Source: a candidate division LCP-89 bacterium
GTDB lineage: Bacteria; Electryoneota; B3-LCP
Direction: 5' to 3'
Length of the DNA: 64,000 nucleotides
Assembly: GCA_025774555.1 (NCBI GenBank)
Contig: JALGVT010000004.1
Coordinates: 12,013 to 76,012 of the forward strand
Shown one piece after another: positions 1-64,000 of this stretch. The notes under the pieces are model-generated. The model searched no databases. It worked only from the letters and a program-made list of their open reading frames with translations, and had not been told where the DNA came from. The translations under genes and the position numbers were made by a program. The first letter of the stretch is position 1, and each line of letters opens with the position of its first letter.

Positions 1-344
1 CCAAAGCTCGTGCCGGCAATCGAATATCGGATATTTCGCACGCAGTACAGAACTGGGCGGAAGGTAAAGGATTTTCTGTAGTTCGTGAACTCAGCGGTCA
101 CGGTGTTGGTAAAGCGCTGCACGAAGATCCTCAAATTCCGAATTTCGGTCTGCCCGGCAGGGGAGCCATCCTCAGAGAGGGGATGACTATAGCGATTGAG
201 CCGATGATCAATATGGGGGGACGTGAAGTGGTCACAGGCAGTGACGGCTGGACCGTTAGAACATTGGATAATCTGCCTTCAGCGCACTGGGAAGAGACCA
301 TTGTCGTCACAGACGGTGATCCTCTGATTTTAACACGTGCGTAA
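1..344 (+). CDS. map: methionine aminopeptidase type I, C-terminal fragment (5' end outside window)
   Basis: The frame is open from the window edge to TAA at 342-344. The translation ...ELSGHGVGKALHEDPQIPNFG...IEPMINMG...HWEETIVVTDG reads as a MetAP C-terminus. The position just before infA is the usual one. Confidence 0.85.
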   Translation, partial: KARAGNRISDISHAVQNWAEGKGFSVVRELSGHGVGKALHEDPQIPNFGLPGRGAILREGMTIAIEPMINMGGREVVTGSDGWTVRTLDNLPSAHWEETIVVTDGDPLILTRA

Positions 345-411
345 ATGAACAGTATAGATATGACTTAGCGTATTCTTAGAACTAATACAACTGTTAATAA
401 TTGAGGATCAA

Positions 412-630
412 GTGGCTAAAGAAGAAGCCATAAAAATTGATGGTTCAATATTAGAGACTCTGCCCAATGCCACCTTCCGGGTTGAGCTTGAGAATGGACA
501 TAAAGTCTTAGCTCACATCTCCGGGAAAATGCGCATGCATTTTATCAAGATACTTCCCGGCGATAAGGTGACAGTTGAGCTTTCCCCGTACGATCTGAAT
601 CGGGGACGAATAACTTATCGTTACAAATAG
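412..630 (+). CDS. infA: translation initiation factor IF-1
   Basis: The 72-aa [14 protein letters not shown]...[17 protein letters not shown] has the typical IF-1 S1-fold sequence. GTG start. Confidence 0.95.
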
Positions 631-646
631 TTACACGGAGGCTGAG

Positions 647-760
647 GTGAAAGTTCGCTCATCAGTCAAAAAAATGTGTGATAAATGTAAGATCATTCGA
701 CGTCATGGAAAAGTCCGAGTGATCTGTGTGAATCCAAAACACAAACAGCGTCAGGGGTAA
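647..760 (+). CDS. rpmJ: 50S ribosomal protein L36
   Basis: A 37-codon ORF below the ORF-track cutoff: GTG at 647, [40 protein letters not shown] at 758-760. A GGAGG Shine-Dalgarno sits upstream. Confidence 0.9.
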
Positions 761-782
761 TTCCCCGTTATATGGAGGTTTT

Positions 783-1151
783 GTGGCACGAATTGCTGGT
801 GTCGATCTGCCCAAAGACAAGCGAATCGAAATTGCCCTGACATACGTCTATGGCATAGGGTCTACTACTGCGCAACAGATTATTGAGAAGACAGGCATCA
901 ATCCGGATATCCGCGTGAATTCGTTGAGCGAATCAGATGTGCATACTCTGAACGCCTATATTCAGGATAATTGCAAGGTTGAAGGTCCTCTCCGCAGCGA
1001 GACGATGATGAATATCAAACGTCTGATGGATATCGGCTGTTACCGCGGTCTGCGTCACCGTAGAGGGCTTCCCTGTCGTGGTCAGAATACTAAAAATAAT
1101 GCCCGCACACGTAAGGGCAAGAAACGCACATCCCCTGCACGTAGAAAATAA
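783..1151 (+). CDS. rpsM: 30S ribosomal protein S13
   Basis: [26 protein letters not shown]... is the canonical S13 N-terminus. It sits in the alpha-operon order. Confidence 0.95.
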
Positions 1152-1165
1152 CATGGAGAAGAGCT

Positions 1166-1549
1166 TTGGCTAAACCGAAAAGAAAGCCGAAGAAAGAAAA
1201 AGTGGACGCGGTCGGCGTGGCTTATATCAAAGCGTCCTTTAACAACACAATCATTTCACTGGCAGATGTTTATGGAAATGTCGTTGCTTCTTCTTCAGCT
1301 GGTCAAATGGGTTTTAAGGGTTCGAGAAAAAACACCCCGTTTGCTGCACAGCAGGCTGCTGCTACTGCTGCAAAAGCCGCTTTGGATCTGGGGATGAGAA
1401 AAATCGACGTCAGGGTGAAAGGTCCCGGCTCCGGCAGGGATTCCGCCATCCGTTCACTTCAGGGAGCCGGTTTGCAGATCACCTCAATTCGTGACGTCAC
1501 TCCCATTCCCCACAACGGTTGCCGTCCAAGAAAGAGGCGCCGCGTTTAA
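1166..1549 (+). CDS. rpsK: 30S ribosomal protein S11
   Basis: ...[20 protein letters not shown]...SSAG..GFKGSRK.TPFAAQ... is an S11 signature. Confidence 0.95.
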
Positions 1550-1567
1550 CTAAGGAGCATAGAGTCA

Positions 1568-2197
1568 ATGGCGAGATATACAGGACCGGTTTGTAAGCTA
1601 TGCCGCCGCGAAGGCGATAAGCTATTCCTAAAGGGAGAGCGTTGCGCATCCGGTAAGTGTGCCTTTGAAAGAAGAGAGACCCCGCCCGGACAACATGGGC
1701 GAAATCGCCGTTTTAAACGATCTGAATACGGACTCCAACTGCGCGAGAAACAAAAGATTAAGCGCATCTATGGATTGCAGGAGAAACAGTTCCGGAATTT
1801 CTATGAAAAAGCCGTTCACCAGAAAGGCATCACCGGACAGTTGTTCTTAACGATGCTGGAATCCCGGCTGGATAATATCGTTTATAGGCTCGGATTCGCT
1901 CCATCGCGCCGCACTGCGCGGATGCTTGTCTGTCACAGGCATGTCGTGGTAAACGATCGTATAGTCGATATCCCTTCTTATCGTTTAATGCCCGGGGATA
2001 CGATTAAAATCAGAGAGAGATCCCGCAAGATGTCCCTGATACACGATGCGATGAAACGGGTTAAAGAAGGGAAACTGGTTCCCTACGTACAATTGGATAA
2101 GGCGCGGTTGGAAGGCGTTTTCATTAACTATCCCACCAGGGAAGCAATCCCGATTCGTGCCAACGAACAAATGGTCGTAGAACTTTACTCAAAATAG
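1568..2197 (+). CDS. rpsD: 30S ribosomal protein S4
   Basis: MARYTGPVCKLCRREG.KLFLKGERC... and the S4 domain match S4. Confidence 0.95.
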   Translation: MARYTGPVCKLCRREGDKLFLKGERCASGKCAFERRETPPGQHGRNRRFKRSEYGLQLREKQKIKRIYGLQEKQFRNFYEKAVHQKGITGQLFLTMLESRLDNIVYRLGFAPSRRTARMLVCHRHVVVNDRIVDIPSYRLMPGDTIKIRERSRKMSLIHDAMKRVKEGKLVPYVQLDKARLEGVFINYPTREAIPIRANEQMVVELYSK

Positions 2198-2218
2198 TAT
2201 ATCCCGGAGGCGATATTC

Positions 2219-3217
2219 ATGAACGGCTCCAATTTTCAGATGCCCGAAGGAGTAGAGTTGGACGAGGCGACGTACTCGACAACTTATGGGCGGTTTATAG
2301 TACAGCCATTGGAACAGGGCTATGGGATCACTGTAGGCAACATGATGCGTAGAGTCCTGTTGGCTTCGTTGACTGGCGCTGCAATAGTATCGATGAAAAT
2401 CGATGGTGTTTTGCACGAGTTTACTGCTATACCCGGGGTGAAAGAAGACATCGCCGATATAGTGTTGAACTTAAAGGCAATCCGCATCAAACTGATGAAT
2501 CGGAAGCCCGATAAGGTGTTTCTTCATCTCAAGGGCGCGGGAGTTTTTACTGCCGCTGACATTCAGAAGGGGAACACCGATTTCGAGATCCTCAATCCCG
2601 AGCAGCATATCGCAACGCTCGATGATGATTCTGATTTCAATATAGAACTGGAGATTCGCAGGGGGCGGGGTTATATTACTGCGGATGAAAACCGCGTACC
2701 CGATCAACCGATTGGAACTATCCCGATCGACGCGATCTATTCTCCGATAAGGAATGTCACCTATACCGTTGAGAACACCAGAATTGGACAGCGCACGGAT
2801 TATGATAAGCTCATTTTAGAAATCACTACCGATGGATCGGTAACGCCTGATGATGCTCTCTCCATAACTGGCAGAATCCTTAAAGAGCACATTCAACTCT
2901 TCATTAACTTCGATATCAAAGCTAAAGAGGATGAGGGCAGTCAAGAGATCGATGAAGAAGCGCTGCGCATAAAGAAACTCCTGAAGAAATCAGTAGATGA
3001 ACTCGAACTATCTGTTCGTAGCGCCAACTGTTTGAAGGAAGCGAAGATACGCATTATTTCCGATCTGGTTGCCAAGGATGAAGCCGAGATGTTGAAGTTT
3101 AAGAATTTCGGCAGAAAATCGCTGACCGAACTTACTGAGATACTCAAGGAGCATGGCTTGGAGTTCGGCATGGATATAGAACGTTACCTGGGATCTGACA
3201 CAAAGCGGCATTTATAA
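2219..3217 (+). CDS. rpoA: DNA-directed RNA polymerase subunit alpha
   Basis: 332 aa with an N-terminal dimerisation domain and a C-terminal domain (...LELSVRSANCLK.A.I..I.DLV...). It sits between rpsD and rplQ. Confidence 0.95.
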   Translation: MNGSNFQMPEGVELDEATYSTTYGRFIVQPLEQGYGITVGNMMRRVLLASLTGAAIVSMKIDGVLHEFTAIPGVKEDIADIVLNLKAIRIKLMNRKPDKVFLHLKGAGVFTAADIQKGNTDFEILNPEQHIATLDDDSDFNIELEIRRGRGYITADENRVPDQPIGTIPIDAIYSPIRNVTYTVENTRIGQRTDYDKLILEITTDGSVTPDDALSITGRILKEHIQLFINFDIKAKEDEGSQEIDEEALRIKKLLKKSVDELELSVRSANCLKEAKIRIISDLVAKDEAEMLKFKNFGRKSLTELTEILKEHGLEFGMDIERYLGSDTKRHL

Positions 3218-3267
3218 GAAGCGCATTGCGCTGTATATCGCTTAGTCATTAGCATTTAAAACCACTC

Positions 3268-3729
3268 ATGAGACATAATAATTCCAAAGTACACTTGAAT
3301 CGCACCGCCAGTCATCGCAAAGCGCTCTTTGCCAACATGGCTTGTGCTTTGATTCAGGAGCGACAGATTCATACGACACTGGCGAAAGCCCGCGCCATAC
3401 GTCCTTTCGTTGAGAGAATGATTACTTTTGCCAGAAAAGGTGATCTATCAAGCCGGCGGCACGTTTTGAAACATCTGCGACACAAGGACACGGTAAAGGT
3501 TCTTTTCGATGAAATTGGACCTTTCTTTGCCGAACGAAATGGCGGATATACCAGAATACTAAAACTCGGTCAGCGCCGTGGAGATGCTGCTCCCGTGGCA
3601 ATTCTGGAACTGGTCGATCGAGAGGCTATTGGCGGAGGAAAATCGAAGAAGAAGGAAGGTTCAAGTAAGACGGATAAGAAAAGAGATAAGAAGAAGGTGA
3701 AAAGCGAAACCCCCGCCGATCAATCCTGA
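3268..3729 (+). CDS. rplQ: 50S ribosomal protein L17
   Basis: MRHNNSKVHLNRTASHRKALFANMA... is typical L17, here with a Lys-rich C-terminal tail. Confidence 0.95.
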   Translation: MRHNNSKVHLNRTASHRKALFANMACALIQERQIHTTLAKARAIRPFVERMITFARKGDLSSRRHVLKHLRHKDTVKVLFDEIGPFFAERNGGYTRILKLGQRRGDAAPVAILELVDREAIGGGKSKKKEGSSKTDKKRDKKKVKSETPADQS

Positions 3730-3757
3730 TGAGGGGGGTTGGTAAGCATTCTTTAAT

Positions 3758-3790
3758 ATAGCAACTCCTCGGAGTTGCTATTCTTATTTT
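3758..3790. terminator. bidirectional intrinsic terminator between rplQ and the convergent HD-GYP gene
   Basis: An ATAGCAACTCC/GGAGTTGCTAT stem of about 10 bp is followed by TCTTATTTTT. Confidence 0.5.
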
Positions 3791-4959
3791 TAGTTGAAGA
3801 CCAATTCTAATCGGGCTGTCTTATCTTCTGCTAATGAAATCAGCGAAGGCGGCAGCGCGTTTCCCCGGTTATCCCTTGTCAGAACAATATCCGCTTGATA
3901 AGGCATGTCTGAATTTGTCTTTTGTACTACGCCATGGCAATTAATCATGGCGGGATTGGAACACTTCACTATTTTTACATTGCAGCCGACAGGAAGGATC
4001 TGGACGACCTTTGCGAGCATACTCACGACGTGGTGATTGAATTCAAAGGTGCTTCTATTTATTAAGTTTTGAATTGCTTCTTCAGGAGTCAAGGCGGGCT
4101 TAAATATCCCCGAAGTCAGGACGTCATAGGCGTCTGCTACGCTGATAATCTCGGCAAGACGGTATATTGTTCCACTCTGGTAAGTGCTGCCGGGACCTGG
4201 CGCTTTGTTGTAGCCTATCAGTCCTTCCGGGAATCCTTTCCCGTCCTGTCTTTCGTGATGCTGCATGATGGCAGCGCTTTCATTGTAGTGGTTGCTGCCA
4301 CTTTCAAGAACAATTAAACTGCCAATAGCTGGATGATCTTCGTAATACGGGTGATCAGGAGAAACGTTTTTTTCACCGGGTTCAGTAAGCAGCGTTTTGC
4401 CAACGTCATGAAGCATCGCTGCCAGCCCTAACTGCTTAAGCTCTCTGTAGATAAATCTGAAGTTTATACCGAGCAAGACGGAAAGCAGCATTGTGTCCAT
4501 TGCATGCTGGACCTGATATTTGCTTTGTGTTTTAAGTAGAAGACAGGGGAGTTCCGTGGCGTATTGGCTGGTGAGTTCTTCTACGACATTAGCGACCTTA
4601 TGCTGGAATTTTTGTAGTTGTAATGTGTTTTTCAGTTCGGGATGCGCGTTCAGGCTGTCCTCTATCGACCCATCGAATTCCTGAATTGTGGAGCCGAATT
4701 CAATTAACGTATCAAAACATTCGTCAATGAGCGTTTCAGTTTCCGCACGGAGGACAGCATCGACAATTTCCGGTGGATCTACGCTCTCGAAACCCGGTAA
4801 ATCGATATAGGCGCCCGGGAAATCAAGTTCCCTGAGTCGATCGATGAATCCCCTATCAAGCTCCTTTCCACTTGCAAGAAGGATTCGCCCTTTCGATCCA
4901 TGTACGGGTCGACCGAGGATCATACCCGGCTGGAGTTCACTTAAAACACAATATTTCAT
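3790..4959 (-). CDS. HD-GYP domain protein (putative c-di-GMP phosphodiesterase)
   Basis: Motifs ...AAMLHDVGK... and ...HHERQDGKGFPEGL... match HD-GYP. Confidence 0.8.
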   Translation of the reverse strand: MKYCVLSELQPGMILGRPVHGSKGRILLASGKELDRGFIDRLRELDFPGAYIDLPGFESVDPPEIVDAVLRAETETLIDECFDTLIEFGSTIQEFDGSIEDSLNAHPELKNTLQLQKFQHKVANVVEELTSQYATELPCLLLKTQSKYQVQHAMDTMLLSVLLGINFRFIYRELKQLGLAAMLHDVGKTLLTEPGEKNVSPDHPYYEDHPAIGSLIVLESGSNHYNESAAIMQHHERQDGKGFPEGLIGYNKAPGPGSTYQSGTIYRLAEIISVADAYDVLTSGIFKPALTPEEAIQNLINRSTFEFNHHVVSMLAKVVQILPVGCNVKIVKCSNPAMINCHGVVQKTNSDMPYQADIVLTRDNRGNALPPSLISLAEDKTARLELVFN

Positions 4960-5075
4960 TGTGACCAGTTTGTCGATAAATAATGCCCAACAGTGAAAAT
5001 AACAAATCCAGTGAGATAAGTCAAGCAGTTTCTTTTATAATATAGAGTAGCATACTGTTTTAATTATTTAGTAAC

Positions 5076-6872
5076 ATGAAACGCACCAGGAATTTCAGCA
5101 TAATAGCGCATATTGATCACGGAAAGTCCACTCTGGCAGACCGCCTGCTTGAATTGACAGGGACAATCTCTGCACACCAGTCCCACGGTCAGGTTCTTGA
5201 TGATATGGATCTCGAGCAGGAGCGCGGCATCACGATTAAAGCGCATGCCGTCTCCATGAAATATGTCGATGAGGAGTTGGGAGAATTTACCCTGAACCTG
5301 ATCGATACACCCGGTCATGTCGATTTTACCTATGAAGTCAGCAGGAGCCTGGCTGCATGTGAAGGGGCATTGCTCATCGTTGACGCTACGCAGGGGATCC
5401 AAGCGCAGACTTTATCCAACCTTTATCTCGCCATTGAACACGACCTCCAGATTATACCGATTATCAATAAAATTGATCTGCCATCAGCTCAGATTGAGGA
5501 GACGTCAGCCACATTAGTTGACCTTATCGGCTGCGATCCGGATGAGATTATATGCATCAGCGCTAAAATGGGAGACGGTGTGCCCGAAGTGTTGAAAGCT
5601 ATCGTGAGGATGATCGACCCGCCTTCGGGTGATCCTGAGGCTCCGCTGCGCGCCCTGATTTTCGATTCGATATTCGATACTTATCGCGGCGCTGTTCCCT
5701 ATATCCGCGTATTTGATGGGACCCTCGAACAGGGGATGCCGATCCGCTTTATGAGCAGTAATAAGGGGTATATGGCGGAAGAGGTCGGACACCTAAGCTT
5801 AAAGCGAGTGGTCACAAAGAGTTTGAGCGTCGGTGATGTGGGTTATGTTATTCCCGGCTGCAAGATGATCCGTGAGACCAGAGTGGGGGATACCATTACA
5901 GGCTCTAAGGATCCGGCAAGGGAACCTCTGCCGGGATTCAAATTGATTAAGCCGATGGTGTTCGCCGGGCTATATCCAACTAACACAGAGGATTACGCCG
6001 ACCTGCGCGATTCGCTGGAAAAGCTCGCGCTGAATGACGCTGCCTTCACCTGGGAGCCGGAAACGTCGATTGCTCTGGGATTTGGCTTCCGCTGCGGTTT
6101 CCTGGGTATGCTGCACATGGAAGTTGTTCAGGAGCGGTTAGAACGGGAATACAATCTCGATTTGATCACCACACTGCCCAACGTCGAATACCGGGTTACG
6201 ACTGAGAGTGGAGAGGTGATGAAGATAGATAATCCCGCTAAAATGCCGCTGATCAGCCGCCAGATGATCGTTGAAGAGCCATTCATTAAAACTGAGATTA
6301 TGACACCGACCGATTACATCGGTCCGATCATGAAACTGTCACTCGAACGCCGCGGTGAGTATAAAACGACAGAGTATCTTGATGGGAGTCGTGTGAATAT
6401 CAAGTTCGATTTTCCATTAACAGAGGTCATCTATGATTTCTATGACCGCCTCAAATCGATCTCACGCGGATATGCCTCGTTTGATTACGAATTTGAAGGG
6501 ATGCGCCCGTCCAATATGCAGCGGTTGGACGTCCTGCTCAACGGTGAACCTGTCGATGCGCTTTCCGTTATTGTCCATCAGGATAAAGCCTATGAATGGG
6601 GGCAGCGTTTGACCAGGAAATTGAAAGTAGTGATACCGAGACAGCTTTTCGCGGTAGCTATTCAGGCTGCGGTTGGATCGAAAGTCATTGCCAGAACCAG
6701 CGTCAAAGCTCTACGCAAGAACGTAACGGCGAAATGTTATGGCGGGGACATCACCAGGAAAAGAAAATTACTGGAAAAACAGCGTGAAGGGAAGAAGCGG
6801 ATGAAACAGATCGGAACGGTTGAGATCCCTCAGGAAGCCTTCCTCGCGCTTTTGAAAGTTGACGAAGACTGA
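5076..6872 (+). CDS. lepA: elongation factor 4 (LepA)
   Basis: [34 protein letters not shown] and the LepA-specific C-terminus are present. 598 aa. Confidence 0.95.
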
Positions 6873-6991
6873 AAGAAAAATTATCTTGCACGGCAGCGTC
6901 TTAGTTGTATACAATCCGGCGAATTCTGGAACTGGATAAGCCGTTGTAAAGTTGAAGAGAAGTAAATGCCAATTATTTCAGGTGTCTGATT

Positions 6992-7768
6992 ATGTGGGAA
7001 ACGATTGTAAAGGGTTGGAAAGCTTATCGCGGCTGGGTTAAACGCCGCAAAGAAAAAAGAATAGCGCGTCGCAAAGCGAAGGGATTTGTGCGTGACTGGC
7101 TCGAGTTTATCGTTACGCTGACAATTATGGTATTTTTCATCCGCACTGCCGTTGTTGAAGCCTACAGGATACCGTCAAGTTCCATGGAGGATACACTGCT
7201 CATCGGGGATTTTCTAATGGTTAACAAATTTCTCTACGGAATTCGCACTCCGGACTGGATAGGCATCCCATTCACTGAAATCGGTTTTGACATTCCGCAT
7301 ACACGTACACCCGGACTGCGTGAACCGCGACGCGGCGATGTGATAGTTTTCAAGTATCCCAGAGATCCATCTGTGAATTACATTAAGCGCTGTGTTGGGC
7401 TGCCTGGAGATACCTTGGAAATCAGAGATAAAATAGTGATGATAAACGGTAAACCTTTTCCCGATCCAGCCGAAGCTAAATATACAGATTGGCGCATCGA
7501 ACCAGCCGGGGTAAAAGAGAGGGGTATATATCCCCCGGGCGCTGGGAACCGGGATAATTACGGACCGATTATCATACCTGATGGCAACTACTTTATGATG
7601 GGTGACAACCGGGACAACTCATCGGACAGCCGCTACTGGGGTTTTCTTCCGGAAGATGCTATCTTAGGCAAAGCGTTGATCATCTACTTCTCATGGGATA
7701 AATATGTGCCGTTTTACCGCTTTTATGATTCCATACGCTGGAAGAGAATTGCTTCGCTGATCCATTAA
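6992..7768 (+). CDS. lepB: signal peptidase I
   Basis: A TM segment is followed by IPSSSMEDTL (catalytic Ser box), KRCVGLPGD (Lys box) and GDNRDNSSDSRYWG. Confidence 0.9.
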   Translation: MWETIVKGWKAYRGWVKRRKEKRIARRKAKGFVRDWLEFIVTLTIMVFFIRTAVVEAYRIPSSSMEDTLLIGDFLMVNKFLYGIRTPDWIGIPFTEIGFDIPHTRTPGLREPRRGDVIVFKYPRDPSVNYIKRCVGLPGDTLEIRDKIVMINGKPFPDPAEAKYTDWRIEPAGVKERGIYPPGAGNRDNYGPIIIPDGNYFMMGDNRDNSSDSRYWGFLPEDAILGKALIIYFSWDKYVPFYRFYDSIRWKRIASLIH

Positions 7769-7787
7769 ACGGGAGGAATTCGGAAGC

Positions 7788-9419
7788 ATGAATGCTATCC
7801 CTCTGGTCATCATCTCGGCTGTACTAATACTCATTGCATATATAACTTACGGGCGCTTTATCGCCCGTAAGCTCGGTTTGGACCCTAAAAGGGAAACACC
7901 AGCACATTCACTGCGGGATGATGTCGATTACGTTCCTGCCAAAGCGCCGGTTCTGCTGGGGCATCATTTTGCCAGCATTGCCGGAGCCGGTCCGATTGTC
8001 GGACCGATCTTCGCGGCAGCTTTCGGATGGCTGCCGGTTCTGCTCTGGCTTCTGATAGGCGGCATTTTCATCGGCGCAGTGCATGACTTCAGCGCCCTGA
8101 TGGTTTCTGTGAGGCACAAAGGTTGTTCTATCGGTCAGGTCATTGAAGAGCAGATAGGCGCCAGAGGGAAGTTCTTTTTTTTGATCTTCTCCTGGTCGGC
8201 GCTGATTCTGGTAGTAGCGGTTTTCACGATTATCGTCGCGCAGACCTTTGTAAAAGTCCCCTCAGCCGCGACGTCATCTATCCTGTTTATCATCCTCGCG
8301 ATTGTTTTCGGTTTCGGCGTTTATAACCGGGGAGTCTCTCTCCTGCCTGCATCGATAATCGGCGTAGTCTGCCTTTCAGGGTGTCTGATAATCGGGCTGA
8401 AATTCCCACTTGAACTTTCCTATAATACCTGGGTATATCTCCTGCTCGGATATATTTTTATCGCTTCTGTTACCCCGGTGTGGATTCTATTACAGCCGCG
8501 CGATTACTTAAATTCCTTCCTTCTTTATGCCGTTCTCATTGCAGCGGTGGCAGGTCTGATTATAGCTTCACCCACAATTCAGATGGATGCGTTTTCCGGC
8601 TTCTACGATGAAAAGCTCGGCTACCTGTTCCCGGTGCTGTTTGTTACCGTAGCATGTGGAGCGGTCTCCGGTTTTCACTCACTGGTCGCTTCCGGTACCA
8701 CCGCCAAACAGCTCAACAGCGAACGGGATGCGAAACTGATCGGATACGGCAGTATGCTGATCGAAACTATCCTCGCTGTGATTGCCCTGGTGACTGCGGT
8801 GATAATGGTACGATCAGATTATATGGCTATGCTCGAAAGCGCCGGACCGGTTGCCGTCTTCTCTTCCGGCGTGGGCGGTTTCATGACGCACCTCGGTTTT
8901 TCCAGGGAGACCGGCACCAGTTTCGTCGCCTTAGCAGTTTCGGCGTTTGCGTTGACTTCCTTAGATACAGCGACGCGGCTGGCGAGATTTGCATTCCAGG
9001 AATTCTTCAAAACTGACGAGACAAAAACGATCCGCAGGACACTGCATAAGAATCGTTTTCTGGCGACCGCTATTACAGTATTCGTTGCCGCGCTGCTCGT
9101 TTTCTCCGGTTCAGGCATGGCGATCTGGCCCATTTTCGGATCGGCGAACCAGTTATTAGCCGCGCTGACCTTTCTGACCATCGCAGTCTGGATGATCAGG
9201 CAGGGCAAGTCAGCGAAGTTCGCCTTATATCCCATGATTCTGATGTTTGCGGTGACTGTTACAGCGTTGTGGCAGTTGGTCTATAAATACTACCAGTCGG
9301 GTGGGTATGTGCTGGCATCTGCGGGGTTGCTGCTCTTGATTCTGGCGATATTTTTAGTGATCGAGGGATACCGGAGCGTGAAGAGGGGGAAGGTTAAGCG
9401 GGAGGTGGAGGTTAGCTGA
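7788..9419 (+). CDS. cstA: carbon starvation protein A family transporter
   Basis: A 543-aa polytopic membrane protein. The N-terminus ...YGRFIA.KLG.D......PA....D..DYVP....VL.GHHFASIAGAGPIVGP is typical CstA. Confidence 0.85.
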   Translation: MNAIPLVIISAVLILIAYITYGRFIARKLGLDPKRETPAHSLRDDVDYVPAKAPVLLGHHFASIAGAGPIVGPIFAAAFGWLPVLLWLLIGGIFIGAVHDFSALMVSVRHKGCSIGQVIEEQIGARGKFFFLIFSWSALILVVAVFTIIVAQTFVKVPSAATSSILFIILAIVFGFGVYNRGVSLLPASIIGVVCLSGCLIIGLKFPLELSYNTWVYLLLGYIFIASVTPVWILLQPRDYLNSFLLYAVLIAAVAGLIIASPTIQMDAFSGFYDEKLGYLFPVLFVTVACGAVSGFHSLVASGTTAKQLNSERDAKLIGYGSMLIETILAVIALVTAVIMVRSDYMAMLESAGPVAVFSSGVGGFMTHLGFSRETGTSFVALAVSAFALTSLDTATRLARFAFQEFFKTDETKTIRRTLHKNRFLATAITVFVAALLVFSGSGMAIWPIFGSANQLLAALTFLTIAVWMIRQGKSAKFALYPMILMFAVTVTALWQLVYKYYQSGGYVLASAGLLLLILAIFLVIEGYRSVKRGKVKREVEVS

Positions 9420-9464
9420 TATGATCCTTTTTTATACAAAACCTTCTTCTGTAAAATATTGCGC

Positions 9465-9493
9465 TTGACTTGGGTGAGTATTTGTATTATCTT
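9465..9493 (+). promoter_or_regulatory. sigma70-type promoter (TTGACT-17-TATCTT)
   Basis: The hexamers have a 17-nt spacer and lie 32 nt upstream of the 9525 start. The same architecture recurs in this window. Confidence 0.45.
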
Positions 9494-9524
9494 TGTGGGC
9501 AGATGATAAAAATCAGGAGGAGGC

Positions 9525-11381
9525 ATGCGATTTTTCATCAGAAGCGTTATATTAGTTTCTCTCACCCTCATATCCTTCACCAATGCCAAAGCGCAGTGGT
9601 GGGATACGACTTCCGTGGGCACTACCTGGTATCACAACCAACACAACGGCTCGACCGGCAGGATGATTGTTGTAGGTGATGACGGTTATATCCATATGGT
9701 TTGGACGAACGGTCTTCAAGTGAGTAATACAGACCGTCATATATATTATAACTATGTCGATCCGGCTGGTACGCTCGGTTGGCCCTATGGTTATGCGGTC
9801 GAGTCTTCTGTGCGAGCGGGTTACACCACTTTGGATGTTATGGATAGTGGTATCGCCTGCCCGGCATTTCATCAACAAACAGGTTTTTCGCAGAATCATC
9901 ACACAGCAGTAGCAGCGGATTTCTTTCCACATGCTGCCGCTTTCCTCACTACAGAACCGGATTGGTTGTATGAGGGTGGGTATGACCTTGAGATCATCTG
10001 GCCCAAGATGCAGATCGACCGGCAGGGACGCTTTCATATCATCGCGACGGAGAATGTCAATGTAGCCGGCGCTCCACGGCGCCAGTATTACACTTATGGC
10101 ATCTATGATCCGTTAATGTACACGATCAATTTTCCTCCTGCGCCTGATACCTGGATCGAAATAGGTCATACACAGACACTCGCTGCTGACGTGGCGACGT
10201 CTGACATTACAAATCGAGTAGCCTTTGGGTGGACTCGCTGCCGCGAGGAAGGGTATCCATCGGGCACAGAACCATACACCAATCTAAACAACGACATTTA
10301 CATTCTAATCGATGATGATGGCCTTGATCCACACTTTAATGACGCTTTTAATCTGACCCAGTTCCTTCCACCCGATCCACAATGGCTGCCTGATTCATTG
10401 ATGGCCAACCGGGATACCTTGCGCGCTTTTCGAGACATGTCTCTGTTTTTTGATCAGGATGACTACCTGCACGTCGCTTTCACTACGATCCATTATTATG
10501 CCTTACAGCAACAATCGCATGTCAATGCTTCTCTGATCTGGCACTGGACAGAGCAATTCCCGGGTGAATTCAAACTTATAGCCAACGAGTTTAATCTGTA
10601 CGACAGCGTTTATTGCGGTGAAAACAACGTCAAAGTCCAGCGACCATCACTGGGGCAGAATGCCGAAACGGGCTATCTCTACTGCGCCTACCAGGTGTTC
10701 GATACGGATTCCAATGCACTAAGTTTTTTCGGTTTGCCCTCGGGCGAGATCTATGTCTCCGTTTCAACCGATTGCGGTTATAACTGGGCTGTCGGAACGA
10801 ATATAACCAGGTCGATCACGCCGCCCGGTGGGCTACCGGGTGAATGCAAGAACGAGATCCATCCGAGCATGGCGAAGGTGGTCGATAATAACTGTCATAT
10901 TTTGTACATTCTGGATCGTGATGCGGGCTGGGACCCGGGGATCGATCCGACCATCAAATCGGTGATCTATCATTGTCCGCAGATCGATGTTATCCCCACT
11001 ATGCCATTGATACCTCAGGACGTTCCTTTCCATACTGGATATCCTGGAATTACTGAACATGACGATATGACATCACCAGTTGATTATATCATAAGCCAGG
11101 TATTTCCCAATCCCTTCAATCCCAAAACAAAGATCACTTTTCAGTTACCCGTGGCGAGTGATGTTAGAGTGGATGTGTTTGATATTAGGGGGCGGAATGT
11201 AGGGGCGCACGGCCGTGCGCCCCTACATAGCGTCGGATTCGGGGAATCCGACCTACAATGGTATTCACATGGCGCACACCAAATCACCTTTGATGGATCA
11301 GGATTGTCATCAGGTATCTATATCTATCGCTTGACGGCAGGTGACTTCATCGGGATAGGGAAAATGGTGCTGATGAAATAG
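9525..11381 (+). CDS. secreted beta-propeller-like protein with T9SS C-terminal sorting domain (CTD carries an in-frame repeat insertion)
   Basis: It has a signal peptide, repeated ...G.IH.VWT.-type blades related to the ORFs at 35822 and 37741, and a C-terminal NPFNPKTKITFQLP...SGIYIYRL...GKMVLMK. Confidence 0.75.
   Translation: MRFFIRSVILVSLTLISFTNAKAQWWDTTSVGTTWYHNQHNGSTGRMIVVGDDGYIHMVWTNGLQVSNTDRHIYYNYVDPAGTLGWPYGYAVESSVRAGYTTLDVMDSGIACPAFHQQTGFSQNHHTAVAADFFPHAAAFLTTEPDWLYEGGYDLEIIWPKMQIDRQGRFHIIATENVNVAGAPRRQYYTYGIYDPLMYTINFPPAPDTWIEIGHTQTLAADVATSDITNRVAFGWTRCREEGYPSGTEPYTNLNNDIYILIDDDGLDPHFNDAFNLTQFLPPDPQWLPDSLMANRDTLRAFRDMSLFFDQDDYLHVAFTTIHYYALQQQSHVNASLIWHWTEQFPGEFKLIANEFNLYDSVYCGENNVKVQRPSLGQNAETGYLYCAYQVFDTDSNALSFFGLPSGEIYVSVSTDCGYNWAVGTNITRSITPPGGLPGECKNEIHPSMAKVVDNNCHILYILDRDAGWDPGIDPTIKSVIYHCPQIDVIPTMPLIPQDVPFHTGYPGITEHDDMTSPVDYIISQVFPNPFNPKTKITFQLPVASDVRVDVFDIRGRNVGAHGRAPLHSVGFGESDLQWYSHGAHQITFDGSGLSSGIYIYRLTAGDFIGIGKMVLMK
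11199..11257 (+). repeat. two REP-like GTAG...CTAC hairpin units inside the CTD coding sequence
   Basis: The units are GTAGGGGCGCACGGCCGTGCGCCCCTACA and TAGCGTCGGATTCGGGGAATCCGACCTACA. The same unit types occur intergenically at 46484-46508 and 56170-56196. Confidence 0.65.
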
Positions 11382-11392
11382 TGTACAACCAT

Positions 11393-11517
11393 GTCACTCC
11401 GGCTTGTCCTGTCCGTAGGTTCGTAGAATTCCAATGGAGACTCCGGTGGAGAGTCAGACATGGTTCATCCATCAGATTCTCCAAAGGAGTCCTACGGACC
11501 CGGCAAGCTGGAATGAC
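11393..11517. repeat. 125-nt imperfect palindrome (MITE-like)
   Basis: The ends GTCACTCCGGCTTGTCCTGTCCGTAGG ... CCTACGGACCCGGCAAGCTGGAATGAC are inverted repeats. Confidence 0.55.
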
Positions 11518-11535
11518 GGATGAACAATTGATATT

Positions 11536-11680
11536 GGGGCTGTCCCAAAAGTAACTTTTATAGTCATCGCGAACGAAGTGTGGCGATCCTTAAGGTTTTG
11601 TAAAACAGGAGATTGCCACGTCATCAGCCGGACGGCTGATTCCTCGCAATGACGCGATTCTATGCTTTTAGGACAGCCTC
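11536..11680. mobile_element. 145-nt MITE-like palindromic element, copy 1
   Basis: Terminal inverted repeats are GGGGCTGTCCCAAAAG ... CTTTTAGGACAGCCTC, with internal inverted halves (GTCATCGCGAACGAAGTGTGGCGATCC / GAGATTGCCACGTCAT..CCTCGCAATGAC). A paralogous copy lies at 56206-56349. Confidence 0.6.
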
Positions 11681-11684
11681 TTCT

Positions 11685-13172
11685 TCAATCCACCCTGTCC
11701 GGATCATTCCAGTAGAAGCGGGTGACGCCGTATTCAGTCCCCAGCAGGAGATAATTGCCATCAGGGTAAATTGAGAGCACATTATCGTCGATTAAGCCGT
11801 CATTGCGGGTATATTGATGCCAGTAATTGCGCTTCCGGTCGAACTTCCATAAACCTCTGTTCGTGCCAACCCAGACTAACAATCCTTCAGCATACACCGC
11901 GTTGACCTCTGCGCCTCCGAAGTGCGCCTGAGCGGGATAGCCGGTCTGTTCCATATCATCTTTGCTGATAACTTCCACACCGTACAATCGTCCCACCCAT
12001 AATTCATCTTCAGTCGAATGCAGCGTGTAAACCGGTCCGCCTATGCCGCCATCGAAACCGACCCATTCTCCGGTTGCTGTTTTCTTGTCGAGCTTGAATA
12101 ATCCCAGTTCTCCACCGATCCACACCGCCTTCCGATCTACTGCTATCTTGTAGATTGGCTGCAGATGCAGCGCTTTGTGCTGGAACCTTTGCACCGGTCC
12201 TTTTGGCAGGATCACCCGGCAGACTCCATCTTCCGTCCCCACCCAGGCGGTATCTTTATCGACGGCAACGCAGGTCGTTTCATTCGACCAGAGCCCTTCT
12301 CTGATTGTCCAATTGCGGCAGTCGCCGTTTTTCAGGTCGATTTGAGCCAGACCATAATCGGTCGCCGCCAACAGCCATTTCCCCGAAACAGTCAGGTCGT
12401 TGATCCAGGCGCTTTCCAAGCCAGTCGTATATTCCCGGTCGATATGATCCCAGACGTTCTTAACTCGTTTCCAGAAAGTGATGCCGCCATCGCGGTTGTG
12501 TCCCGCAAATATCGTCCAACCTTTTCCGCGGGCAATACTGCGGACGTCCAAGCCGGTCAATCCCAGTTCCCAGACCGTGCCCCGCTTGGAATGTCTGTCC
12601 ATCTGCAGCATTCCAATCCCGTCAATGCCAACCCAGGTGCCGCCCCACTCATCATCAGCCGTGACGCCGTAGCTGTATTTCTTCAGGTTGCTGTCCATAA
12701 TGACGTCGTTTCCGTGCGTAAAATAACTCTTGCGGGAGAACAAGAAATCAGGCGGACTGATGAAAGCTGCGTCCACACCGTCCGTTATGATGGCAGGGCT
12801 GAAGCCGCAACTGGTCGGTTTCCAGTATTTGGCAACCGGATTGTAGTAATAAGCTCCGTGATTCGTCAGAACCGCCACTTCATCGTTTTCCGGCAGATAA
12901 TCCACATTGAGCGCATAGCGCAGATCGGTGCTGTATTGAAAGCCCCGAACGACCACCCAGGGAGCAAGCCATTTGTTCTTGTAGCGGTCATATCGCAGCA
13001 CGCCTCCATCTGTTGCGATGTAAATCTTTCTACGTCCTACTGCGATATCATTGATCTGATGAAAATCGGAGTAAGATACCCAGTCGCCTTCCTCATATTT
13101 CGTTTGGCAGGTTAAGTTTACCGGGAATAGGATAATCAGAATAAAAAATGCAAGTGACCAATTAAGTATCAT
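11685..13172 (-). CDS. secreted protein with beta-propeller (Reg_prop/WD-like) repeats
   Basis: The ORF runs to 13262, but the signal-peptide-like MILNWSLAFFILIILFPVNLTCQ starts at the ATG at 13172. Repeated ..LWVGT..GL..FD.. blades are present. Confidence 0.65.
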   Translation of the reverse strand: MILNWSLAFFILIILFPVNLTCQTKYEEGDWVSYSDFHQINDIAVGRRKIYIATDGGVLRYDRYKNKWLAPWVVVRGFQYSTDLRYALNVDYLPENDEVAVLTNHGAYYYNPVAKYWKPTSCGFSPAIITDGVDAAFISPPDFLFSRKSYFTHGNDVIMDSNLKKYSYGVTADDEWGGTWVGIDGIGMLQMDRHSKRGTVWELGLTGLDVRSIARGKGWTIFAGHNRDGGITFWKRVKNVWDHIDREYTTGLESAWINDLTVSGKWLLAATDYGLAQIDLKNGDCRNWTIREGLWSNETTCVAVDKDTAWVGTEDGVCRVILPKGPVQRFQHKALHLQPIYKIAVDRKAVWIGGELGLFKLDKKTATGEWVGFDGGIGGPVYTLHSTEDELWVGRLYGVEVISKDDMEQTGYPAQAHFGGAEVNAVYAEGLLVWVGTNRGLWKFDRKRNYWHQYTRNDGLIDDNVLSIYPDGNYLLLGTEYGVTRFYWNDPDRVD

Positions 13173-13303
13173 TTTGATTTTATAAGATATACACATGTGA
13201 TTTGATCTCCAGTAACTCGATGTTATAAGTTCTATACGCTCAAGGGGAGTGTTGAGTTTCAAGCACCTGGGAAAAGTGAATTATCGAATATATCAGAAAG
13301 CGC

Positions 13304-13332
13304 TTGACTATGGCGGCGAAGATTCTTAAATT
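13304..13332 (+). promoter_or_regulatory. sigma70-type promoter (TTGACT-17-TAAATT)
   Basis: Hexamer match 117 nt upstream of tkt. Confidence 0.35.
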
Positions 13333-13448
13333 TCTTAACTTGAATTATAATAGATTACATTTTCCGCTGCTTCGAATGCCTGCTGTCCCTGACAGAAAAT
13401 GGCGAACTGCGCTGTATTCGGAAGAGTGGAGAAATCATAGGAGGAACA

Positions 13449-15455
13449 ATGGCAATAATCGATTCAAAAACTGGAAATATTCGTAAAGAATATAGTGTTG
13501 ACCAGCTGGTAGAAGAAGCGAAAAGGATGCGCGCCTATAATCTGATCTCACTCTGTGCTGCGGGATCAGGTCATTCAGGCGGGACGCTGTCCGCGATGGA
13601 TATTACCACAGCTCTTTACCTGCATAATGCAAATCACGATCCCGAGAATCCCAACTGGGACGACCGCGATCGCATTATCTGGTCCACCGGGCATAAAGCT
13701 CCAAATCTCTATTTAGGTTTGGGATTCTCAGGCTATTTTGAGTTGGATGACGTAGTGCGCCTGCGCCGTTTATGGGCTCCTTACCAGGGACACCCACACT
13801 GGCTCAAGATGAAGGGCATAGAAGCTTCGACCGGATCGCTGGGGCAGGGACTTTCCATCGCCGTGGGAATGGCGCTGCGCGGTAAGATGGACAATAAGGA
13901 TTTCCATGTATTCAGCCTCAATGGCGACGGTGAACAGCAGGAAGGGCAGATCTGGGAAGCGGTCATGGAAGCCGGTCACTTCAAATTAGACAACCTGATC
14001 AGCATTATAGACATGAATCGTCTGCAAATTGACGGCTGGGTATCCGATGTGATGGACGTCGAGCCGATTGATGAGAAATACCGGGCTTTTGGATGGAATG
14101 TTATAGATATCGATGGTCACGATATGCAGCAGGTCGTCGATGCGATTGATTCAGCGAAAAAGCATACTGGATCGCCAACTGTTATCTTAGCCCGCACTGT
14201 AAAAGGTAAGGGAGTGTCGTTCATGGAAGACGTTGCCGGCTGGCACGGCAAGGCTCCTTCCTATGATGAACTGGAAAAAGCTCTCGAAGAATTGGGACTG
14301 AAGGATAAAATAGATTATAATGCGCTGTTAGACCGAGCTAAGAACTACCAGATTGCAGTCGATGCCAAGATGGAAGCAAAGCAGCCTAAATTCAGCCGCG
14401 ACTTCTGGTGGAATCATCAAAACAGCATGAAAGTGGAAATGGACCCGACCCGCAAGGGATTTGGACGCGGTCTTGAAAAGTACGGCGATGATGAGAGAGT
14501 GGTCTGTCTGGGGATGGATATCTCAGGATCGATCACCATAGATCAGTTTTATAAGAACAATCCCGAACGCAAAAACCGCTTCATTTCAATCGGTATAGCT
14601 GAACAATCAGGCACCTGCGCCGCTGCCGGGTTTGCAAGAGAAGGCAAACTGCCGGTCATTGGCACTTATGGCGTTTTCTCTTCAGGTCGTAATCTGGATC
14701 AGGTTCGCACAACCGTAGCGTATGGCGGATTCAACGTCTTCATCGCCGGAGCGCATGGCGGCGTTTCCGTCGGTCCGGACGGCGCCACACATCAGGCTTT
14801 GGAAGAGCTGTTTAACATGTGCGGCATTCCCGGTATGATCGTCAGCGTTCCCTGCGACTCAGTCGAAACATTGAAAGCAACGGGGGACCTGCTGCTGAAT
14901 ATAGACGGTCCCAAGTTCGTTCGTTTCGCACGCGAAGCGACGCCGATTGTAAGCGCTGATGACACGCCTTATGTGTTCGGCAAAGCTAACGTGATCCGTT
15001 TCCGTGGTGAACGGGACAAGTTTATCGATGCTTTTGAAACGGTTCTGGCATCCGAATATAATAACGAGAACGAAGACCTGGCAATTATCGCCTGCGGACC
15101 TATGGTCCCCGAAGCAATGCGCGCTGCCTGGATACTGAAGACTGACCTCAATCTGGAAACACGGGTTGTCAACATGCACACCATCAAGCCGCTTGACAAA
15201 GAAGCCATTGTTCACGCTGCCGCTGATACCGGCATTGTTATTACCGCGGAAGAGCATCAAGTCGGCGGTATGGGCAATCTGGTTGCCGCGGCAATTCTGG
15301 GGGACACGCGGTCAGCCGGCAAAGCGGCAAAATTCGGCATGATCGGCGTCAAGGATCGCTTTGGTGAATCGGGCGCGCCCTGGGAACTGATCAAAGAATT
15401 CGAGGTTTCCGGTGAACATATTGCGCAGATGGCGAAAGAGCTGATGGGGAAGTGA
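13449..15455 (+). CDS. tkt: transketolase
   Basis: 668 aa with GSGHSGGTLS, a GDG.QQEGQ.WEA ThDP motif and the pyrimidine-binding and C-terminal domains. Confidence 0.9.
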   Translation: MAIIDSKTGNIRKEYSVDQLVEEAKRMRAYNLISLCAAGSGHSGGTLSAMDITTALYLHNANHDPENPNWDDRDRIIWSTGHKAPNLYLGLGFSGYFELDDVVRLRRLWAPYQGHPHWLKMKGIEASTGSLGQGLSIAVGMALRGKMDNKDFHVFSLNGDGEQQEGQIWEAVMEAGHFKLDNLISIIDMNRLQIDGWVSDVMDVEPIDEKYRAFGWNVIDIDGHDMQQVVDAIDSAKKHTGSPTVILARTVKGKGVSFMEDVAGWHGKAPSYDELEKALEELGLKDKIDYNALLDRAKNYQIAVDAKMEAKQPKFSRDFWWNHQNSMKVEMDPTRKGFGRGLEKYGDDERVVCLGMDISGSITIDQFYKNNPERKNRFISIGIAEQSGTCAAAGFAREGKLPVIGTYGVFSSGRNLDQVRTTVAYGGFNVFIAGAHGGVSVGPDGATHQALEELFNMCGIPGMIVSVPCDSVETLKATGDLLLNIDGPKFVRFAREATPIVSADDTPYVFGKANVIRFRGERDKFIDAFETVLASEYNNENEDLAIIACGPMVPEAMRAAWILKTDLNLETRVVNMHTIKPLDKEAIVHAAADTGIVITAEEHQVGGMGNLVAAAILGDTRSAGKAAKFGMIGVKDRFGESGAPWELIKEFEVSGEHIAQMAKELMGK

Positions 15456-15527
15456 TAATTGGATAAATGCATGCGTCAGATGTTTGTCGGACGCTTCAAT
15501 ACGATAAATAAGTTGGAGGAGAAATAA

Positions 15528-16691
15528 ATGAAATTAGCATCCCGCATGAGCCGTTTAGGCACGGAAACGGCATTTGAAGTTCTGGCGAAAGCAAAGGCTT
15601 TGGAAGCTCAGGGTAAACATATGGTTCACCTTGAAATAGGCGAACCCGATTTCGATACTCCAAAGAATATATGTGATGCCGCCATCACAGCTTTAAATAA
15701 CGGCGAAACACATTATAACCCATCCGCCGGCATCCTTCCTTTAAAGGCAGCCATCGCGGAGGATATAGCTAAACGCCGCGGCATCGAAGTCAGACCGGAA
15801 GAGGTCGTGGTTACGCCCGGCGCCAAGCCTATCATGTTCTTCGTGATTTTAGCTCTGGCGGAAAAAGGCGACGAAGTCATCTATCCTAATCCCGGTTTTC
15901 CCATCTACGAATCGGTGATCAACTGGGTAGGCGCGAAGGCGGTGCCGATTCCTCTTAAGGAAGAATTTGAGTTCAGCTTTGACATAGAAGATCTGAAAAA
16001 ACTGGTAAATGACAAAACTAAGCTGATTATCGTCAATTCCCCGCATAATCCCACCGGCGGCGTTTTAACGAAAGAAGACCTCGAACAGATCGCAGAACTG
16101 GCGATAAAGCACGACTGTTACGTTCTCACAGATGAAGTGTACTGCAATATCATCTATGAAGGTGAGCACAACAGCATCTCAACTATTCCCGGGATGCGTG
16201 AGAGGACCATCATTCTGGACGGTTTCTCTAAGACGTATGCTATGACTGGATGGCGCGCAGGATACGGCGTTATGCCTCCGCAATTTGCCGATCAGATCGC
16301 CAGATTGCAGACCAATTCCAACTCCTGCGTCAATACTTTTGTGCAGCATGCTTGCATCGAAGCGATCAAGGGACCGCAGGATGGTGTTACTAAGATGGTC
16401 GCTGAATTCAAGCGCCGCCGCGACGTCATCGTCGATGGGTTGAACGAAATCCCCGGATTCAAATGCCTTCGACCGCATGGCGCATTCTACGTATTCCCGA
16501 ACATCGGAGAGCTGCCCATCGGCAGCAGGGAACTGGAACAGTATCTGTTGGATGAAGCCGGTGTGGCAGCATTATCAGGCACATCTTTCGGTCAGTATGG
16601 TGATGGATATGTTCGTTTCTCATACGCCAATTCCGTGGAAAACATCAAACTCGCGCTTGATCGAATCAGAGAAGCAGTTGCCAAACTATAG
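15528..16691 (+). CDS. class I/II PLP-dependent aminotransferase (aspartate aminotransferase-like)
   Basis: NPHNPTGGV and SFSKTYAMTGWRAGY (PLP lysine) are present. 387 aa. Confidence 0.85.
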   Translation: MKLASRMSRLGTETAFEVLAKAKALEAQGKHMVHLEIGEPDFDTPKNICDAAITALNNGETHYNPSAGILPLKAAIAEDIAKRRGIEVRPEEVVVTPGAKPIMFFVILALAEKGDEVIYPNPGFPIYESVINWVGAKAVPIPLKEEFEFSFDIEDLKKLVNDKTKLIIVNSPHNPTGGVLTKEDLEQIAELAIKHDCYVLTDEVYCNIIYEGEHNSISTIPGMRERTIILDGFSKTYAMTGWRAGYGVMPPQFADQIARLQTNSNSCVNTFVQHACIEAIKGPQDGVTKMVAEFKRRRDVIVDGLNEIPGFKCLRPHGAFYVFPNIGELPIGSRELEQYLLDEAGVAALSGTSFGQYGDGYVRFSYANSVENIKLALDRIREAVAKL

Positions 16692-16699
16692 GATCTCTT

Positions 16700-17794
16700 A
16701 TGCAGGAATCTGAACTGAAGAGAACAGCTCTCTATGAAGTTCATAAGTCGTGGGGGGCTAAGATCGTTCCCTTTGCCGGATTTTTGATGCCGGTGCAATA
16801 TAAGGGGATCATGGCTGAACATAAACGCGTCAGAACCACTGTTGGTCTGTTCGACGTATCACACATGGGCGAATTTCAATTTAGCGGTCCTGATGCCGAG
16901 AAATTTCTCAATAAGATGACTATCAACAATGTCGCCAAGCTCGATATTGGTCAGGTTCAGTATTCCGCCATGTGTTATAACGATGGCGGGATTGTCGATG
17001 ATCTGTTGACTTATCGCTTTGACGATCACTATGTTCTGGTCGTAAATGCTTCCAATCTCAAGAAAGATCGCGATTGGATTCAGGAACACATCCCGGAACA
17101 GGGCGTGGACTTCGATGACATCTCAGATGACATTACCCTGTTAGCCGTACAGGGACCCAGATCGCTCGATCTCTTGAAAACGATCTCTTCGGAGAGTATC
17201 GAGGATATCCCGTTCTACCATTTTATTATCGGACAAATCGCCGGTATGGACGCGGTAATATCACGCACGGGATACACGGGTGAGCTGGGTTTTGAATTAT
17301 ACATCTCCAGATCAAATTCTCTTGAACTCTGGAACGCCGTCGTCGAAGCGGGACAAAATTTTGATCTGGAACCGATAGGCTTGGGCGCCAGGGACACGCT
17401 GCGCATGGAGATGAAATATTGTCTGTACGGCAATGATATCGATGCAACGACGAATCCATTGGAAGCTGGCTTAGGTTGGATTACTAAACTCAAGAAAGGC
17501 AACTTTATCGGTAGAGATGCCATCATAGCCGCAAAGGAGCGGGGATTGAAAAGATGTCTTGTCGGATTTGAAGCTATCGACAAATCGATTCCCAGGAAGG
17601 GGTATCCGTTATTTAAGGATAATCTTCAGATTGGGACAACTACGAGCGGCACTCATTCGCCCATGTTGAATCGTGGAATCGGCATCGGTTATGTTTCAAA
17701 GAATCATGCTGAAGTCGGGAATGAAATACTCATGGAGACACGCGGTAAGATGAATCCGGTGAAGATCGTCGAGACTCCATTTTACAAACCATAA
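16700..17794 (+). CDS. gcvT: glycine cleavage system aminomethyltransferase T
   Basis: ...LYE.H...GAK.VPFAGF.MPVQY..I..EH..VR...GLFDVSHMG... is typical GcvT. 364 aa. Confidence 0.9.
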
Positions 17795-17822
17795 CCGCTA
17801 CTGAAGGGATGACAGCGCAGTA

Positions 17823-18548
17823 ATGAAGATCAATGTACATCTGACCCCCTACGAAGTAACCGAAGAGAGGATAAAAGATACCACCGCTGTTGTGGTGGAT
17901 GTATTGCGGGCGAGCACCTCCATCTGTGCCGCATTGGGAGCGGGCGCCAGGGAAATCGTGCCGGCTGAATCTTCCTCTTCAGCTATTCAATTAGCTTCTC
18001 TTCTGTCCAGAGATTCCATTCTGCTATGCGGTGAACGAGAAGGCTTACTGATCGAAGGGTTCGATCTGGGGAATTCGCCCTTTCAATATACGCCGTCTGT
18101 TGTCAAAGGGAAAACACTGATTTTTGCCAGCACCAACGGTACTCCTACAATTATCAAGACGCGTCAGGCGCATCGCATAATCATTTGCGGTTTCGTTAAT
18201 CTCGATGTTGTCGTTAAAGCATTATCAGAAACGTCAGAGAAGATAAATATTGTCTGCGCTGGTAAACTGGGGCAGTTTGCGATAGAAGACGTAGTCTGCG
18301 CCGGTTTGGTTCTGCGCGATTTAGGAAGAAAAATCGAGCAGGAAATTGAATTGAACGACGGTGCCACTGCGGCATTGAACCTTGCTGAACAGTACCAGGA
18401 TTCGATTCCCGATATCGTCGCTAATTCGTATCACGGTCGTTATCTGACGTCCATCGGTATGGAAGCAGACCTGCCGTTCTGCGCTGACCTGAACCGTCTC
18501 CCGTTGCTGCCGGTATTTAACGATGGACGAATAACCACAGCAAAGTAG
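17823..18548 (+). CDS. comB: 2-phosphosulfolactate phosphatase family protein
   Basis: VVVDVLRASTSI... and the overall length (241 aa) fit the ComB family. Confidence 0.75.
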   Translation: MKINVHLTPYEVTEERIKDTTAVVVDVLRASTSICAALGAGAREIVPAESSSSAIQLASLLSRDSILLCGEREGLLIEGFDLGNSPFQYTPSVVKGKTLIFASTNGTPTIIKTRQAHRIIICGFVNLDVVVKALSETSEKINIVCAGKLGQFAIEDVVCAGLVLRDLGRKIEQEIELNDGATAALNLAEQYQDSIPDIVANSYHGRYLTSIGMEADLPFCADLNRLPLLPVFNDGRITTAK

Positions 18549-18586
18549 TCTTTGCTTTCGGCGGTTTTTAAAGGGGGTGCCCACGC

Positions 18587-20842
18587 ATGAAAAAATCCAT
18601 CAGGAGGCAGCGTAAGAAAACGAAGTCGTTCGACGCTGAACGTCTGCATGAAGTGCTCGGGTTGCTGTTGGCGGCTATCGGGTTATTGACTCTTCTCGCT
18701 TTGATTACCTACCAGGGTGAGCCGGAATTTGGCGGGAATCTGCTGGGCAGTCTCGGCGCGTATCTATCCTGTTACCTCGTGCAGTTTATCGGGCGTTTTC
18801 CCGCCTATGTATTCCCACTACTTCTCTTCCTCTGGTCTGCGTCGGTTTTCTTCAGTTGGAAAAAACTGCGCACTCTCCTTCATAGCGCTTATCTCTTTTT
18901 AGCAGCTTTCTGGATATCCTTCACTATCAGCCTCTTCGAAGTAAAAGACCCGATTTCAGAGCATGCGGGTTGGATCGGTGTTGTTTTCGGATCGTTGTTG
19001 CGCCGGCTGATTGGGGAAGTCGGCTCTTGGATCTTGTGGACGCTTGTAGTGTTGATTGCGCTGGTTCTGTTCCTGCGATTAAAACCCTCTGAGATCATCA
19101 AACAATCTGGAATCTGGCTGAAAGCTGTTTCTAAATGGTTGTGGGATCACAGACCGAAAAAAGCTCCGAAATTTCGAATTCGCCGCAGCAAGGTCCAGGA
19201 TGTCCACACTGCGCCGCCCGATTTGGAGGATCAGGGAGAGTCCAAACAGGAAGCGCTTCCGACTGACGAGGATCTATTCACTATTGCAGAAGCGCATAAA
19301 CCTGCTGAAAAGGCAAATGGACAGATCGTTGAAGTTAAAAAGGACACCAGAGAGTATCAGCTTCCGCCTCTAAGCCTGTTGGATGATCCCCAGCCTGAGT
19401 CCCCTGATGCGCCTGAAGAATTGAAGGCAAAAGCCAAAAGACTGCAGGAAGCATTGTTCGATTTCGGTGTGGGCGCTAAGGTTGTCCGGGTCAATCCCGG
19501 ACCTGTCATCACGCGGTTCGATCTCGAACCTGATCCCGGCGTTAAAGTCAACCGCATCAGCAATCTTGCAGACGACCTTGCATTGGTATTACGAGCACGC
19601 GCTATCCGAATTCAGGCTCCGATCCCCGGTCAGGGAGCGGTGGGAATCGAAATTCCAAATCGAAAGCCATCGATTGTATCGTTGAAGGGAGTGGCGCAGG
19701 ATCCATCATTCTCCGATTTATCCTCGCCGTTGTCCTTAGCGCTTGGATCTACGGCTTCCGGCAGACCCTATATATCCGATCTTTCGAAGATGCCACATCT
19801 GTTGGTGGCTGGGACGACCGGTTCAGGTAAATCGGTCTGTTTAAATGCGATTATCGCAAGTCTGCTGATGCGTAACCCTCCCGCACGTCTGCAATTTGTT
19901 ATTATCGATCCGAAGAAGTTGGAGCTTTCGATTTACGCCAGGCTTGCCAGGCATCATCTCCTGACGACGGATGATTTGGATGAAGAAGTCATTACTACTC
20001 CGGCAAACGCCGTCCGCATCTTCGGTGGTGTTGAACTTGAAATGGCGCGACGATATGACATGCTGGCTGCTGCGGGAGTTAGAAATATCGAGGAGTTCAA
20101 TCAGTTGGCTGATGAGGGCAAGGCGGTCACGCTTGAAGGGGAAAAACTCAATCCGTTGAGTTACCTGGTTGTCGTGGTTGACGAGCTTGCAGACCTGATG
20201 TTGATCGCCGCTAAGGAGGTCGAAGAACCGATTGCGCGGCTGGCGCAGATGGCGAGAGCTGTCGGGATTCACCTGATTGTTGCAACGCAGCGCCCCTCGG
20301 TGGACGTCATAACCGGTGTGATCAAGGCGAATTTCCCTGCGCGTTTAGCTTTTCAAGTGGCATCCAAAACCGATTCGAGGACCATCCTTGACTGCAACGG
20401 AGCGGAAGCTCTCCTGGGCAACGGCGACGCCCTGTTTATCCCGCCCGGGCGAGGGCAGCCTGAACGAATTCATTGCTGCTTCATAGGCCATAAAGAGATA
20501 GAAAAGATCGTGTCTTTCATCGAGGATCAACCTCACGATTTCTTCCGATCCCCGCTGGTTATTCCGAAGCCTGAAGGGATTATGATGGGGAATGGTGAAC
20601 TTAACGGAGACCGGGATGAGTTCTTCGATGACGCCGCGCGCATGGTCGTCCATCAGGGACAGGCTTCTGTTTCCATTTTGCAGCGGAGGTTGAAGATCGG
20701 CTACGCTCGCGCAGGACGCTTGATCGACCAGTTAGAACGCGCCGGAATCGTAGGACCTTTTGACGGGTCGAAAGCGCGCGAGGTCTTGGTCGATGAAAAT
20801 GAACTCAATTCCATGACCGGCGATACCCCGCCGCCCTTATAA
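18587..20842 (+). CDS. ftsK: DNA translocase FtsK
   Basis: It has N-terminal TM helices, a linker, Walker A GTTGSGKSVCLN, VVVVDELADLM and a C-terminal gamma domain. Confidence 0.9.
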   Translation: MKKSIRRQRKKTKSFDAERLHEVLGLLLAAIGLLTLLALITYQGEPEFGGNLLGSLGAYLSCYLVQFIGRFPAYVFPLLLFLWSASVFFSWKKLRTLLHSAYLFLAAFWISFTISLFEVKDPISEHAGWIGVVFGSLLRRLIGEVGSWILWTLVVLIALVLFLRLKPSEIIKQSGIWLKAVSKWLWDHRPKKAPKFRIRRSKVQDVHTAPPDLEDQGESKQEALPTDEDLFTIAEAHKPAEKANGQIVEVKKDTREYQLPPLSLLDDPQPESPDAPEELKAKAKRLQEALFDFGVGAKVVRVNPGPVITRFDLEPDPGVKVNRISNLADDLALVLRARAIRIQAPIPGQGAVGIEIPNRKPSIVSLKGVAQDPSFSDLSSPLSLALGSTASGRPYISDLSKMPHLLVAGTTGSGKSVCLNAIIASLLMRNPPARLQFVIIDPKKLELSIYARLARHHLLTTDDLDEEVITTPANAVRIFGGVELEMARRYDMLAAAGVRNIEEFNQLADEGKAVTLEGEKLNPLSYLVVVVDELADLMLIAAKEVEEPIARLAQMARAVGIHLIVATQRPSVDVITGVIKANFPARLAFQVASKTDSRTILDCNGAEALLGNGDALFIPPGRGQPERIHCCFIGHKEIEKIVSFIEDQPHDFFRSPLVIPKPEGIMMGNGELNGDRDEFFDDAARMVVHQGQASVSILQRRLKIGYARAGRLIDQLERAGIVGPFDGSKAREVLVDENELNSMTGDTPPPL

Positions 20843-20910
20843 AACAATAAAAAATACTGGCATATAATTGGAAAATTTTGCATATTATTGTCGGTTGTAA
20901 CTTCTAAGTA

Positions 20911-21651
20911 TTGAAAATAAACGAAATAAGCAGAGCTTTAACTAAATTAAACCCTGAGATTCAAAGAAACTTGATCACGCTTTATAAGAAATATCCCTTT
21001 AGGATTGGCAGTATTTTGCCGGTCATTTTGTTTTTCTGCGTGATTTTCTTGCATTTTGAGGCTTCTGCCGGCAAAGGCGAGGATATTATCCAGAGAGTAC
21101 AGAAAAAATTTGAGGAGTTGAAATCCCTATCCGCTCATTTTGAAGTCAGTTATGAAGTCGGTGGATCAGATCAGGTTCATCACGAAGCGGGAAGCCTGTT
21201 CATGGACGATGAGGGACGTTTTCGCACCGAGACTTCACAGCAGATAGTTGTCAGCGATGGCGTAACCCTCTGGATGTACGACCTTATCGAGAAACAGGTC
21301 ATCGTCAGAAACCTGACCGACGGCAGCGAGGATATAATTACACCTCAGCGGCTTCTTTACGATTATCCAGATAACTATAGCATTGATAAAATTGAAAATA
21401 CAAATTACGCCGGTTTAGAATGCAAGCTGCTCTCGATGCTGCCAAAGCAGGAAACAGATCCAACCCGCAAACTGTTGGTCTGGATCGATAAAGCTGAGCA
21501 TCTTACGCGTAAATTCTTGATAGAAGATCTGGCTGACAACATTACAACTTTCGAATTTGAAGCGTTTGAACTTGGGGGGACGCTGCCATCAGGGACATTC
21601 CAATTCACACCGCCGGACAGCGCTGAAATCATTGATATACGCGATAAATAG
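20911..21651 (+). CDS. LolA-like outer-membrane lipoprotein carrier/sorting protein
   Basis: It has a signal/TM segment and a LolA-like beta-barrel profile (...F.Q.......G.L....GRFR.E.....VSDG.TLW.YD...). The TTG start is uncertain. Confidence 0.6.
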   Translation: MKINEISRALTKLNPEIQRNLITLYKKYPFRIGSILPVILFFCVIFLHFEASAGKGEDIIQRVQKKFEELKSLSAHFEVSYEVGGSDQVHHEAGSLFMDDEGRFRTETSQQIVVSDGVTLWMYDLIEKQVIVRNLTDGSEDIITPQRLLYDYPDNYSIDKIENTNYAGLECKLLSMLPKQETDPTRKLLVWIDKAEHLTRKFLIEDLADNITTFEFEAFELGGTLPSGTFQFTPPDSAEIIDIRDK

Positions 21652-21711
21652 AGTGCGATTCAACCATCTGATGCATCGGCACGCCGGTTTTTTCTTTCCA
21701 TAGAATACAGT

Positions 21712-22788
21712 ATGAAACTTAAAATTGCAATCGGACTGTTTCTGAGTCTGTTTTTTATTTATCTTTCCTTCTGGAGCCCGAATTTCAGCGCTCTGTTTCA
21801 TGGAGAAAATGTTTTTGATGCTTTCTTCAGCGAGACTCGAATAAATTTGAATGAGTTAGGAACAGTACTGACAGAAGCGCATTATTTATGGCTGCTTGTC
21901 GGTGTGGGACTGCTTATCCTGAGTCTGTTTTCCAGAGCCCAGCGCTGGCGGATTCTGATTAAACCGGTTCATAAGGATATCCGTTACTGGCCCGTCTATT
22001 CCGCCATGAATATCGGCTATATGATTAACAACATCCTGCCGCTGCGCATGGGGGAAATACTACGCGCTTATTTCCTCGGTAAAGCCGAAAATATCAGCAA
22101 GTCATCCGTGCTGGCAACCATCGTTGTTGAAAGAATTGTTGATCTTCTGGCTGCTTTGGCGTTGCTTGGCGTAACCATTTTCTTCTTCCCATTTCCTGAC
22201 TGGATACGTAACGGTCTCTTCTATATAGGAGGAGGCGTATTACTCTTAATCTTCTTCCTGGTTGCTCTGCTTATCAATACCACATTGACCCTCCGTTTCC
22301 TTCGGTCAATATTAAAGCCCTTGCCGACGAAAATCGTCGATCGAGTTATAAGTATAGTAGAGTCATTTACTTCCGGACTTGAAGTTATGCGCAGCTCCCG
22401 GCACTATCTATCAATAATCGGTCATACTTTTCTGCTTCAAGCGTGTTATATCCTGAGCGTTTTTGCCACCCTGCTGGCGTTTGATCTGGTTACCCCTGAA
22501 TATCCTGCAATTCAGGCGAACCCGCTGCTGGCTTCAGTCGTATTATTAATAATAATTACAATCGGCATCGGAGTGCCATCTGCCCCCGGAGCTGTGGGAA
22601 CGTTCCATGGGATCGTTGCATTCGGCGTTTCACTCTTTGGCGTGCCTGCTGAAAAAGCGATGGGCATGGCAATTGCCCTGCATCTCGCTAACTATATCCC
22701 CATGACCGGTCTCGGCTTGATCTGTTTCTGGGCACAACATTTCAAATTCTCTGAGGTTAAGGATCAATTATCCAGCAGAGGTTCTTGA
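21712..22788 (+). CDS. UPF0104/LPG-synthase-TM-like (flippase-like) membrane protein
   Basis: A 358-aa polytopic protein. The motif RA.RWR.L... is typical of this family. Confidence 0.65.
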   Translation: MKLKIAIGLFLSLFFIYLSFWSPNFSALFHGENVFDAFFSETRINLNELGTVLTEAHYLWLLVGVGLLILSLFSRAQRWRILIKPVHKDIRYWPVYSAMNIGYMINNILPLRMGEILRAYFLGKAENISKSSVLATIVVERIVDLLAALALLGVTIFFFPFPDWIRNGLFYIGGGVLLLIFFLVALLINTTLTLRFLRSILKPLPTKIVDRVISIVESFTSGLEVMRSSRHYLSIIGHTFLLQACYILSVFATLLAFDLVTPEYPAIQANPLLASVVLLIIITIGIGVPSAPGAVGTFHGIVAFGVSLFGVPAEKAMGMAIALHLANYIPMTGLGLICFWAQHFKFSEVKDQLSSRGS

Positions 22789-22816
22789 GAACTTAATCTA
22801 AATCAATATCGACTAC

Positions 22817-23548
22817 ATGATAGACATACATACACACATCTTACCTGATCTCGATGATGGTCCCGACAATATAGAGGAATCATTGGCTTTAGCCAGAGTG
22901 GCATTCGAGGCTGGCACGAAAATGCTTGTCGCAACGCCTCATGTTCTAAACGGTTTGGATATGAATCAGAGCATGCAGATTGTAAAACGTTTCAACCAGT
23001 TCAAAGCGCGGTTAAAGCAGGATCTGCCCGAACTGGAACTGATGCTCGGCAGCGAGATTTATTTCCGCCCTGATCTAGCCGGTATAGCTCATCTCGATGT
23101 GGCAACGATTGGAGCAAAAGGCAGATACATGCTGGTGGAGTTTTCACTGGTGGACATCCCTAAAGGATTTGACCGGGAACTCAAGAACATTCGCAGCAGT
23201 GGGATTGTTCCGATTATAGCTCATCCGGAGAGAAACGCCGCAGCTATCAAGAGACCCGCGCTGGTGCGGCAGATGATGGATTGCGGCGCTTTAATACAGA
23301 TGAATGCGGGCAGTTTGACCGGCTCTTTCGGACGAACCGTCAGAAATATGGCTCGCAATTTGCTTAAGAGGGGGTGGGTTCACGTTATTGCTTCAGATTC
23401 ACACGGTATAAACCATCGTGGTCCAGGTCTGCAAGCGGCAGTTTCCGCCGCAGCAGAGATCATCGGGGCGGCGAATGCCCGCCGCCTGGTGGTGGAAAAC
23501 CCGCGAATCATTGTTGAAGGATTGCCGTGGACTGATAATAAGGTTTAA
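22817..23548 (+). CDS. CpsB/CapC-type (PHP family) protein-tyrosine phosphatase
   Basis: It starts MIDIHTHILPDLDDGP and has the later motifs ATPH, AHPER and SD.HG. Confidence 0.8.
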   Translation: MIDIHTHILPDLDDGPDNIEESLALARVAFEAGTKMLVATPHVLNGLDMNQSMQIVKRFNQFKARLKQDLPELELMLGSEIYFRPDLAGIAHLDVATIGAKGRYMLVEFSLVDIPKGFDRELKNIRSSGIVPIIAHPERNAAAIKRPALVRQMMDCGALIQMNAGSLTGSFGRTVRNMARNLLKRGWVHVIASDSHGINHRGPGLQAAVSAAAEIIGAANARRLVVENPRIIVEGLPWTDNKV

Positions 23549-23572
23549 GAAGTTACCATTTGGGGGAGTACG

Positions 23573-25876
23573 ATGTACGAAGAGCGCGAGGGTTCAATCA
23601 ATTTAGGCGAATACTTGCGAATTGTCCTGCGAGGACGCTGGATTATTTTAATCAGTTTCCTTCTTGTTCTGGGGACAACAACCTATTTTACCTATAAAAT
23701 GGAGCCTTTATATCAGGCTTCTACAACCGTCATGATCGAGGATAAGGGCAGACTCGAGCAGTATGCTTTCGGTTTGTCCGGGTTGATGAATGCTGCGACC
23801 ATGATCGCAAACCAGGTTGAGGTACTTAAAAGCCGCACCCTTGCCGAGAGGGTCATGTATAAATTGGCAGCATCACCCTATCGCGATAATCTGGAGATAT
23901 TATCTGAATTTACAGAGACAGGCAAACCGATAAGCTACGAAAGCAAGCTATCCGTCTTGCGAAAATCGATTGCCGTTGAACCAATTATCGATACTGATAT
24001 CATCGTTATTAAGGTCAATGCCAATTCCTCCTTCGAATCGGCATATTTAGCCAACGTCTTAGCAAACGAATACTATTCGATGAGTCTGGAGTTCTCAAGG
24101 GAGGAATTCGGTGAAGTGCGCAAATTCCTCGAGACGCAGCTCGACAGCATCCGCATGAAACTGGCGGTATCTGAAGAGGAACTGAAGGAATATAAGCTTA
24201 CCCATAAGCTGGTTGCACTTGATGCGGAGACTGTCAAGCTCGTTGAACAGACGGCAATGTTCAGAGCCCATCTCAATGAAGCTGAAGCAGAACTTGGTGA
24301 ACAGCAGCAGGTGATGGAAAATCTGAAGAGTAAGTTGGCTGAAACCAAGTCCAACCTGGTTGATGACATTCAAAATATCTCTTCTCCATTGGTTTTGGAA
24401 CTACAGAATGCCATTGCTGAAAGACAAGCTCTGATTGCCAATCTGATAGCAAAATCTTCACCCGGTTATGAACTCGTCATCAAGGATATTGAGCGCGAAA
24501 TTGACGAAGCGAAACGCACCTTGATGGAAGAGACACATAAGATTGCAATTTCCGGGATGACTTCCATTGATCCCCTGAAAACATCTCAGGATCTTTTCGA
24601 TAAAATATTACAAGCTGACATCAATATCAAATCCCTTGAAGCGAGAAGAAGCGCCTTACTTAAGGTTGTGGAAGCGTATGAAATTCAATTGGATGCTATT
24701 CCTGAGAAGAACCTCGAAATTGTACGCCTGATGCGCCAGGCTGAGCTCAACGAGAAGATATTCCTGCTGCGTAGCCAGAAATACGAAGAGTCACGCATTG
24801 CTGAGGCAGGCAAAACTGCCAACGTCCGCATCCTTGATCCTGCCATCCCCCCACAAAAGCCGATTAAGCCGAATAAAGAGTTGAACATCATGCTTGCCAT
24901 CTTTTTCGGGCTGGGATTGGGCATAGCGATTTCGTTCGTTATAGAATTGATGGACAGCTCTATACGCACAGTCGAGGATCTCGAAAAACTCGGTATAAAT
25001 ATACTGGGCACAATCCCGACTATCGACCCGGAAGAGATCGCTAAACGGATGAAGAAGCGGGGGCAGAAACTTAGTCTGGAAGACCGTGAACGCATCAATT
25101 CCAAAATGATCACCAACTTCTCGCCAAAATCTCCCGTCTCTGAATCCTTCAGATCACTGCGTACGAATATCCTGTTTGCCAACATTGACAAACCGGTTAA
25201 AACCCTGGTGATCTCTTCATCTGCAACCAAAGAAGGGAAATCGACAACTGTCGCCAATCTGGCGATTACGATGGCTCAGACGGGGAGCCGCGTTTTAATC
25301 ATCGACGGCGATCTGCGCCGCCCGACGATGCACAACTTCTTCAACCTTGACAGGCAGATTGGGCTGACGAACGCCCTGATGGGCACCTACACGCTCGATG
25401 AAGTAATCAAGCCTACCGGTGTGGATAATCTGGATTTAATCACAGCAGGTGACATTCCACCGAATCCATCCGAACTGCTATCTTCAAAGGCAATGCGCAA
25501 AGCGTTGTCCATCCTGTCAACACGATACGATTTGATCTTGATTGATTCTCCACCGGTCATAGCGGTGACCGATGCTGCCGTATTGTCAACCAGAACGGAT
25601 GCAGTTCTGCTGGTTGTCTCTTCAGGGTACGTTTCCCGACATGAGGTACTGCGCGCTATTCAACTTCTGTCTAACGTTCATGCCAATCTCCTCGGTATGC
25701 TGCTGAATGGTCTGGACGTAAAACGGATCTATGGCTCGTATTACTATTACTACCACTACTACCAGTACTACTACTATTATGGTTCTAAGGGCAAAGGGCG
25801 GAAGAGCCGCAGAGAAGTAGTTGAGGCATTGGAAGATACTCCGCCGAAAAACCTTAAAGTAAGTGAGGGCGCTTGA
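23573..25876 (+). CDS. polysaccharide co-polymerase / BY-kinase (Wzc/GumC-like tyrosine autokinase)
   Basis: It has a Wzz-type N-terminus, a coiled coil, a second TM segment, Walker A SSSATKEGKST, IIDGDLRRP, LIDSPP and a C-terminal Tyr cluster YGSYYYYYHYYQYYYYYG. Confidence 0.85.
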   Translation: MYEEREGSINLGEYLRIVLRGRWIILISFLLVLGTTTYFTYKMEPLYQASTTVMIEDKGRLEQYAFGLSGLMNAATMIANQVEVLKSRTLAERVMYKLAASPYRDNLEILSEFTETGKPISYESKLSVLRKSIAVEPIIDTDIIVIKVNANSSFESAYLANVLANEYYSMSLEFSREEFGEVRKFLETQLDSIRMKLAVSEEELKEYKLTHKLVALDAETVKLVEQTAMFRAHLNEAEAELGEQQQVMENLKSKLAETKSNLVDDIQNISSPLVLELQNAIAERQALIANLIAKSSPGYELVIKDIEREIDEAKRTLMEETHKIAISGMTSIDPLKTSQDLFDKILQADINIKSLEARRSALLKVVEAYEIQLDAIPEKNLEIVRLMRQAELNEKIFLLRSQKYEESRIAEAGKTANVRILDPAIPPQKPIKPNKELNIMLAIFFGLGLGIAISFVIELMDSSIRTVEDLEKLGINILGTIPTIDPEEIAKRMKKRGQKLSLEDRERINSKMITNFSPKSPVSESFRSLRTNILFANIDKPVKTLVISSSATKEGKSTTVANLAITMAQTGSRVLIIDGDLRRPTMHNFFNLDRQIGLTNALMGTYTLDEVIKPTGVDNLDLITAGDIPPNPSELLSSKAMRKALSILSTRYDLILIDSPPVIAVTDAAVLSTRTDAVLLVVSSGYVSRHEVLRAIQLLSNVHANLLGMLLNGLDVKRIYGSYYYYYHYYQYYYYYGSKGKGRKSRREVVEALEDTPPKNLKVSEGA

Positions 25877-25904
25877 CCCTTATCCTTAAGGAGAACGAGT
25901 AACT

Positions 25905-26774
25905 TTGATCCATCTAGAGGGGGGGGGACGCCAATTTAAGTTAACAGCCAGGGCGAAGGTCAACATAGGACTTCACATTCTGGGGGAACGCCCTGACGGA
26001 TATCACGAGATCTGGACTATCTTTCAGCAGGTAAATCTCGCCGATGAGATTCTGTTGAAAGAGAGTTCAGATCTCTCTTTTTCAGTGGAAACCGATCTGC
26101 TCGGTATTCCGGATGATGATACCAACCTCTGTATGAAAGCAGCGCATTTGCTGCGTCAAGAAACCGGATGCGATAAGGGAGCTGCCATCACCTTAAAAAA
26201 GATTATCCCGCCGGGATCCGGGTTGGGAGGGGGATCATCCGACGCAGCTGCGACTCTTACCGGTCTGAACCGGCTATGGGAGACTGGTCTGAAGCGCACA
26301 TCTCTTTTAGAACTGGCGTCTAAACTCGGTTCAGACGTGCCTTTCTTTATTGCTGGAGGATGTTGTATTGGCACCGGCAGGGGAGAAGTATTGCATCCTA
26401 TCGACCCGGTAATAATTGACCCTATAGTATTGATCTGCCCTGAAGTAAAAATATCTACGAAATGGGCTTATAAAAACATAAAGAATTATCACTTGACTTC
26501 CAGAAGTCAAATTGTTATCTTTCAAGATTCATTGCGGAAAAGTTTTCAACAATTACATTCGCATACAGCCTTTACTAACGACTTCGAACCGCTGGTATTC
26601 GCATATCACCCATCCCTGAAGGCGCTAAAGGAAGCTCTGATCAAGCACGGCGCTTATTATGTTTCTCTATCAGGGAGCGGATCCTCGATATTCGGAGTAT
26701 TTAGTTCTACCCGGATTGCTAAGGAGGCAGTTACCAAGATGGAGGCAGTTGGGGCGACTCTATACCTCGGGTAG
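25905..26774 (+). CDS. ispE: 4-diphosphocytidyl-2-C-methyl-D-erythritol kinase
   Basis: AKVNIGLHILGERPDGYHEI and the GHMP motif PPGSGLGGGSSDAAA are present. Confidence 0.9.
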   Translation: MIHLEGGGRQFKLTARAKVNIGLHILGERPDGYHEIWTIFQQVNLADEILLKESSDLSFSVETDLLGIPDDDTNLCMKAAHLLRQETGCDKGAAITLKKIIPPGSGLGGGSSDAAATLTGLNRLWETGLKRTSLLELASKLGSDVPFFIAGGCCIGTGRGEVLHPIDPVIIDPIVLICPEVKISTKWAYKNIKNYHLTSRSQIVIFQDSLRKSFQQLHSHTAFTNDFEPLVFAYHPSLKALKEALIKHGAYYVSLSGSGSSIFGVFSSTRIAKEAVTKMEAVGATLYLG

Positions 26775-26829
26775 TATAAGGAATAACGGTCAGCGAATTG
26801 ATTATATCTACCTGCCCCGGGAGGTTTTG

Positions 26830-27123
26830 ATGGAGCTAACAGAAATTAACATTAATTTACGCGATGAAGAAAAGCTAAGAGCTTTCGTCAACATCACTTT
26901 TGATGATGTGTTCGTGGTGCGTGGCTTAAAGATTATTCAGGGGAATAAGGGGCTTTTCGTCTGTATGCCCAGCAGGAAGCTGACAAATGGAACATACAAG
27001 GATATTGCCCATCCAATAAATAATGACTTTCGCCAGCAGATTGAATCGATGATCCTTGATAAATATCAAAAAGTGCTGGAGAAGCCGGAACTACAGGATA
27101 GTCCTGATCCGATCATTACCTGA
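26830..27123 (+). CDS. spoVG: septation/regulatory protein SpoVG
   Basis: MELTEININLRDEEKLRAFVNITFDDVFVVRGLKIIQG.KGLFV.MPSRK...G.Y.DIAHPIN is typical SpoVG. The longer ORF from 26659 overlaps ispE, so the ATG at 26830 is preferred. Confidence 0.9.
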   Translation: MELTEININLRDEEKLRAFVNITFDDVFVVRGLKIIQGNKGLFVCMPSRKLTNGTYKDIAHPINNDFRQQIESMILDKYQKVLEKPELQDSPDPIIT

Positions 27124-27140
27124 GATATTTCAATAACTAG

Positions 27141-27212
27141 TGGGGCGTAGCCAAGTGGCAAGGCACGGGGTTTTGGTCCCCGCATTCGGAGGTTCGAGTC
27201 CTTCCGCCCCAG
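27141..27212 (+). tRNA. tRNA-Gln (anticodon TTG)
   Basis: TGGGGCGTAGCCAAGTGG...CACGGGGTTTTGGTCCCCG...GGTTCGAGTCCTTCCGCCCCAG folds as a cloverleaf. The anticodon loop is TTTTGGT. Confidence 0.85.
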
Positions 27213-27294
27213 CAACTTGTTTGCACCTTTGATCACTATATATCTATAGTTAAAGTACATCACAATAACGGTAATAGCTAAACAGCAATTAATC

Positions 27295-28227
27295 GTGAAA
27301 GTATTTACAGGATCCTCGAATCCAGCGCTAGCTAACAAGATCGCTGAATATCTCAATACGCGTCTGGGCGATTGTGAACTGAAGAAGTTCTCCGATGGGG
27401 AGATCTACTTTAAATACAACGAGAATATCAGAGGATGCGACGTCTTCCTGGTTCAATCCACGCAGCCACCAGCCGCACATCTGATGGAACTCTTGATAAT
27501 GCTCGATGCAGCAAAGCGTTCTTCGGCAAAGAGAATCACCGCGGTTATTCCATATTTCGGGTATGCTCGGCAGGATAGAAAGGATCGTCCCCGAGTTGCA
27601 ATTACCGCTAAACTCGTCGCTGATTTGCTGGCAACGGCAGGCGCTGACCGGGTTTTAACAATGGATCTGCATGCCGCTCAGATTCAGGGATTCTTCAATG
27701 TTCCATTCGACCATTTATATGCCTCTGCGATTCTAATTGACTTCTATAAAATGAAGGCGATAAATGATCTCGTCGTTGTTTCACCGGATATCGGATCGAT
27801 GAAGACGGCGCGTGCCTACGCGCAGTTCCTCGGAGGCACCCTGGCTGTCGTCGATAAACGTCGTCCGTCCCAGAACGTATCCGAAGTAATGAACGTCATC
27901 GGCGATGTTGATGGGTGCAATGTATTAATGGTGGATGATCTGGTCGATACTGGCGGATCGATTACGCTGGCTGCCGAAGCTGTAAAGAACAAGGGCGCAA
28001 AGAATATATATGCCTGCTGTACACATGGAGTGCTTTCGGGCAATGCCGTGGAAAAAATTGAGAAATCGCCTATCCGTGAATTCGTAATCACCGATACCGT
28101 ACCTTTACGCTCTGACATAAAAAGCAAGAAGTTTAAGGTGCTGACCGCATCCCGAATCATCGGTGAATCGATGCGGCGCATCTTCAATGAGGAATCAATT
28201 AGTTCACTATTTGTCAATCAACGATAG
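27295..28227 (+). CDS. prs: ribose-phosphate pyrophosphokinase
   Basis: GTG start. IPYFGYARQDRK and the PRPP-binding loop VDDLVDTGGS are present. Confidence 0.95.
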   Translation: MKVFTGSSNPALANKIAEYLNTRLGDCELKKFSDGEIYFKYNENIRGCDVFLVQSTQPPAAHLMELLIMLDAAKRSSAKRITAVIPYFGYARQDRKDRPRVAITAKLVADLLATAGADRVLTMDLHAAQIQGFFNVPFDHLYASAILIDFYKMKAINDLVVVSPDIGSMKTARAYAQFLGGTLAVVDKRRPSQNVSEVMNVIGDVDGCNVLMVDDLVDTGGSITLAAEAVKNKGAKNIYACCTHGVLSGNAVEKIEKSPIREFVITDTVPLRSDIKSKKFKVLTASRIIGESMRRIFNEESISSLFVNQR

Positions 28228-28241
28228 AGCAAAGTATAGAA

Positions 28242-28937
28242 ATGGATAAAAACGTACTGAATGCGCAACTGAGATCTAACAGTGGGAAAGGGGTAGCTCA
28301 TAAGCTTCACGCCAATGGAATGCTGCCCGGTGTTTTCTACCTTGGAAATAAAGTAAATCAGCCGATCCAGCTTAACAGCCACGAGTTGCAACTGGTGTTG
28401 AAGCAAAAGCCCAGCATCATCATGTTGAAGTTAGATGATGGATCTGATTACGAATGCGTTATCCGTGATTTGCAGAAAGACCCCGTAACTGGGGATAATC
28501 TGCACATCGATTTAATGGGAATCGTACGCGGTCAGAAGATGACTGTTCAGGTTCCTGTTGAACTGGAAGGATCTGCGTATGGAGTGCGGACGCAGGGCGG
28601 CATTCTTCAACAGCTGATTCACAATATAAATGTGGAATGTCTTCCCAAACACATCCCCGAAAAGGTTGTTCTTGTCATTGATGAACTGAGTATAGGTGAT
28701 TCGCTGCGCGTCAGCGACATCGATGTTGAAAATGTCCGTATCCTCGATGATCTTGAGATGACGGTCGCTACTGTCCAGCCGCCGAGAGTCGAGATAGAGG
28801 CTGTCGAAGAGGAAGAGGTTGAAGGCGAAGAGGTTGAAGGCGAAGAGGCTGAAGGCGAAGAGGCTGAAGGCGAAGAGGCTGAAGGCGAAGAGGCTGAAGG
28901 CGGCGAAAAGAAATCCAAAAAAGAAGGCAAAGAATAG
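28242..28937 (+). CDS. ctc: 50S ribosomal protein L25 / general stress protein Ctc
   Basis: It has the L25/Ctc N- and C-domains and lies between prs and pth as in Firmicutes. The acidic tail carries EGEE(V/A) repeats. Confidence 0.9.
   Translation: MDKNVLNAQLRSNSGKGVAHKLHANGMLPGVFYLGNKVNQPIQLNSHELQLVLKQKPSIIMLKLDDGSDYECVIRDLQKDPVTGDNLHIDLMGIVRGQKMTVQVPVELEGSAYGVRTQGGILQQLIHNINVECLPKHIPEKVVLVIDELSIGDSLRVSDIDVENVRILDDLEMTVATVQPPRVEIEAVEEEEVEGEEVEGEEAEGEEAEGEEAEGEEAEGGEKKSKKEGKE
28806..28905 (+). repeat. tandem 15-nt repeat (GAAGGCGAAGAGGYT, about 6 units) inside the ctc 3' end
   Basis: The unit recurs head to tail and is read directly. It encodes (EGEEV/A)n. Confidence 0.85.
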
Positions 28938-28960
28938 GTTCAGACTGTATTCTGATATAA

Positions 28961-29575
28961 ATGGTGGATGAAGCCCCAGTTTTATTGGTTGCTGGTCTTG
29001 GAAATCCTGGCAGACGGTATCAAAGCACCTGGCACAACCTGGGGTATATGGCTTTGGATTTCTGGGCGAATCGCAAGGGTTTCACCTTCCAGTCCGGTCG
29101 TGGAGACTACACCTGCCTCGAGAGTCGGTCGCGTAACGGTGTCGTTACTTTTATAAAGCCAACCTCCTATATGAACCTTTCTGGTGTTCCCATCAGCAGG
29201 GTTTCAAGATACCGGAAGCTTATTCCTGAAAACATTCTCATAGTCTGTGATGATGCCGCCCTGCCATTGGGAACCATCCGTATTCGTAAGGCAGGTTCTT
29301 CGGGCGGTCATAACGGTATTGAATCCGTCATTGCAGAACATGGAAGTGAAACCATACCGCGCATGCGGCTAGGTATTTTTGTAGAAGGCTGGCAGGGTAC
29401 TTTGAGGAATTACGTTCTATCCAAGATCCCGACAGAATTATCCGATGATATAGAGAAGGTATTATCGGTTTGCTCAGATGCTTTCGACTGTATCTTAAAT
29501 GAGGGTGTCACCAGGGCAATGAACCGGTTCAATGGGCATCATCTGCCTGAAGAGCCTGAGGCAGAATCTTCTTAA
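28961..29575 (+). CDS. pth: peptidyl-tRNA hydrolase
   Basis: LLVAGLGNPG..Y..T.HN.G, followed by ...DD..LP.G..R.R..GS.GGHNG. Confidence 0.9.
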   Translation: MVDEAPVLLVAGLGNPGRRYQSTWHNLGYMALDFWANRKGFTFQSGRGDYTCLESRSRNGVVTFIKPTSYMNLSGVPISRVSRYRKLIPENILIVCDDAALPLGTIRIRKAGSSGGHNGIESVIAEHGSETIPRMRLGIFVEGWQGTLRNYVLSKIPTELSDDIEKVLSVCSDAFDCILNEGVTRAMNRFNGHHLPEEPEAESS

Positions 29576-29651
29576 AAATTGAAGCAGATAAACATATAAA
29601 TAAATCAACCCCCGAATCTGACTGAAACAACGGGTAGGAGGTTTTTAGCAG

Positions 29652-31820
29652 ATGAGTCAAATACTACTACTTACTATCGGTCTTGGAGTTCTTGCATTGA
29701 TTTTTGCATTTATAAAAGCAAAATGGGTGAAATCACAAGATGCAGGCACAGACTACATGCAGGAGATAGGGCAGTACATTCGCGACGGCGCGATGGCTTT
29801 CCTGGGAAGGGAATATAAGGTTCTCGCCATTTTCGTCGTTGTTGTCGCAGTTCTCCTGGGCGTTGCTAATATAAACAGCACGACGTCGTCCCCATGGATC
29901 GCATTCTCATTCATCATTGGAGCGCTTTGCAGTGGTCTTGCGGGGTATTTTGGTATGCGCGTCGCCACGAATGCGAACATAAGAACCGCCAATGCTGCGC
30001 GTGACGGCTTGAATAAAGCGCTTGGCGTCGCTTTTTCCGGTGGCACTGTGATGGGAATGAGCGTTGTCGGTCTGGGTGTTCTGGGAATCAGTCTGCTCCT
30101 ATATCTTTACTTCTCCAGTGGAATTGGCGGTCTGGAAGATGAGACTGTTCTGAAACGCACCCTTCAAGTACTCACCGGTTTCTCACTGGGCGCCTCTTCT
30201 ATCGCTCTGTTCGCTCGTGTTGGAGGCGGTATCTATACAAAAGCTGCCGACGTCGGCGCTGACCTCGTAGGAAAAGTCGAAGCCGGCATCCCTGAAGATG
30301 ATCCGCGCAACCCTGCTACCATCGCTGACAACGTCGGTGACAATGTGGGCGACGTTGCCGGTATGGGCGCTGACCTGTTTGAGAGTTTCGTCGGTTCGAT
30401 TATCGGCGCCATGGTTATCGGCGCATCTTGGTGGGGCTTCTTCGGAGGTAATGGTCAGGAAGGCGCTTTGAGCCTGGTTTTCCTCCCGCTAATCATCGCT
30501 GGTCTCGGTATCATCGTTTCAATCATCGGTACCTTCTTCGTTCGCACCAAAGAAGGCGGTAATCCGCAGGCGGCTTTAAATTTCGGAACGTTTGGCGCTG
30601 CTATTCTGATGGTCATCGTCAGTTATTTTGTGATCCACTACATGGTAAAGCAGGACGTTGTCCTTCCGCATATGACCGTTACTGCAAATGGGATTTTCTT
30701 CGCGACCATCATCGGTTTGATCGCCGGTACTCTAATCGGTATGATCACCGAATACTACACTGCTGAAAACAGAGGACCTGTCCACGGCATAGCAAATCAA
30801 TCGCTGACCGGTCCGGCGACAAACTTGATCGCTGGTCTGGCAACAGGCATGCGCTCAACAGCTTTTCCGTTGCTGGTGCTTGCCGCTGCAATTATATTAG
30901 CACACTGGCAGGCGAGCTTGTACGGTATCGCCATCGCAGCATTAGGTATGCTTTCAACCACCGGTATTCAGTTGGCTGTTGACGCTTACGGTCCTGTCGC
31001 TGACAATGCCGGCGGAATTGCTGAGATGAGCGAGCTTCCTTCCGAAGTTCGTGAGCGTACCGATAAACTGGATGCCGTCGGGAATACAACTGCGGCAATT
31101 GGTAAGGGTTTCGCTATTGGATCTGCTGCTTTAACTGCCCTGGCTCTATTTGCGGCATTCACAACTGTCATCCAGGCGAAGGCAGGAGGTCAGTCATTCT
31201 CACTTGACATTCTGAATCCTAAGGTTATGGCTTTCATGTTTGTCGGCGGAATGCTTCCCTTCCTGTTCAGCTCCTTTGCTATGCAGGCTGTCGGCAGCGC
31301 TGCTAAAGATATGATTATGGAAGTCCGCCGTCAGTTCCAGACCATCCCGGAACTTAAGGCGGCTCTCGAGGTTATGAAAGTCCGTGACAAAGACGAGTGG
31401 ACTGAAGAAGATAAAAAAATCATCGATGCTAGCCGCGGTAAAGCAGAATACGCTAAGTGCGTTGATATATCCACCGCCGCCGCTATTAAGCAGATGGTTG
31501 CACCCGGACTTCTCGCAGTCCTCGCTCCGCCGATTGTCGGCTTCATTTTTGGAGCGGTTGCGCTGGGTGGTCTGCTGGCTGGTGTTACTGTCTCGGGCGT
31601 ACTGATGGCGATCTTCATGTCGAATACGGGCGGCGCCTGGGACAACGCCAAGAAGCATATCGAAGCGGGCGCTCACGGCGGTAAAGGTTCTGAAGCACAC
31701 AAAGCTGCTGTTGTAGGCGATACCGTCGGCGATCCTTTCAAGGATACCGCTGGTCCCAGCTTGAACATCTTAATCAAGCTGATGTCGGTAGTTTCTCTGG
31801 TTATCGCACCCCTGCTGTAA
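29652..31820 (+). CDS. hppA: membrane-bound proton/sodium-translocating pyrophosphatase
   Basis: A 722-aa polytopic protein with [29 protein letters not shown] and [11 protein letters not shown]. Confidence 0.95.
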
Positions 31821-31919
31821 TCCGAGCAACGCAGAAAAGATAAATATACTACAAATAGAAGTCTAACCCTCCTCGTTCCCCGGTATACGGGGAACGGGGC
31901 TTAAGACCAAAGGGAAAAC

Positions 31920-32456
31920 ATGAGAACATACGAACTCACCTTCATTGTCGATGCGCAACTCGCCCAGGAAGCTCAGGAAGAGGTTTTAACCAAACTTCTG
32001 GATCTCCTTAAAGCTGAGAGCGTTGAACTGGTCAATATGGAGAAATGGGGCAAGAAAAAGTTGGCTTACCCCATTAAAGACAGCCTGTACGGGCATTATG
32101 TCATGATCCAGTTCAATACGACTCCTGATGTACTGCCCAAAATAGAGCATTTTCTGAAACTCTCCTCTAACATTCTCCGCTATCTTATCCTGCTGCGTGA
32201 TCAGCGAACCCTGAAGTTAATGAAACTTGAAGCAGAACGCCTCGCTCATGAAGCGATGGTAAGCGCTGAAAAGGTGCATGATACTGCTGAGGCTCCTGTA
32301 TCCGAAGAACCAGGTATAGAGAATGGAGCGGAAGATTTACTGGATGGTGAGGGTAAAGCAGATGATCCTCTGGCATCCGAGATACCCATCCAGGAGAACG
32401 ATGAGAAAATGCTGTCAGATAGTGACAGTACTCCGGACAAAGACGAGCAGAGTTAA
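31920..32456 (+). CDS. rpsF: 30S ribosomal protein S6 (with long acidic C-terminal extension)
   Basis: MRTYELTFIVD... and W.GKKKLAYPI match S6. It is followed by ssb-rpsR-rplI. Confidence 0.9.
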   Translation: MRTYELTFIVDAQLAQEAQEEVLTKLLDLLKAESVELVNMEKWGKKKLAYPIKDSLYGHYVMIQFNTTPDVLPKIEHFLKLSSNILRYLILLRDQRTLKLMKLEAERLAHEAMVSAEKVHDTAEAPVSEEPGIENGAEDLLDGEGKADDPLASEIPIQENDEKMLSDSDSTPDKDEQS

Positions 32457-32506
32457 TAGACACTCGTAAAGAAAGTTGAAAGCCAGTCGAAAAGGAGTGA
32501 TGTGTC

Positions 32507-32986
32507 ATGGCGGATTTGCGAATGCCGGATATCAATCATGTGACCATCGCTGGCAATCTGATAAGAGACCCCACCTTCCGGAAGACTACAACCGGAGGAG
32601 TGCCAGTAGCCAATTTCTCAATAGCGAGTAACAGAAAATTCCGGGATAATAACGGACTGTGGAAAGAAGACGTCTGCATCATCGGGATTGTCGCCTGGTA
32701 TAAGTTAGCCGAAAGCTGTTACCAGAATTTGAAAAAAGGTTCAGCAGTCCTGGTTGAGGGCGAGCTTCAAAGCCGCATCTTTAAAACGGAAGACGGACAA
32801 ACCCGTAATATTACTGAAATAAAATCCCGCAGGATTCAGTTCCTGAATAAAAAGCAGGACTTTGCTTCAAGAAGTTATAACAATGATTATGGTGAGGCTA
32901 TACCGTTCGCTGTAGAAAAGCAGAAAGAACGAACCACATCCGATGAAGAACCGTACCAACAAGAAGAAACTGAAACGAATAACTAA
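32507..32986 (+). CDS. ssb: single-stranded DNA-binding protein
   Basis: It has an OB fold (INHVTIAGNL.RDP..R.T..G..VANFS.A.N). The position in the S6 operon fits. Confidence 0.85.
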   Translation: MADLRMPDINHVTIAGNLIRDPTFRKTTTGGVPVANFSIASNRKFRDNNGLWKEDVCIIGIVAWYKLAESCYQNLKKGSAVLVEGELQSRIFKTEDGQTRNITEIKSRRIQFLNKKQDFASRSYNNDYGEAIPFAVEKQKERTTSDEEPYQQEETETNN

Positions 32987-33000
32987 AGCGAAATTGAAAA

Positions 33001-33273
33001 ATGCCAAGATTTACTGGAAATAGAGGCAGAAGACAGAACCGAACCGGTATGCAGGGTTTGAGGAAACGTATCTGTCGTTTCTGCGAAAGTGGAACCATTT
33101 ATATCGATTACAGAGACGAAAAGCGTCTTTCACGATTCACCACTGAGCGCGGCAAGATAATCCCGAGGCGGATTTCCGGCACCTGCTCGAAACACCAGAA
33201 ACAGCTTGTGCAGGCTATCAAGCGGGCGCGCCACCTGGCGTTGATTCCCTACATCCAGCAGGTCCCGCAATAG
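33001..33273 (+). CDS. rpsR: 30S ribosomal protein S18
   Basis: ...C.FC........IDYRD...L.RF....GKI.PRR..G.C.KHQ..L..AIKRAR.LAL.PY. Confidence 0.9.
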
Positions 33274-33354
33274 CGCGCTGTTAAATCGATACAATGCAAT
33301 CATGGCGGTTGTTATGACCGCCGGTCAATGAAACATAGACTGTGTGAAATTGAG

Positions 33355-33813
33355 ATGAAAGTAATCCTAAGGCAAGACTACGAGCCGCTGGGGAAGAGCG
33401 GCGCTGAGATCGAAGTGAAAGATGGGTACGCTCGCAATTATCTGCTTCCCAAAGGAATCGTATTCCCTGCCACTGCTAAGAACCTGAAGATCATTCAGGA
33501 AGACGAACGCATCCGCTCCAAGAAGGAAACGTTTAAGTTCAAGAGTGCGGAGGAGCATGCAGAGCTTCTTTCCAATGCGTCGGTTATTGTTAAGCAGAAG
33601 GCAGGCGAAGAGGGCAGGTTGTTCGGTTCGGTTACCTCCCAGGACATTGCCTCGCGTTTAGCTGAGCAGGGTATCGAGCTTGATAAGCGGAAGATTGTCA
33701 TGGACGAGCCGATTAAACTCCTCGGCACCTACCAGGTGCGCGTGAAACTGCACGCCGACGTCGAAGCCAACATTCAGGTCTCGGTATTGAAAGAGGAAGA
33801 GGAGAATAAGTAG
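33355..33813 (+). CDS. rplI: 50S ribosomal protein L9
   Basis: MKVILRQDYEPLGKSGAEIEVKDGYARNYLLPKG... The ATG at 33355 is preferred over the upstream in-frame ATG at 33328. Confidence 0.9.
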   Translation: MKVILRQDYEPLGKSGAEIEVKDGYARNYLLPKGIVFPATAKNLKIIQEDERIRSKKETFKFKSAEEHAELLSNASVIVKQKAGEEGRLFGSVTSQDIASRLAEQGIELDKRKIVMDEPIKLLGTYQVRVKLHADVEANIQVSVLKEEEENK

Positions 33814-33830
33814 AATATAGAGGTTTTTCA

Positions 33831-34005
33831 GGGGAGGTTAGATATTCTTATCTGACAAAAGTCGTGTCGGACAGGATTGTCCAACCTCCCCTTAATTACT
33901 ATAGGGCAGGGGTGTTTACCACAGATGTAAGAGTTTCCGTAGGGCAGGGGTGCTTCCCCTGCCATTTTAATAGTCTCCATAATCGGGGTCGCCCCCGACC
34001 CCGAT
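33831..34005. repeat. cluster of three long hairpins, including a REP-like GTAGGGCAGGGG unit
   Basis: GGGGAGGTT...AACCTCCCC (33831-33891), GGCAGGGGTGCTTCCCCTGCC (33943-33963) and ATCGGGGTCG-CCCC-CGACCCCGAT (33982-34005). Confidence 0.6.
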
Positions 34006-34014
34006 ATGCATCCC

Positions 34015-34039
34015 AAAGCCGCCGCAGTGCGGCTTTTTT
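34015..34039 (+). terminator. intrinsic terminator of the rpsF-rplI operon
   Basis: The AGCCGC/GCGGCT stem is followed by TTTTTT. Confidence 0.6.
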
Positions 34040-34095
34040 ATATTCTGTACGTCGGTTGCCGGAACCATATAAAATCCCTCAAAAAAAATCAAAAC

Positions 34096-34124
34096 TTGAC
34101 TTTTGATGAAAAATTGAGTATATT
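34096..34124 (+). promoter_or_regulatory. sigma70-type promoter (TTGACT-17-TATATT)
   Basis: Exact hexamers with a 17-nt spacer, 56 nt upstream of the 34180 ATG. Confidence 0.5.
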
Positions 34125-34179
34125 ATGAAGGTAAGCCCAAACGCTATGATAATTTCATATTAAATTGGAGGCTTCAGCC

Positions 34180-35739
34180 ATGTTATCCCGAATAATACTG
34201 CTGCTTGTTTTAATAACTATGATAGTAAGCATAGCTCAAGCAGAATACTATGCCGTGCTCATCAACGGTTTTCAACCGGATACGACAGAATGGTATTCAC
34301 AAACTTATAATTGGTTAGATGATGCGCAATGGAATGATACGTTTCTATTTTGGGAAATGCTATGGAACTTCGGATGGAAGGATGATAATATATATGTGTT
34401 GTTCGGTGAAGGCAGCGATTTTGATCTTGAGAATGATAGATATGATGCTTACGCAAGATACCACGAGTTTGGAATAGACTCAATAGTGGACTATTCAGGC
34501 GGATATGAAGATGTTGAAAATATATTCGATTGGTTATCGGATGGCAATCCTTCACAAGGAATACCTCAAATGACAGAAGATGACAATCTATTTGTGTGGA
34601 CTTTTGGGCATGGATCGCTTTACTCAGGTCCGGATGGTTCTGGTTTGCAGTTAGATTTGGGTGATTCTATTATGGTTGATACAGTATTTGCTCCACTGGT
34701 AGACCAATGTTCATACGATAAAAGGATATTCTTCATGCAACAATGCCATAGCGGAGGGTTCATCGATGATCTGGAGAATGATGATACGTTCATTATGACC
34801 GCAACGGATTGGTGGTGGGCAGGAGCAGCCGATGATAGCTGCGCGGATGGGGATGATCCTTATGAAAACGAATATTATCAAACTTATCCTGATGATACAA
34901 TACGGTTCAATCATGGGGAGTTTGATTACCATGTGATCAATGCGGCAAGATTGGAAACGATCAGAGGGAATTCGCTTGCCTCATTTGATTCTGTCGATGT
35001 AGATTCAAATGGTCTTGCTTCTCTTTCAGAGATTTGGGACTGGGAAGAAAGCAAGGATACTGTGGCTGATCCACATTATCCACAGGTTTCAGATTCTGGT
35101 AGTATAGGAGATGATTATTATCTCAATATCCCACCCTACAAACCCTCTGGATTGGAAGGAGATAGAGTCAACTATGTAGTACAGTTATCTTGGAATCGAA
35201 ATATAGAGTATGATCTGGATTATTATGAAATATTCAAGCGCACTTACGATGACTCCCTGCAAAGCTATAGCGAATGGTACAGTCTTTATAGAACAACAGA
35301 CACTACCTACACTGATAACGGATTTTTCCCCAGCGCCCAGGCTTCCGATACCGTTTTCTATAAGATAACAGCAGTGGATGAAGCGGGGCAGCAATCCGAA
35401 TATTCTGATATCTTCTCAGCGCCGGGTGATATAAGACCCTTGGGGGACGATGACGGAGAACGCCTGTTGATAAGCAGAGAAATGATTTCCCATTCCTGCT
35501 ACCCCAATCCCTTCAATCCTGCGACCACAATCACATTCTCAGTACCGGATGAGACTTATGTAACCCTCGAAATCTTCAACATCACAGGTCGCCTTGTTTC
35601 GACGCTGGTCAATAAGTGGTGTCATGAAGGTACCTATAAAGCTGTTTTCAAGGCTGAGAATCTACCGTCCGGTATGTACTTGTATCGCTTGAAATTGGCG
35701 GAGTATACTATAACAGAAAAAATAGTTCTAACGAAATGA
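34180..35739 (+). CDS. secreted clan-CD cysteine-peptidase-like protein (caspase/legumain-type His-Cys dyad) with T9SS C-terminal domain
   Basis: The ATG at 34180 follows GGAGG, and a signal peptide is present. The candidate His is in FVWTFGHGS and the candidate Cys is in FFMQQCHSGGF. The C-terminus is YPNPFNPATTITFSVP...SGMYLYRL...KIVLTK. Confidence 0.6.
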   Translation: MLSRIILLLVLITMIVSIAQAEYYAVLINGFQPDTTEWYSQTYNWLDDAQWNDTFLFWEMLWNFGWKDDNIYVLFGEGSDFDLENDRYDAYARYHEFGIDSIVDYSGGYEDVENIFDWLSDGNPSQGIPQMTEDDNLFVWTFGHGSLYSGPDGSGLQLDLGDSIMVDTVFAPLVDQCSYDKRIFFMQQCHSGGFIDDLENDDTFIMTATDWWWAGAADDSCADGDDPYENEYYQTYPDDTIRFNHGEFDYHVINAARLETIRGNSLASFDSVDVDSNGLASLSEIWDWEESKDTVADPHYPQVSDSGSIGDDYYLNIPPYKPSGLEGDRVNYVVQLSWNRNIEYDLDYYEIFKRTYDDSLQSYSEWYSLYRTTDTTYTDNGFFPSAQASDTVFYKITAVDEAGQQSEYSDIFSAPGDIRPLGDDDGERLLISREMISHSCYPNPFNPATTITFSVPDETYVTLEIFNITGRLVSTLVNKWCHEGTYKAVFKAENLPSGMYLYRLKLAEYTITEKIVLTK

Positions 35740-35821
35740 GATATGAGTGGCGTGGGACACAGTAACCGCGCCACTTATTCTGCTAATTAATTTAAATCAC
35801 TATAATCTTTGAGGTGCGAAA

Positions 35822-37660
35822 ATGAATAGACTTATTTTTACATTTGGGCTTTCCTTGCTTTTATTCAGTAACCTAATTGCACAGCCCGGACTATGGTATC
35901 CATATACGAACCTTTCGAACAATAATTACGGATCAGGAAGACAATCCATAGCTATTGGTAGTGACAATGTGATCCATGTGGCATGGAGCGATAAATCGAG
36001 GCTTGGTGGTGGAGTAGATGAGGACGATATATTGTACAGTCAATATGATGGTAACGAATGGTCACAACCCGTTCAACTGTCTGCCTATGAGGTTACGGCT
36101 TCGCTCTATCCAAGAATTGCAGTTGATTCACAAAACATTCCCCATGTGGTATGGACTCACAATGGTTTTTCATCACCAGAGATATACTACGCTGTGCGAA
36201 CGACAACCGGCTGGAGTGCGCCATTAAATCTTTCCCAGAATCCTCTGCCGTCGAAGGATGCAGACATCGGAATAGATTCGCAAGATCACATTCATGTCGT
36301 CTGGAGCGATGGTTATTACGGTACGATGGATATCTTCCACCGGGAATTTGACGGTTTTGCCTGGCTCCCAATCGACACCGTATTTCAGGGATATTACTCT
36401 TATTCTGAAATTCGTATGGTTATTGATTCACAAGACCGGATTCATATCACCTGGCAGGATTACGGTAACTTCGGTGCTATGCACGAGATCGGATATTCAG
36501 TTTTCGACGGTTTTTCATGGTCAGAACCGGAAAATATATCCAACTATCCTGAAGAGTCGTCAACTAATCCTGACATAGCCCTGGATGGTAACGACCATCC
36601 GCATATTGTCTGGGGTCAGGTTGTCGATCCAGGCAATATTAAAGAGATATACTATTCATTTTTCAATGGTCTCGACTGGTCGCTACCTCAGAATGTTACT
36701 AATTTAAGCATGGGTTGTGCATACCCATCATTCGAGATTACAGAATTTGGAATAAGGCATCTACTATTTATGTATGAGGATCAATTCGGCGATACTTACA
36801 CTTATTATATGTACTGCCAGGATGATGTCTGGAGCGAACCATATAATGTAATCTATAATGGTACTTCAGACTTAGCCATTGGCGAAGGAAATGTAGTGCA
36901 CGTAGCACTAAGCTCCATGATCTGGGTAGGCAATTCAGATGTGTTCTACACCTACACCACCGCCGGGACCGTATCTCTGGTGGCTGGTCTAATTCCTGAA
37001 AGCCCCTCTATCACCATTCCCTCTGCGGGCGGCAGTTTCGCTTTCGACGTGGAGATTTCCAACGTCCAGGTGGTTCCCATCACCTTCGATGTCTGGATAG
37101 ACGTGGTGCTGCCGAACGGAAGTGTCTATGGTCCCATTATTCTGCGTGAGGATATCGAGATGCCCGCAGGTGGCAGCATCCAGCGTACAGATCTGCAGCA
37201 AACCATCCCCGCGGGCGCGCCGCCGGGCGAATATTCCTACCGCCTGCAGTTGGGTAGCTATGCGGACAATGTCATCGTCTCAGCAGACAGCTTTGCATTT
37301 TACAAGGAAGGAGTAAGCTCTTCTGCCGGTGGAGATTGGTCTCTCAGTGGATGGGATGAACATCCGGATGGAAATGCGGAAATCCAGAATTCACCTCAAG
37401 AGTGTATCACTATAGAGAATTACCCCAATCCTTTCAATGCAGTTGCTACCATCAGCTATTCTTTACCAGAATATTCCTTTGTGGAATTGAAGGTGTACGA
37501 TATCACCGGTAAAATGATATCTATGTTAGTCTCAGAGCATCAATCTGAGGGCTGTCATGAAGCTGAATTCGATGCTCAGAGATTGGCTTCTGGTGTGTAT
37601 ATTTACCGCCTGAAGACCGGACATAACCTGATTAGCAGAAAAATGGTTCTGGTAAAGTAA
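35822..37660 (+). CDS. secreted beta-propeller repeat protein with T9SS C-terminal domain (paralog A)
   Basis: It has a signal peptide and about 6 repeats of (I/L)A(V/I)DSQ..(I/P)H(V/I)VW. A pre-CTD Ig-like module is followed by YPNPFNAVATISYSLP...SGVYIYRL...KMVLVK. Confidence 0.75.
   Translation: MNRLIFTFGLSLLLFSNLIAQPGLWYPYTNLSNNNYGSGRQSIAIGSDNVIHVAWSDKSRLGGGVDEDDILYSQYDGNEWSQPVQLSAYEVTASLYPRIAVDSQNIPHVVWTHNGFSSPEIYYAVRTTTGWSAPLNLSQNPLPSKDADIGIDSQDHIHVVWSDGYYGTMDIFHREFDGFAWLPIDTVFQGYYSYSEIRMVIDSQDRIHITWQDYGNFGAMHEIGYSVFDGFSWSEPENISNYPEESSTNPDIALDGNDHPHIVWGQVVDPGNIKEIYYSFFNGLDWSLPQNVTNLSMGCAYPSFEITEFGIRHLLFMYEDQFGDTYTYYMYCQDDVWSEPYNVIYNGTSDLAIGEGNVVHVALSSMIWVGNSDVFYTYTTAGTVSLVAGLIPESPSITIPSAGGSFAFDVEISNVQVVPITFDVWIDVVLPNGSVYGPIILREDIEMPAGGSIQRTDLQQTIPAGAPPGEYSYRLQLGSYADNVIVSADSFAFYKEGVSSSAGGDWSLSGWDEHPDGNAEIQNSPQECITIENYPNPFNAVATISYSLPEYSFVELKVYDITGKMISMLVSEHQSEGCHEAEFDAQRLASGVYIYRLKTGHNLISRKMVLVK
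36944..37358 (+). repeat. about 415-nt near-identical block shared with 38872-39287
   Basis: Direct alignment shows about 94% nucleotide identity here. The rest of the two paralogs is much more diverged. Confidence 0.85.
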
Positions 37661-37740
37661 CAATCTTACAGCGGCGTCAGGATTATACTTCTTACGCCGC
37701 CTGATAATAATTTTTCATCATTGAATGAAGGGAGCGATAA

Positions 37741-39588
37741 ATGTCAAAAATAATGACTACTTACCTCTTAATTGCGGTATTATTTACTTCTGCTTCATCT
37801 CAGCCTGGAATCTGGAGTCCTTGTGTTAATTTATCTAATAACAACAACGGCTCAAACGCAGGTGCCATTGCTATCAGTGATGATAATTTTATTCACGTGG
37901 CATGGAGCGATAATTCGAGACTCGGAGGGGGAGTAGACGAGCATGACATTTTATATTGTAAGTTTAATGAAGAAACATGGTCCCAACCCGTTCAACTTTC
38001 TGCCTATGGAGTGACATCATCCCGAAATCCTCGCATCGCAGCTGATTCCCAATACACACCTCATGTAGTATGGATTCATAACGCCTATACAATTCCAGAG
38101 ATATATTATACCTTCATTACTGATTCCGGCTGGTGTGAGCCCGTAAATATTTCCCAGAATCCCCTTCCTTCTCAGGACGCGGACATTGGAATTGATTCGC
38201 AGGATCACGTTCATATAATCTGGAGTGATGGGTATTACGGCTCCATGGATATATTCCACCGGGAATTCAACGGTTTTAATTGGCTCTCTATCGACACCGT
38301 ATATCAGGGGGTGTATTCCTGCACAGATATTCGCTTCGCAATCGATTCACAGGACCGGATTCATCTCACCTGGCAGGATTTTGGCAACCTGGGCGCTTTT
38401 CAGGAAATCGGATATATGATATTCGATGGTATCTCCTGGTCGGAGCCGGAGAATATTTCCAACTGGCCCGAAGAGTGGTCCACAAAACCTGACATAGACC
38501 TCGATAGTAACGATTTACCTCATATCGTCTGGAGCCAGCTCATGCCCGTTTGGCCTGAAGAGGAGATATTTTATTCATACTTTGACGGGCTTAATTGGTC
38601 CTTTCCAGAGAATGTAACCAATACTGGCTTGGAGTGTGGGCATCCATCTTTTACAGTTACAGACCAGGGAGTGAAGCATCTGCTGTTTTATGCGTCCGAT
38701 CAATTCGGTAATGAATATGTGAATTATACTTATAATCAAAATGGAGTCTGGAGCGAACCGGATACCATTATTGTTGCTACAACATCCATTAGTTCAGACC
38801 AGGTAATTGGTACGGGAAATATTGTACATGCAATTCTGAATCCTATGGTTTGGTTTGGTAACTCCGAAACTTTCTACACCTACACCACCGCCGGGACCGT
38901 ATCTCTGGTGGCTGGTCTAATTCCTGAAAGCCCCTCTATCACCATTCCCTCTGCGGGCGGCAGTTTCACTTTCGACGTGGAGATTTCCAACGTCCAGGTG
39001 GTTCCCATCACCTTCGACGTCTGGATAGATGTGGTTTTACCGAACGGGAGTGTCTATGGTCCTGTTATTCTGCGTGAGGATATAGAGATGCCTGCCGGCG
39101 GCAGCATCCAGCGCCCGGATATGCAGCAATCCATCCCCGCGGGCGCGCCGCCGGGCGAGTATTCCTACCGCCTGCAGTTGGGTAGCTATGCGGACAATGT
39201 CATCGTCTCAGCAGACAGCTTTGCATTTTACAAGGAAGGAGTAAGCTCTTCTGCTGGTGGAGATTGGTCTCTTCGCGGATGGGATGGAGAATGCCAGTCA
39301 AATTATGATATTGTAAAGCACGCATCATCAGATATCACCCATTCCTGCAATCCCAATCCCTTCAACCCAACTACGACGATTCGTTTTGGACTGCCTGTCG
39401 CTTCAATAACTCACTTGCGAATCTTCGATATCCAGGGTAGATTGGTGGTAGAACTGGTGGACGGCTGGCGTGATGCTGGTTACCATGAGGTTACCTTTGA
39501 GGCGGCAGGATTAGCATCGGGTGTGTATCTGTATCGCATGCAGGCTGAGAACTTCACTTCAACCGGCAAGATGCTGCTGATAAAGTAA
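37741..39588 (+). CDS. secreted beta-propeller repeat protein with T9SS C-terminal domain (paralog B)
   Basis: It is collinear with 35822-37660 (same blades and the same pre-CTD module). The CTD is NPNPFNPTTTIRFGLP...SGVYLYRM...KMLLIK. Confidence 0.75.
   Translation: MSKIMTTYLLIAVLFTSASSQPGIWSPCVNLSNNNNGSNAGAIAISDDNFIHVAWSDNSRLGGGVDEHDILYCKFNEETWSQPVQLSAYGVTSSRNPRIAADSQYTPHVVWIHNAYTIPEIYYTFITDSGWCEPVNISQNPLPSQDADIGIDSQDHVHIIWSDGYYGSMDIFHREFNGFNWLSIDTVYQGVYSCTDIRFAIDSQDRIHLTWQDFGNLGAFQEIGYMIFDGISWSEPENISNWPEEWSTKPDIDLDSNDLPHIVWSQLMPVWPEEEIFYSYFDGLNWSFPENVTNTGLECGHPSFTVTDQGVKHLLFYASDQFGNEYVNYTYNQNGVWSEPDTIIVATTSISSDQVIGTGNIVHAILNPMVWFGNSETFYTYTTAGTVSLVAGLIPESPSITIPSAGGSFTFDVEISNVQVVPITFDVWIDVVLPNGSVYGPVILREDIEMPAGGSIQRPDMQQSIPAGAPPGEYSYRLQLGSYADNVIVSADSFAFYKEGVSSSAGGDWSLRGWDGECQSNYDIVKHASSDITHSCNPNPFNPTTTIRFGLPVASITHLRIFDIQGRLVVELVDGWRDAGYHEVTFEAAGLASGVYLYRMQAENFTSTGKMLLIK
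38872..39287 (+). repeat. partner of the 36944-37358 near-identical block
   Basis: See 36944-37358. Confidence 0.85.
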
Positions 39589-39707
39589 GGTAAAAGGTAA
39601 AAGTAGGGGCGGTCCAGCCGCTGAACAGTGCCAATGGTGCCTCTGCCATTTTTAAATAGCCAAACAACGTCAAGAGAATTATTTTTTCACTTCGACTAAA
39701 ATAATGC

Positions 39708-39736
39708 TTGACATTCTGAGTATTCTTATTTACATT
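39708..39736 (+). promoter_or_regulatory. orphan sigma70-type promoter (TTGACA-17-TACATT)
   Basis: Consensus -35 with a 17-nt spacer. It is followed about 35 nt later by a 10-bp hairpin plus a T-run (39772-39819). Confidence 0.35.
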
Positions 39737-39858
39737 AGAAGGTAGCGTTACGGGGATTATAGTGATTCCTGACAGCTTACCTGAAGGGAATCATACCTGA
39801 CACGGTAAGCTGTTTTTTTGAAGGTTTGCAAAAATCGGGCAGACATGGTCTGTTTTTT

Positions 39859-39963
39859 GATGGCGATAATCTCGCTACCGGTGTCTTTTTTTGTCGCCTG
39901 AAGAGCGGCGCTGATGCTTTCGTCGGCAAGCTGATACTGCTAAAACAACAGATAACATTATAA
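39859..39963 (+). pseudogene. remnant of a T9SS C-terminal domain (last ~30 codons only)
   Basis: Translates DGDNLATGVFFCRLKSGADAFVGKLILLK..., the end of a CTD, but no upstream ORF exists. Confidence 0.5.
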
Positions 39964-40061
39964 TTATTAAGATGTTATTGTTTAGTATATCAATGCGGAA
40001 TCGACTTGAAGACTCACACAAATTCGTTATAAAATATTTGAAAAAAACTTAAAAATACCCC

Positions 40062-40090
40062 TTGACTTTAGGGGATAAACACTATATATT
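40062..40090 (+). promoter_or_regulatory. rRNA operon promoter (TTGACT-17-TATATT) with an A/T-rich UP-like element
   Basis: The hexamers lie 130 nt upstream of 16S. They are preceded by AAAATATTTGAAAAAAACTTAAAAATA. Confidence 0.6.
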
Positions 40091-40219
40091 ATTGTTCTGC
40101 TACGGTGGATGCACCGTTGCAGTTTTTATCTGTTCTTTGAAAAGTTGAGTGTGTGTGGCCCACACAAAAAATTCGTTGAGAATTCAACAAAGCAAACTAA
40201 GTTAGAATCAAATAAACCT

Positions 40220-41764
<1,545 letters not shown>

Positions 41765-41921
41765 AGCAAGAGCGTTCCGTCAACCGACGGAAGTCTGCTC
41801 TAGGTCGGACGACGAGTTTTTTGATGGAATCCGCGCACACTCTTCTTATATATATAACCGATAAGTGGCCCGTCGTATGGCGTGCCTTTTTTTCCGGCAA
41901 ATGACGGATAAGTCGGTAGTT

Positions 41922-41995
<74 letters not shown>

Positions 41996-42061
41996 CTTGT
42001 ACCGGGTCGGGCTTAAGAGATAATCCCGCTTCGACGGGATGCCGTCCCGACCCCTCGGGAC

Positions 42062-42134
42062 GGGGAATTAGCTCAGTTGGGAGAGCGCCGGCTTTGCAAG
42101 CCGGAGGTCACCGGTTCGAGCCCGGTATTCTCCA
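42062..42134 (+). tRNA. tRNA-Ala (anticodon TGC)
   Basis: GGGGAATTAGCTCAGTTGGGAGAGCGCCGGCTTTGCAAGCCGGAGGTCACCGGTTCGAGCCCGGTATTCTCCA. Confidence 0.95.
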
Positions 42135-42161
42135 CAGATAGTTCTTTTAGATTAATAGTAT

Positions 42162-42234
42162 GGTGAAGTAGCTCAGATGGGAGCGCGTCCCGACAAGGTC
42201 GGGGAGGTCACCGGTTCGAATCCGGGTTTCATCA
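42162..42234 (+). pseudogene. degenerate third tRNA-like element in the ITS (tRNA-Ala-derived? anticodon loop ACAAGGT)
   Basis: A 73-nt cloverleaf can be drawn. The acceptor is GGTGAAG/TTTCATC with two G-U pairs, and 17 nt of the T-arm region are identical to tRNA-Ala. Against a working tRNA: C at position 33, anticodon AAG, one D-stem mismatch and one T-stem mismatch. Confidence 0.5.
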
Positions 42235-42597
42235 CAAAACGATCAGGTTCAAAAGATCGTGAAAAGTTTCGGAACATCCGTTCCGAACTGTTCTTTGACA
42301 GTCGAAGTCGAGTTCGGGTAGCATAATAAAAAGAATCAGACATCTGTAAAGGTTGAAGGATTTCAGCCAAGTTATAAAGGGCACGAGGTGGATGCCTTGG
42401 CACAAGCAGGCGATGAAGGACGTGGTAAGCTGCGATAAGCCCCGGTGAGGTGCAAACAACCTTAGATCCGAGGATTTCCGAATGGGGAAACCCGGCTCCG
42501 GTAATGCGGAGTCATCACTAAGTGAATACATAGCTTAGTGAGGCGAACGGAGAGAACTGAAACATCTAAGTAACTCCAGGAAGAGAAAGCAATAGCA

Positions 42598-42638
<41 letters not shown>

Positions 42639-42903
42639 TTATGTCGTGTCAAGCTGACGGGCGTTGCGGCATAGGGGTCGTGGGATCGGTCTGGGAGAGC
42701 CGTTAATCTCCCAGGAAGTTACAAAACCATTTGTTAGTCGAGTATTCATGGAAAGGTATAGCCATAGAGGGTGATAGCCCCGTAGGCGAAAACAAATGGA
42801 CTTCCGACCGTCTCCCAAGTACCGCGGGACACGAGGAACCCTGTGGGAATTCAGGAGGACCATCTCCTAAGGCTAAATACTCGCTTGTGACCGATAGTGA
42901 ACC

Positions 42904-42934
<31 letters not shown>

Positions 42935-43529
42935 GGGAGGGGAGTGAAATAGTACCTGAAACCTCGTGCTTACAAGCAGTGGGAGTCCCGACTTGTCGGG
43001 ATGACCGCGTGCCTTTTGCATAATGAGCTGGCGAGTTGCTCGTCCGTAGCAAGGATAAGGCTCTCAGAGCCCGATCCGTAGCGAAAGCAAGTCTGAATAG
43101 GGCGATAAGTTACTGGCGGCAGACGCGAAGCCGGGTGATCTACCCATGGCCAGGTTGAAGCGCAGGTAAAACTGCGTGGAGGACCGAACCAGTTGACGTT
43201 GAAAAGTCATTGGATGAGTTGTGGGTAGGGGTGAAAGGCCAATCAAACCCGGAGATAGCTCGTACTCCCCGAAATAGCTTTAGGGCTAGCCTCGCGTGAT
43301 GTATACCGGAGGTAGAGCACTGAAAGGAATAGGGCCCTCAAAAGGGTACCGACCCCTATCAAACTCCGAATGCCGGATATATTAACGTGGGAGTCAGGCT
43401 ATGGGAGATAAGTTTCATAGCCGAGAGGGAAACAACCCAGATCGACAGCTAAGGTCCCCAAGTGTGACTTAAGTGATAAAGGATGTGAAAGGACCAAGAC
43501 AACCAGGAGGTTGGCTTAGAAGCAGCCAT

Positions 43530-43561
<32 letters not shown>

Positions 43562-44352
43562 AAGTCGTTTTGCGCCGAAAATTGTCGGGACTAAAGTCAC
43601 CACCGAAGCTTCGAGTTGTCCGTAAGGACAGCGGTAGGGGAGCATTCCGTGCACCTGCGAAGGTTATCCGTGAGGATGGCTGGAGGAGACGGAAGAGCAT
43701 ATGCCAGCATGAGTACGCGATAATGAAGGCGAGAAACCTTCACACCGAAAATCCAAGGTTTCCTGAGTAAAGCTAATCTGCTCAGGGTTAGTCGGACCCT
43801 AAGCCGAGGCCGAAGGGCGTAGGCGATGGAAAACGGGTTAAATATTCCCGTACCACCAGGAGTCTGTTTGAACTATGGGGTGACGCAGGAGTGAAAGGTC
43901 AGCCACCGATTGGAAATGGTGGTCTAAGCAGGTAGGCTGAAGGAGCAGGCAAATCCACTCCTTCTTAAGGCCGAGACGCGATAGGGAGACGTAATGTCAT
44001 AAACTGGCCCTAATCATACTGCCGAGAAAAACCTCTATGTGAGGACTTCAGGTGACCGTACCGTAAACCGACACAGGTGGATGAGGAGAGAATCCTAAGG
44101 TGCTCGAGAGAACCGTGGTTAAGGAACTCAGCAAAATGACTCCGTAACTTCGGGAGAAGGAGTGCCCTGGACGGCGATAGAGTTCGCCTCTTTAGCTGTT
44201 CGGGGCCGCAGAGAAACGGCCCAGCCGACTGTTTACTAAAAACACAGGTCTCTGCTAAGTCGTAAGACGATGTATAGGGACTGACACCTGCCCGGTGCCG
44301 GAAGGTTAAGGGGAAGTGTTATCTCCGACTTGTCGGAGAGAAGCTCTGAACT

Positions 44353-45227
<875 letters not shown>

Positions 45228-45483
45228 TCTGGGCGCTGTCTCAACCACGGACTCGGCGAAATTGAATTATCAGTGAAGATGCTGATTACCCGCAATTGGA
45301 CGGAAAGACCCCGTGCACCTTTACTATAGCTTGATATTGGATTGTAGCTCTGCATGTGTAGGATAGGTGGGAGACTTTGAACCATCCACGCCAGTGGGTG
45401 GGGAGTTACCCTTGAAATACCACCCTTGTTTTGTTGGAATCCTAACCTCATGCCGTGAATCCGGCTGAAGGACAGTGTCAGGT

Positions 45484-45515
<32 letters not shown>

Positions 45516-45673
45516 ATGTAACGGAGGCGCCCAAAGGTTCCCTCAGCACGGTCGGTAATCGTGCGTAGAGTGTAAAGGCACAAGGGAGCTTAACTGCGAG
45601 ACATACAGGTCGAGCAGGTAGGAAACTAGGGCTTAGTGATCCGGCGGTAGAGAATGGAATTGCCGTCGCTCAT

Positions 45674-45776
<103 letters not shown>

Positions 45777-45982
45777 TAGGAGGTCCCAAGGGTTTGGCTG
45801 TTCGCCAATTAAAGCGGCACGCGAGCTGGGTTTAAAACGTCGTGAGACAGTTTGGTCCCTATCCATTGTGGGCGCAGGTATCTTGAGGAGTGCTGCTCTT
45901 AGTACGAGAGGACCGGAGTGGACGAACCTCTGGTGTACCAGTTGTCGCGCCAGCGGCATGGCTGGGTAGCTAAGTTCGGAAG

Positions 45983-46015
<33 letters not shown>

Positions 46016-46312
46016 CCCTCCAAGATAAGGATACCCATTCCTGCTTCGGCAGGACTGAAGACCCCTCATAGACTATGAGGTTGATAGGTCACAGGTGTAA
46101 AGGCAGTAATGTCAAAGCCGAGTGATACTAATAGGTCGTGAGACTTGGCATAATTAATTTTTCAACTGATACAGGTTGCTGATCCGCTAACCGAACTCGA
46201 TTTCGACTGTCATAAGAACAAAAATATTGTGGAGGTCAGACATTCCTGTCTGACAGGCAAGTCCGAGGGACTCCTTCGGAGAATGCCTATCCTCCGTTTG
46301 ATATGACTGATA

Positions 46313-46431
<119 letters not shown>

Positions 46432-46441
46432 TTTTTAATTT

Positions 46442-46470
46442 GCCCTTCTGAAAAGAGGGGCTTTTTATTT
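46442..46470 (+). terminator. rrn operon intrinsic terminator
   Basis: GCCCTTCT-GAAA-AGAGGGGC (8-bp stem with a GAAA loop) is followed by TTTTTATTT. Confidence 0.7.
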
Positions 46471-46490
46471 GGGTGTAGGAGAGTAGGTCG
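46471..46490 (+). repeat. duplicated fragment of the 5S 3' end
   Basis: GGGTGTAGGAGAGTAGGTCG matches 5S 46403-46422 (GGGTGTGGGAGAGTAGGTCG) at 19 of 20 positions. Confidence 0.7.
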
Positions 46491-47014
46491 GATTCCCTGA
46501 ATCCGACGTGCAGTAACTGATGCTCTTTTGGTGCACCTCAGAGGGTAGGCGAGTAGATAGTTTATCAGTCTCCCGACTGATCACCGGGAAATTATGCCCA
46601 ATCAACCTCCCGCAGGTTCCAAACCTGCGGGAGGATTGCATTATATACGGAGGTTTTTTGCGTAGGGGTCGGTCTTGTGACCAACGGAAACCCCTTCGGG
46701 GCGCCGACCCGCTCTGCTCAGAAGCAACTGTGTTTTTCATTGTATTAGTGAGGATTACAGCAGATATTACGACAACATTGTCCGCCACTTGAGGTTGTCC
46801 GCCAGATATGACGGTGCGTTAACGTATGAACTGAAGGGTATACCGACAAATTTGTCGTAAGAGATGGGGAGATGATTTGCGTGAATGTCCTTGAAGCGAG
46901 TGTTGTAAATAGTCTGCATATATATAATATAATAAACAAATCACTCAAAGTCAAGAGGAGAATTGGCGAAAATGATGTTATGCCAGGTTTTATGCTGTAT
47001 TTGCGAAAATATGG

Positions 47015-47043
47015 TTGATAAATGGATGTTTTTGAGTTATGTT
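47015..47043 (+). promoter_or_regulatory. sigma70-type promoter (TTGATA-17-TATGTT) of the GT2/rSAM/NTPase operon
   Basis: It lies 103 nt upstream of 47146, inside an ~85-nt segment that is duplicated upstream of the flavodiiron gene. Confidence 0.45.
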
Positions 47044-47145
47044 ATGTGGAAGAAAGGAGAAAGAGACAAACGGTATGGGGAATCTTTATAATAAACCCGG
47101 ATGGGAAGCCAGCCGGGCCACCATCCCGCTAATATCAGGTAGGAA

Positions 47146-47910
47146 ATGAGCTTTTTAATCATTCCATGCTATATAAAGAATAAATGGGACCTCCATTATC
47201 TTAACAGGCTCCTCGCCAGCGTCGAGAGCCAAACCTTGACATTCGAGCAAGTCTATCTAGTAGATGATGCAAGTCCTTTGCATTATACATTGGAATTTAG
47301 CTTCATAGAGTACATCAGACTCCCAAAGAATGGCGGCCCCGCAAAGGCGCGAAACGTAGGCATTGAGAGAGCCCTTGAAAGAGATGCCCAACATCTGTTC
47401 TTCACCGACCACGACTGCATCCTCGACAGTTCCTGGAACCAGCACATGACTCATTTCCTTCAGAGTACTTCATTCGGTGCTGTTGGGGGCTTGACATTAT
47501 CCTGGGGCACCACACTGTTTGACTACTACCATGACATCAACGGCACCCTATCCGGGAAATGGCTCTTGCCGGACAGGAAAGAGCTTTGGTACATGCCGTC
47601 CTTGAACTTCGGCATGAAAGGCCAAGTCGCAAGGGAGTTCATCTTTGACGAGAGATTCCCTACCGCCGCCGGAGAAGATGTAGACCTCTGCCTTCGGATG
47701 AGGAGTAAATATAAAATCGGCTTCTGCGTCAAAGCGAAGCTCTGGCATGACTATGGTTATAAGAGCACCCTGACTGGATTTATACGATTTATAAGACTTT
47801 TTATGAAATACAAGAGCTCAAGCGCAACACTATATGAGGGCCATACGGTATTGCTATGGGACTCATCAGAATCCATCTATCTGGGAAATGCGTATGAGCC
47901 TAATCTATAG
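47146..47910 (+). CDS. family 2 glycosyltransferase
   Basis: YLVDDASP..., PKNGGPAKARNVGI and FFTDHDC (a DxD-like motif) on a GT-A fold. 254 aa. Confidence 0.8.
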   Translation: MSFLIIPCYIKNKWDLHYLNRLLASVESQTLTFEQVYLVDDASPLHYTLEFSFIEYIRLPKNGGPAKARNVGIERALERDAQHLFFTDHDCILDSSWNQHMTHFLQSTSFGAVGGLTLSWGTTLFDYYHDINGTLSGKWLLPDRKELWYMPSLNFGMKGQVAREFIFDERFPTAAGEDVDLCLRMRSKYKIGFCVKAKLWHDYGYKSTLTGFIRFIRLFMKYKSSSATLYEGHTVLLWDSSESIYLGNAYEPNL

Positions 47911-48907
47911 GAGAAAGGCGAATCAGCCAAGCCTGACTCATGTCATCCATGACTATTATGGGGAGATCATCCCATTCGCGAAGAGAATTGATCAGAAAAT
48001 TGTCGCACTCCCGCTGCTGCTCCTTAAAACCATTGAGTGGAGCATTTATCGCTGGTACAAGACGCCAATCAGACGGTTTTACGGAGTGAAAGGCAATGAG
48101 CTCATCTACATGATTACGCGCCGCTGCTGTGATAAGTGCTCAAAATGTGGCATTTGGAAGATCCCGGAGCCTGATAACCAGCACCTGCCAGTTTCTGAAT
48201 TTATCAATTGCCTTAACCAGATACATGAGAACCTGTATCAGGTGACCCTTACTGGCGGTGAGCCGCTTCTGTATCTGGAAGATGTGCTCCTTATAGGCGA
48301 AGAATGTAAGAAATTGAATGTCCCAATGCTCGTTGTCACCAATGGTGTGCTGCTCACTAAGCGTTTCCTTCAAGCATACGCCAAGCTTGAGCACATCCTC
48401 GTGATATCAGTAGATACTATAAATACAGCGAAATGGGTGAACTTTCGGGGCAGAAACCACTTCGAGCTTGTGATGGGGAATATAATGCTCGCTCGGTCTT
48501 CCCTAGGTAATAAGCTGCGGATCCAGTCCGTCCTAGCAAAAGAAACACAGGACGATATTCCACTAGTTAAGAATTTTTGCGATGAGCACTCCATCCCTCA
48601 CATTATCCAGCCCTATATGGATTTTGGAGGCTGCTGGCATAGCACCACCAGCAAAGCCAAAGACACCGGAGTCGCCTGCGCCGCACGGAAGAATATCTGC
48701 ATCTATCCCAATGGAGACGTAGTCAAGTGCTTTGACCACCATCGGATTCCTTTAGCAAAAGAACCACTCGGGAACATCAAAAAGGAGGACATCATCACGA
48801 TCCTCTGCAAGAGACGCTCAACTGAAGTGTCGAAGATCATGAAGACCTGTAACTATCCATGCAAACAATTATCATGCAACATCCCAATTGACATCTGTAA
48901 CTCATGA
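47888..48907 (+). CDS. radical SAM protein with SPASM/twitch-like C-terminal Cys-rich domain
   Basis: It has the CX3CX2C motif (CCDKCSKC) and TLTGGEPLL. The C-terminal region has C-X6-CIYPNGDVVKC and CNYPCKQLSC. The start is ambiguous (47834, 47888 or 47894), and all options overlap the GT2 gene. Confidence 0.8.
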   Translation: MRMSLIYRRKANQPSLTHVIHDYYGEIIPFAKRIDQKIVALPLLLLKTIEWSIYRWYKTPIRRFYGVKGNELIYMITRRCCDKCSKCGIWKIPEPDNQHLPVSEFINCLNQIHENLYQVTLTGGEPLLYLEDVLLIGEECKKLNVPMLVVTNGVLLTKRFLQAYAKLEHILVISVDTINTAKWVNFRGRNHFELVMGNIMLARSSLGNKLRIQSVLAKETQDDIPLVKNFCDEHSIPHIIQPYMDFGGCWHSTTSKAKDTGVACAARKNICIYPNGDVVKCFDHHRIPLAKEPLGNIKKEDIITILCKRRSTEVSKIMKTCNYPCKQLSCNIPIDICNS

Positions 48908-49485
48908 CTCGAACAAATCCAGACGTTATCATCATACGGGGTGCTCCCGGTTCAGGAAAGACACAGGCATCGAAGTGCCTTGCCACCCACTTCCAAAAGA
49001 GTGTCCGTATAGAAGTCGATACACTGAGGGCTATGGTCATTTCTGTTGAGTGGTCCAACCAGGATGAGCACATCAATATCCTATCCCTCACAATAGGTCT
49101 TGTTATCGGCTTTCACCGACTTGGTTACGGTCCGATCATTGTGGTCGATACATTCAGCGGAAATAAGCTCTCAAAGTTCATTGCAGATATCAGCTTAATG
49201 AACAACAACCTCGAAATACGTTCATTCGCGCTTGTAACCGCTCCTGAGGTCCTCAGAGTCAGGGTTGAGGACAGACCAACAGGCCAGTTCAAGGATCTCG
49301 ATATCTGCATAAAATTGAATTCCGACGTTATCAAACACCTTCAACCTCTCGAACAAATCATTGACAACACCGAACTAACGCCAGTGGAAACGGTTGAAGT
49401 CATATTGGAGCAACACCTTGGTTTTTCCAACGCCCTTCCTGCAAGAGAACGGTCAAGTTTGGGCGTTCGGGAGTTTAAAAGGTAA
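48904..49485 (+). CDS. P-loop NTPase / kinase-like protein (AAA_33-like)
   Basis: Walker A IIIRGAPGSGKT and a Walker B-like IIVVDTF are present. The ATG overlaps the rSAM stop (ATGA). Confidence 0.7.
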   Translation: MTRTNPDVIIIRGAPGSGKTQASKCLATHFQKSVRIEVDTLRAMVISVEWSNQDEHINILSLTIGLVIGFHRLGYGPIIVVDTFSGNKLSKFIADISLMNNNLEIRSFALVTAPEVLRVRVEDRPTGQFKDLDICIKLNSDVIKHLQPLEQIIDNTELTPVETVEVILEQHLGFSNALPARERSSLGVREFKR

Positions 49486-49576
49486 ATAGGTTGGTTCAGC
49501 CTAGCACAATTGTCTTTGTAGTCGAGTCCCTGTACTCGACGATTACCCCGGCGGGTGGCATGCTTTTAGTTTCCCC

Positions 49577-49694
49577 GTTGCGTTAGGTCCTTAACGCAGC
49601 ATAGACCTGACGCTAAAACGCATGTAAATAAAGATGTCAGGTCACATCCGTCAGCCGATGGATACCGAAGGCACAGGCAAGACCTGACACAACA
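49577..49694 (+). repeat. 119-nt structured palindromic repeat, copy 1
   Basis: GTTGCGTTAGGTC...GACCTGAC...GTCAGGTC...ATCCGTCAGCCGATGGAT...GACCTGACACAACA. About 90% identical to copy 2. Confidence 0.85.
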
Positions 49695-49721
49695 AATAAC
49701 TTATTCAGAAAGGAGCTTATC

Positions 49722-49859
49722 ATGGGTAAAGGCAAAGGTGGAGGTAAGAGCGGCAGCGGCGGTTCCAAAGATGAAAAATCCAATCCCCAATGGCCGAGTA
49801 AAAAAGATGGAAAGTCCTCCGGTGATAAGAGGGGAAATAATCCTCCCAAAGGCAAGTAA
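49722..49859 (+). CDS. 45-aa Lys/Gly/Ser-rich hydrophilic peptide (hypothetical)
   Basis: The ATG is preceded by AAAGGAG at a 6-nt spacing. It reads MGKGKGGGKSGSGGSKDEKSNPQWPSKKDGKSSGDKRGNNPPKGK. It is below the ORF-track cutoff, and its low complexity makes a coding call uncertain. Confidence 0.45.
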   Translation: MGKGKGGGKSGSGGSKDEKSNPQWPSKKDGKSSGDKRGNNPPKGK

Positions 49860-49894
49860 TCATGTGGTACATCTGCCCTGGAGCCAGATTTCAT

Positions 49895-50012
49895 GTTGCG
49901 TCAGCTACTTAGCGCAGCGTTGACCTGACGCTAAAACGCATGTAAATAAAGATGGCAGGTCACATCCATCAGCCGACGGATACCGAAGGTACAGGCAAGA
50001 CCTGACACAACA
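49895..50012 (+). repeat. 119-nt structured palindromic repeat, copy 2
   Basis: Same architecture and orientation as copy 1. Confidence 0.85.
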
Positions 50013-50159
50013 GTGAATGCCTTACACTGGTGCCCCATAGTTCTACTGTGGGAAAGTTATCCGAACCATGCAAACTTCTTCCACTGAACCTCGAACCCCA
50101 AATCTTCAAACCTGATGTTGTGTTAAGCCAAGTTTAATGGCTCATTCTCAAAATTACGG

Positions 50160-50188
50160 TTGATAGATGGAATATTTTAAGTTATATT
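50160..50188 (+). promoter_or_regulatory. sigma70-type promoter (TTGATA-17-TATATT) of the flavodiiron gene
   Basis: It lies 102 nt upstream of 50290 and is paralogous to 47015-47043. Confidence 0.45.
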
Positions 50189-50206
50189 AATCTCACTTTA
50201 GTAGAA

Positions 50207-50239
50207 GGGGCTGTCACAATCCCTTTTGGGACAGCCCCC
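50207..50239. repeat. mini-palindrome made of the MITE terminal repeats only
   Basis: GGGGCTGTC-ACAATCC-CTTTTGGGACAGCCCC. It has the same ends as the elements at 11536 and 56206. Confidence 0.45.
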
Positions 50240-50289
50240 ACCCAGCCATTTCAACAACAAAAACCATTACATTCAGATAAGGTATTCAC

Positions 50290-51468
50290 ATGCAAAAGAG
50301 GCAGATAAAGGAAAACATTTATTGGATGGGAGCCGTTGATTGGGACAGGCGCCTTTTTGATTCTCTCATCCCGCTTCCAGATGGCACTTCTTACAATGCC
50401 TACCTGGTTGAAGGGAGCGAGAAAACCGCTTTGTTGGACACTGTCGATCCGTCTATGTCCGATGAGTTAATGAGACAACTGGACGGGGTTTCCAGAATTG
50501 ATTTTATCATCTCTAATCATGCGGAGCAGGATCATTCAGGGACCATCCCCCGGGTTCTTGACAGGTTTCCGAAAGCGAAAGTTGTCTCGACCCCCAAGGC
50601 TAAGCAGATGCTTATTGATCTGCTCAAAATCCCCGAGAGCGCCTTCGTTACCGTGACAGACGGCGAAACGTTATCCCTTGGCGACAAGACCCTGAAGTTC
50701 ATTCATACGCCCTGGGTGCATTGGCCGGAAACCATGGTGACTTACCTGGAAGAAGATCGTATCCTCTTCAGTTGTGATTTCTATGGTTCCCATATCGCGA
50801 GCACCGATCTTTATGTGACCGATCAGGGGCGTGTGTACGAGGCGGCTAAACGCTACTATGCCGAGGTCATGATGCCCTTTCGGAGCGTTATCGCAAAAAA
50901 TATCGAGAAACTCAAGGCGTATGATCCCCAAATAATTGCTCCCAGTCACGGGCAAATCTATGATCGCCCATCATGGATCATGGAGGCTTATCGAGACTGG
51001 GTAATCGGTCCACCTAAAAACACGGTCGTATTGCCCTTTGTATCCATGCATGACAGCACCAAACAAATGGTCGATCATCTGGTGTCGGCTCTGGTGGAAA
51101 ACGGTGTTCGAGTCGAACCGTTCAATTTGGTGGTCACCGATATCGGCAAACTTGCCATGGCTCTGGTGGATGCAGGCACGGTGGTCATCGGCACTCCCTG
51201 CGTTCTGATCGGACCTCATCCTATCGCCGCTTACGCCGCATTCCTGGCGAATGCACTGCGACCCAAAACAAAATTCCTTTCCATCATCGGTTCCTATGGA
51301 TGGGGTGGGAAGACCGTGGAAACACTCGCGGGAATGATCCCCAATCTGAAAGTTGAAGTATTGGAGCCTGTTTTGTGCAAAGGGGCACCTTTGGAGGCTG
51401 ATTTTAAGGCGTTGGATGTTTTAGCCGCCGCCATTGCGGAAAAGCACAAAGAAAACGATTTCATTTAA
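50290..51468 (+). CDS. class A flavodiiron protein (metallo-beta-lactamase-like plus flavodoxin-like domains)
   Basis: The diiron motif HAEQDH lies in ...IISNHAEQDHSG... A C-terminal flavodoxin-like domain follows. 392 aa. Confidence 0.85.
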   Translation: MQKRQIKENIYWMGAVDWDRRLFDSLIPLPDGTSYNAYLVEGSEKTALLDTVDPSMSDELMRQLDGVSRIDFIISNHAEQDHSGTIPRVLDRFPKAKVVSTPKAKQMLIDLLKIPESAFVTVTDGETLSLGDKTLKFIHTPWVHWPETMVTYLEEDRILFSCDFYGSHIASTDLYVTDQGRVYEAAKRYYAEVMMPFRSVIAKNIEKLKAYDPQIIAPSHGQIYDRPSWIMEAYRDWVIGPPKNTVVLPFVSMHDSTKQMVDHLVSALVENGVRVEPFNLVVTDIGKLAMALVDAGTVVIGTPCVLIGPHPIAAYAAFLANALRPKTKFLSIIGSYGWGGKTVETLAGMIPNLKVEVLEPVLCKGAPLEADFKALDVLAAAIAEKHKENDFI

Positions 51469-51659
51469 ACGCAAGTATATACTGGGATCCAGTATTTCCT
51501 GTCAGGAACAGCTATGGAGTCTCCCGTTATGTTGTGTTCCCTTTGTTGCTGATGCTCTTCTAATATCTCAGGTGGGTGGCATGCTTCTGGATCACCGCAG
51601 GTGAGACGAAGTATGTTTTGCTATAATTAAAAGTGGTTCCTCTAAAAAGGAGATATAAA

Positions 51660-51974
51660 ATGAATCTACTAGGCGACGAAGAAGATCGGCTTCCATTTCC
51701 CACCATACCAACTGAGATCAATGGAGTAAAGATTGAAGAGTACATTATCCCTGATGAGGATAAAGCTGAGGTTTTAAAGCAACTCTATTTATCTGATCCC
51801 GTACCATCCCTCGATGAGAAAAAGTACGATCTCCATGCTGGAAAGATGTTTGTGGTTCGTGATTTCCGAGTTACCCGCGAGCATAACCGTAACTGGCTTG
51901 TAAGCCCCTATTATTATGAAGCAGGTGGCACCGTTATTGACTGGCTCCCACCCGAATTTGCTGATGACCTTTGA
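51660..51974 (+). CDS. hypothetical protein (104 aa)
   Basis: The ATG at 51660 is preceded by AAAAAGGAG and an extended -10 (TGCTATAAT). No family was recognised. Confidence 0.55.
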   Translation: MNLLGDEEDRLPFPTIPTEINGVKIEEYIIPDEDKAEVLKQLYLSDPVPSLDEKKYDLHAGKMFVVRDFRVTREHNRNWLVSPYYYEAGGTVIDWLPPEFADDL

Positions 51975-51995
51975 GTACCCAGTAGATACATTCCC

Positions 51996-52114
51996 GTTGC
52001 GTCGGGTCCTTAGTGCAACGGAGACCTGACGCCCAAAACACGCACAAATAAAGGTGTCAGGTCACATCTGTCAGCAGACGGATACCGAAGGCACAGGCAA
52101 GACCTGACACAACA
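51996..52114 (+). repeat. 119-nt structured palindromic repeat, copy 3
   Basis: GTTGCGTCGGGTC...GACCTGAC...GTCAGGTC...ATCTGTCAGCAGACGGAT...GACCTGACACAACA. Confidence 0.85.
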
Positions 52115-52167
52115 GATAACGATCCCCCTTATATTAACCACTAATCGCAATCGTACACAGTTTCCAC

Positions 52168-52196
52168 TTGACTTTAACCTTTCCTTTGGATATATT
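52168..52196 (+). promoter_or_regulatory. sigma70-type promoter (TTGACT-17-TATATT)
   Basis: Exact hexamers 76 nt upstream of the 52272 ATG. Confidence 0.45.
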
Positions 52197-52271
52197 CAGG
52201 CAATCAGGTAATCAAATCGTTTGCAGTCATCATACTATTATTGTTTTATCCATATCAAAAGGAGATATCTT

Positions 52272-52469
52272 ATGAGTGCGAAAAACCTCGGCTGGCCTTT
52301 GATCGGTTTTGCTATCGTAATAGGCATTTTGCGGTTGATGGATGTTATTGGCACCAATGTTACCGCGGTCCTGATCATGGGTGCGATCTGCGCGGTGGGC
52401 GGTATCGCAGGCGCTAATGCGGCAAAAATGAAAAAGCAGGACGAGGCTGAATCCAACGAACAACAGTGA
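52272..52469 (+). CDS. small membrane protein (65 aa, two predicted TM helices)
   Basis: The ATG at 52272 follows AAAAGGAG. It reads MSAKNLGWPLIGFAIVIGILRLMDVIGTNVTAVLIMGAICAVGGIAGANAAKMKK... Confidence 0.55.
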   Translation: MSAKNLGWPLIGFAIVIGILRLMDVIGTNVTAVLIMGAICAVGGIAGANAAKMKKQDEAESNEQQ

Positions 52470-52518
52470 ATGGCACTTCTTAACGGGAGATTGTAATTCA
52501 CACATAATAGGAGCAAAA

Positions 52519-52959
52519 ATGAGTGCCAAAACTAAGATAGGAATCATTATATGTGATCGCTACCGCCGCTGCGCAGGCGGGAAGTGCCTCCGTGCCATGA
52601 GAAACAGGGAGGGCGCTTTTGATATATATGGTGATCTGGAATTGGTCGGCTATACAACCTGTGATGGCTGTCCTGGAGGTAACATTGAATACGCCGGTGA
52701 AGAGATGGTGAAGAATGGGGCGCAGGTTATTCATCTGGCTACTGGTTTGATCGTCGGCTATCCGCCCTGTCCTTACATCAGCACATTTAAATCGTTCCTA
52801 GAATATCGCTATGGCGTTAAGGTCGTGGCGGGCACGCATCCCATACCGAAGAAATATCTGGATATGCACACGCGTTTGGGAACCTGGGAAGACCCTGCCT
52901 GGAAGCCGCTTCTCGAACCAACCATGGCTGATGATGCCACCCGCAAGGCTTATGATTAA
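52519..52959 (+). CDS. CGGC-domain protein (putative metal-binding)
   Basis: The Cys pattern ...ICDRYRRCAGGKC...TTCDGCPGG... is typical of the CGGC family. 146 aa. Confidence 0.7.
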   Translation: MSAKTKIGIIICDRYRRCAGGKCLRAMRNREGAFDIYGDLELVGYTTCDGCPGGNIEYAGEEMVKNGAQVIHLATGLIVGYPPCPYISTFKSFLEYRYGVKVVAGTHPIPKKYLDMHTRLGTWEDPAWKPLLEPTMADDATRKAYD

Positions 52960-52969
52960 GTCTATTCCT

Positions 52970-53088
52970 GTTGCGTCAGGTCTTGAGCGCAGCGGAGACC
53001 TGATGCCTAAAACACGCACAAATAAAGGTGTCAGATGATATCCGTCAGCCGACGGATACCGAAGGCACAGGCAAGGCCTGACACAACA
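52970..53088 (+). repeat. 119-nt structured palindromic repeat, copy 4 (central octamers degenerate)
   Basis: GTTGCGTCAGGTC...GACCTGAT...GTCAGATG...ATCCGTCAGCCGACGGAT...GGCCTGACACAACA. Confidence 0.85.
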
Positions 53089-53212
53089 GATAATTTGAAT
53101 CCTCCGAAGAAAATTCGGGGGCTTTTTATTTTGGAGGGACGCGTATCATCGTTTGTACAGGTACTTGTGTATTTGCAGATAAGAAAAATATTGGCAGATT
53201 TTATTAAACTGC

Positions 53213-53241
53213 TTGACTTTTAATATTTTTTTTTGTATATT
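53213..53241 (+). promoter_or_regulatory. sigma70-type promoter (TTGACT-17-TATATT)
   Basis: Exact hexamers 64 nt upstream of the 53305 ATG. Confidence 0.45.
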
Positions 53242-53304
53242 ATTTAACAAGACTGTTACCCCCCGGGGGTGATAAAATCATATCATGTTGATAATACTAT
53301 AATT

Positions 53305-54156
53305 ATGAATCATAACAGAAATTTAGAGTTCTTAAATTGTCTGGCAGACATCGGTATGAGCGAGAGAGAAGCTCGAGTATATCTAGCCCTACTCAACCGG
53401 GGATGCGCCACTGCCACAGATTTACAAAAGATATCCGGTGTGCCTCAGAGTAAAGTCTATGAGATTATTGACAGCCTCTCCCGTCAGGGATATTGTCTCG
53501 AGAGAAAAGTCGGCAGGAAGAAGACTTTCGAGGTGATAGATCCTGTGGTTACGCTCACTGGGCATTTCGAGGAACTTCAGGAAAGACTCAAGAAATCTAT
53601 CAACTTGAAGAAGGAATTAGAAGAACTCTACACAGGCTGCGAAAATGCCTCTGATCCTCTCGAGTATATCGAAGTTCTGCACGGCAATGAAATCATTCAC
53701 CACCACTATTGTCACCTGGTGAACAATACGAAAGAAGAGCTGCTGGGTTTTGGCAGAGGACCGTATGCCTGTGATACCGAAGGCAAATCCGCACAGCAGG
53801 ATGAGGAGGAATCGGGCATTTTAAAGCGCGGCGGCATTGTTCGTTGGGTTTATGAGATCAATCTACCGGATGACGAATGGATTTTCAGGGATCTGGATCC
53901 GCTTTGTGAAAAGGGTGTGCAGATCCGTGTTGCCAAGAGTCTTCCTATTAAGATGATGATATTCGACAGGCAATCGCTTTTGGTCGCTGAGGAAGAGCCT
54001 CTGGCACAGCGCGGTGAACTGACGATGTCGATCATAAAACAGGGGACCATCGTCAATGCATTCCGAGCATTGTTCGAGTTCTTCTGGGATCACTCTACCG
54101 ACCTGAAAAAATGGAAAGAAAACGAGTATTATTCACTTGAGGACAATTCTATCTGA
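53305..54156 (+). CDS. TrmB-family transcriptional regulator
   Basis: The N-terminal wHTH is ...GMSEREARVYLALLNRGCATATDLQKISGVPQSKVYEIIDSLSRQGY, followed by a TrmB-like C-domain. An alternative GTG start lies at 53269. Confidence 0.75.
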   Translation: MNHNRNLEFLNCLADIGMSEREARVYLALLNRGCATATDLQKISGVPQSKVYEIIDSLSRQGYCLERKVGRKKTFEVIDPVVTLTGHFEELQERLKKSINLKKELEELYTGCENASDPLEYIEVLHGNEIIHHHYCHLVNNTKEELLGFGRGPYACDTEGKSAQQDEEESGILKRGGIVRWVYEINLPDDEWIFRDLDPLCEKGVQIRVAKSLPIKMMIFDRQSLLVAEEEPLAQRGELTMSIIKQGTIVNAFRALFEFFWDHSTDLKKWKENEYYSLEDNSI

Positions 54157-54203
54157 TATAATCAAGAAACAAAACAAAAGACAAACATCAAGAGGGATTA
54201 AAA

Positions 54204-54842
54204 ATGGTTCACAAGAAACTGCTTCCTTTGCTCGCACTGATTACTGCACTGCTGGTAACAGTCCCTGCGTTCCCGCAAACTCAGATCAGCGGAAATCAAT
54301 CGGGAACACTTGGTCCGGATACCTATTTGGTCGTGGGTGATATCTCTGTGCCCGCCGGGCAGACTTTGCTGATTATGCCGGGTTCGGTTTTCTTCCACAA
54401 TGGAAACCATACCTGGAAAATTTACGGTCAATTGAACGCCGATGGCATCGAGGGTGACAGCATCAGTTTTATCCGCCAGAATCCCATCAATGAACACCGC
54501 TGGGGCGGAATCCGCTTCCAGACGGGCGCGTCGGCAAGCACAATTGATTATTGCGTTATCGACCAGTGCTATCATCCGTCAACTCCCGCTCTGTATGGAG
54601 GCGGTATTTACACTAACGGCGTCGCCATCACCATTACCAACACACGCGTATCCAACTGCATAAACTACTCCGACGGCGGCGGTATTTATGCCAATAACGC
54701 GGCTATTGTCATCGACAATTGCGTTGTAGTTGATTGTAAAGCCTTAGGTGGTGATAATGGAGGCGGTATTTGTCTGGTGAACAGCGACAATGCTGAGATT
54801 ACGCATTCTATCATCGCTCGAAACCAGGCGACCGGCACGTGA
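54204..54842 (+). CDS. secreted right-handed beta-helix (PbH1) repeat protein, N-terminal part ending at an in-frame TGA
   Basis: It has a signal peptide and repeats such as ...GGGIYTNG.A..I.N..V.NC... The same frame stays open after the TGA at 54840-54842. Confidence 0.7.
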   Translation: MVHKKLLPLLALITALLVTVPAFPQTQISGNQSGTLGPDTYLVVGDISVPAGQTLLIMPGSVFFHNGNHTWKIYGQLNADGIEGDSISFIRQNPINEHRWGGIRFQTGASASTIDYCVIDQCYHPSTPALYGGGIYTNGVAITITNTRVSNCINYSDGGGIYANNAAIVIDNCVVVDCKALGGDNGGGICLVNSDNAEITHSIIARNQATGT

Positions 54843-55049
54843 GGCACCTGTGGAGGCGGCGGGATCCGCTGCTACGGTTCAGATGCCTATATTGCCTACA
54901 ATTTAATCTACGATAACGACTCTCACATCTATGGCGCAGGAATATTCGCCTATCAAGCTTCTCCAGAATTAGTCAACAATACCATCACCAAGAACGTCTG
55001 CATACCCACATATTCCGGTTCACGCGCCGGTGGTGTTTTTGCCTATGGA

Positions 55050-56030
55050 TTGGCTTCATTTCAGGGCGAAAACAACATCATTTATGACAACGATGCATAT
55101 TCCAATCCTGAGTATCAGGGTACCATGAACCTGCATTACTCTTGCAGTTCACAAACCTTAGCAGGGATTGGCAACACCACCAGTAATCCCCTGTTTGTAA
55201 ATTCTGCTGCAGATAATTACTATCTGCTGGCTGGTTCACCCTGCATAGATACCGGCGATCCCGGTTCTCCACTTGATCCAGATGCGACTCGAGCGGACAT
55301 GGGCGCGCTTTATTTCGATCAAAGCGGCGCGGCGCCGGATATTATCATAGAACTCACTTATGTATCCGGTTCACCCGTTCCGGCGAGCGGCGGTAATCTG
55401 TATTTCGACGTATTTGTCCAGAATGCGGGAACGACGCCGGTAGATTACGATGCCTGGCTCGAGATCGCATATGAAGGCGGTCCTCCTACAACCGTTGTGA
55501 TGCGTTCATTTGCCAACTATATGCCTGCTTGGACCATCAATCGTCCTGGTATGTTCTTCCCAATTTCCAGTTCCTATGCTGCCGGTAATTACACCTTCGG
55601 CGGGAAGGTTGGCATCAATCCGAATACCGTGTGGGATGAAAGCGGCTTCCCGTTCGTGAAATCAGGCACGGACACACGCAGCGAATTCATCCCCTGGGTG
55701 CCTGATGGCGTTCCCAATCCGTTCGATGAAATCATCACAGACAAGGAGGTTGATGGCTTGCTACCTATGGAATTCGCACTGAATACAGCCTATCCCAACC
55801 CCTTCAACCCTGCTACGACACTGGGTTTTGCATTACCTGAAGCTTCACGCGTGAAGCTGACTGTGTATGACATTTCCGGTCGTCTTGTAGCTGAAGTTGT
55901 TGATGGCTGGCATGATGCAGGCTATCATGAGGTGTCATTCAATGCCACACACCTCGCTTCCGGCGTGTACATCTACCGGATGGTGGCAGGTGATTTCACG
56001 GCAACCGGCAAGATGGTGCTGATGAAATAA
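55050..56030 (+). CDS. continuation of the beta-helix protein, with pre-CTD module and T9SS C-terminal domain
   Basis: It is in the same frame as 54204-54842. No stop occurs between 54843 and 56030, and the beta-helix repeats continue through 54843-55300. The end is YPNPFNPATTLGFALP...SGVYIYRM...KMVLMK. Confidence 0.7.
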   Translation: MASFQGENNIIYDNDAYSNPEYQGTMNLHYSCSSQTLAGIGNTTSNPLFVNSAADNYYLLAGSPCIDTGDPGSPLDPDATRADMGALYFDQSGAAPDIIIELTYVSGSPVPASGGNLYFDVFVQNAGTTPVDYDAWLEIAYEGGPPTTVVMRSFANYMPAWTINRPGMFFPISSSYAAGNYTFGGKVGINPNTVWDESGFPFVKSGTDTRSEFIPWVPDGVPNPFDEIITDKEVDGLLPMEFALNTAYPNPFNPATTLGFALPEASRVKLTVYDISGRLVAEVVDGWHDAGYHEVSFNATHLASGVYIYRMVAGDFTATGKMVLMK

Positions 56031-56071
56031 AACGCAGAGTGTGTCATCCCGGACTTGATCCGGGATCCAGT

Positions 56072-56098
56072 AAGGGCGCACGGTGGTGCGCCCTTTTC
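56072..56098 (+). terminator. intrinsic terminator / REP-like hairpin
   Basis: AGGGCGCAC-GGTG-GTGCGCCCT followed by TTTT. Confidence 0.55.
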
Positions 56099-56169
56099 AT
56101 TATTGTCATTCCTGCGAAGGAGGTCTGAAGGTCCATAGGACTCCCACGAAGAATCCTACGGGGAATCCA

Positions 56170-56196
56170 GTAGGGGCGAGGTTACCTCGCCCCTAC
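56170..56196. repeat. REP-like GTAG...CTAC hairpin
   Basis: GTAGGGGCGAGGTTACCTCGCCCCTAC. Confidence 0.6.
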
Positions 56197-56205
56197 AATT
56201 ACATT

Positions 56206-56349
56206 GGGGCTATCCCAAAAGTCTATATGCTGTCATAACGAATGAAGTGTGGTGATCCATAAGAAACTGTATAATATGAGATTGCCACGTCATGCGTCAA
56301 TTGACGGATTCCTCGCAATGACTTAAATGCTTTGTTTTGGAACAGCCTC
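56206..56349. mobile_element. 144-nt MITE-like palindromic element, copy 2
   Basis: GGGGCTATCCCAAAAG...GTCATAACGAATGAAGTGTGGTGATCC...GAGATTGCCACGTCAT...CCTCGCAATGAC...TTTTGGAACAGCCTC. It is collinear with 11536-11680. Confidence 0.6.
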
Positions 56350-56429
56350 TTTTATTGAAACAGAAACCATTCGAATTTCTGTTACTTGAGAAGTGCCAGC
56401 TTACCTTGCGCCTTATAATTATCTGCTTC

Positions 56430-56510
56430 GCACCTGGCGTCAGGCGTGTATTTCTACCGCATCAAAGCGGGCGAATTTTCTGCGGTGCAGAAAATGGTGT
56501 TGATAAAATA
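56430..56510 (+). pseudogene. remnant of a T9SS C-terminal domain (last 26 codons)
   Basis: Translates HLASGVYFYRIKAGEFSAVQKMVLIK*. An in-frame TAA lies immediately upstream, so there is no gene body. Confidence 0.55.
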
Positions 56511-56550
56511 AAACTTTCAAATTGCCATTCCTGCGCAGGCAGGAATCCAG

Positions 56551-56581
56551 AGGGCGCACGTCTGTGCGCCCCCTTTTTTTT
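56551..56581 (+). terminator. intrinsic terminator / REP-like hairpin
   Basis: AGGGCGCAC-GTCT-GTGCGCCC followed by CCTTTTTTTT. Confidence 0.5.
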
Positions 56582-56599
56582 AGCAAAATAATCTAATCC

Positions 56600-56628
56600 T
56601 TGACTTCTGCAATAATAGTCACTATATT
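56600..56628 (+). promoter_or_regulatory. sigma70-type promoter (TTGACT-17-TATATT)
   Basis: Exact hexamers 69 nt upstream of the 56697 ATG. Confidence 0.5.
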
Positions 56629-56696
56629 ATAGCGTCAGTCTAACCAACCAGCACTTACATAATGCCTGATCATAACCTTTCTGGAAAACCATAATC

Positions 56697-59600
56697 ATGA
56701 AGAAACTTCTCTGCATACTTTTCCTGAACCTGATCCTCGCGACTGTTTCGCATTCTGTAGAATGGGTATCCTTAACAGACAATCCAGAGCCGCTCAATGT
56801 CGAAGTACTCGAAACGGACGGTAATCGCACCGTAATTGACTACCAGGTGAACGGCTACCGAACTGATGAAATATTCATCGAGGGACAGAGCTACACCGTT
56901 TTGCAGAGCCTTCCTCGAGAAAGTATGATCGAGGAGCCGGGATTTCCCCGCCTGCCCCGCATCAACCGCTCCCTGCGAATCCCCGATGACGGGATCATGG
57001 GCTTCGAGATCATTTCTGCTGACTATATCGAGGTCACTGATATAGACATCGCTCCCTCCAAAGGACACCTGCTCCGTTCTATCGATCCTGCAACCATCCC
57101 TTATACTTTTGCTGATGTCTATCAGCAGGATGCCTTCTATCCGGGTGACATCGTCAACGTACAAAGGCCGTACATCCTGCGAGATTATCGCGGTGTGGTC
57201 GTTGAACTGAATGCTTTTCAGTATAATCCTGTTTCCCGAGTTCTAAGGATATACACTGATATTACGATAGAAGTGAAGAAGACCGCGTCCGGCGGAGGGA
57301 ATACACTGGTACGTAATCGATCCTTGACCAGGATCGATCCCCAGTTCAGGAAGATCTACCAGCGGCGTTTTTTAAACCAGTCTGCCCTGGATTATCCTTT
57401 CCTGGAGGAATCCGGGGACATGCTGATTATCTGCTACGATGATTTTATGGGTGAAATGTCCGATTTTGTCGATTGGAAGGTTCAGCGCGGTATCCCGACT
57501 GAACTGGTGCCTGCTTCGGAAGCAGGGAGTACTCCCGGGCAGATAAAAAGCTACATTCTAGATTATTATAATACCCATGATTTATGCTATGTGCTGTTTG
57601 TCGGTGATGCTGCTCAGATTCCTACGTTTTCAAGAGATTTGAATTCCGATCCCATCTATTCTCAGTTGGCAGGCAGTGACAGCTACCCTGATATATTCGT
57701 CGGGAGGTTCTCCGCTGAAAACGTTGACCAGGTTGCCACCCAGGTGCAGAGGACGATTGACTACGAAAGATACCCCGATCCATCTGGCAGTTGGTATGAA
57801 GAGGGACTTGGCATTGCCAGCACCGAAGGTCCTTTTCCTGAGCATTATGGCGAATATGATTACACCCACATAACCAACATCGCCTATAAACTGCTGGATC
57901 ATACATATACCCAGGTTGACAGCGCTTACGATCCCTGGTGCACGATGGAAATGGCTGTTGACTTTATCAATGAAGGTAGAAGTATTATATCCTATACAGG
58001 GCATGGCGGCCCCGAGGGCTGGGGGACATCGGGCATATCCACAGCGGAAGTGGATGGGTTTGTAAACAGCAACATGCTTCCGCACGTGAACAGCGTCGCC
58101 TGCAATACGGGTCAGTTCATGGAATATACCTGCCTCGGTGAAGCCTTCCTGCGCGCCACCCACGAGACAACAGGTGAACCCACAGGAGGAATCGGTTTCT
58201 ATGGATCAGTAGAGGGGATGACCGGAGCGCCTCCGCTGGATATGCAGGATGAAGCGATAGATGTGCTCGTTGCCGATTCGATGCTGACCCTGGGAGGGAT
58301 CTATTTCAGCGGTTCAATGCTGATGATGGATAACTACCCTTACCCCGATGTGGGACCGTGGGAATTCTCCAATCTGACCATCTTCGGTGACCCGTCTGTT
58401 AGTCTGCGTGGTGGTGTCCCTTATTCACCGCTGGTATCACACAATCCGGAAGTCCCGGTCGGGACTAATGCTCTTAATGTTACTGTTGTTTCGCCATATG
58501 GTGCAGTGAACGGAGCGATGGTTTGCGGCATGAATCAAGACGTCTATGCTACGGCGGTGACCAACGCTTCAGGACAGGCCACCTTAACCTTCGATCCCCC
58601 GGTCACCGGTACCGGGACTTTAACGTTGACCGTATCTGGTGGCGATATGATTCCCTACGTGGTCGATTTAGACATCATCGATCCTTCTGCTGCATATGTT
58701 ATCTATGAAGATCATACCGTTCAGGATGACCTCACCGGTAACGGCAACGGTCAATTAGAGTTCTACGAAACAGTCGAACTGGGCATCACATTTCAAAACG
58801 ATGGCGCCTCTGCCGGTAATAATATCAGCGGCACCATCACGTCCGATAATCCACTGGTAACCATCAGCAGGGATTCCGTCTGGATAGGCACTATTGCCGC
58901 CGGTTCGTCAACCACTGTTGACCGTGCATTTGAAATCAGCCTGAATCCCGAAATCGAGGATTTAGAACCCGTTACTTTCCTCCTTATCACCACAAACGGC
59001 ATAGATAGCTGGGAATCCAATTTCAGCGTGATTGTACACGCCCCCGATATCGTGTTCTCCGAATTGCTTATTGACGATTCTTCCGGCGGTAACGGAGACA
59101 GTCTCTTAGCCCCGGGTGAAACCGCGGACCTTATCATTAAACTGGGGAATGCAGGATCTTATATTGGCGAAAACATCGAAGCTGTTCTAACCTGTGAAAA
59201 TACACAGGTAGTTATCAATAGCGGCACGATCAATTGCGGTGATATGCTGGCAGGAACGGAAACACGAATCACCTTCAATATCACCGTAGAACCAGATTTT
59301 TATCCCCCGGGAAGTTTCCCCGAATTCACGATCACTATTACTGGGGATCATGGTTATACCAATGAGACAGGTTTCTCAACTACCATTGGCAACGCCAATT
59401 CAATGCCCACCGGTCCCGATAATTACGGCTACATGGCTTACGATCAGAACGATTATCCATTCTTCGTGCAGTACGACTGGATAGAACTGGTCCCGGATTC
59501 CGGCGGTGTGGGCAATCGTGTCCCCTTCACAAATATCGATCAGGTTCATCACCTGGCATTACCATTCGACTTCCAGTATTACGGCATTACTTATGACAGT

Positions 59601-60767
59601 TTGACCGTTACCACTCCGGGACACATCTGTATGGGTGTGACAAATGAGATCGACTACACTTCATCTTCCATCCCTGATCCCGATGGTCCCCCGGCGATGG
59701 TTAGCGCCATCTGGGGTGATTTGGACCCGGCAGGGGCAACTGTCGGAGGGGATGCCGGCGGTGTCTGGTATCAATACAGTCAAACCAGTCATTATTTTGT
59801 GATAGAGTACAATTACGTGCCCTGGTATGCTCTTGCCTACGATGGTCATGCAACCTATGAAATTATCCTGTATGATCCTGAATTCTATCCAACTTCAACC
59901 GGTGATGGTCAGATAAAATTCCAGTTCAAGGAGTTCGAGAGTTGGGGGCCGACTGGAATTGAAAATCACGATGAGGACGACGGAATCCTCTATCGCAATG
60001 GAAACATTTACCCCGGCACCGCGGCGACGCTGGAAGATCGGACCGCCATCCTCTTTTCCACGCCGGTCACCATCCCGGACGTGACGATCACGATGACGCC
60101 TACTGTTACGCCGATTACGATTCCCGGTTCTGGCGGTGACTTCGATTTCAATGTAGCGTTGGCGAATAATGAATCCACCTCGCTCGCTTTCAGCACCTGG
60201 ATCATGGTACAGCTGCCGAATTTGAACTGGTACGGCCCCTTATTAGGCCCGGTAGACCTTTCGCTGCCAGCCGGGTATACCCTGGACCGTGACCGAACTC
60301 AGACTGTTCCCGGCAGCGCGCCTGAAGGCACTTATACCTATGAAGGTCGAGTTGGTACCTATCCCAACTTCATCTGGGATAGCGACAGCTTCACCTTCGA
60401 AAAGCTCGCATCGGGAGATGATACCGAGATTGGGGATTGGTTCAACAGCGGCGAATCTTTCGACCAGTGGCTGATATCCAACACGGACGAAGTAGCTATC
60501 CCACTAACATCTTCATTAGATCAGAACTACCCCAATCCTTTCAATCCCACGACAGTGCTCAGTTATCAGTTGTCAGTGGTTAGTAATGTTAACCTAACGG
60601 TTTACGACATACAGGGCAGGCTTGTCGCCGAACTAGTCAACGGCTGGCGGGACGCAGGTTACCATGAGGTGACGTTCGATGCCTCACACCTTGCTTCCGG
60701 CGTGTATATCTATCGGATACAGGCAGGCGACTTCAACGCCATCAGCAAAATGGTGCTGATGAAATAG
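56697..60767 (+). CDS. gingipain-like peptidase C25 family protein with T9SS C-terminal domain (1356 aa)
   Basis: It has a signal peptide and a C25 propeptide/catalytic region. The candidate His is in ISYTGHGGPEGWG and the candidate Cys is in VNSVACNTGQF. Several Ig/CARDB-like modules and the pre-CTD module follow, then YPNPFNPTTVLSYQL...SGVYIYRI...KMVLMK. Confidence 0.8.
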   Translation: MKKLLCILFLNLILATVSHSVEWVSLTDNPEPLNVEVLETDGNRTVIDYQVNGYRTDEIFIEGQSYTVLQSLPRESMIEEPGFPRLPRINRSLRIPDDGIMGFEIISADYIEVTDIDIAPSKGHLLRSIDPATIPYTFADVYQQDAFYPGDIVNVQRPYILRDYRGVVVELNAFQYNPVSRVLRIYTDITIEVKKTASGGGNTLVRNRSLTRIDPQFRKIYQRRFLNQSALDYPFLEESGDMLIICYDDFMGEMSDFVDWKVQRGIPTELVPASEAGSTPGQIKSYILDYYNTHDLCYVLFVGDAAQIPTFSRDLNSDPIYSQLAGSDSYPDIFVGRFSAENVDQVATQVQRTIDYERYPDPSGSWYEEGLGIASTEGPFPEHYGEYDYTHITNIAYKLLDHTYTQVDSAYDPWCTMEMAVDFINEGRSIISYTGHGGPEGWGTSGISTAEVDGFVNSNMLPHVNSVACNTGQFMEYTCLGEAFLRATHETTGEPTGGIGFYGSVEGMTGAPPLDMQDEAIDVLVADSMLTLGGIYFSGSMLMMDNYPYPDVGPWEFSNLTIFGDPSVSLRGGVPYSPLVSHNPEVPVGTNALNVTVVSPYGAVNGAMVCGMNQDVYATAVTNASGQATLTFDPPVTGTGTLTLTVSGGDMIPYVVDLDIIDPSAAYVIYEDHTVQDDLTGNGNGQLEFYETVELGITFQNDGASAGNNISGTITSDNPLVTISRDSVWIGTIAAGSSTTVDRAFEISLNPEIEDLEPVTFLLITTNGIDSWESNFSVIVHAPDIVFSELLIDDSSGGNGDSLLAPGETADLIIKLGNAGSYIGENIEAVLTCENTQVVINSGTINCGDMLAGTETRITFNITVEPDFYPPGSFPEFTITITGDHGYTNETGFSTTIGNANSMPTGPDNYGYMAYDQNDYPFFVQYDWIELVPDSGGVGNRVPFTNIDQVHHLALPFDFQYYGITYDSLTVTTPGHICMGVTNEIDYTSSSIPDPDGPPAMVSAIWGDLDPAGATVGGDAGGVWYQYSQTSHYFVIEYNYVPWYALAYDGHATYEIILYDPEFYPTSTGDGQIKFQFKEFESWGPTGIENHDEDDGILYRNGNIYPGTAATLEDRTAILFSTPVTIPDVTITMTPTVTPITIPGSGGDFDFNVALANNESTSLAFSTWIMVQLPNLNWYGPLLGPVDLSLPAGYTLDRDRTQTVPGSAPEGTYTYEGRVGTYPNFIWDSDSFTFEKLASGDDTEIGDWFNSGESFDQWLISNTDEVAIPLTSSLDQNYPNPFNPTTVLSYQLSVVSNVNLTVYDIQGRLVAELVNGWRDAGYHEVTFDASHLASGVYIYRIQAGDFNAISKMVLMK

Positions 60768-60831
60768 TCTCTTATAACAAATGTAGGCGAGGGGTGTTCC
60801 GAAGGAACTCCTATGGAGCTTCCCCCCGTAT

Positions 60832-60867
60832 GGGCGATCCCGATGAATCGGGATCGCCCTGTTTTTT
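60832..60867 (+). terminator. intrinsic terminator
   Basis: The GGGCGATCCCGA/TCGGGATCGCCC stem is followed by TGTTTTTT. Confidence 0.6.
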
Positions 60868-61379
60868 ACCCCCCTTTCTTTTTTCAAGGGGGGAATAAGG
60901 GGGGATCTGTTTTGGGGTGATCCTCGTGATAGCCCTTCGTTTTATCAGGTTTCACCCAATGGCTGGGACACTCAAGTTTTTGTAAATGATGCCGATAGAA
61001 ATAGTAGGACAACCTTATGCAGAAAATGGAAGAGAACAACTCACAAGGAATCCCGCCCGTTGTAGAACGCGGTGAACGCTGGAGATCAAGGCAGCAACAA
61101 CAGGGGCAGCAGAACGCTTCATCCTCAACAGATGATAAACGTAAGGAAGAGTGCCTGGATGCAACTTCCCACAGACCTGCTCCGCTCCCCTTCGGGAAGA
61201 TCGACGTTGTTGCATGAGAGCATTTCGATAACCGCCGCACGCTCTACCAGCGCAATATTTTGCGCTCCTAATATTTCAGGAACCCGCCAGTATGTCCTCA
61301 GGTAAAATAACTTAGTTCAGTAGAGTTTTTCACCCACCTCGTCAGTTCTGATTTTATAGGTTAGTTGATAAAAATTCAC

Positions 61380-61408
61380 TTGATTTCTGTTTTTCAATTG
61401 CTTATATT
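61380..61408 (+). promoter_or_regulatory. sigma70-type promoter (TTGATT-17-TATATT)
   Basis: It lies 49 nt upstream of the 61457 ATG. Confidence 0.45.
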
Positions 61409-61456
61409 ATTAAGATATAATAAAATCAAAATGCCACGCGCAGAAGGATATTCCCA

Positions 61457-62470
61457 ATGACATTCTTCCGTTCCATTGCACTTATAGCTCTGCTGGGATT
61501 AATTATTACAACTGCATTTTCGCAGGATGATCTTGAATCACAGCTTAATGCTCTTCTCGAACAACGGACAGCTATCAAAGCCGAAATGGAAGCTGCCAAT
61601 CAGTCAGGAGACCGTGATAAGTATGATCAGCTCCTCGTAGAGTGGGAGAACATCGCCGCTCAAATTAAAACTATTGAGTCGCAGCTCAAGCAGGATACCG
61701 AGAAACGCACCAACGCCGTGAAGTACTACAACGACGGCAATTCTCTGACCAAGCAGGGCAAATACTCCGACGCTATTGCAAGTTATAATAAATCCCTCGA
61801 ATTCGATTCACGTAATCCGAAGGTGTACTACAACATGGGCGTCGCTCAATACAAAATCAAAAAATATCCTGACGCTTTGTCCTCCTTTAACGAGGCGGTG
61901 AAATATCGCTCCGCGTATTCTGAAGCATATTATATGAAGGGGAATTGTCTGGGTAAGATGAACCGGAACGACGAAGCGCTGAAAGCTTATCAGGACGCCA
62001 TCAATTACGATCCTTCGTACGCCAGAGCCTATTTCGGTATGGGATCCATTTATATGAAGAAGAATAAATATCGGGATGCGGTTGCGGCATTCAGGCAGGC
62101 GACGGAGCTTGATGCCAAACATTATCTCGCTTATACTTCGATGAGCCAAGCATTGATCAATCTGGGCAGCTTTAACGGCGCAATTGAAGCAGCAGATAAA
62201 TCCATCGCCATCAAAGCCAATAAATGGAAAGCCCATTACTTGAAAGCTCAAGCGGCGAATAAAGCCGGGAAATACCAGACTGCTATACAGGCTGGTTTGG
62301 ATTGTTTGAAATACAAGGCAAACTACGCAGGCGCCTATTTCGAGATCGGTTTTGCCTATAAATCACTCGGAAACAAAGCTAAGGCTATCGAGTATTTTGA
62401 AAAATGCCTCGACGATCGGCAATGGCGTCCTCATGCTGAACACCACATCAAGTACATTGACGAAGAATAA
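61457..62470 (+). CDS. secreted tetratricopeptide-repeat protein
   Basis: It has a signal peptide, a coiled-coil start and about 7 TPR units (...A...Y..AL..DP....AY...G..Y...). Confidence 0.8.
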   Translation: MTFFRSIALIALLGLIITTAFSQDDLESQLNALLEQRTAIKAEMEAANQSGDRDKYDQLLVEWENIAAQIKTIESQLKQDTEKRTNAVKYYNDGNSLTKQGKYSDAIASYNKSLEFDSRNPKVYYNMGVAQYKIKKYPDALSSFNEAVKYRSAYSEAYYMKGNCLGKMNRNDEALKAYQDAINYDPSYARAYFGMGSIYMKKNKYRDAVAAFRQATELDAKHYLAYTSMSQALINLGSFNGAIEAADKSIAIKANKWKAHYLKAQAANKAGKYQTAIQAGLDCLKYKANYAGAYFEIGFAYKSLGNKAKAIEYFEKCLDDRQWRPHAEHHIKYIDEE

Positions 62471-62487
62471 TCATCACTGATATGGTC

Positions 62488-62517
62488 AAAGCCTGTTCCA
62501 GATGGGGCAGGCTTTTT
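62488..62517 (+). terminator. intrinsic terminator
   Basis: AAAGCCTG-TTCCAGATGGGG-CAGGCTTT followed by TT. Confidence 0.55.
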
Positions 62518-62594
62518 CCGCTCATGCTATGTGCCCACCTTCTGAAGAGATTCATAGACAAATGCCAGGTACACCGCCGGAATATTCTACTACA

Positions 62595-63206
62595 ATGTTG
62601 AATCAGCAAAGAAAACATGCCGTTCTCGTTTCAGCATCTTTAGTCAACCATGATGAAACGCGTCTTATCAGTGACTATAAAATCGCGCTCGAAGAAGCAT
62701 TCTCCTACCCTGAACTGGTCGAGCTTATCCTGCAGAGTCTCCTCTTCGACGGTTATCCCTGCACTCTCGAAGGATTGATTACTTTAAAAAGCATTTCACC
62801 GCATGAACTGCCCGCCGACCAAATCGTTGAAGAATATACCACTGAGAATGTCCAGGATTGGATTCAGCGCGGTGACGAACTTTGCAGGAAAATCTATGGA
62901 AAGAATTTTGAACCACTGCTTGATAATGTGGAATCCCTGTCACCCACGTTGAAGGAGTGGATGCTTTATGAGGGATATGGTAGAGTCCTGGCACGTTCAG
63001 CTTTACCCATCGACGTCAGAGAGATGGGAATCATCGCCATCCTTGTTATGAAGAATCTCCCCCGTCAACTTCATTCTCATATGCGCGGCGCTCTTCGCGT
63101 CGGAGTGAGCCTTCCTGAACTCGATCACGCCATCAATCTCTGTACTAAATACACTTCTTCAATCAACATCAAATCCGCACAAAACGTGCTCAAGAAAATC
63201 TCCTGA
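62595..63206 (+). CDS. carboxymuconolactone decarboxylase (CMD/AhpD-like) family protein
   Basis: The helical CMD-like C-terminus reads ...REMGIIAILVMKNLPRQLHSHMRGALRVGVSLPELDHAI. The ORF-track start at 62502 lies inside the upstream terminator, so the ATG at 62595 (or 62562) is preferred. Confidence 0.6.
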   Translation: MLNQQRKHAVLVSASLVNHDETRLISDYKIALEEAFSYPELVELILQSLLFDGYPCTLEGLITLKSISPHELPADQIVEEYTTENVQDWIQRGDELCRKIYGKNFEPLLDNVESLSPTLKEWMLYEGYGRVLARSALPIDVREMGIIAILVMKNLPRQLHSHMRGALRVGVSLPELDHAINLCTKYTSSINIKSAQNVLKKIS

Positions 63207-63411
63207 TACTGCCATTACAGGACATATTGTCAGTATGTGGCAGTATATGTTCGGCGCTATCATCTCTCACGATTTATATAGTATCAACGTAATAATAATG
63301 TTATCAATATGATAGCGATTTACCTTCATGATGCGAAGGTGATCTGCCTATCGGCACGGCGTTTGCTTCATAATAAAAAAAACTGAATAATTTAAAATAC
63401 ATGGAGGTTAG

Positions 63412-64000
<589 letters not shown>

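Follow-up and report, generated by a model that had tools for sequence, protein, structure and literature searches.

A cassette of glycosyltransferase, radical SAM enzyme and P-loop kinase genes shared by distant bacteria and archaea

The window that we analysed is the whole stretch of 64,000 nucleotides, taken from a candidate division LCP-89 bacterium, and our interest here is in three tightly packed genes that lie within it:

47146-47910, plus strand: GT2 glycosyltransferase gene (254 aa, TAG stop at 47908-47910), first in the cassette
47894-48907, plus strand: radical SAM (rSAM) gene (337 aa), in an ORF that is open from 47834
48904-49485, plus strand: P-loop kinase gene (193 aa)

The true start of the rSAM gene is most likely the ATG at 47894 (MSLIYR...), which is the start used in the protein-database gene call and in all homologues, and with this start the GT2 and rSAM genes overlap by 17 nt. 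An earlier, sequence-only reading of this DNA had described the three genes as overlapping and translationally coupled, with the GT2 stop placed inside the open rSAM frame, and all of this holds up now that the coordinates and both overlaps have been re-derived, the second overlap being the ATGA at 48904-48907 that is common to the rSAM stop and the kinase start.

In this window the trio follows a ribosomal RNA operon, and several candidate signals flank it:

46315-46431: 5S rRNA gene
46442-46461, plus strand: terminator-like hairpin with a T-run, right after the 5S rRNA gene
47063-47092, plus strand: weak, consensus-only match to a sigma-70-like promoter, 54 nt upstream of the GT2 start
49543-49558, plus strand: weak terminator-like hairpin from a consensus scan only, 58 nt past the kinase stop

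The spacer between the 5S and GT2 genes is 714 nt long and contains further hairpins besides the one at 46442-46461, which we take as an upstream boundary, so that the cassette is probably not within the rrn transcript. The promoter match agrees with the consensus at 10 of 12 positions, such sites being no more numerous in the region than in shuffled sequence, and the operon probably has its 3′ end at the hairpin at 49543-49558. The earlier description of the trio as lying directly downstream of the rrn operon is correct for this window and does not extend beyond it, since no rRNA homology is found near the trio in any other locus. A functional tie to the rrn operon was considered and rejected on these grounds, namely that terminators intervene here and that the other loci have no rRNA nearby. 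Composition gives no signal of a recent insertion (GC 0.465 for the trio, 0.48 for the window). As a separate observation, the region shares a few words with only two metagenome DNA runs, one from a hydrothermal vent and one marine.

What is most striking about these genes is how faithfully they travel together. Among 185,579 species genomes, about 60 carry them, spread over at least seven phyla and two domains, and in every complete locus among the 65 recovered the three genes stand in the same order and overlap or abut. The hosts include Bacteroidota, Planctomycetota, Verrucomicrobiota, Myxococcota, Chlorobiota and Methanoperedens-type archaea; the ordered trio is likewise seen in Anaeromyxobacter, Methanoperedens, Bacteroidales and metagenome contigs, and it is intact in the divergent relative P0242. 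In Anaeromyxobacter oryzae Red232 the GT2 gene of the trio is frameshifted, and among cultured organisms Carboxylicivirga marina has the rSAM gene and Turneriella parva the kinase gene. Between the archaea and several bacterial phyla the three enzymes are 50-75% identical, and nearest neighbours across the domain boundary reach 75-77%. The three genes co-evolve, the pairwise identities of the rSAM enzyme correlating with those of the GT2 (r = 0.70) and of the kinase (r = 0.64). DNA homology begins at the GT2 ATG and stops within the kinase gene, and no fourth conserved gene stands beside the trio among the recovered loci, where there are only integrases in four to five and, in four, a Methyltransf_24 methyltransferase inserted between the rSAM and kinase genes. 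Of the conditions that the original reading set for its own refutation, a trio never syntenic elsewhere is contradicted by these loci, whereas the lack of a co-occurring small ORF, discussed below, is borne out.

The family is also isolated. Clustering at 50% yields essentially one full-length cluster plus P0242, and beyond its own family the scores of the rSAM enzyme fall first to those of a sister family of shorter proteins and, below that, to those of rSAM enzymes of a generic kind. The suggestion that the trio is not a known pathway stands, as neither a full-text search of the literature nor the family libraries and defence models searched gave a description of it, and the NCBIfam and PADLOC models all stay below their cut-offs with the trio proteins. 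Judged on gene order and protein comparison, we consider the trio to be a self-contained unit of three enzymes that has spread by horizontal transfer among bacteria and archaea only distantly related, and the label of modification module that it had been given seems to us a fair one. The constant co-travel, the conservation across domains and the lack of any curated match together suggest a discrete biochemical capability that acts on a universal substrate.

The genomic setting of the cassette varies, and signs of mobility are scattered around it, with integrases near it in four to five loci, and with transposases, ParB/resolvase, restriction-modification, Abi and GmrSD genes close by in some. 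Of 57 loci, 5 have a tRNA gene no more than 400 nt away, and the identities of these tRNAs differ. Some of the neighbours are of defence type (GmrSD, ScoMcrA-HNH, HEPN/NTase, restriction-modification, AbiE), and yet any link to defence islands seems weak: the 150 proteins encoded nearest to the trio are for the most part unrelated and represent 144 Pfam families, of which many are housekeeping. Two further candidates were tried and rejected: a known defence system, for which PADLOC returns sub-threshold matches to the core of pVip only, and carriage by phages or plasmids, for which there is one match among 2.9 million viral contigs (IMG/VR), the phage and plasmid records yielding no match.

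The first gene product is, by its sequence motifs, assigned to the GT2 (GT-A fold) glycosyltransferases: it matches Glycos_transf_2 (PF00535) at 6e-14 and 52.7 bits, above the 23.3-bit cut-off, and 20 homologues share the invariant motifs DDxSP, NGGPAxARN, D88-H-D90 (the DXD metal/NDP-sugar motif), E177-D178, which supplies the acidic catalytic residue, and WHD. No transmembrane segment is predicted, and the protein appears to be soluble. Its best named HMM is MftF, at 61 bits against a cut-off of 280, followed by weaker NCBIfam matches to EpsD, HpsN, a rhamnosyltransferase and TuaG, while a PDB profile search gives only weak matches to the N-terminal part of GT2 enzymes.

The second gene product can be placed in the radical SAM superfamily on equally good sequence grounds, with a match to Radical_SAM (PF04055) at 6e-15 and 56 bits (cut-off 29.5 bits). 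As the sequence-only reading had it, the enzyme carries CX3CX2C, which corresponds to the invariant residues C78, C82 and C85 of the 337-aa protein, and the SAM-binding GGEP motif (G121-G122-E123-P124) is invariant too. The Cys-rich C-terminal region that was likened to SPASM and twitch domains is equally real. The Pfam SPASM model scores 20.9 bits, just short of its 21.5-bit cut-off; 24 homologues and the sister family all keep C262, C279, C319, C323 and C328, and a sixth cysteine is nearly invariant, against the seven to eight cysteines and two auxiliary clusters of a full SPASM domain, so that the pattern looks more twitch-like. The sole PDB sequence match of the C-terminal domain is the twitch domain of BtrN. 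The segment of about 70 residues that had been noticed ahead of the cluster motif is by prediction a helical hairpin (about residues 1-66), for which AF2 gives two long helices and no beta-sheet. It is aromatic-rich and strictly conserved, with invariant W, Y and R residues, and it is strongly basic: across 61 homologues the median net charge of the extension is +9.6 and the median pI of the enzyme is 9.2.

Structure comparison is less discriminating. Among the structures closest to the rSAM enzyme are MoaA, viperins, BlsE and BtrN, and the nominal top PDB match is SuiB, the streptide Lys-Trp cyclase, both by sequence profile (3.8e-10) and by Foldseek (6e-12); the peptide maturases SuiB, SkfB and anSME fit just as well as the enzymes of nucleotides and sugars. 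An assignment from structure was therefore set aside, as Foldseek does not part the two groups and the AF2 model has a mean pLDDT of 64 with a poorly modelled C-terminal domain.

The top match to SuiB brings us to the peptide idea, which was attached to a further feature of the window:

49722-49859: small ORF (45 aa, a Lys/Trp peptide), 236 nt downstream of the kinase gene and between two repeat copies

It had been suggested, by inference only, that this peptide may be the substrate of a Lys-Trp cross-linking reaction, and in a fuller form the idea would have the rSAM enzyme cross-link this or a precursor encoded elsewhere, with the GT2 and the kinase decorating the product of such a RiPP or protein maturation pathway. 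There is something to be said for it beyond the SuiB match and the SPASM-like domain, since GT2 enzymes include peptide S- and O-glycosyltransferases, MftF itself belongs to the mycofactocin RiPP pathway, and the small ORF has a good Shine-Dalgarno sequence and is called as a gene in the source annotation. The comparative evidence, however, is against it. No homologue of the small ORF is present in any of the about 60 other trio loci, and no conserved small ORF of any kind lies within 800 nt of the trio; the rSAM enzyme has no PqqD match at E <= 0.1, and its N-terminal extension, a helical hairpin, is not an RRE; the maturase HMMs fall far short of their cut-offs (WgkB 39 against 650, DynA 39 against 450, StsB 30 against 625), as does PqqE at 26 bits against 381; the conserved C-terminal cysteines number five to six; and no protease or exporter is linked to the trio in any locus. 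The repeat that brackets the small ORF has four copies in the genome, two of them in unrelated intergenic regions, and is unrelated to the cassette. With no small peptide linked to it, the trio is very unlikely to be a RiPP maturation system, a reading that the missing co-occurrence has already largely refuted, and the lesson, a negative one, is that a SPASM-like rSAM enzyme beside a small Lys/Trp peptide is insufficient for a RiPP call.

The third gene product is, on profile and model-based evidence, best described as a P-loop hydroxyl kinase of the AAA_33/Zeta/PNK/gluconate-kinase branch. Its Pfam P-loop matches are Zeta_toxin, AAA_33 and AAA_18, and its invariant residues comprise the Walker A motif G13-x4-G18-K19-(S/T), E37-x-D39-x-x-R42 with D39 as the catalytic Asp after strand 2, D82-TFSG with D82 as the Walker B Asp, and the lid arginines R120 and R124. 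A PDB profile search puts BH3686 (2bdt) first and Pnkp1, TmrD and PSTK after it. Foldseek with the AF2 model (pLDDT 87) retrieves PFK-2 and TmrD as well as 2bdt, gluconate kinases, chloramphenicol phosphotransferase and PNK, the last four at TM-scores of about 0.6-0.8. Among PHROG families the best match is polynucleotide kinase.

Outside the family of the trio there is a sister cassette, which consists of an rSAM enzyme (~275 aa), a second rSAM/SPASM enzyme (~310 aa) and a GT2 (~325-348 aa). Three of its four loci also have an SDR of the NDP-sugar 4,6-dehydratase/epimerase type, in whose place the locus L079 has a DUF429 protein. Its first rSAM enzyme is the nearest relative of ours beyond the family and has the same five C-terminal cysteines, its GT2 and that of the trio are specific homologues (38% identity, hhalign 2e-38), and it is likewise self-contained and found in variable contexts. 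Unlike the trio it has no kinase and no cationic N-terminal hairpin, its rSAM enzyme being neutral, and its second rSAM/SPASM enzyme has no counterpart in the trio. All of its NCBIfam matches are under cut-off, and a full-text literature search gave no description of it.

Taking these observations together, our tentative preference, which we regard as possible rather than probable, is that the trio acts on ubiquitous metabolites rather than on a dedicated peptide and makes from them a glycoside or nucleotide that is both modified and phosphorylated, which the cell would carry as accessory cargo, possibly with a role in conflict. The GT2 would move the sugar of an NDP-sugar to a common acceptor of the nucleoside, nucleotide or sugar type; the twitch-type rSAM enzyme would then take a hydrogen from the sugar or nucleoside, leading to oxidation, dehydration or rearrangement, with assistance from an auxiliary Fe-S cluster after the manner of BtrN, MoaA, BlsE and viperin chemistry; and the P-loop kinase would phosphorylate a hydroxyl of the substrate or product, for activation or for protection of the producer. 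The modified, phosphorylated product might play a part in antiviral or antibiotic conflict. What we infer here is the kind of substrate, the sequence of the steps and the biological role. Sugar or nucleotide chemistry is indicated by several findings: the NDP-sugar enzyme of the sister cassette, the kinase fold of sugar and antibiotic type (gluconate kinase, PFK-2, TmrD, chloramphenicol phosphotransferase), the Methyltransf_24 insert in four loci, and the presence of MoaA, viperins, BlsE and BtrN among the nearest structures, the functional links all being distant similarities at the level of superfamilies (E about 1e-10). Several things weigh against it, including the equally good match of the peptide maturases to the rSAM enzyme and the weak defence-island signal and the single viral match, while the lack of a linked exporter or immunity gene argues against a secreted antibiotic.

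The cationic hairpin and the D-x-x-R of the PNK-like kinase also count against this explanation, in that they would fit a nucleic-acid substrate just as well, and so we have considered that the cassette might place a glycosylated, radical-derived and phosphorylated hypermodification on tRNA, rRNA or DNA. Here the hairpin may bind the polynucleotide and the kinase may phosphorylate a ribose or base-linked hydroxyl. Such a role would make sense of the consistently basic rSAM enzyme, set beside a neutral sister that has no extension, and of a kinase with E-x-D-x-x-R and lid arginines that aligns with Pnkp1 and PSTK and has polynucleotide kinase as its best PHROG; a target universal to Bacteria and Archaea would account for the 65-75% identity across domains, and stable-RNA genes adjoin the cassette here and in several other loci. 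We nevertheless think it somewhat unlikely. The trio has no recognised nucleic-acid-binding domain and no conserved restriction or reader partner, the closest structures of the kinase are small-molecule kinases, and the sister cassette, which implies NDP-sugar chemistry, has no cationic domain; moreover, the differing identities of the neighbouring tRNAs are better explained by integration sites than by substrates.

A quite improbable alternative, to our minds, is modification of an envelope glycan or lipid-linked sugar in the style of serotype conversion, in which the GT2 adds to a lipid-linked or membrane-proximal acceptor a sugar that the rSAM enzyme modifies and the kinase phosphorylates, so that the outcome would be an altered cell surface, for example a phage receptor. 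Most GT2 enzymes serve polysaccharide synthesis, a role consistent with the weaker named matches listed above; the aromatic, cationic N-terminal helices could anchor the rSAM enzyme at the membrane interface; and the sister cassette offers a sugar-nucleotide dehydratase or epimerase. The small mobile format also resembles that of prophage gtr cassettes. Yet the trio is not found inside polysaccharide loci, has no transmembrane segments and comes with no flippase or polymerase genes, the conservation of the hairpin is too strict for a generic membrane anchor, and the GT2 keeps 65-76% identity across Methanoperedens, Planctomycetota and Bacteroidota, whose acceptors differ radically.

A bolder reading is that the trio is an undescribed, self-contained and viperin-like conflict system spanning both domains, whose twitch-type rSAM enzyme, dedicated GT2 and hydroxyl kinase would turn a common nucleotide or NDP-sugar into a toxic analogue, or else would leave a new glycosyl-phospho mark on tRNA, rRNA or DNA. 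We rate this as unlikely, and in its first form a glycosylated or phosphorylated nucleotide analogue would poison the replication, transcription or translation of an invader or competitor. Solving the trio would give new radical SAM chemistry on sugars or nucleotides. It might also bring to light a nucleotide analogue with antiviral or antibiotic action, or else a modification of nucleic acids, that is new.

How, then, does the cassette compare with systems that are already known? With the streptide-type maturases (SuiB/StrB, WgkB) it has in common an rSAM enzyme with a SPASM-like domain, and it differs from these, and from mycofactocin, in having no RRE, precursor peptide, peptidase or exporter. 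The best named match of its GT2 is to MftF of the mycofactocin pair MftC/MftF, but this falls well below cut-off, MftC is not among the top matches of the rSAM enzyme, and no other Mft genes are nearby. A second comparison is with BtrN, MoaA and the nucleoside-antibiotic enzyme BlsE, the latter two being among the best matches of the rSAM core, and it is with BtrN only that the C-terminal domain aligns, through the C-x(n)-G-x4-C beta-hairpin motif of its twitch domain. Pathways of the BtrN, MoaA and BlsE type also join a glycosyltransferase with kinases. Identity to these enzymes is about 15-19%, with HMM cut-offs unmet, the cysteine pattern C-x16-C ... C-x3-C-x4-C matches neither BtrN nor MoaA exactly, and the trio is just three genes with no biosynthetic cluster around them.

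A further comparison is with the prokaryotic viperins (pVip) and their adjacent nucleotide kinase. Viperins lack both an auxiliary-cluster domain and a cationic N-terminal hairpin, each of which the trio rSAM enzyme has; the kinase of the trio is gluconate-kinase/PNK-like and not an NMP kinase; and the trio, unlike pVip, has an obligatory GT2 and seems only weakly associated with defence islands. In PADLOC and NCBIfam alike, the core of the trio rSAM enzyme matches the pVip models best, though far below family level, at 53 bits over the core only for PADLOC pVip and 48 against 180 bits for NF038283 (residues 93-200 of a 357-aa query), and viperin structures are among its top fold matches. Like the trio, the pVip pair is small, sporadic and horizontally transferred and unites an rSAM enzyme with a P-loop kinase, and we are inclined to liken the trio to the viperin-kinase pair as it stood before viperin chemistry became known.

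The cassette with which we are concerned consists of three overlapping genes in the window:

47146-47910, plus strand: GT2 gene, 254 aa (Glycos_transf_2, 6e-14)
47834/47894-48907, plus strand: radical SAM (rSAM) gene (Radical_SAM, 6e-15; SPASM, 20.9 bits, slightly under the cut-off)
48904-49485, plus strand: P-loop kinase gene, 193 aa (matches to Zeta_toxin, AAA_33 and AAA_18)

The overlaps described from the sequence alone are borne out, in that the rSAM ORF contains the GT2 stop codon (47908-47910) and an ATGA at 48904-48907 is shared by the rSAM and kinase genes. The most likely rSAM start is the ATG at 47894, since the database gene call is of 337 aa and every homologue begins with MSLIYR. 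In GC content the trio does not stand out from its surroundings in the window.

An rSAM query against 5.8 billion proteins returned hundreds of matches of 336-338 aa at 63-85% identity, and a profile search without filters, run on 1.84 billion cluster representatives, by which we judged the isolation of the family, found a single full-length cluster (50% level) and one divergent full-length relative (P0242), below which came a shorter sister family and then generic radical SAM proteins. In all neighbourhoods inspected, including those in Anaeromyxobacter oryzae, Candidatus Methanoperedens, a Bacteroidales MAG, long metagenome contigs and the P0242 locus, the GT2 (254-261 aa), rSAM and kinase genes follow in constant order, overlapping or abutting. 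A scan of 185,579 species, one genome each, gave 65 loci, which is a lower bound as it relied on two peptide patterns; the hosts are Bacteroidota, Planctomycetota (Phycisphaerales), Verrucomicrobiota, Kiritimatiellales, Myxococcota, Desulfovibrionaceae, Chlorobiota, a Dolichospermum MAG and several archaea. The check on gene-neighbourhood conservation came out in favour of the trio, with ORF and BLAST analysis finding all three genes in every locus not truncated by a contig end. Pairwise protein identities correlate over some 1,700 locus pairs (r = 0.70 and 0.64), from which we infer that the three proteins evolve as a single unit. In one locus, L001 (chromosome of Anaeromyxobacter oryzae Red232, the one cultured strain whose complete genome was among those recovered), the GT2 gene at 6259-7004 is frameshifted past its GEDVDL motif and called as fragments of 207 and 41 aa, so that the cassette may be inactive in this strain.

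The surroundings of the trio are variable. DNA similarity between the window and the other loci runs from the GT2 start codon to inside the kinase gene, and the window flanks, rrn operon included, do not recur beside the trio elsewhere, bar a weak 144-nt match of window 974-1117 to one locus (L053). The 150 nearest neighbour proteins at 55 loci spread over 144 Pfam families, and recurrence is limited to phage integrases (four proteins), type I methylase domains (two proteins) and a few PADLOC matches (type I/II methyltransferases, AbiE, mad2, PDC-S01 and PDC-S11). Individual loci have their own sets: IS21/WYL/PolB; GmrSD; resolvase/ParB/ScoMcrA-HNH/ISL3; integrase/RadC/DUF932; or HEPN/NTase. 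Clades largely track phyla, yet some nearest neighbours cross phylum or domain, as with Prevotellaceae and Methanoperedens (75%) or a Methanobacteriota MAG and Bacteroidetes (77%). Viral contigs yielded one trio match, and phage and plasmid records none. Of 57 loci, five have a tRNA gene within 400 nt of the cassette, and six have one if the distance is extended to about 720 nt, these six making up half of the 12 tRNAs located in the flanks of about 6 kb:

L009 8797-8873: cassette-adjacent tRNA, followed by an integrase
L034 1574-1645: cassette-adjacent tRNA
L057 6893-6980: cassette-adjacent tRNA
L063 4779-4854: cassette-adjacent tRNA
L064 533-619: cassette-adjacent tRNA
L043 4457-4533: cassette-adjacent tRNA

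(L numbers are loci in other genomes, with locus-internal coordinates.) These tRNAs differ in identity (Arg, Cys, Ser, Met) and stand 260-720 nt from the cassette ends, which suggests island-type insertion beside stable-RNA genes, with a parallel in the rrn-adjacent position in the window. We therefore regard the cassette, from its context, as horizontally mobile accessory cargo, for which a role in defence is possible. Two side observations belong here. The trio proteins of L041 (a Bacteroidetes MAG) and L042 (a cyanobacterial Dolichospermum MAG) are 98-100% identical, which means that the transfer was very recent or else that a contig was mis-binned; and paired 27-nt direct repeats (GTTCTCCGCA...TTTGTGGTNAA, 37-nt spacing), 5' of GT2 in one locus and 3' of the kinase in two, adjoin the cassette in three Bacteroidota loci, where they are perhaps specific to the lineage or mark a site of recombination:

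L029 5097-5160: 27-nt repeat pair
L041 2503-2566: 27-nt repeat pair
L043 8255-8318: 27-nt repeat pair

The rrn operon of the window, separated from the trio by a 714-nt spacer in which a terminator-like hairpin and further hairpins are seen, has its own peculiarities:

40220-41758: 16S, followed by tRNA-Ile and tRNA-Ala
42365-46152: 23S
46315-46431: 5S

The 23S gene exceeds the Rfam model by about 860 nt and is probably interrupted by an intron carrying a homing endonuclease: inside it are an ORF at 44514-45008 (LAGLIDADG_1, PF00961, 1.4e-17) and a group I intron match at 44774-45062 (RF00028; 43.7 bits, E 1.6e-9) that narrowly misses the gathering score of 50 bits. Further along the 16S-23S spacer, behind tRNA-Ile and tRNA-Ala, ARAGORN places a third tRNA (Leu-AAG, 42162-42235), which may be degenerate or false given its low Rfam score of 31.7 bits (E 0.011). 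Finally, 20 nt of the 5S 3' end (46403-46422) are repeated directly at 46471-46490 (95% identity, 68 nt downstream), perhaps a leftover of a partial 5S duplication.

What, then, might the cassette modify? The sequence-only reading was of a possible peptide- or glycan-modification module, with the product of a small neighbouring ORF put forward as a conceivable substrate for Lys-Trp cross-linking of the RiPP type. The results lend partial support to the modification module and none to the RiPP/Lys-Trp idea.

49722-49859, plus strand: small ORF, 45 aa, Lys/Gly/Ser-rich and Cys-free, with a good Shine-Dalgarno sequence and a gene call in the source annotation

This ORF forms a cluster of its own at 90% identity, matches no family and has no homologue at any other locus; nor did clustering flank ORFs of at least 30 aa, or short-peptide BLAST of all ORFs 18-100 aa long lying no more than 800 nt from the cassette, reveal any conserved small ORF. 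The N-terminal extension of the rSAM, modelled by AF2 as two long helices, is free of any PqqD/RRE signal; RiPP-maturase HMMs stay without exception at 25-40 bits where their cut-offs are 300-650; and no linked peptidase or exporter was found near the trio. On these grounds we reject the peptide link, and the ORF has no relation to the cassette. SuiB is nominally the top PDB match to the rSAM, with MoaA, viperins, SkfB, BlsE and anSME practically equal in score; the likeness is at superfamily level only. The ORF is bracketed by two of four copies (82-92% identity) of an intergenic, structured repeat some 125 nt in length:

49574-49700: repeat copy
49890-50013: repeat copy
51993-52120: repeat copy, between unrelated genes
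52965-53096: repeat copy, between unrelated genes

It contains nested inverted repeats, has a consensus fold of -35.6 kcal/mol with no covariation, matches nothing in Rfam and has the look of a REP/MITE-like element belonging to this genome.

In the GT2, which has no TM segment, DDxSP, NGGPAxARN, D88-H-D90 (DXD), E177-D178 and WHD are invariant among 20 aligned homologues (mean identity 71%). The rSAM has invariant CX3CX2C and GGEP motifs; of its C-terminal cysteines, C262, C279, C319, C323 and C328 are invariant in family and sister family alike, and C269 is conserved within the family only. Its C-x11-G-x4-C motif is compatible with a twitch/SPASM beta-hairpin, and BtrN is the only PDB sequence aligning with this domain. 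Invariant in the kinase are Walker A, E37-x-D39-x-x-R42, D82-TFSG and R120/R124; its AF2 model is confident (pLDDT 87), and its nearest relatives, BH3686 (2bdt), gluconate kinases, PFK-2, the tunicamycin-resistance protein TmrD, chloramphenicol phosphotransferase, polynucleotide kinases and PSTK, place it in the hydroxyl-phosphorylating P-loop branch and not among the NMP kinases. Judged by such features, all three enzymes look catalytically competent. The rSAM is basic (median pI 9.2, 61 homologues) owing to its N-terminal 66 residues, predicted by AF2 to form two long helices, with a median net charge of +9.6 and invariant Trp, Tyr and Arg; the sister rSAM, without this extension, is neutral. 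This cationic hairpin and the PNK-like motif of the kinase make a nucleic-acid substrate a serious alternative, in which the same chemistry would be directed at tRNA, rRNA or DNA; it is the main rival reading, to which we give a rather low probability.

Substrates of another kind are favoured by the sister family, which has more than 1,000 likewise uncharacterised members, and whose self-contained cassette comprises an rSAM (~275 aa), an rSAM/SPASM protein (~310 aa) and a GT2:

L077/L078 6001-9694: sister cassette
L079 6001-8764: sister cassette, a DUF429 protein replacing the SDR
L080 6001-9654: sister cassette
L083 7001-10724: sister cassette

Three of these four add an SDR of the NDP-sugar 4,6-dehydratase/epimerase type. 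(An FGE-sulfatase-domain gene lies immediately upstream in L083 and farther upstream in L077/L078.) The sister GT2 is a specific homologue of that in the window (38% identity, hhalign 2e-38), a relationship that points to the rSAM-GT2 pair as an ancestral module with a partner that varies: a sugar-nucleotide enzyme in the sister cassette, a hydroxyl kinase in the trio. Four trio loci, from one Methanoperedens MAG and three Bacteroidota MAGs, carry between rSAM and kinase a class I SAM methyltransferase of about 190 aa (Methyltransf_24, PF13578, 3e-19) with no NCBIfam match:

L016 7032-7595: Methyltransf_24 insert
L039 7023-7601: Methyltransf_24 insert
L049 7014-7631: Methyltransf_24 insert
L067 4693-5316: Methyltransf_24 insert

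Taken with the fold of the kinase and the twitch type of the rSAM, the sister cassette and this insert favour a chemistry of sugars or nucleotides, acting on common metabolites. Our preferred mechanism, held tentatively, is that the three enzymes would work one after another on a ubiquitous metabolite of nucleoside, nucleotide or sugar type, to give a glycosylated, radical-modified and phosphorylated product. No model in NCBIfam, Pfam, PHROG or PADLOC covers the trio beyond superfamily level, and a full-text literature search found no description of it. We think that it joins the class of small radical-SAM-centred modification cassettes, among which its closest analogue is the viperin-kinase pair.

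Follow-up and report, generated by a model that had tools for sequence, protein, structure and literature searches.

REP and REPIN elements and their transposase RAYT (TnpA-REP) have been described in Escherichia coli and Pseudomonas (PMC2817692, PMC3116915, PMC3479197, PMC5581495). RAYT subclass 2.6 (Quentin et al. 2018; Group 5 of Bertels et al.) is found mostly in Bacteroidetes, with "atypical" REP structures (PMC6006769). Here, we analyzed four copies of a structured palindromic repeat in a 64-kb stretch of DNA (the window) from a candidate-division LCP-89 bacterium. We consider it very probable that they are of the REP/REPIN-RAYT kind: REP doublets which have been dispersed, mobilized with a RAYT and settled 3' of genes. 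Within this kind, the element stands out by a GTTG foot in place of GTAG and by its LCP-89 host. The preliminary description rightly placed the element in the REP/ERIC class of structured palindromic repeats but left it unassigned; it is better described as a REPIN-like inverted doublet of a REP unit, with a family in at least 46 FCB-group genomes.

Four inverted doublets in the window

A repeat-family search and alignment recovered the four plus-strand copies reported previously (49577-49694, 49895-50012, 51996-52114 and 52970-53088). Their identity is 82-92% (mean column identity 87%), and they form the two closer pairs already noticed, copies 1 and 2 (91.5%) and copies 3 and 4 (89.1%), with 82-85% between the pairs. 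A conserved 34-mer occurs four times in the window with at most one mismatch (0.00 expected), and searching the 64 kb with a covariance model of the four copies gives no further one. About 6 nt on either flank are conserved too. Apart from this, the inter-copy stretches are unrelated.

In every copy, a single palindromic unit is present twice as an inverted doublet, with a spacer of 20-21 nt between the units. Unit B reads GTGTCAGGTC-ACA-[hairpin]-CAA-GACCTGACAC-AAC, and unit A, its reverse complement, reads GTT-GCGTCAGGTC...GACCTGACGC. The unit is made up of an outer stem of 10 bp (GYGNCAGGTC / GACCTGNCRC), a 3x3 internal loop that is conserved (ACA / CAA), an inner hairpin of 6-8 bp that varies, and a single-stranded foot. 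Because the foot is AAC at the 3' end of a unit and GTT at the 5' end of an inverted one, the doublet reads GTTG...CAAC.

The window doublets are 117-118 nt long, and all are intergenic, as had been stated. Doublet 1 (49577-49693, plus strand, GTTG...CAAC, 117 nt, spacer at 49614-49633) starts 91 nt past the stop codon of a 193-aa kinase-like ORF that ends at 49485. Doublet 2 (49895-50011, plus strand, 117 nt) starts 35 nt past that of a 45-aa ORF (end at 49859). It is the most decayed, with arm changes (GCTA and GGCAGG) that weaken pairing. Doublet 3 (51996-52113, plus strand, 118 nt), 21 nt past a 104-aa ORF (end at 51974), is the best preserved. Doublet 4 (52970-53087, plus strand, 118 nt) starts 10 nt past the stop of a CGGC-domain gene (end at 52959). 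A terminator-like hairpin with a T run is located 3' of this copy (53101-53131). The plus-strand fold z-scores of copies 1 to 4 are -4.8, -2.3, -7.7 and -6.0.

A second covariance model (R2) was based on 56 units, all of them from other genomes and none from the window. It matches exactly eight half-units in the window, four B units on the plus strand and four A units on the minus strand, and nothing else in the 64 kb below E = 0.5. For the B units (E = 1.5e-14 to 2e-4), these are 49634-49693 in doublet 1 (match 49631-49696, E = 4.6e-12), 49952-50011 in doublet 2 (49949-50014, E = 1.6e-8), 52054-52113 in doublet 3 (52051-52116, E = 1.5e-14) and 53028-53087 in doublet 4 (53025-53090, E = 2.1e-4). 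For the A units (E = 1.5e-5 to 2e-3), they are 49577-49613 (match 49574-49616, E = 8.4e-5; inner hairpin reduced to 14 nt), 49895-49931 (49892-49934, E = 2.3e-3), 51996-52032 (51993-52035, E = 1.3e-4) and 52970-53006 (52967-53009, E = 1.5e-5), in the same order. That the inner hairpin is missing or reduced in unit A of the window subfamily counts against a REP assignment.

Several details of the preliminary description are borne out. The terminal inverted repeat is present (GTTGCGTCAGGTC / GACCTGACACAAC, one C.A mismatch), as is the hairpin ATCCGTC-AGCC-GACGGAT. The window has 11 occurrences of the octamer GTCAGGTC or its complement (1.4 expected), nine of which are inside the copies, and mutually exclusive pairings are indeed possible. 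The 13-mer GGGTGGCATGCTT has exactly two occurrences (49553 and 51574). Other details have to be revised. For the small GTTGC/GCAGC hairpin, the wider family supports another pairing, that of arm GCGTCAGGTC with GACCTGACGC. The changes taken as compensatory are single wobble changes, and no base pair is altered on both sides among the four copies. The supposed decayed fifth copy (51498-51550) is detected neither by the four-copy model nor by R2, and shuffled sequence can be aligned to the copies just as well.

A dispersed family with a linked transposase

Relatives were sampled by a unit-B pattern scan of species-representative genomes. At least 46 species-level genomes had matches, at a total of at least 119 places. 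Among the matches listed, the hosts belong to the FCB group and are mostly Zixibacteria; the host of the window, assigned to LCP-89 by its RpoA (87% identity), differs from these labels, which counts against the REP assignment. Both strands are represented in the list, and single assemblies have matches on many contigs or in blocks far apart. Doublets among them nearly always have their feet outward (A then B, 51 cases; reverse order, one; direct pairs, two), with a modal spacer of 21 nt, a modal length of 119 nt (16 of 51) and ends reading GTTG...CAAC in 45 of 50. On one contig (L004), units A and B are combined with a second palindrome into mosaics, and in some relatives doublets lie inside a longer palindrome (GGGCTTGTTGATAAA...TTTATCAACAAGCCC). 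Four doublets within 3.5 kb in a single orientation are denser than any of the 119 relatives' loci listed, which again counts against the assignment. Apart from this local density within a variable region, the window copies have nothing unusual.

Elements avoid the spaces between divergent genes. Among the matches listed, 65 are in unidirectional, 33 in convergent and seven in divergent settings, compared to 423, 119 and 100 intergenic spaces, respectively, as the baseline at the same loci. REPs have been described as being distributed in this way (PMC3733652).

The inner helix covaries strongly: in relatives, all seven pairs change on both sides, and the covariation score (0.317) is reached in none of 500 shuffles (0.080) and falls to 0.02-0.06 when partners are slid. 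The arms pair better within their own unit than across units in 51 of 51 listed doublets of relatives.

A Y1 (HUH) transposase gene is encoded in 17 of the 119 relatives' loci listed (each up to 8 kb). The proteins match NCBIfam NF047646 ("REP-associated tyrosine transposase") with 90-117 bits (cut-off 80), and Pfam Y1_Tnp matches as well. In ten loci, a unit is located ca. 8-150 nt from the transposase gene, and three of these have units on both sides. The 64-kb window of the source genome has no RAYT gene, a further point against the assignment; the cognate enzyme and the genome-wide dispersal described here are those of relatives. The guess that the element might be a recombination site was a good one, with a transposase as the enzyme. 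In relatives, the cognate RAYT gene is flanked by units. The preliminary description had also considered a generic REP-like repeat, scattered genome-wide with neither significant covariation nor a partner enzyme; the scatter is seen in relatives, but covariation is significant and the partner enzyme is present there.

We infer that doublets are mobilized by RAYT, following a model drawn from E. coli RAYT and IS200/IS605 transposases (PMC3479197, PMC6006769). The enzyme would recognize the folded hairpin and foot in single-stranded DNA and would cut and rejoin there, so that doublets could be copied to new places without target duplication. Surviving copies would be found mainly just 3' of genes, where they may be harmless. 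In the window, four doublets of one lineage-specific subfamily would have settled in this way 3' of four successive transcription units of a variable accessory region, which is the best reading of the layout earlier called cassette-like. Local duplication or recombination may have added to transposition, because the flanking ca. 6 nt are conserved too. When transcribed, the hairpins would likely protect or end the upstream mRNA, and dispersed homologous doublets likely could promote rearrangement of the region.

Alternative explanations

(a) The repeats might be a cis-acting structured RNA (3'-UTR stabilizer, processing site, terminator or small RNA), with selection acting on the RNA and the DNA repeats as a mere reflection of that role. 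We consider this improbable, even though all copies are in sense orientation, 10-91 nt past stop codons and before the next promoter-like site, have strong predicted folds (z down to -7.7) and share a covarying inner helix, and transcribed REPs affect mRNA stability and termination (PMC3733652, PMC3479197). Single units between co-directional genes have no strand preference (19 vs 19 and 7 vs 4 among the relatives' matches listed), and units also occur directly 5' of the RAYT gene in relatives. Neither the window copies nor those of relatives match Rfam, and copy 4 still has a separate classical terminator 13 nt further 3'. An RNA role leaves the fixed inverted-doublet layout and the transposase linkage unexplained.

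(b) It is very unlikely that the copies arose only by segmental duplication or recombination in the region, with no dedicated mobility or function. The two closer pairs, the common ca. 6 nt of flank and the lack of further copies in 64 kb would fit, but the inter-copy sequence is unrelated, and dozens of other genomes have the same layout, length and spacer at unrelated positions.

(c) Slightly less probable still is an ordinary MITE, derived by deletion from a DDE-type insertion sequence and moved via the 13-nt terminal inverted repeats. A size of ca. 119 nt with such repeats would suit a MITE, as would the longer palindrome around some doublets in relatives, which we take to resemble the inverted repeats of IS5/IS903-type elements. 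However, the "terminal repeats" are arms of two separate, independently covarying hairpins, and in 50 relatives' doublets among the matches listed, target-site duplications of 2-8 nt do not exceed the chance level. Half-elements are common (111 single units by strict scan among the matches listed), the gene linked in relatives is a Y1/HUH transposase, and the 64-kb window has no DDE transposase.

(d) We give hardly any credence to an integron-like array (attC-type sites 3' of mobile cassettes, recombined by an integrase, or an attC cluster without integrase). The repeats do follow co-directional, functionally unrelated small genes directly; long attC sites of chromosomal integrons are similar in size (ca. 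119 nt here) and imperfect palindromy; and the near relative L004 has a co-directional small-gene run split by related hairpins, with only two genes in common with the window and homology that stops at gene ends. Yet the end motifs are reversed (GTTGYGT...RCACAAC here, RYYYAAC...GTTRRRY in attC), the 64-kb window has no integrase, tyrosine recombinase or other recombinase, one inter-repeat unit holds two genes, three spaces 3' of repeats hold good promoter-like sites (10/12 matches), and in relatives units are also single, occupy either strand, are found between convergent genes and at distant genome places, and flank a Y1/HUH transposase gene instead of an integrase gene. Because REP hairpin pairs scatter widely and adjoin their own transposase gene in relatives, the repeats are not a new gene-cassette system.

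Comparison with known systems

Like integron attC sites, among them the long ones of chromosomal integrons such as the Vibrio cholerae repeats, the elements are imperfect palindromes of ca. 60-130 nt, directly 3' of co-directional unrelated small genes; they may also act as folded single strands, with variable sequence and conserved structure. They differ in the order of the end motifs, the lack of an integrase in the window, the genome-wide dispersal of single copies on both strands and the link to an HUH transposase in relatives. With enterobacterial ERIC (IRU) and BIME elements, they share a length of ca. 120 nt and an intergenic position, often transcribed at gene 3' ends, and the L004 mosaics recall BIMEs, which are mosaics of inverted REPs. 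We found no relationship to these in sequence, and they occur in other hosts. We know of no dedicated transposase for ERIC.

The RAYT of relatives (MGLRF...HIHLL...YIHxNPV) resembles subclass 2.6 in the host superphylum (FCB group), the tyrosine motif (YIH[QN]NP type, here YIHxNPV), a length of ca. 160-180 aa and flanking secondary structures lacking a GT[AG]G foot. Its HUH motif is, however, [ST]HIH and not NH[LIV]H, and what follows is W-M in place of W-Q. Judged from these motifs, assignment to subclass 2.6 is only a lead.

The REP/REPIN systems differ in their canonical GT[AG]G foot (here GTTG, which counts against the assignment). At 46-60 nt, the present unit exceeds theirs in length, and it is bipartite, with the outer stem and its conserved ACA/CAA internal loop as one part and the variable inner hairpin as the other. 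Its hosts belong to candidate phyla of the FCB group; of the source genome, the 64-kb window was analyzed. The likeness extends to short, imperfectly palindromic units whose foot is conserved and unpaired, their arrangement mostly in inverted pairs with a short spacer, extragenic dispersal mainly 3' of genes and rarely between divergent ones, no target duplication, and, in relatives, a transposase gene flanked by units ("REPtron").

Copies in the window and their fold

Repeat finding in the 64 kb returns the four direct copies described from the sequence as one family (D1: 49570-49699, 49888-50017, 51990-52119 and 52964-53093). Their mean column identity in a MAFFT alignment is 87%. The closer relationship within pairs holds as well: copies 1 and 2 are 91.5% identical and copies 3 and 4 are 89.1% identical, with 82-85% between the pairs. 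A conserved 34-mer from the 3' end occurs four times in the window with at most one mismatch, and in none of 100 shuffles. The octamer GTCAGGTC or its complement is present 11 times (1.4 expected), nine of these within the copies. A model built from the four copies (R1) and run with filters off matches only these four. When scans with R1 and with R2, a model built from other genomes, are combined, the window has four elements in total, all inside 3.5 kb. The decayed fifth copy proposed at 51498-51550 has to be given up, as its alignment to the copies is no better than that of shuffled sequence.

Copies 1 to 4 begin 91, 35, 21 and 10 nt behind the stop codons of co-directional ORFs. These code for a P-loop kinase-like protein, a 45-aa Lys/Gly-rich peptide, a 104-aa protein without family assignment and a CGGC-domain protein, respectively. 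The 45-aa ORF (49722-49859, between the first two copies) is a Lys/Gly/Ser-rich candidate with a strong ribosome-binding site and no family match.

Each copy is made up of two units. Unit A (- strand) consists of GTT, GCGTCAGGTC, 14 nt and GACCTGACGC. After a spacer of 20-21 nt follows unit B (+ strand), which consists of (G/A)TGTCAGGTC, ACA, an inner hairpin (TCCGTC-AGCC-GACGGA), 15 nt, CAA, GACCTGACAC and AAC. The arms of unit A and its foot (the unpaired hairpin base, here GTTG/CAAC) are the reverse complement of those of unit B. Thus, the element is an inverted doublet of one palindromic unit and not a single long palindrome.

On the + strand, doublets 1, 3 and 4 fold far beyond shuffled sequence (z = -4.8, -7.7 and -6.0), while doublet 2, which bears arm mutations, has a weaker fold (z = -2.3). 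The units may fold side by side, or arm 1 may pair with arm 4 and arm 2 with arm 3 (nested), as obtained by RNAalifold from the four copies. In the window, the two are nearly equivalent: pairing within unit A (AL:AR) gives nine Watson-Crick pairs and one GU pair, and pairing between the units (AL:BR) gives eight and one. Side-by-side pairing is, however, better in all 51 doublets of relatives among the matches listed (9.6 and 9.7 Watson-Crick pairs of 10, versus 7.8 and 8.0 for the nested fold), because the arms of each unit hold their own compensated variants (e.g., GGCAGG:CCTGCC and CAGTTC:GAACTG). The nested fold was dropped, since the unit arms of relatives covary independently.

Compensatory changes had also been reported among the four copies, where in fact no base pair is altered on both sides. 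Covariation was analyzed in 56 units of equal length from other genomes (alignment A4). All seven pairs of the inner helix are altered on both sides (119 cells), with a covariation of 0.317 versus 0.080 in shuffles (0 of 500 reach 0.317) and 0.02-0.06 with slid partners. Pairing over the 56 units is 89.3% in the inner stem and 98.6% in the outer stem, the invariance of the outer arms arising only from the search pattern, which had fixed them.

The family in relatives and its transposase

The RpoA encoded in the window is 87% identical to that of candidate division LCP-89 bacterium B3_LCP, and the next named homologs (Calditrichaeota and KSB1) are at ca. 67%. A 21-mer from the 3' end of the copies, searched without mismatches, has zero matches in species-representative genomes and one chance match in JGI metagenomes, which is in eukaryote-like, AT-rich DNA (L001). 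The subfamily of the window is thus rare or absent in these two collections. A unit pattern, TGTCAGGTCACA-N20-50-GACCTGACAYAAC, was derived from repeat pieces that the window shares with L004, a locus found through its 98%-identical CGGC protein. This pattern, which undercounts family members because it is exact, matches at least 119 stretches from at least 46 assemblies in the species-representative genomes. The matched assemblies listed are mostly labeled Zixibacteria, "FCB group", "uncultured Ignavibacteria(les)" or plain "bacterium". Matches are on both strands and at far-apart positions of the same contigs; among those listed, a single assembly contributes as many as 10 or so, or more, 8-kb blocks that lie far apart (e.g., CAVTJJ01, CAYURP01, CAZLBP01 and CBDUQR01).

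A typical element of the family reads GTTG-CGGCAGGTC-TTG-[hairpin]-TGT-GACCTGCCG-C, about 21 nt, G-TGTCAGGTC-ACA-[hairpin]-CAA-GACCTGACA-CAAC. A fuzzy scan of the 119 listed loci detected 219 units. They form 51 doublets with the feet outward, one with the feet inward and two direct pairs; the count of 111 apparent singlets is too high, since degenerate partners escape the scan, as they do in the window. Spacers are most often 21 nt and doublets most often 119 nt long (16 of the 51 listed doublets), as in the window. All four window copies and 45 of 50 listed doublets have GTTG...CAAC ends. In 50 listed doublets, the two flanks share direct repeats of 2-8 nt no more often than by chance.

R2, which was built with a two-helix structure from the 56 units of other genomes, recovers the window copies. 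The four B units are matched on the + strand (E = 1.5e-14, 4.6e-12, 1.6e-8 and 2.1e-4) and the four A units on the - strand (E = 1.5e-5 to 2.3e-3), with nothing below E = 0.5 elsewhere in the window. The repeat pieces of L004 are also matched.

Y1-transposase ORFs were found by tblastn in 17 of the 119 listed loci. The query was an E. coli RayT sequence, which served only as a lead, and matches were verified afterwards. The extracted ORFs match Pfam Y1_Tnp, and the four that were tested score 90-117 bits against NCBIfam NF047646 ("REP-associated tyrosine transposase", RAYT; cut-off 80). One RAYT clade of about 160 aa (MGLRF.QK..CFFVTTT ... [ST]HIHLL ... IWMPRYDRV ... YIHxNPV) is encoded 8-150 nt from a unit in L114, L095, L021, L047, L108, L073, L107, L088, L056 and L042. 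In L107, L042 and L056, units are on both sides of the gene. Such adjoining of RAYT genes and units matches the "REPtron" layout described for RAYTs (PMC6006769). RAYT copy number is about 1.3-1.8 per replicon (PMC5581495), so that we estimate well under 1% of random blocks of up to 8 kb from a 3-5 Mb genome to contain one, versus 14% of the listed loci. Among the approximately 50 ORFs of the window itself, there is no integrase, transposase or other recombinase (including Phage_integrase domain proteins and RAYT).

A second RAYT-like type, with the motifs EHVH / NHVH and YCHNNPV / YIHDNPV and up to 117 bits against NF047646, is encoded 0.07-1.8 kb away from units of this REP family (L034 3537-4031, L110 5224-5772, L119 2316-2846, L128 4406-4888 and L069 1583-2119), the distance being in the range of 1-2 kb in the first four loci. 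Its cognate REP family may be a different one, or it may be a paralog.

By analogy with the E. coli RAYT-REP complex and IS200/IS605 enzymes, the RAYT would recognize the folded single strand together with its foot, and would then cut and rejoin the single-stranded REP without target duplication (PMC3479197, PMC6006769).

Gene context and neighboring repeats

Gene context was assigned by crude ORF calls. Of 105 elements in the listed loci that are flanked by genes on both sides, 65 are between unidirectional, 33 between convergent and 7 between divergent genes, versus a baseline of 423/119/100 in the same loci. Di Nocera et al. (PMC3733652) reported a matching distribution for REPs. Where single units lie between co-directional genes, they have no strand preference (19:19 and 7:4), which argues that the primary constraint is on the DNA and not on one RNA strand. 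In the window, good promoter-like sites (10 of 12 matches) separate a doublet from the gene that follows it (50160-50188, 52168-52196 and 53213-53241), and a classical terminator lies 3' of doublet 4 (53101-53131). These are noted as individual sites, overall promoter and terminator counts in the window being not above those in shuffles. They place the doublets at the 3' ends of transcription units. Any role of the elements as RNA is plausible only as a by-product.

Four doublets of the same orientation within 3.5 kb are a denser and more uniformly oriented array than that of any of the 119 listed loci, the nearest being L051 (five units in 5.5 kb) and L102 and L118 (two doublets each). Co-directional small genes are also found in L004, with repeat pieces between them (unit B alone, unit A alone, or either of them with a second palindrome, GACGGGTGGCC...GGCCACCCGTC). 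Only three parts of the window and L004 can be aligned: the 104-aa gene (81.5% nucleotide identity), the CGGC gene (90.6%) and the right flank from about 60.5 kb. The first two are common to otherwise different runs of small co-directional genes. Homology breaks off at the gene ends that adjoin hairpins, for the CGGC gene exactly at the stop codon. The sharing of two genes, the end of homology at gene ends, and the density and orientation of the array prompted a reading in which doublets bound gene modules that are gained, lost or swapped, either by RAYT-dependent single-strand excision and insertion between doublets or by inter-doublet recombination. If true, doublets at module ends would make up a cassette system resembling an integron, with an HUH transposase as its driver. 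We consider this very improbable. REP clusters at a few loci have, moreover, been described before, as have mosaic intergenic regions (PMC3733652).

Directly after the rRNA operon, the window codes for a three-gene module (47146-49485) of a family-2 glycosyltransferase, a radical SAM/SPASM enzyme and the P-loop kinase-like protein. It recurs at 74-78% nucleotide identity in two unrelated short contigs (L002 244-2509 and L003 1553-3712), followed there by other genes and with no repeat. Homologs of the radical SAM protein with 65-69% identity are named from Methanoperedens, Anaeromyxobacter and Bacteroidales, and such scattered hosts suggest that the module moves horizontally. CGGC homologs at 89% identity (L005-L010) have unrelated surroundings that lack the repeat. 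The base composition of the repeat region has no anomaly.

Other repeats were encountered in the same DNA. The 13-mer GGGTGGCATGCTT is, as claimed in the preliminary description, present twice in the window (49553-49565 and 51574-51586). These may be remnants of the second palindrome family, GACGGGTGGCC...GGCCACCCGTC, which is interleaved with REP pieces in L004 (1499-1590, 2030-2095, 4170-4260 and 5065-5110). GGGTGG/CCACCC hairpins adjoin units in L043, L061 and L087. A further palindromic family of about 120 nt, GTCATCGCGAA...GATTGCCACGTCAT[hairpin]GGATTCCTCGCAATGAC, has two copies with 73% identity (11563-11682 and 56232-56351), each a few hundred nt downstream of a gene whose product ends in a type IX secretion sorting tail. 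The hairpin at the center of this palindrome (CGTCA..TGACGGATTCC) has a faint likeness to the inner hairpin of unit B. Short GC-rich palindromes are located at 11197-11228, 56030-56200 and 56520-56575. Some have the canonical GTAG foot (ATGTAGGGGCGCACGG/CCGTGCGCCCCTACAT; GTAGGGGCGAGGT/ACCTCGCCCCTAC), and GTCATTCCTGCG...CAGGAATCCAG motifs also occur among them. The source genome seems to have several REP-like families. In L036, L038, L055, L094, L028 (Zixibacteria MAG JAJRPJ01) and others, a doublet is located within a longer palindrome, GGGCTTGTTGATAAAnCCC ... GGGnTTTATCAACAAGCCC, the outer repeat of which resembles IS903/IS5-type ends. These cases resemble the REP dimers inserted in long palindromes described by Di Nocera et al. 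(PMC3733652).

Additional features of the window were noted. The 23S rRNA gene (42365-46152) has 3788 nt, compared to 2925 positions in the model, with an insertion at about 44500-45100. This contains a group I intron-like segment (RF00028 at 44773-45062, E = 4.7e-9, with 43.7 bits where the gathering score is 50) and an ORF with a LAGLIDADG homing-endonuclease domain (44514-45008, E = 1.4e-17). In the 16S-23S spacer, tRNA-Ile and tRNA-Ala are followed by a third tRNA (Leu, anticodon AAG; 42162-42235), with an Rfam score (31.7 bits) just above threshold. Seven tandem 15-nt units (GAAGGCGAAGAGGCT) at 28791-28925, in the 3' part of the gene for ribosomal protein L25/TL5, encode a Glu/Gly/Ala-rich tail. 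Two tandem paralogous genes (35822-37660 and 37741-39588; 73-85% nucleotide identity in several blocks) have a type IX secretion sorting domain at their ends, as do the genes at 34165-35739, 55050-56030 and 56697-60767. The conserved C-terminal coding stretch of these genes explains repeat families D2, D6 and D9.

Comparison with known systems

The elements are REPIN-like doublets (REPIN: inverted REP doublet) of a REP family whose RAYT occurs in relatives. They are not a new kind of genetic system. An integron cassette array was rejected as an alternative. An attC site has R'' (RYYYAAC) at its 5' end and R' (GTTRRRY) at its 3' end. The element reads GTTGYGT...RCRCAAC on either strand, which is the opposite order. 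Integron arrays lacking an integrase exist, so its absence from the window is not decisive by itself. While attC sites are confined to cassette arrays, in one orientation and with one site per cassette, this family has single copies, occurs on both strands and between convergent genes, and is found at many unlinked places. Genome-wide dispersal in relatives and the linked gene, which codes for an HUH transposase, also argue against an integron. A DDE-type MITE was also rejected, since target duplications are absent and each unit can stand apart from the other, the terminal inverted repeats being hairpin arms that belong to one unit or the other.

The preliminary description had reserved the name of a generic ERIC/REP-like repeat for an element that is scattered genome-wide, shows no significant covariation and has no partner recombinase. 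The scatter is indeed found (in relatives, with at least 119 matches), but covariation is strong and a partner RAYT is seen in relatives. A match to an existing Rfam or attC model was to remove the novelty; for Rfam, no family covers the element: the window repeats gave no match at the gathering threshold, nor with E relaxed to 10, and 17 loci of relatives gave none either. A full-text literature search returned no publication that links RAYT or REP with Zixibacteria and nothing relevant for the sequence motifs of the element.

The kind is already well known; its new member is a family from candidate phyla, with GTTG as its foot and a hairpin in two parts. An abundant repeat that has gone unannotated in poorly known phyla of the FCB group (LCP-89, Zixibacteria) can thereby be named and assigned a probable mechanism, and in MAG annotation it should no longer pass as an integron, a small RNA or spurious ORFs. 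Clear REP-RAYT pairs now reach candidate phyla. The conserved 3x3 internal loop and the freely covarying inner stem are a natural data set for RAYT substrate recognition. Canonical REPs have a conserved GT[AG]G foot, whereas the foot of this family is GTTG. REPs without GT[AG]G have been described for RAYT subclasses 2.6 and 3 (PMC6006769). The family added here, with its non-canonical foot and two-part hairpin, is thus outside the canonical GTAG superfamily but still within the REP kind.
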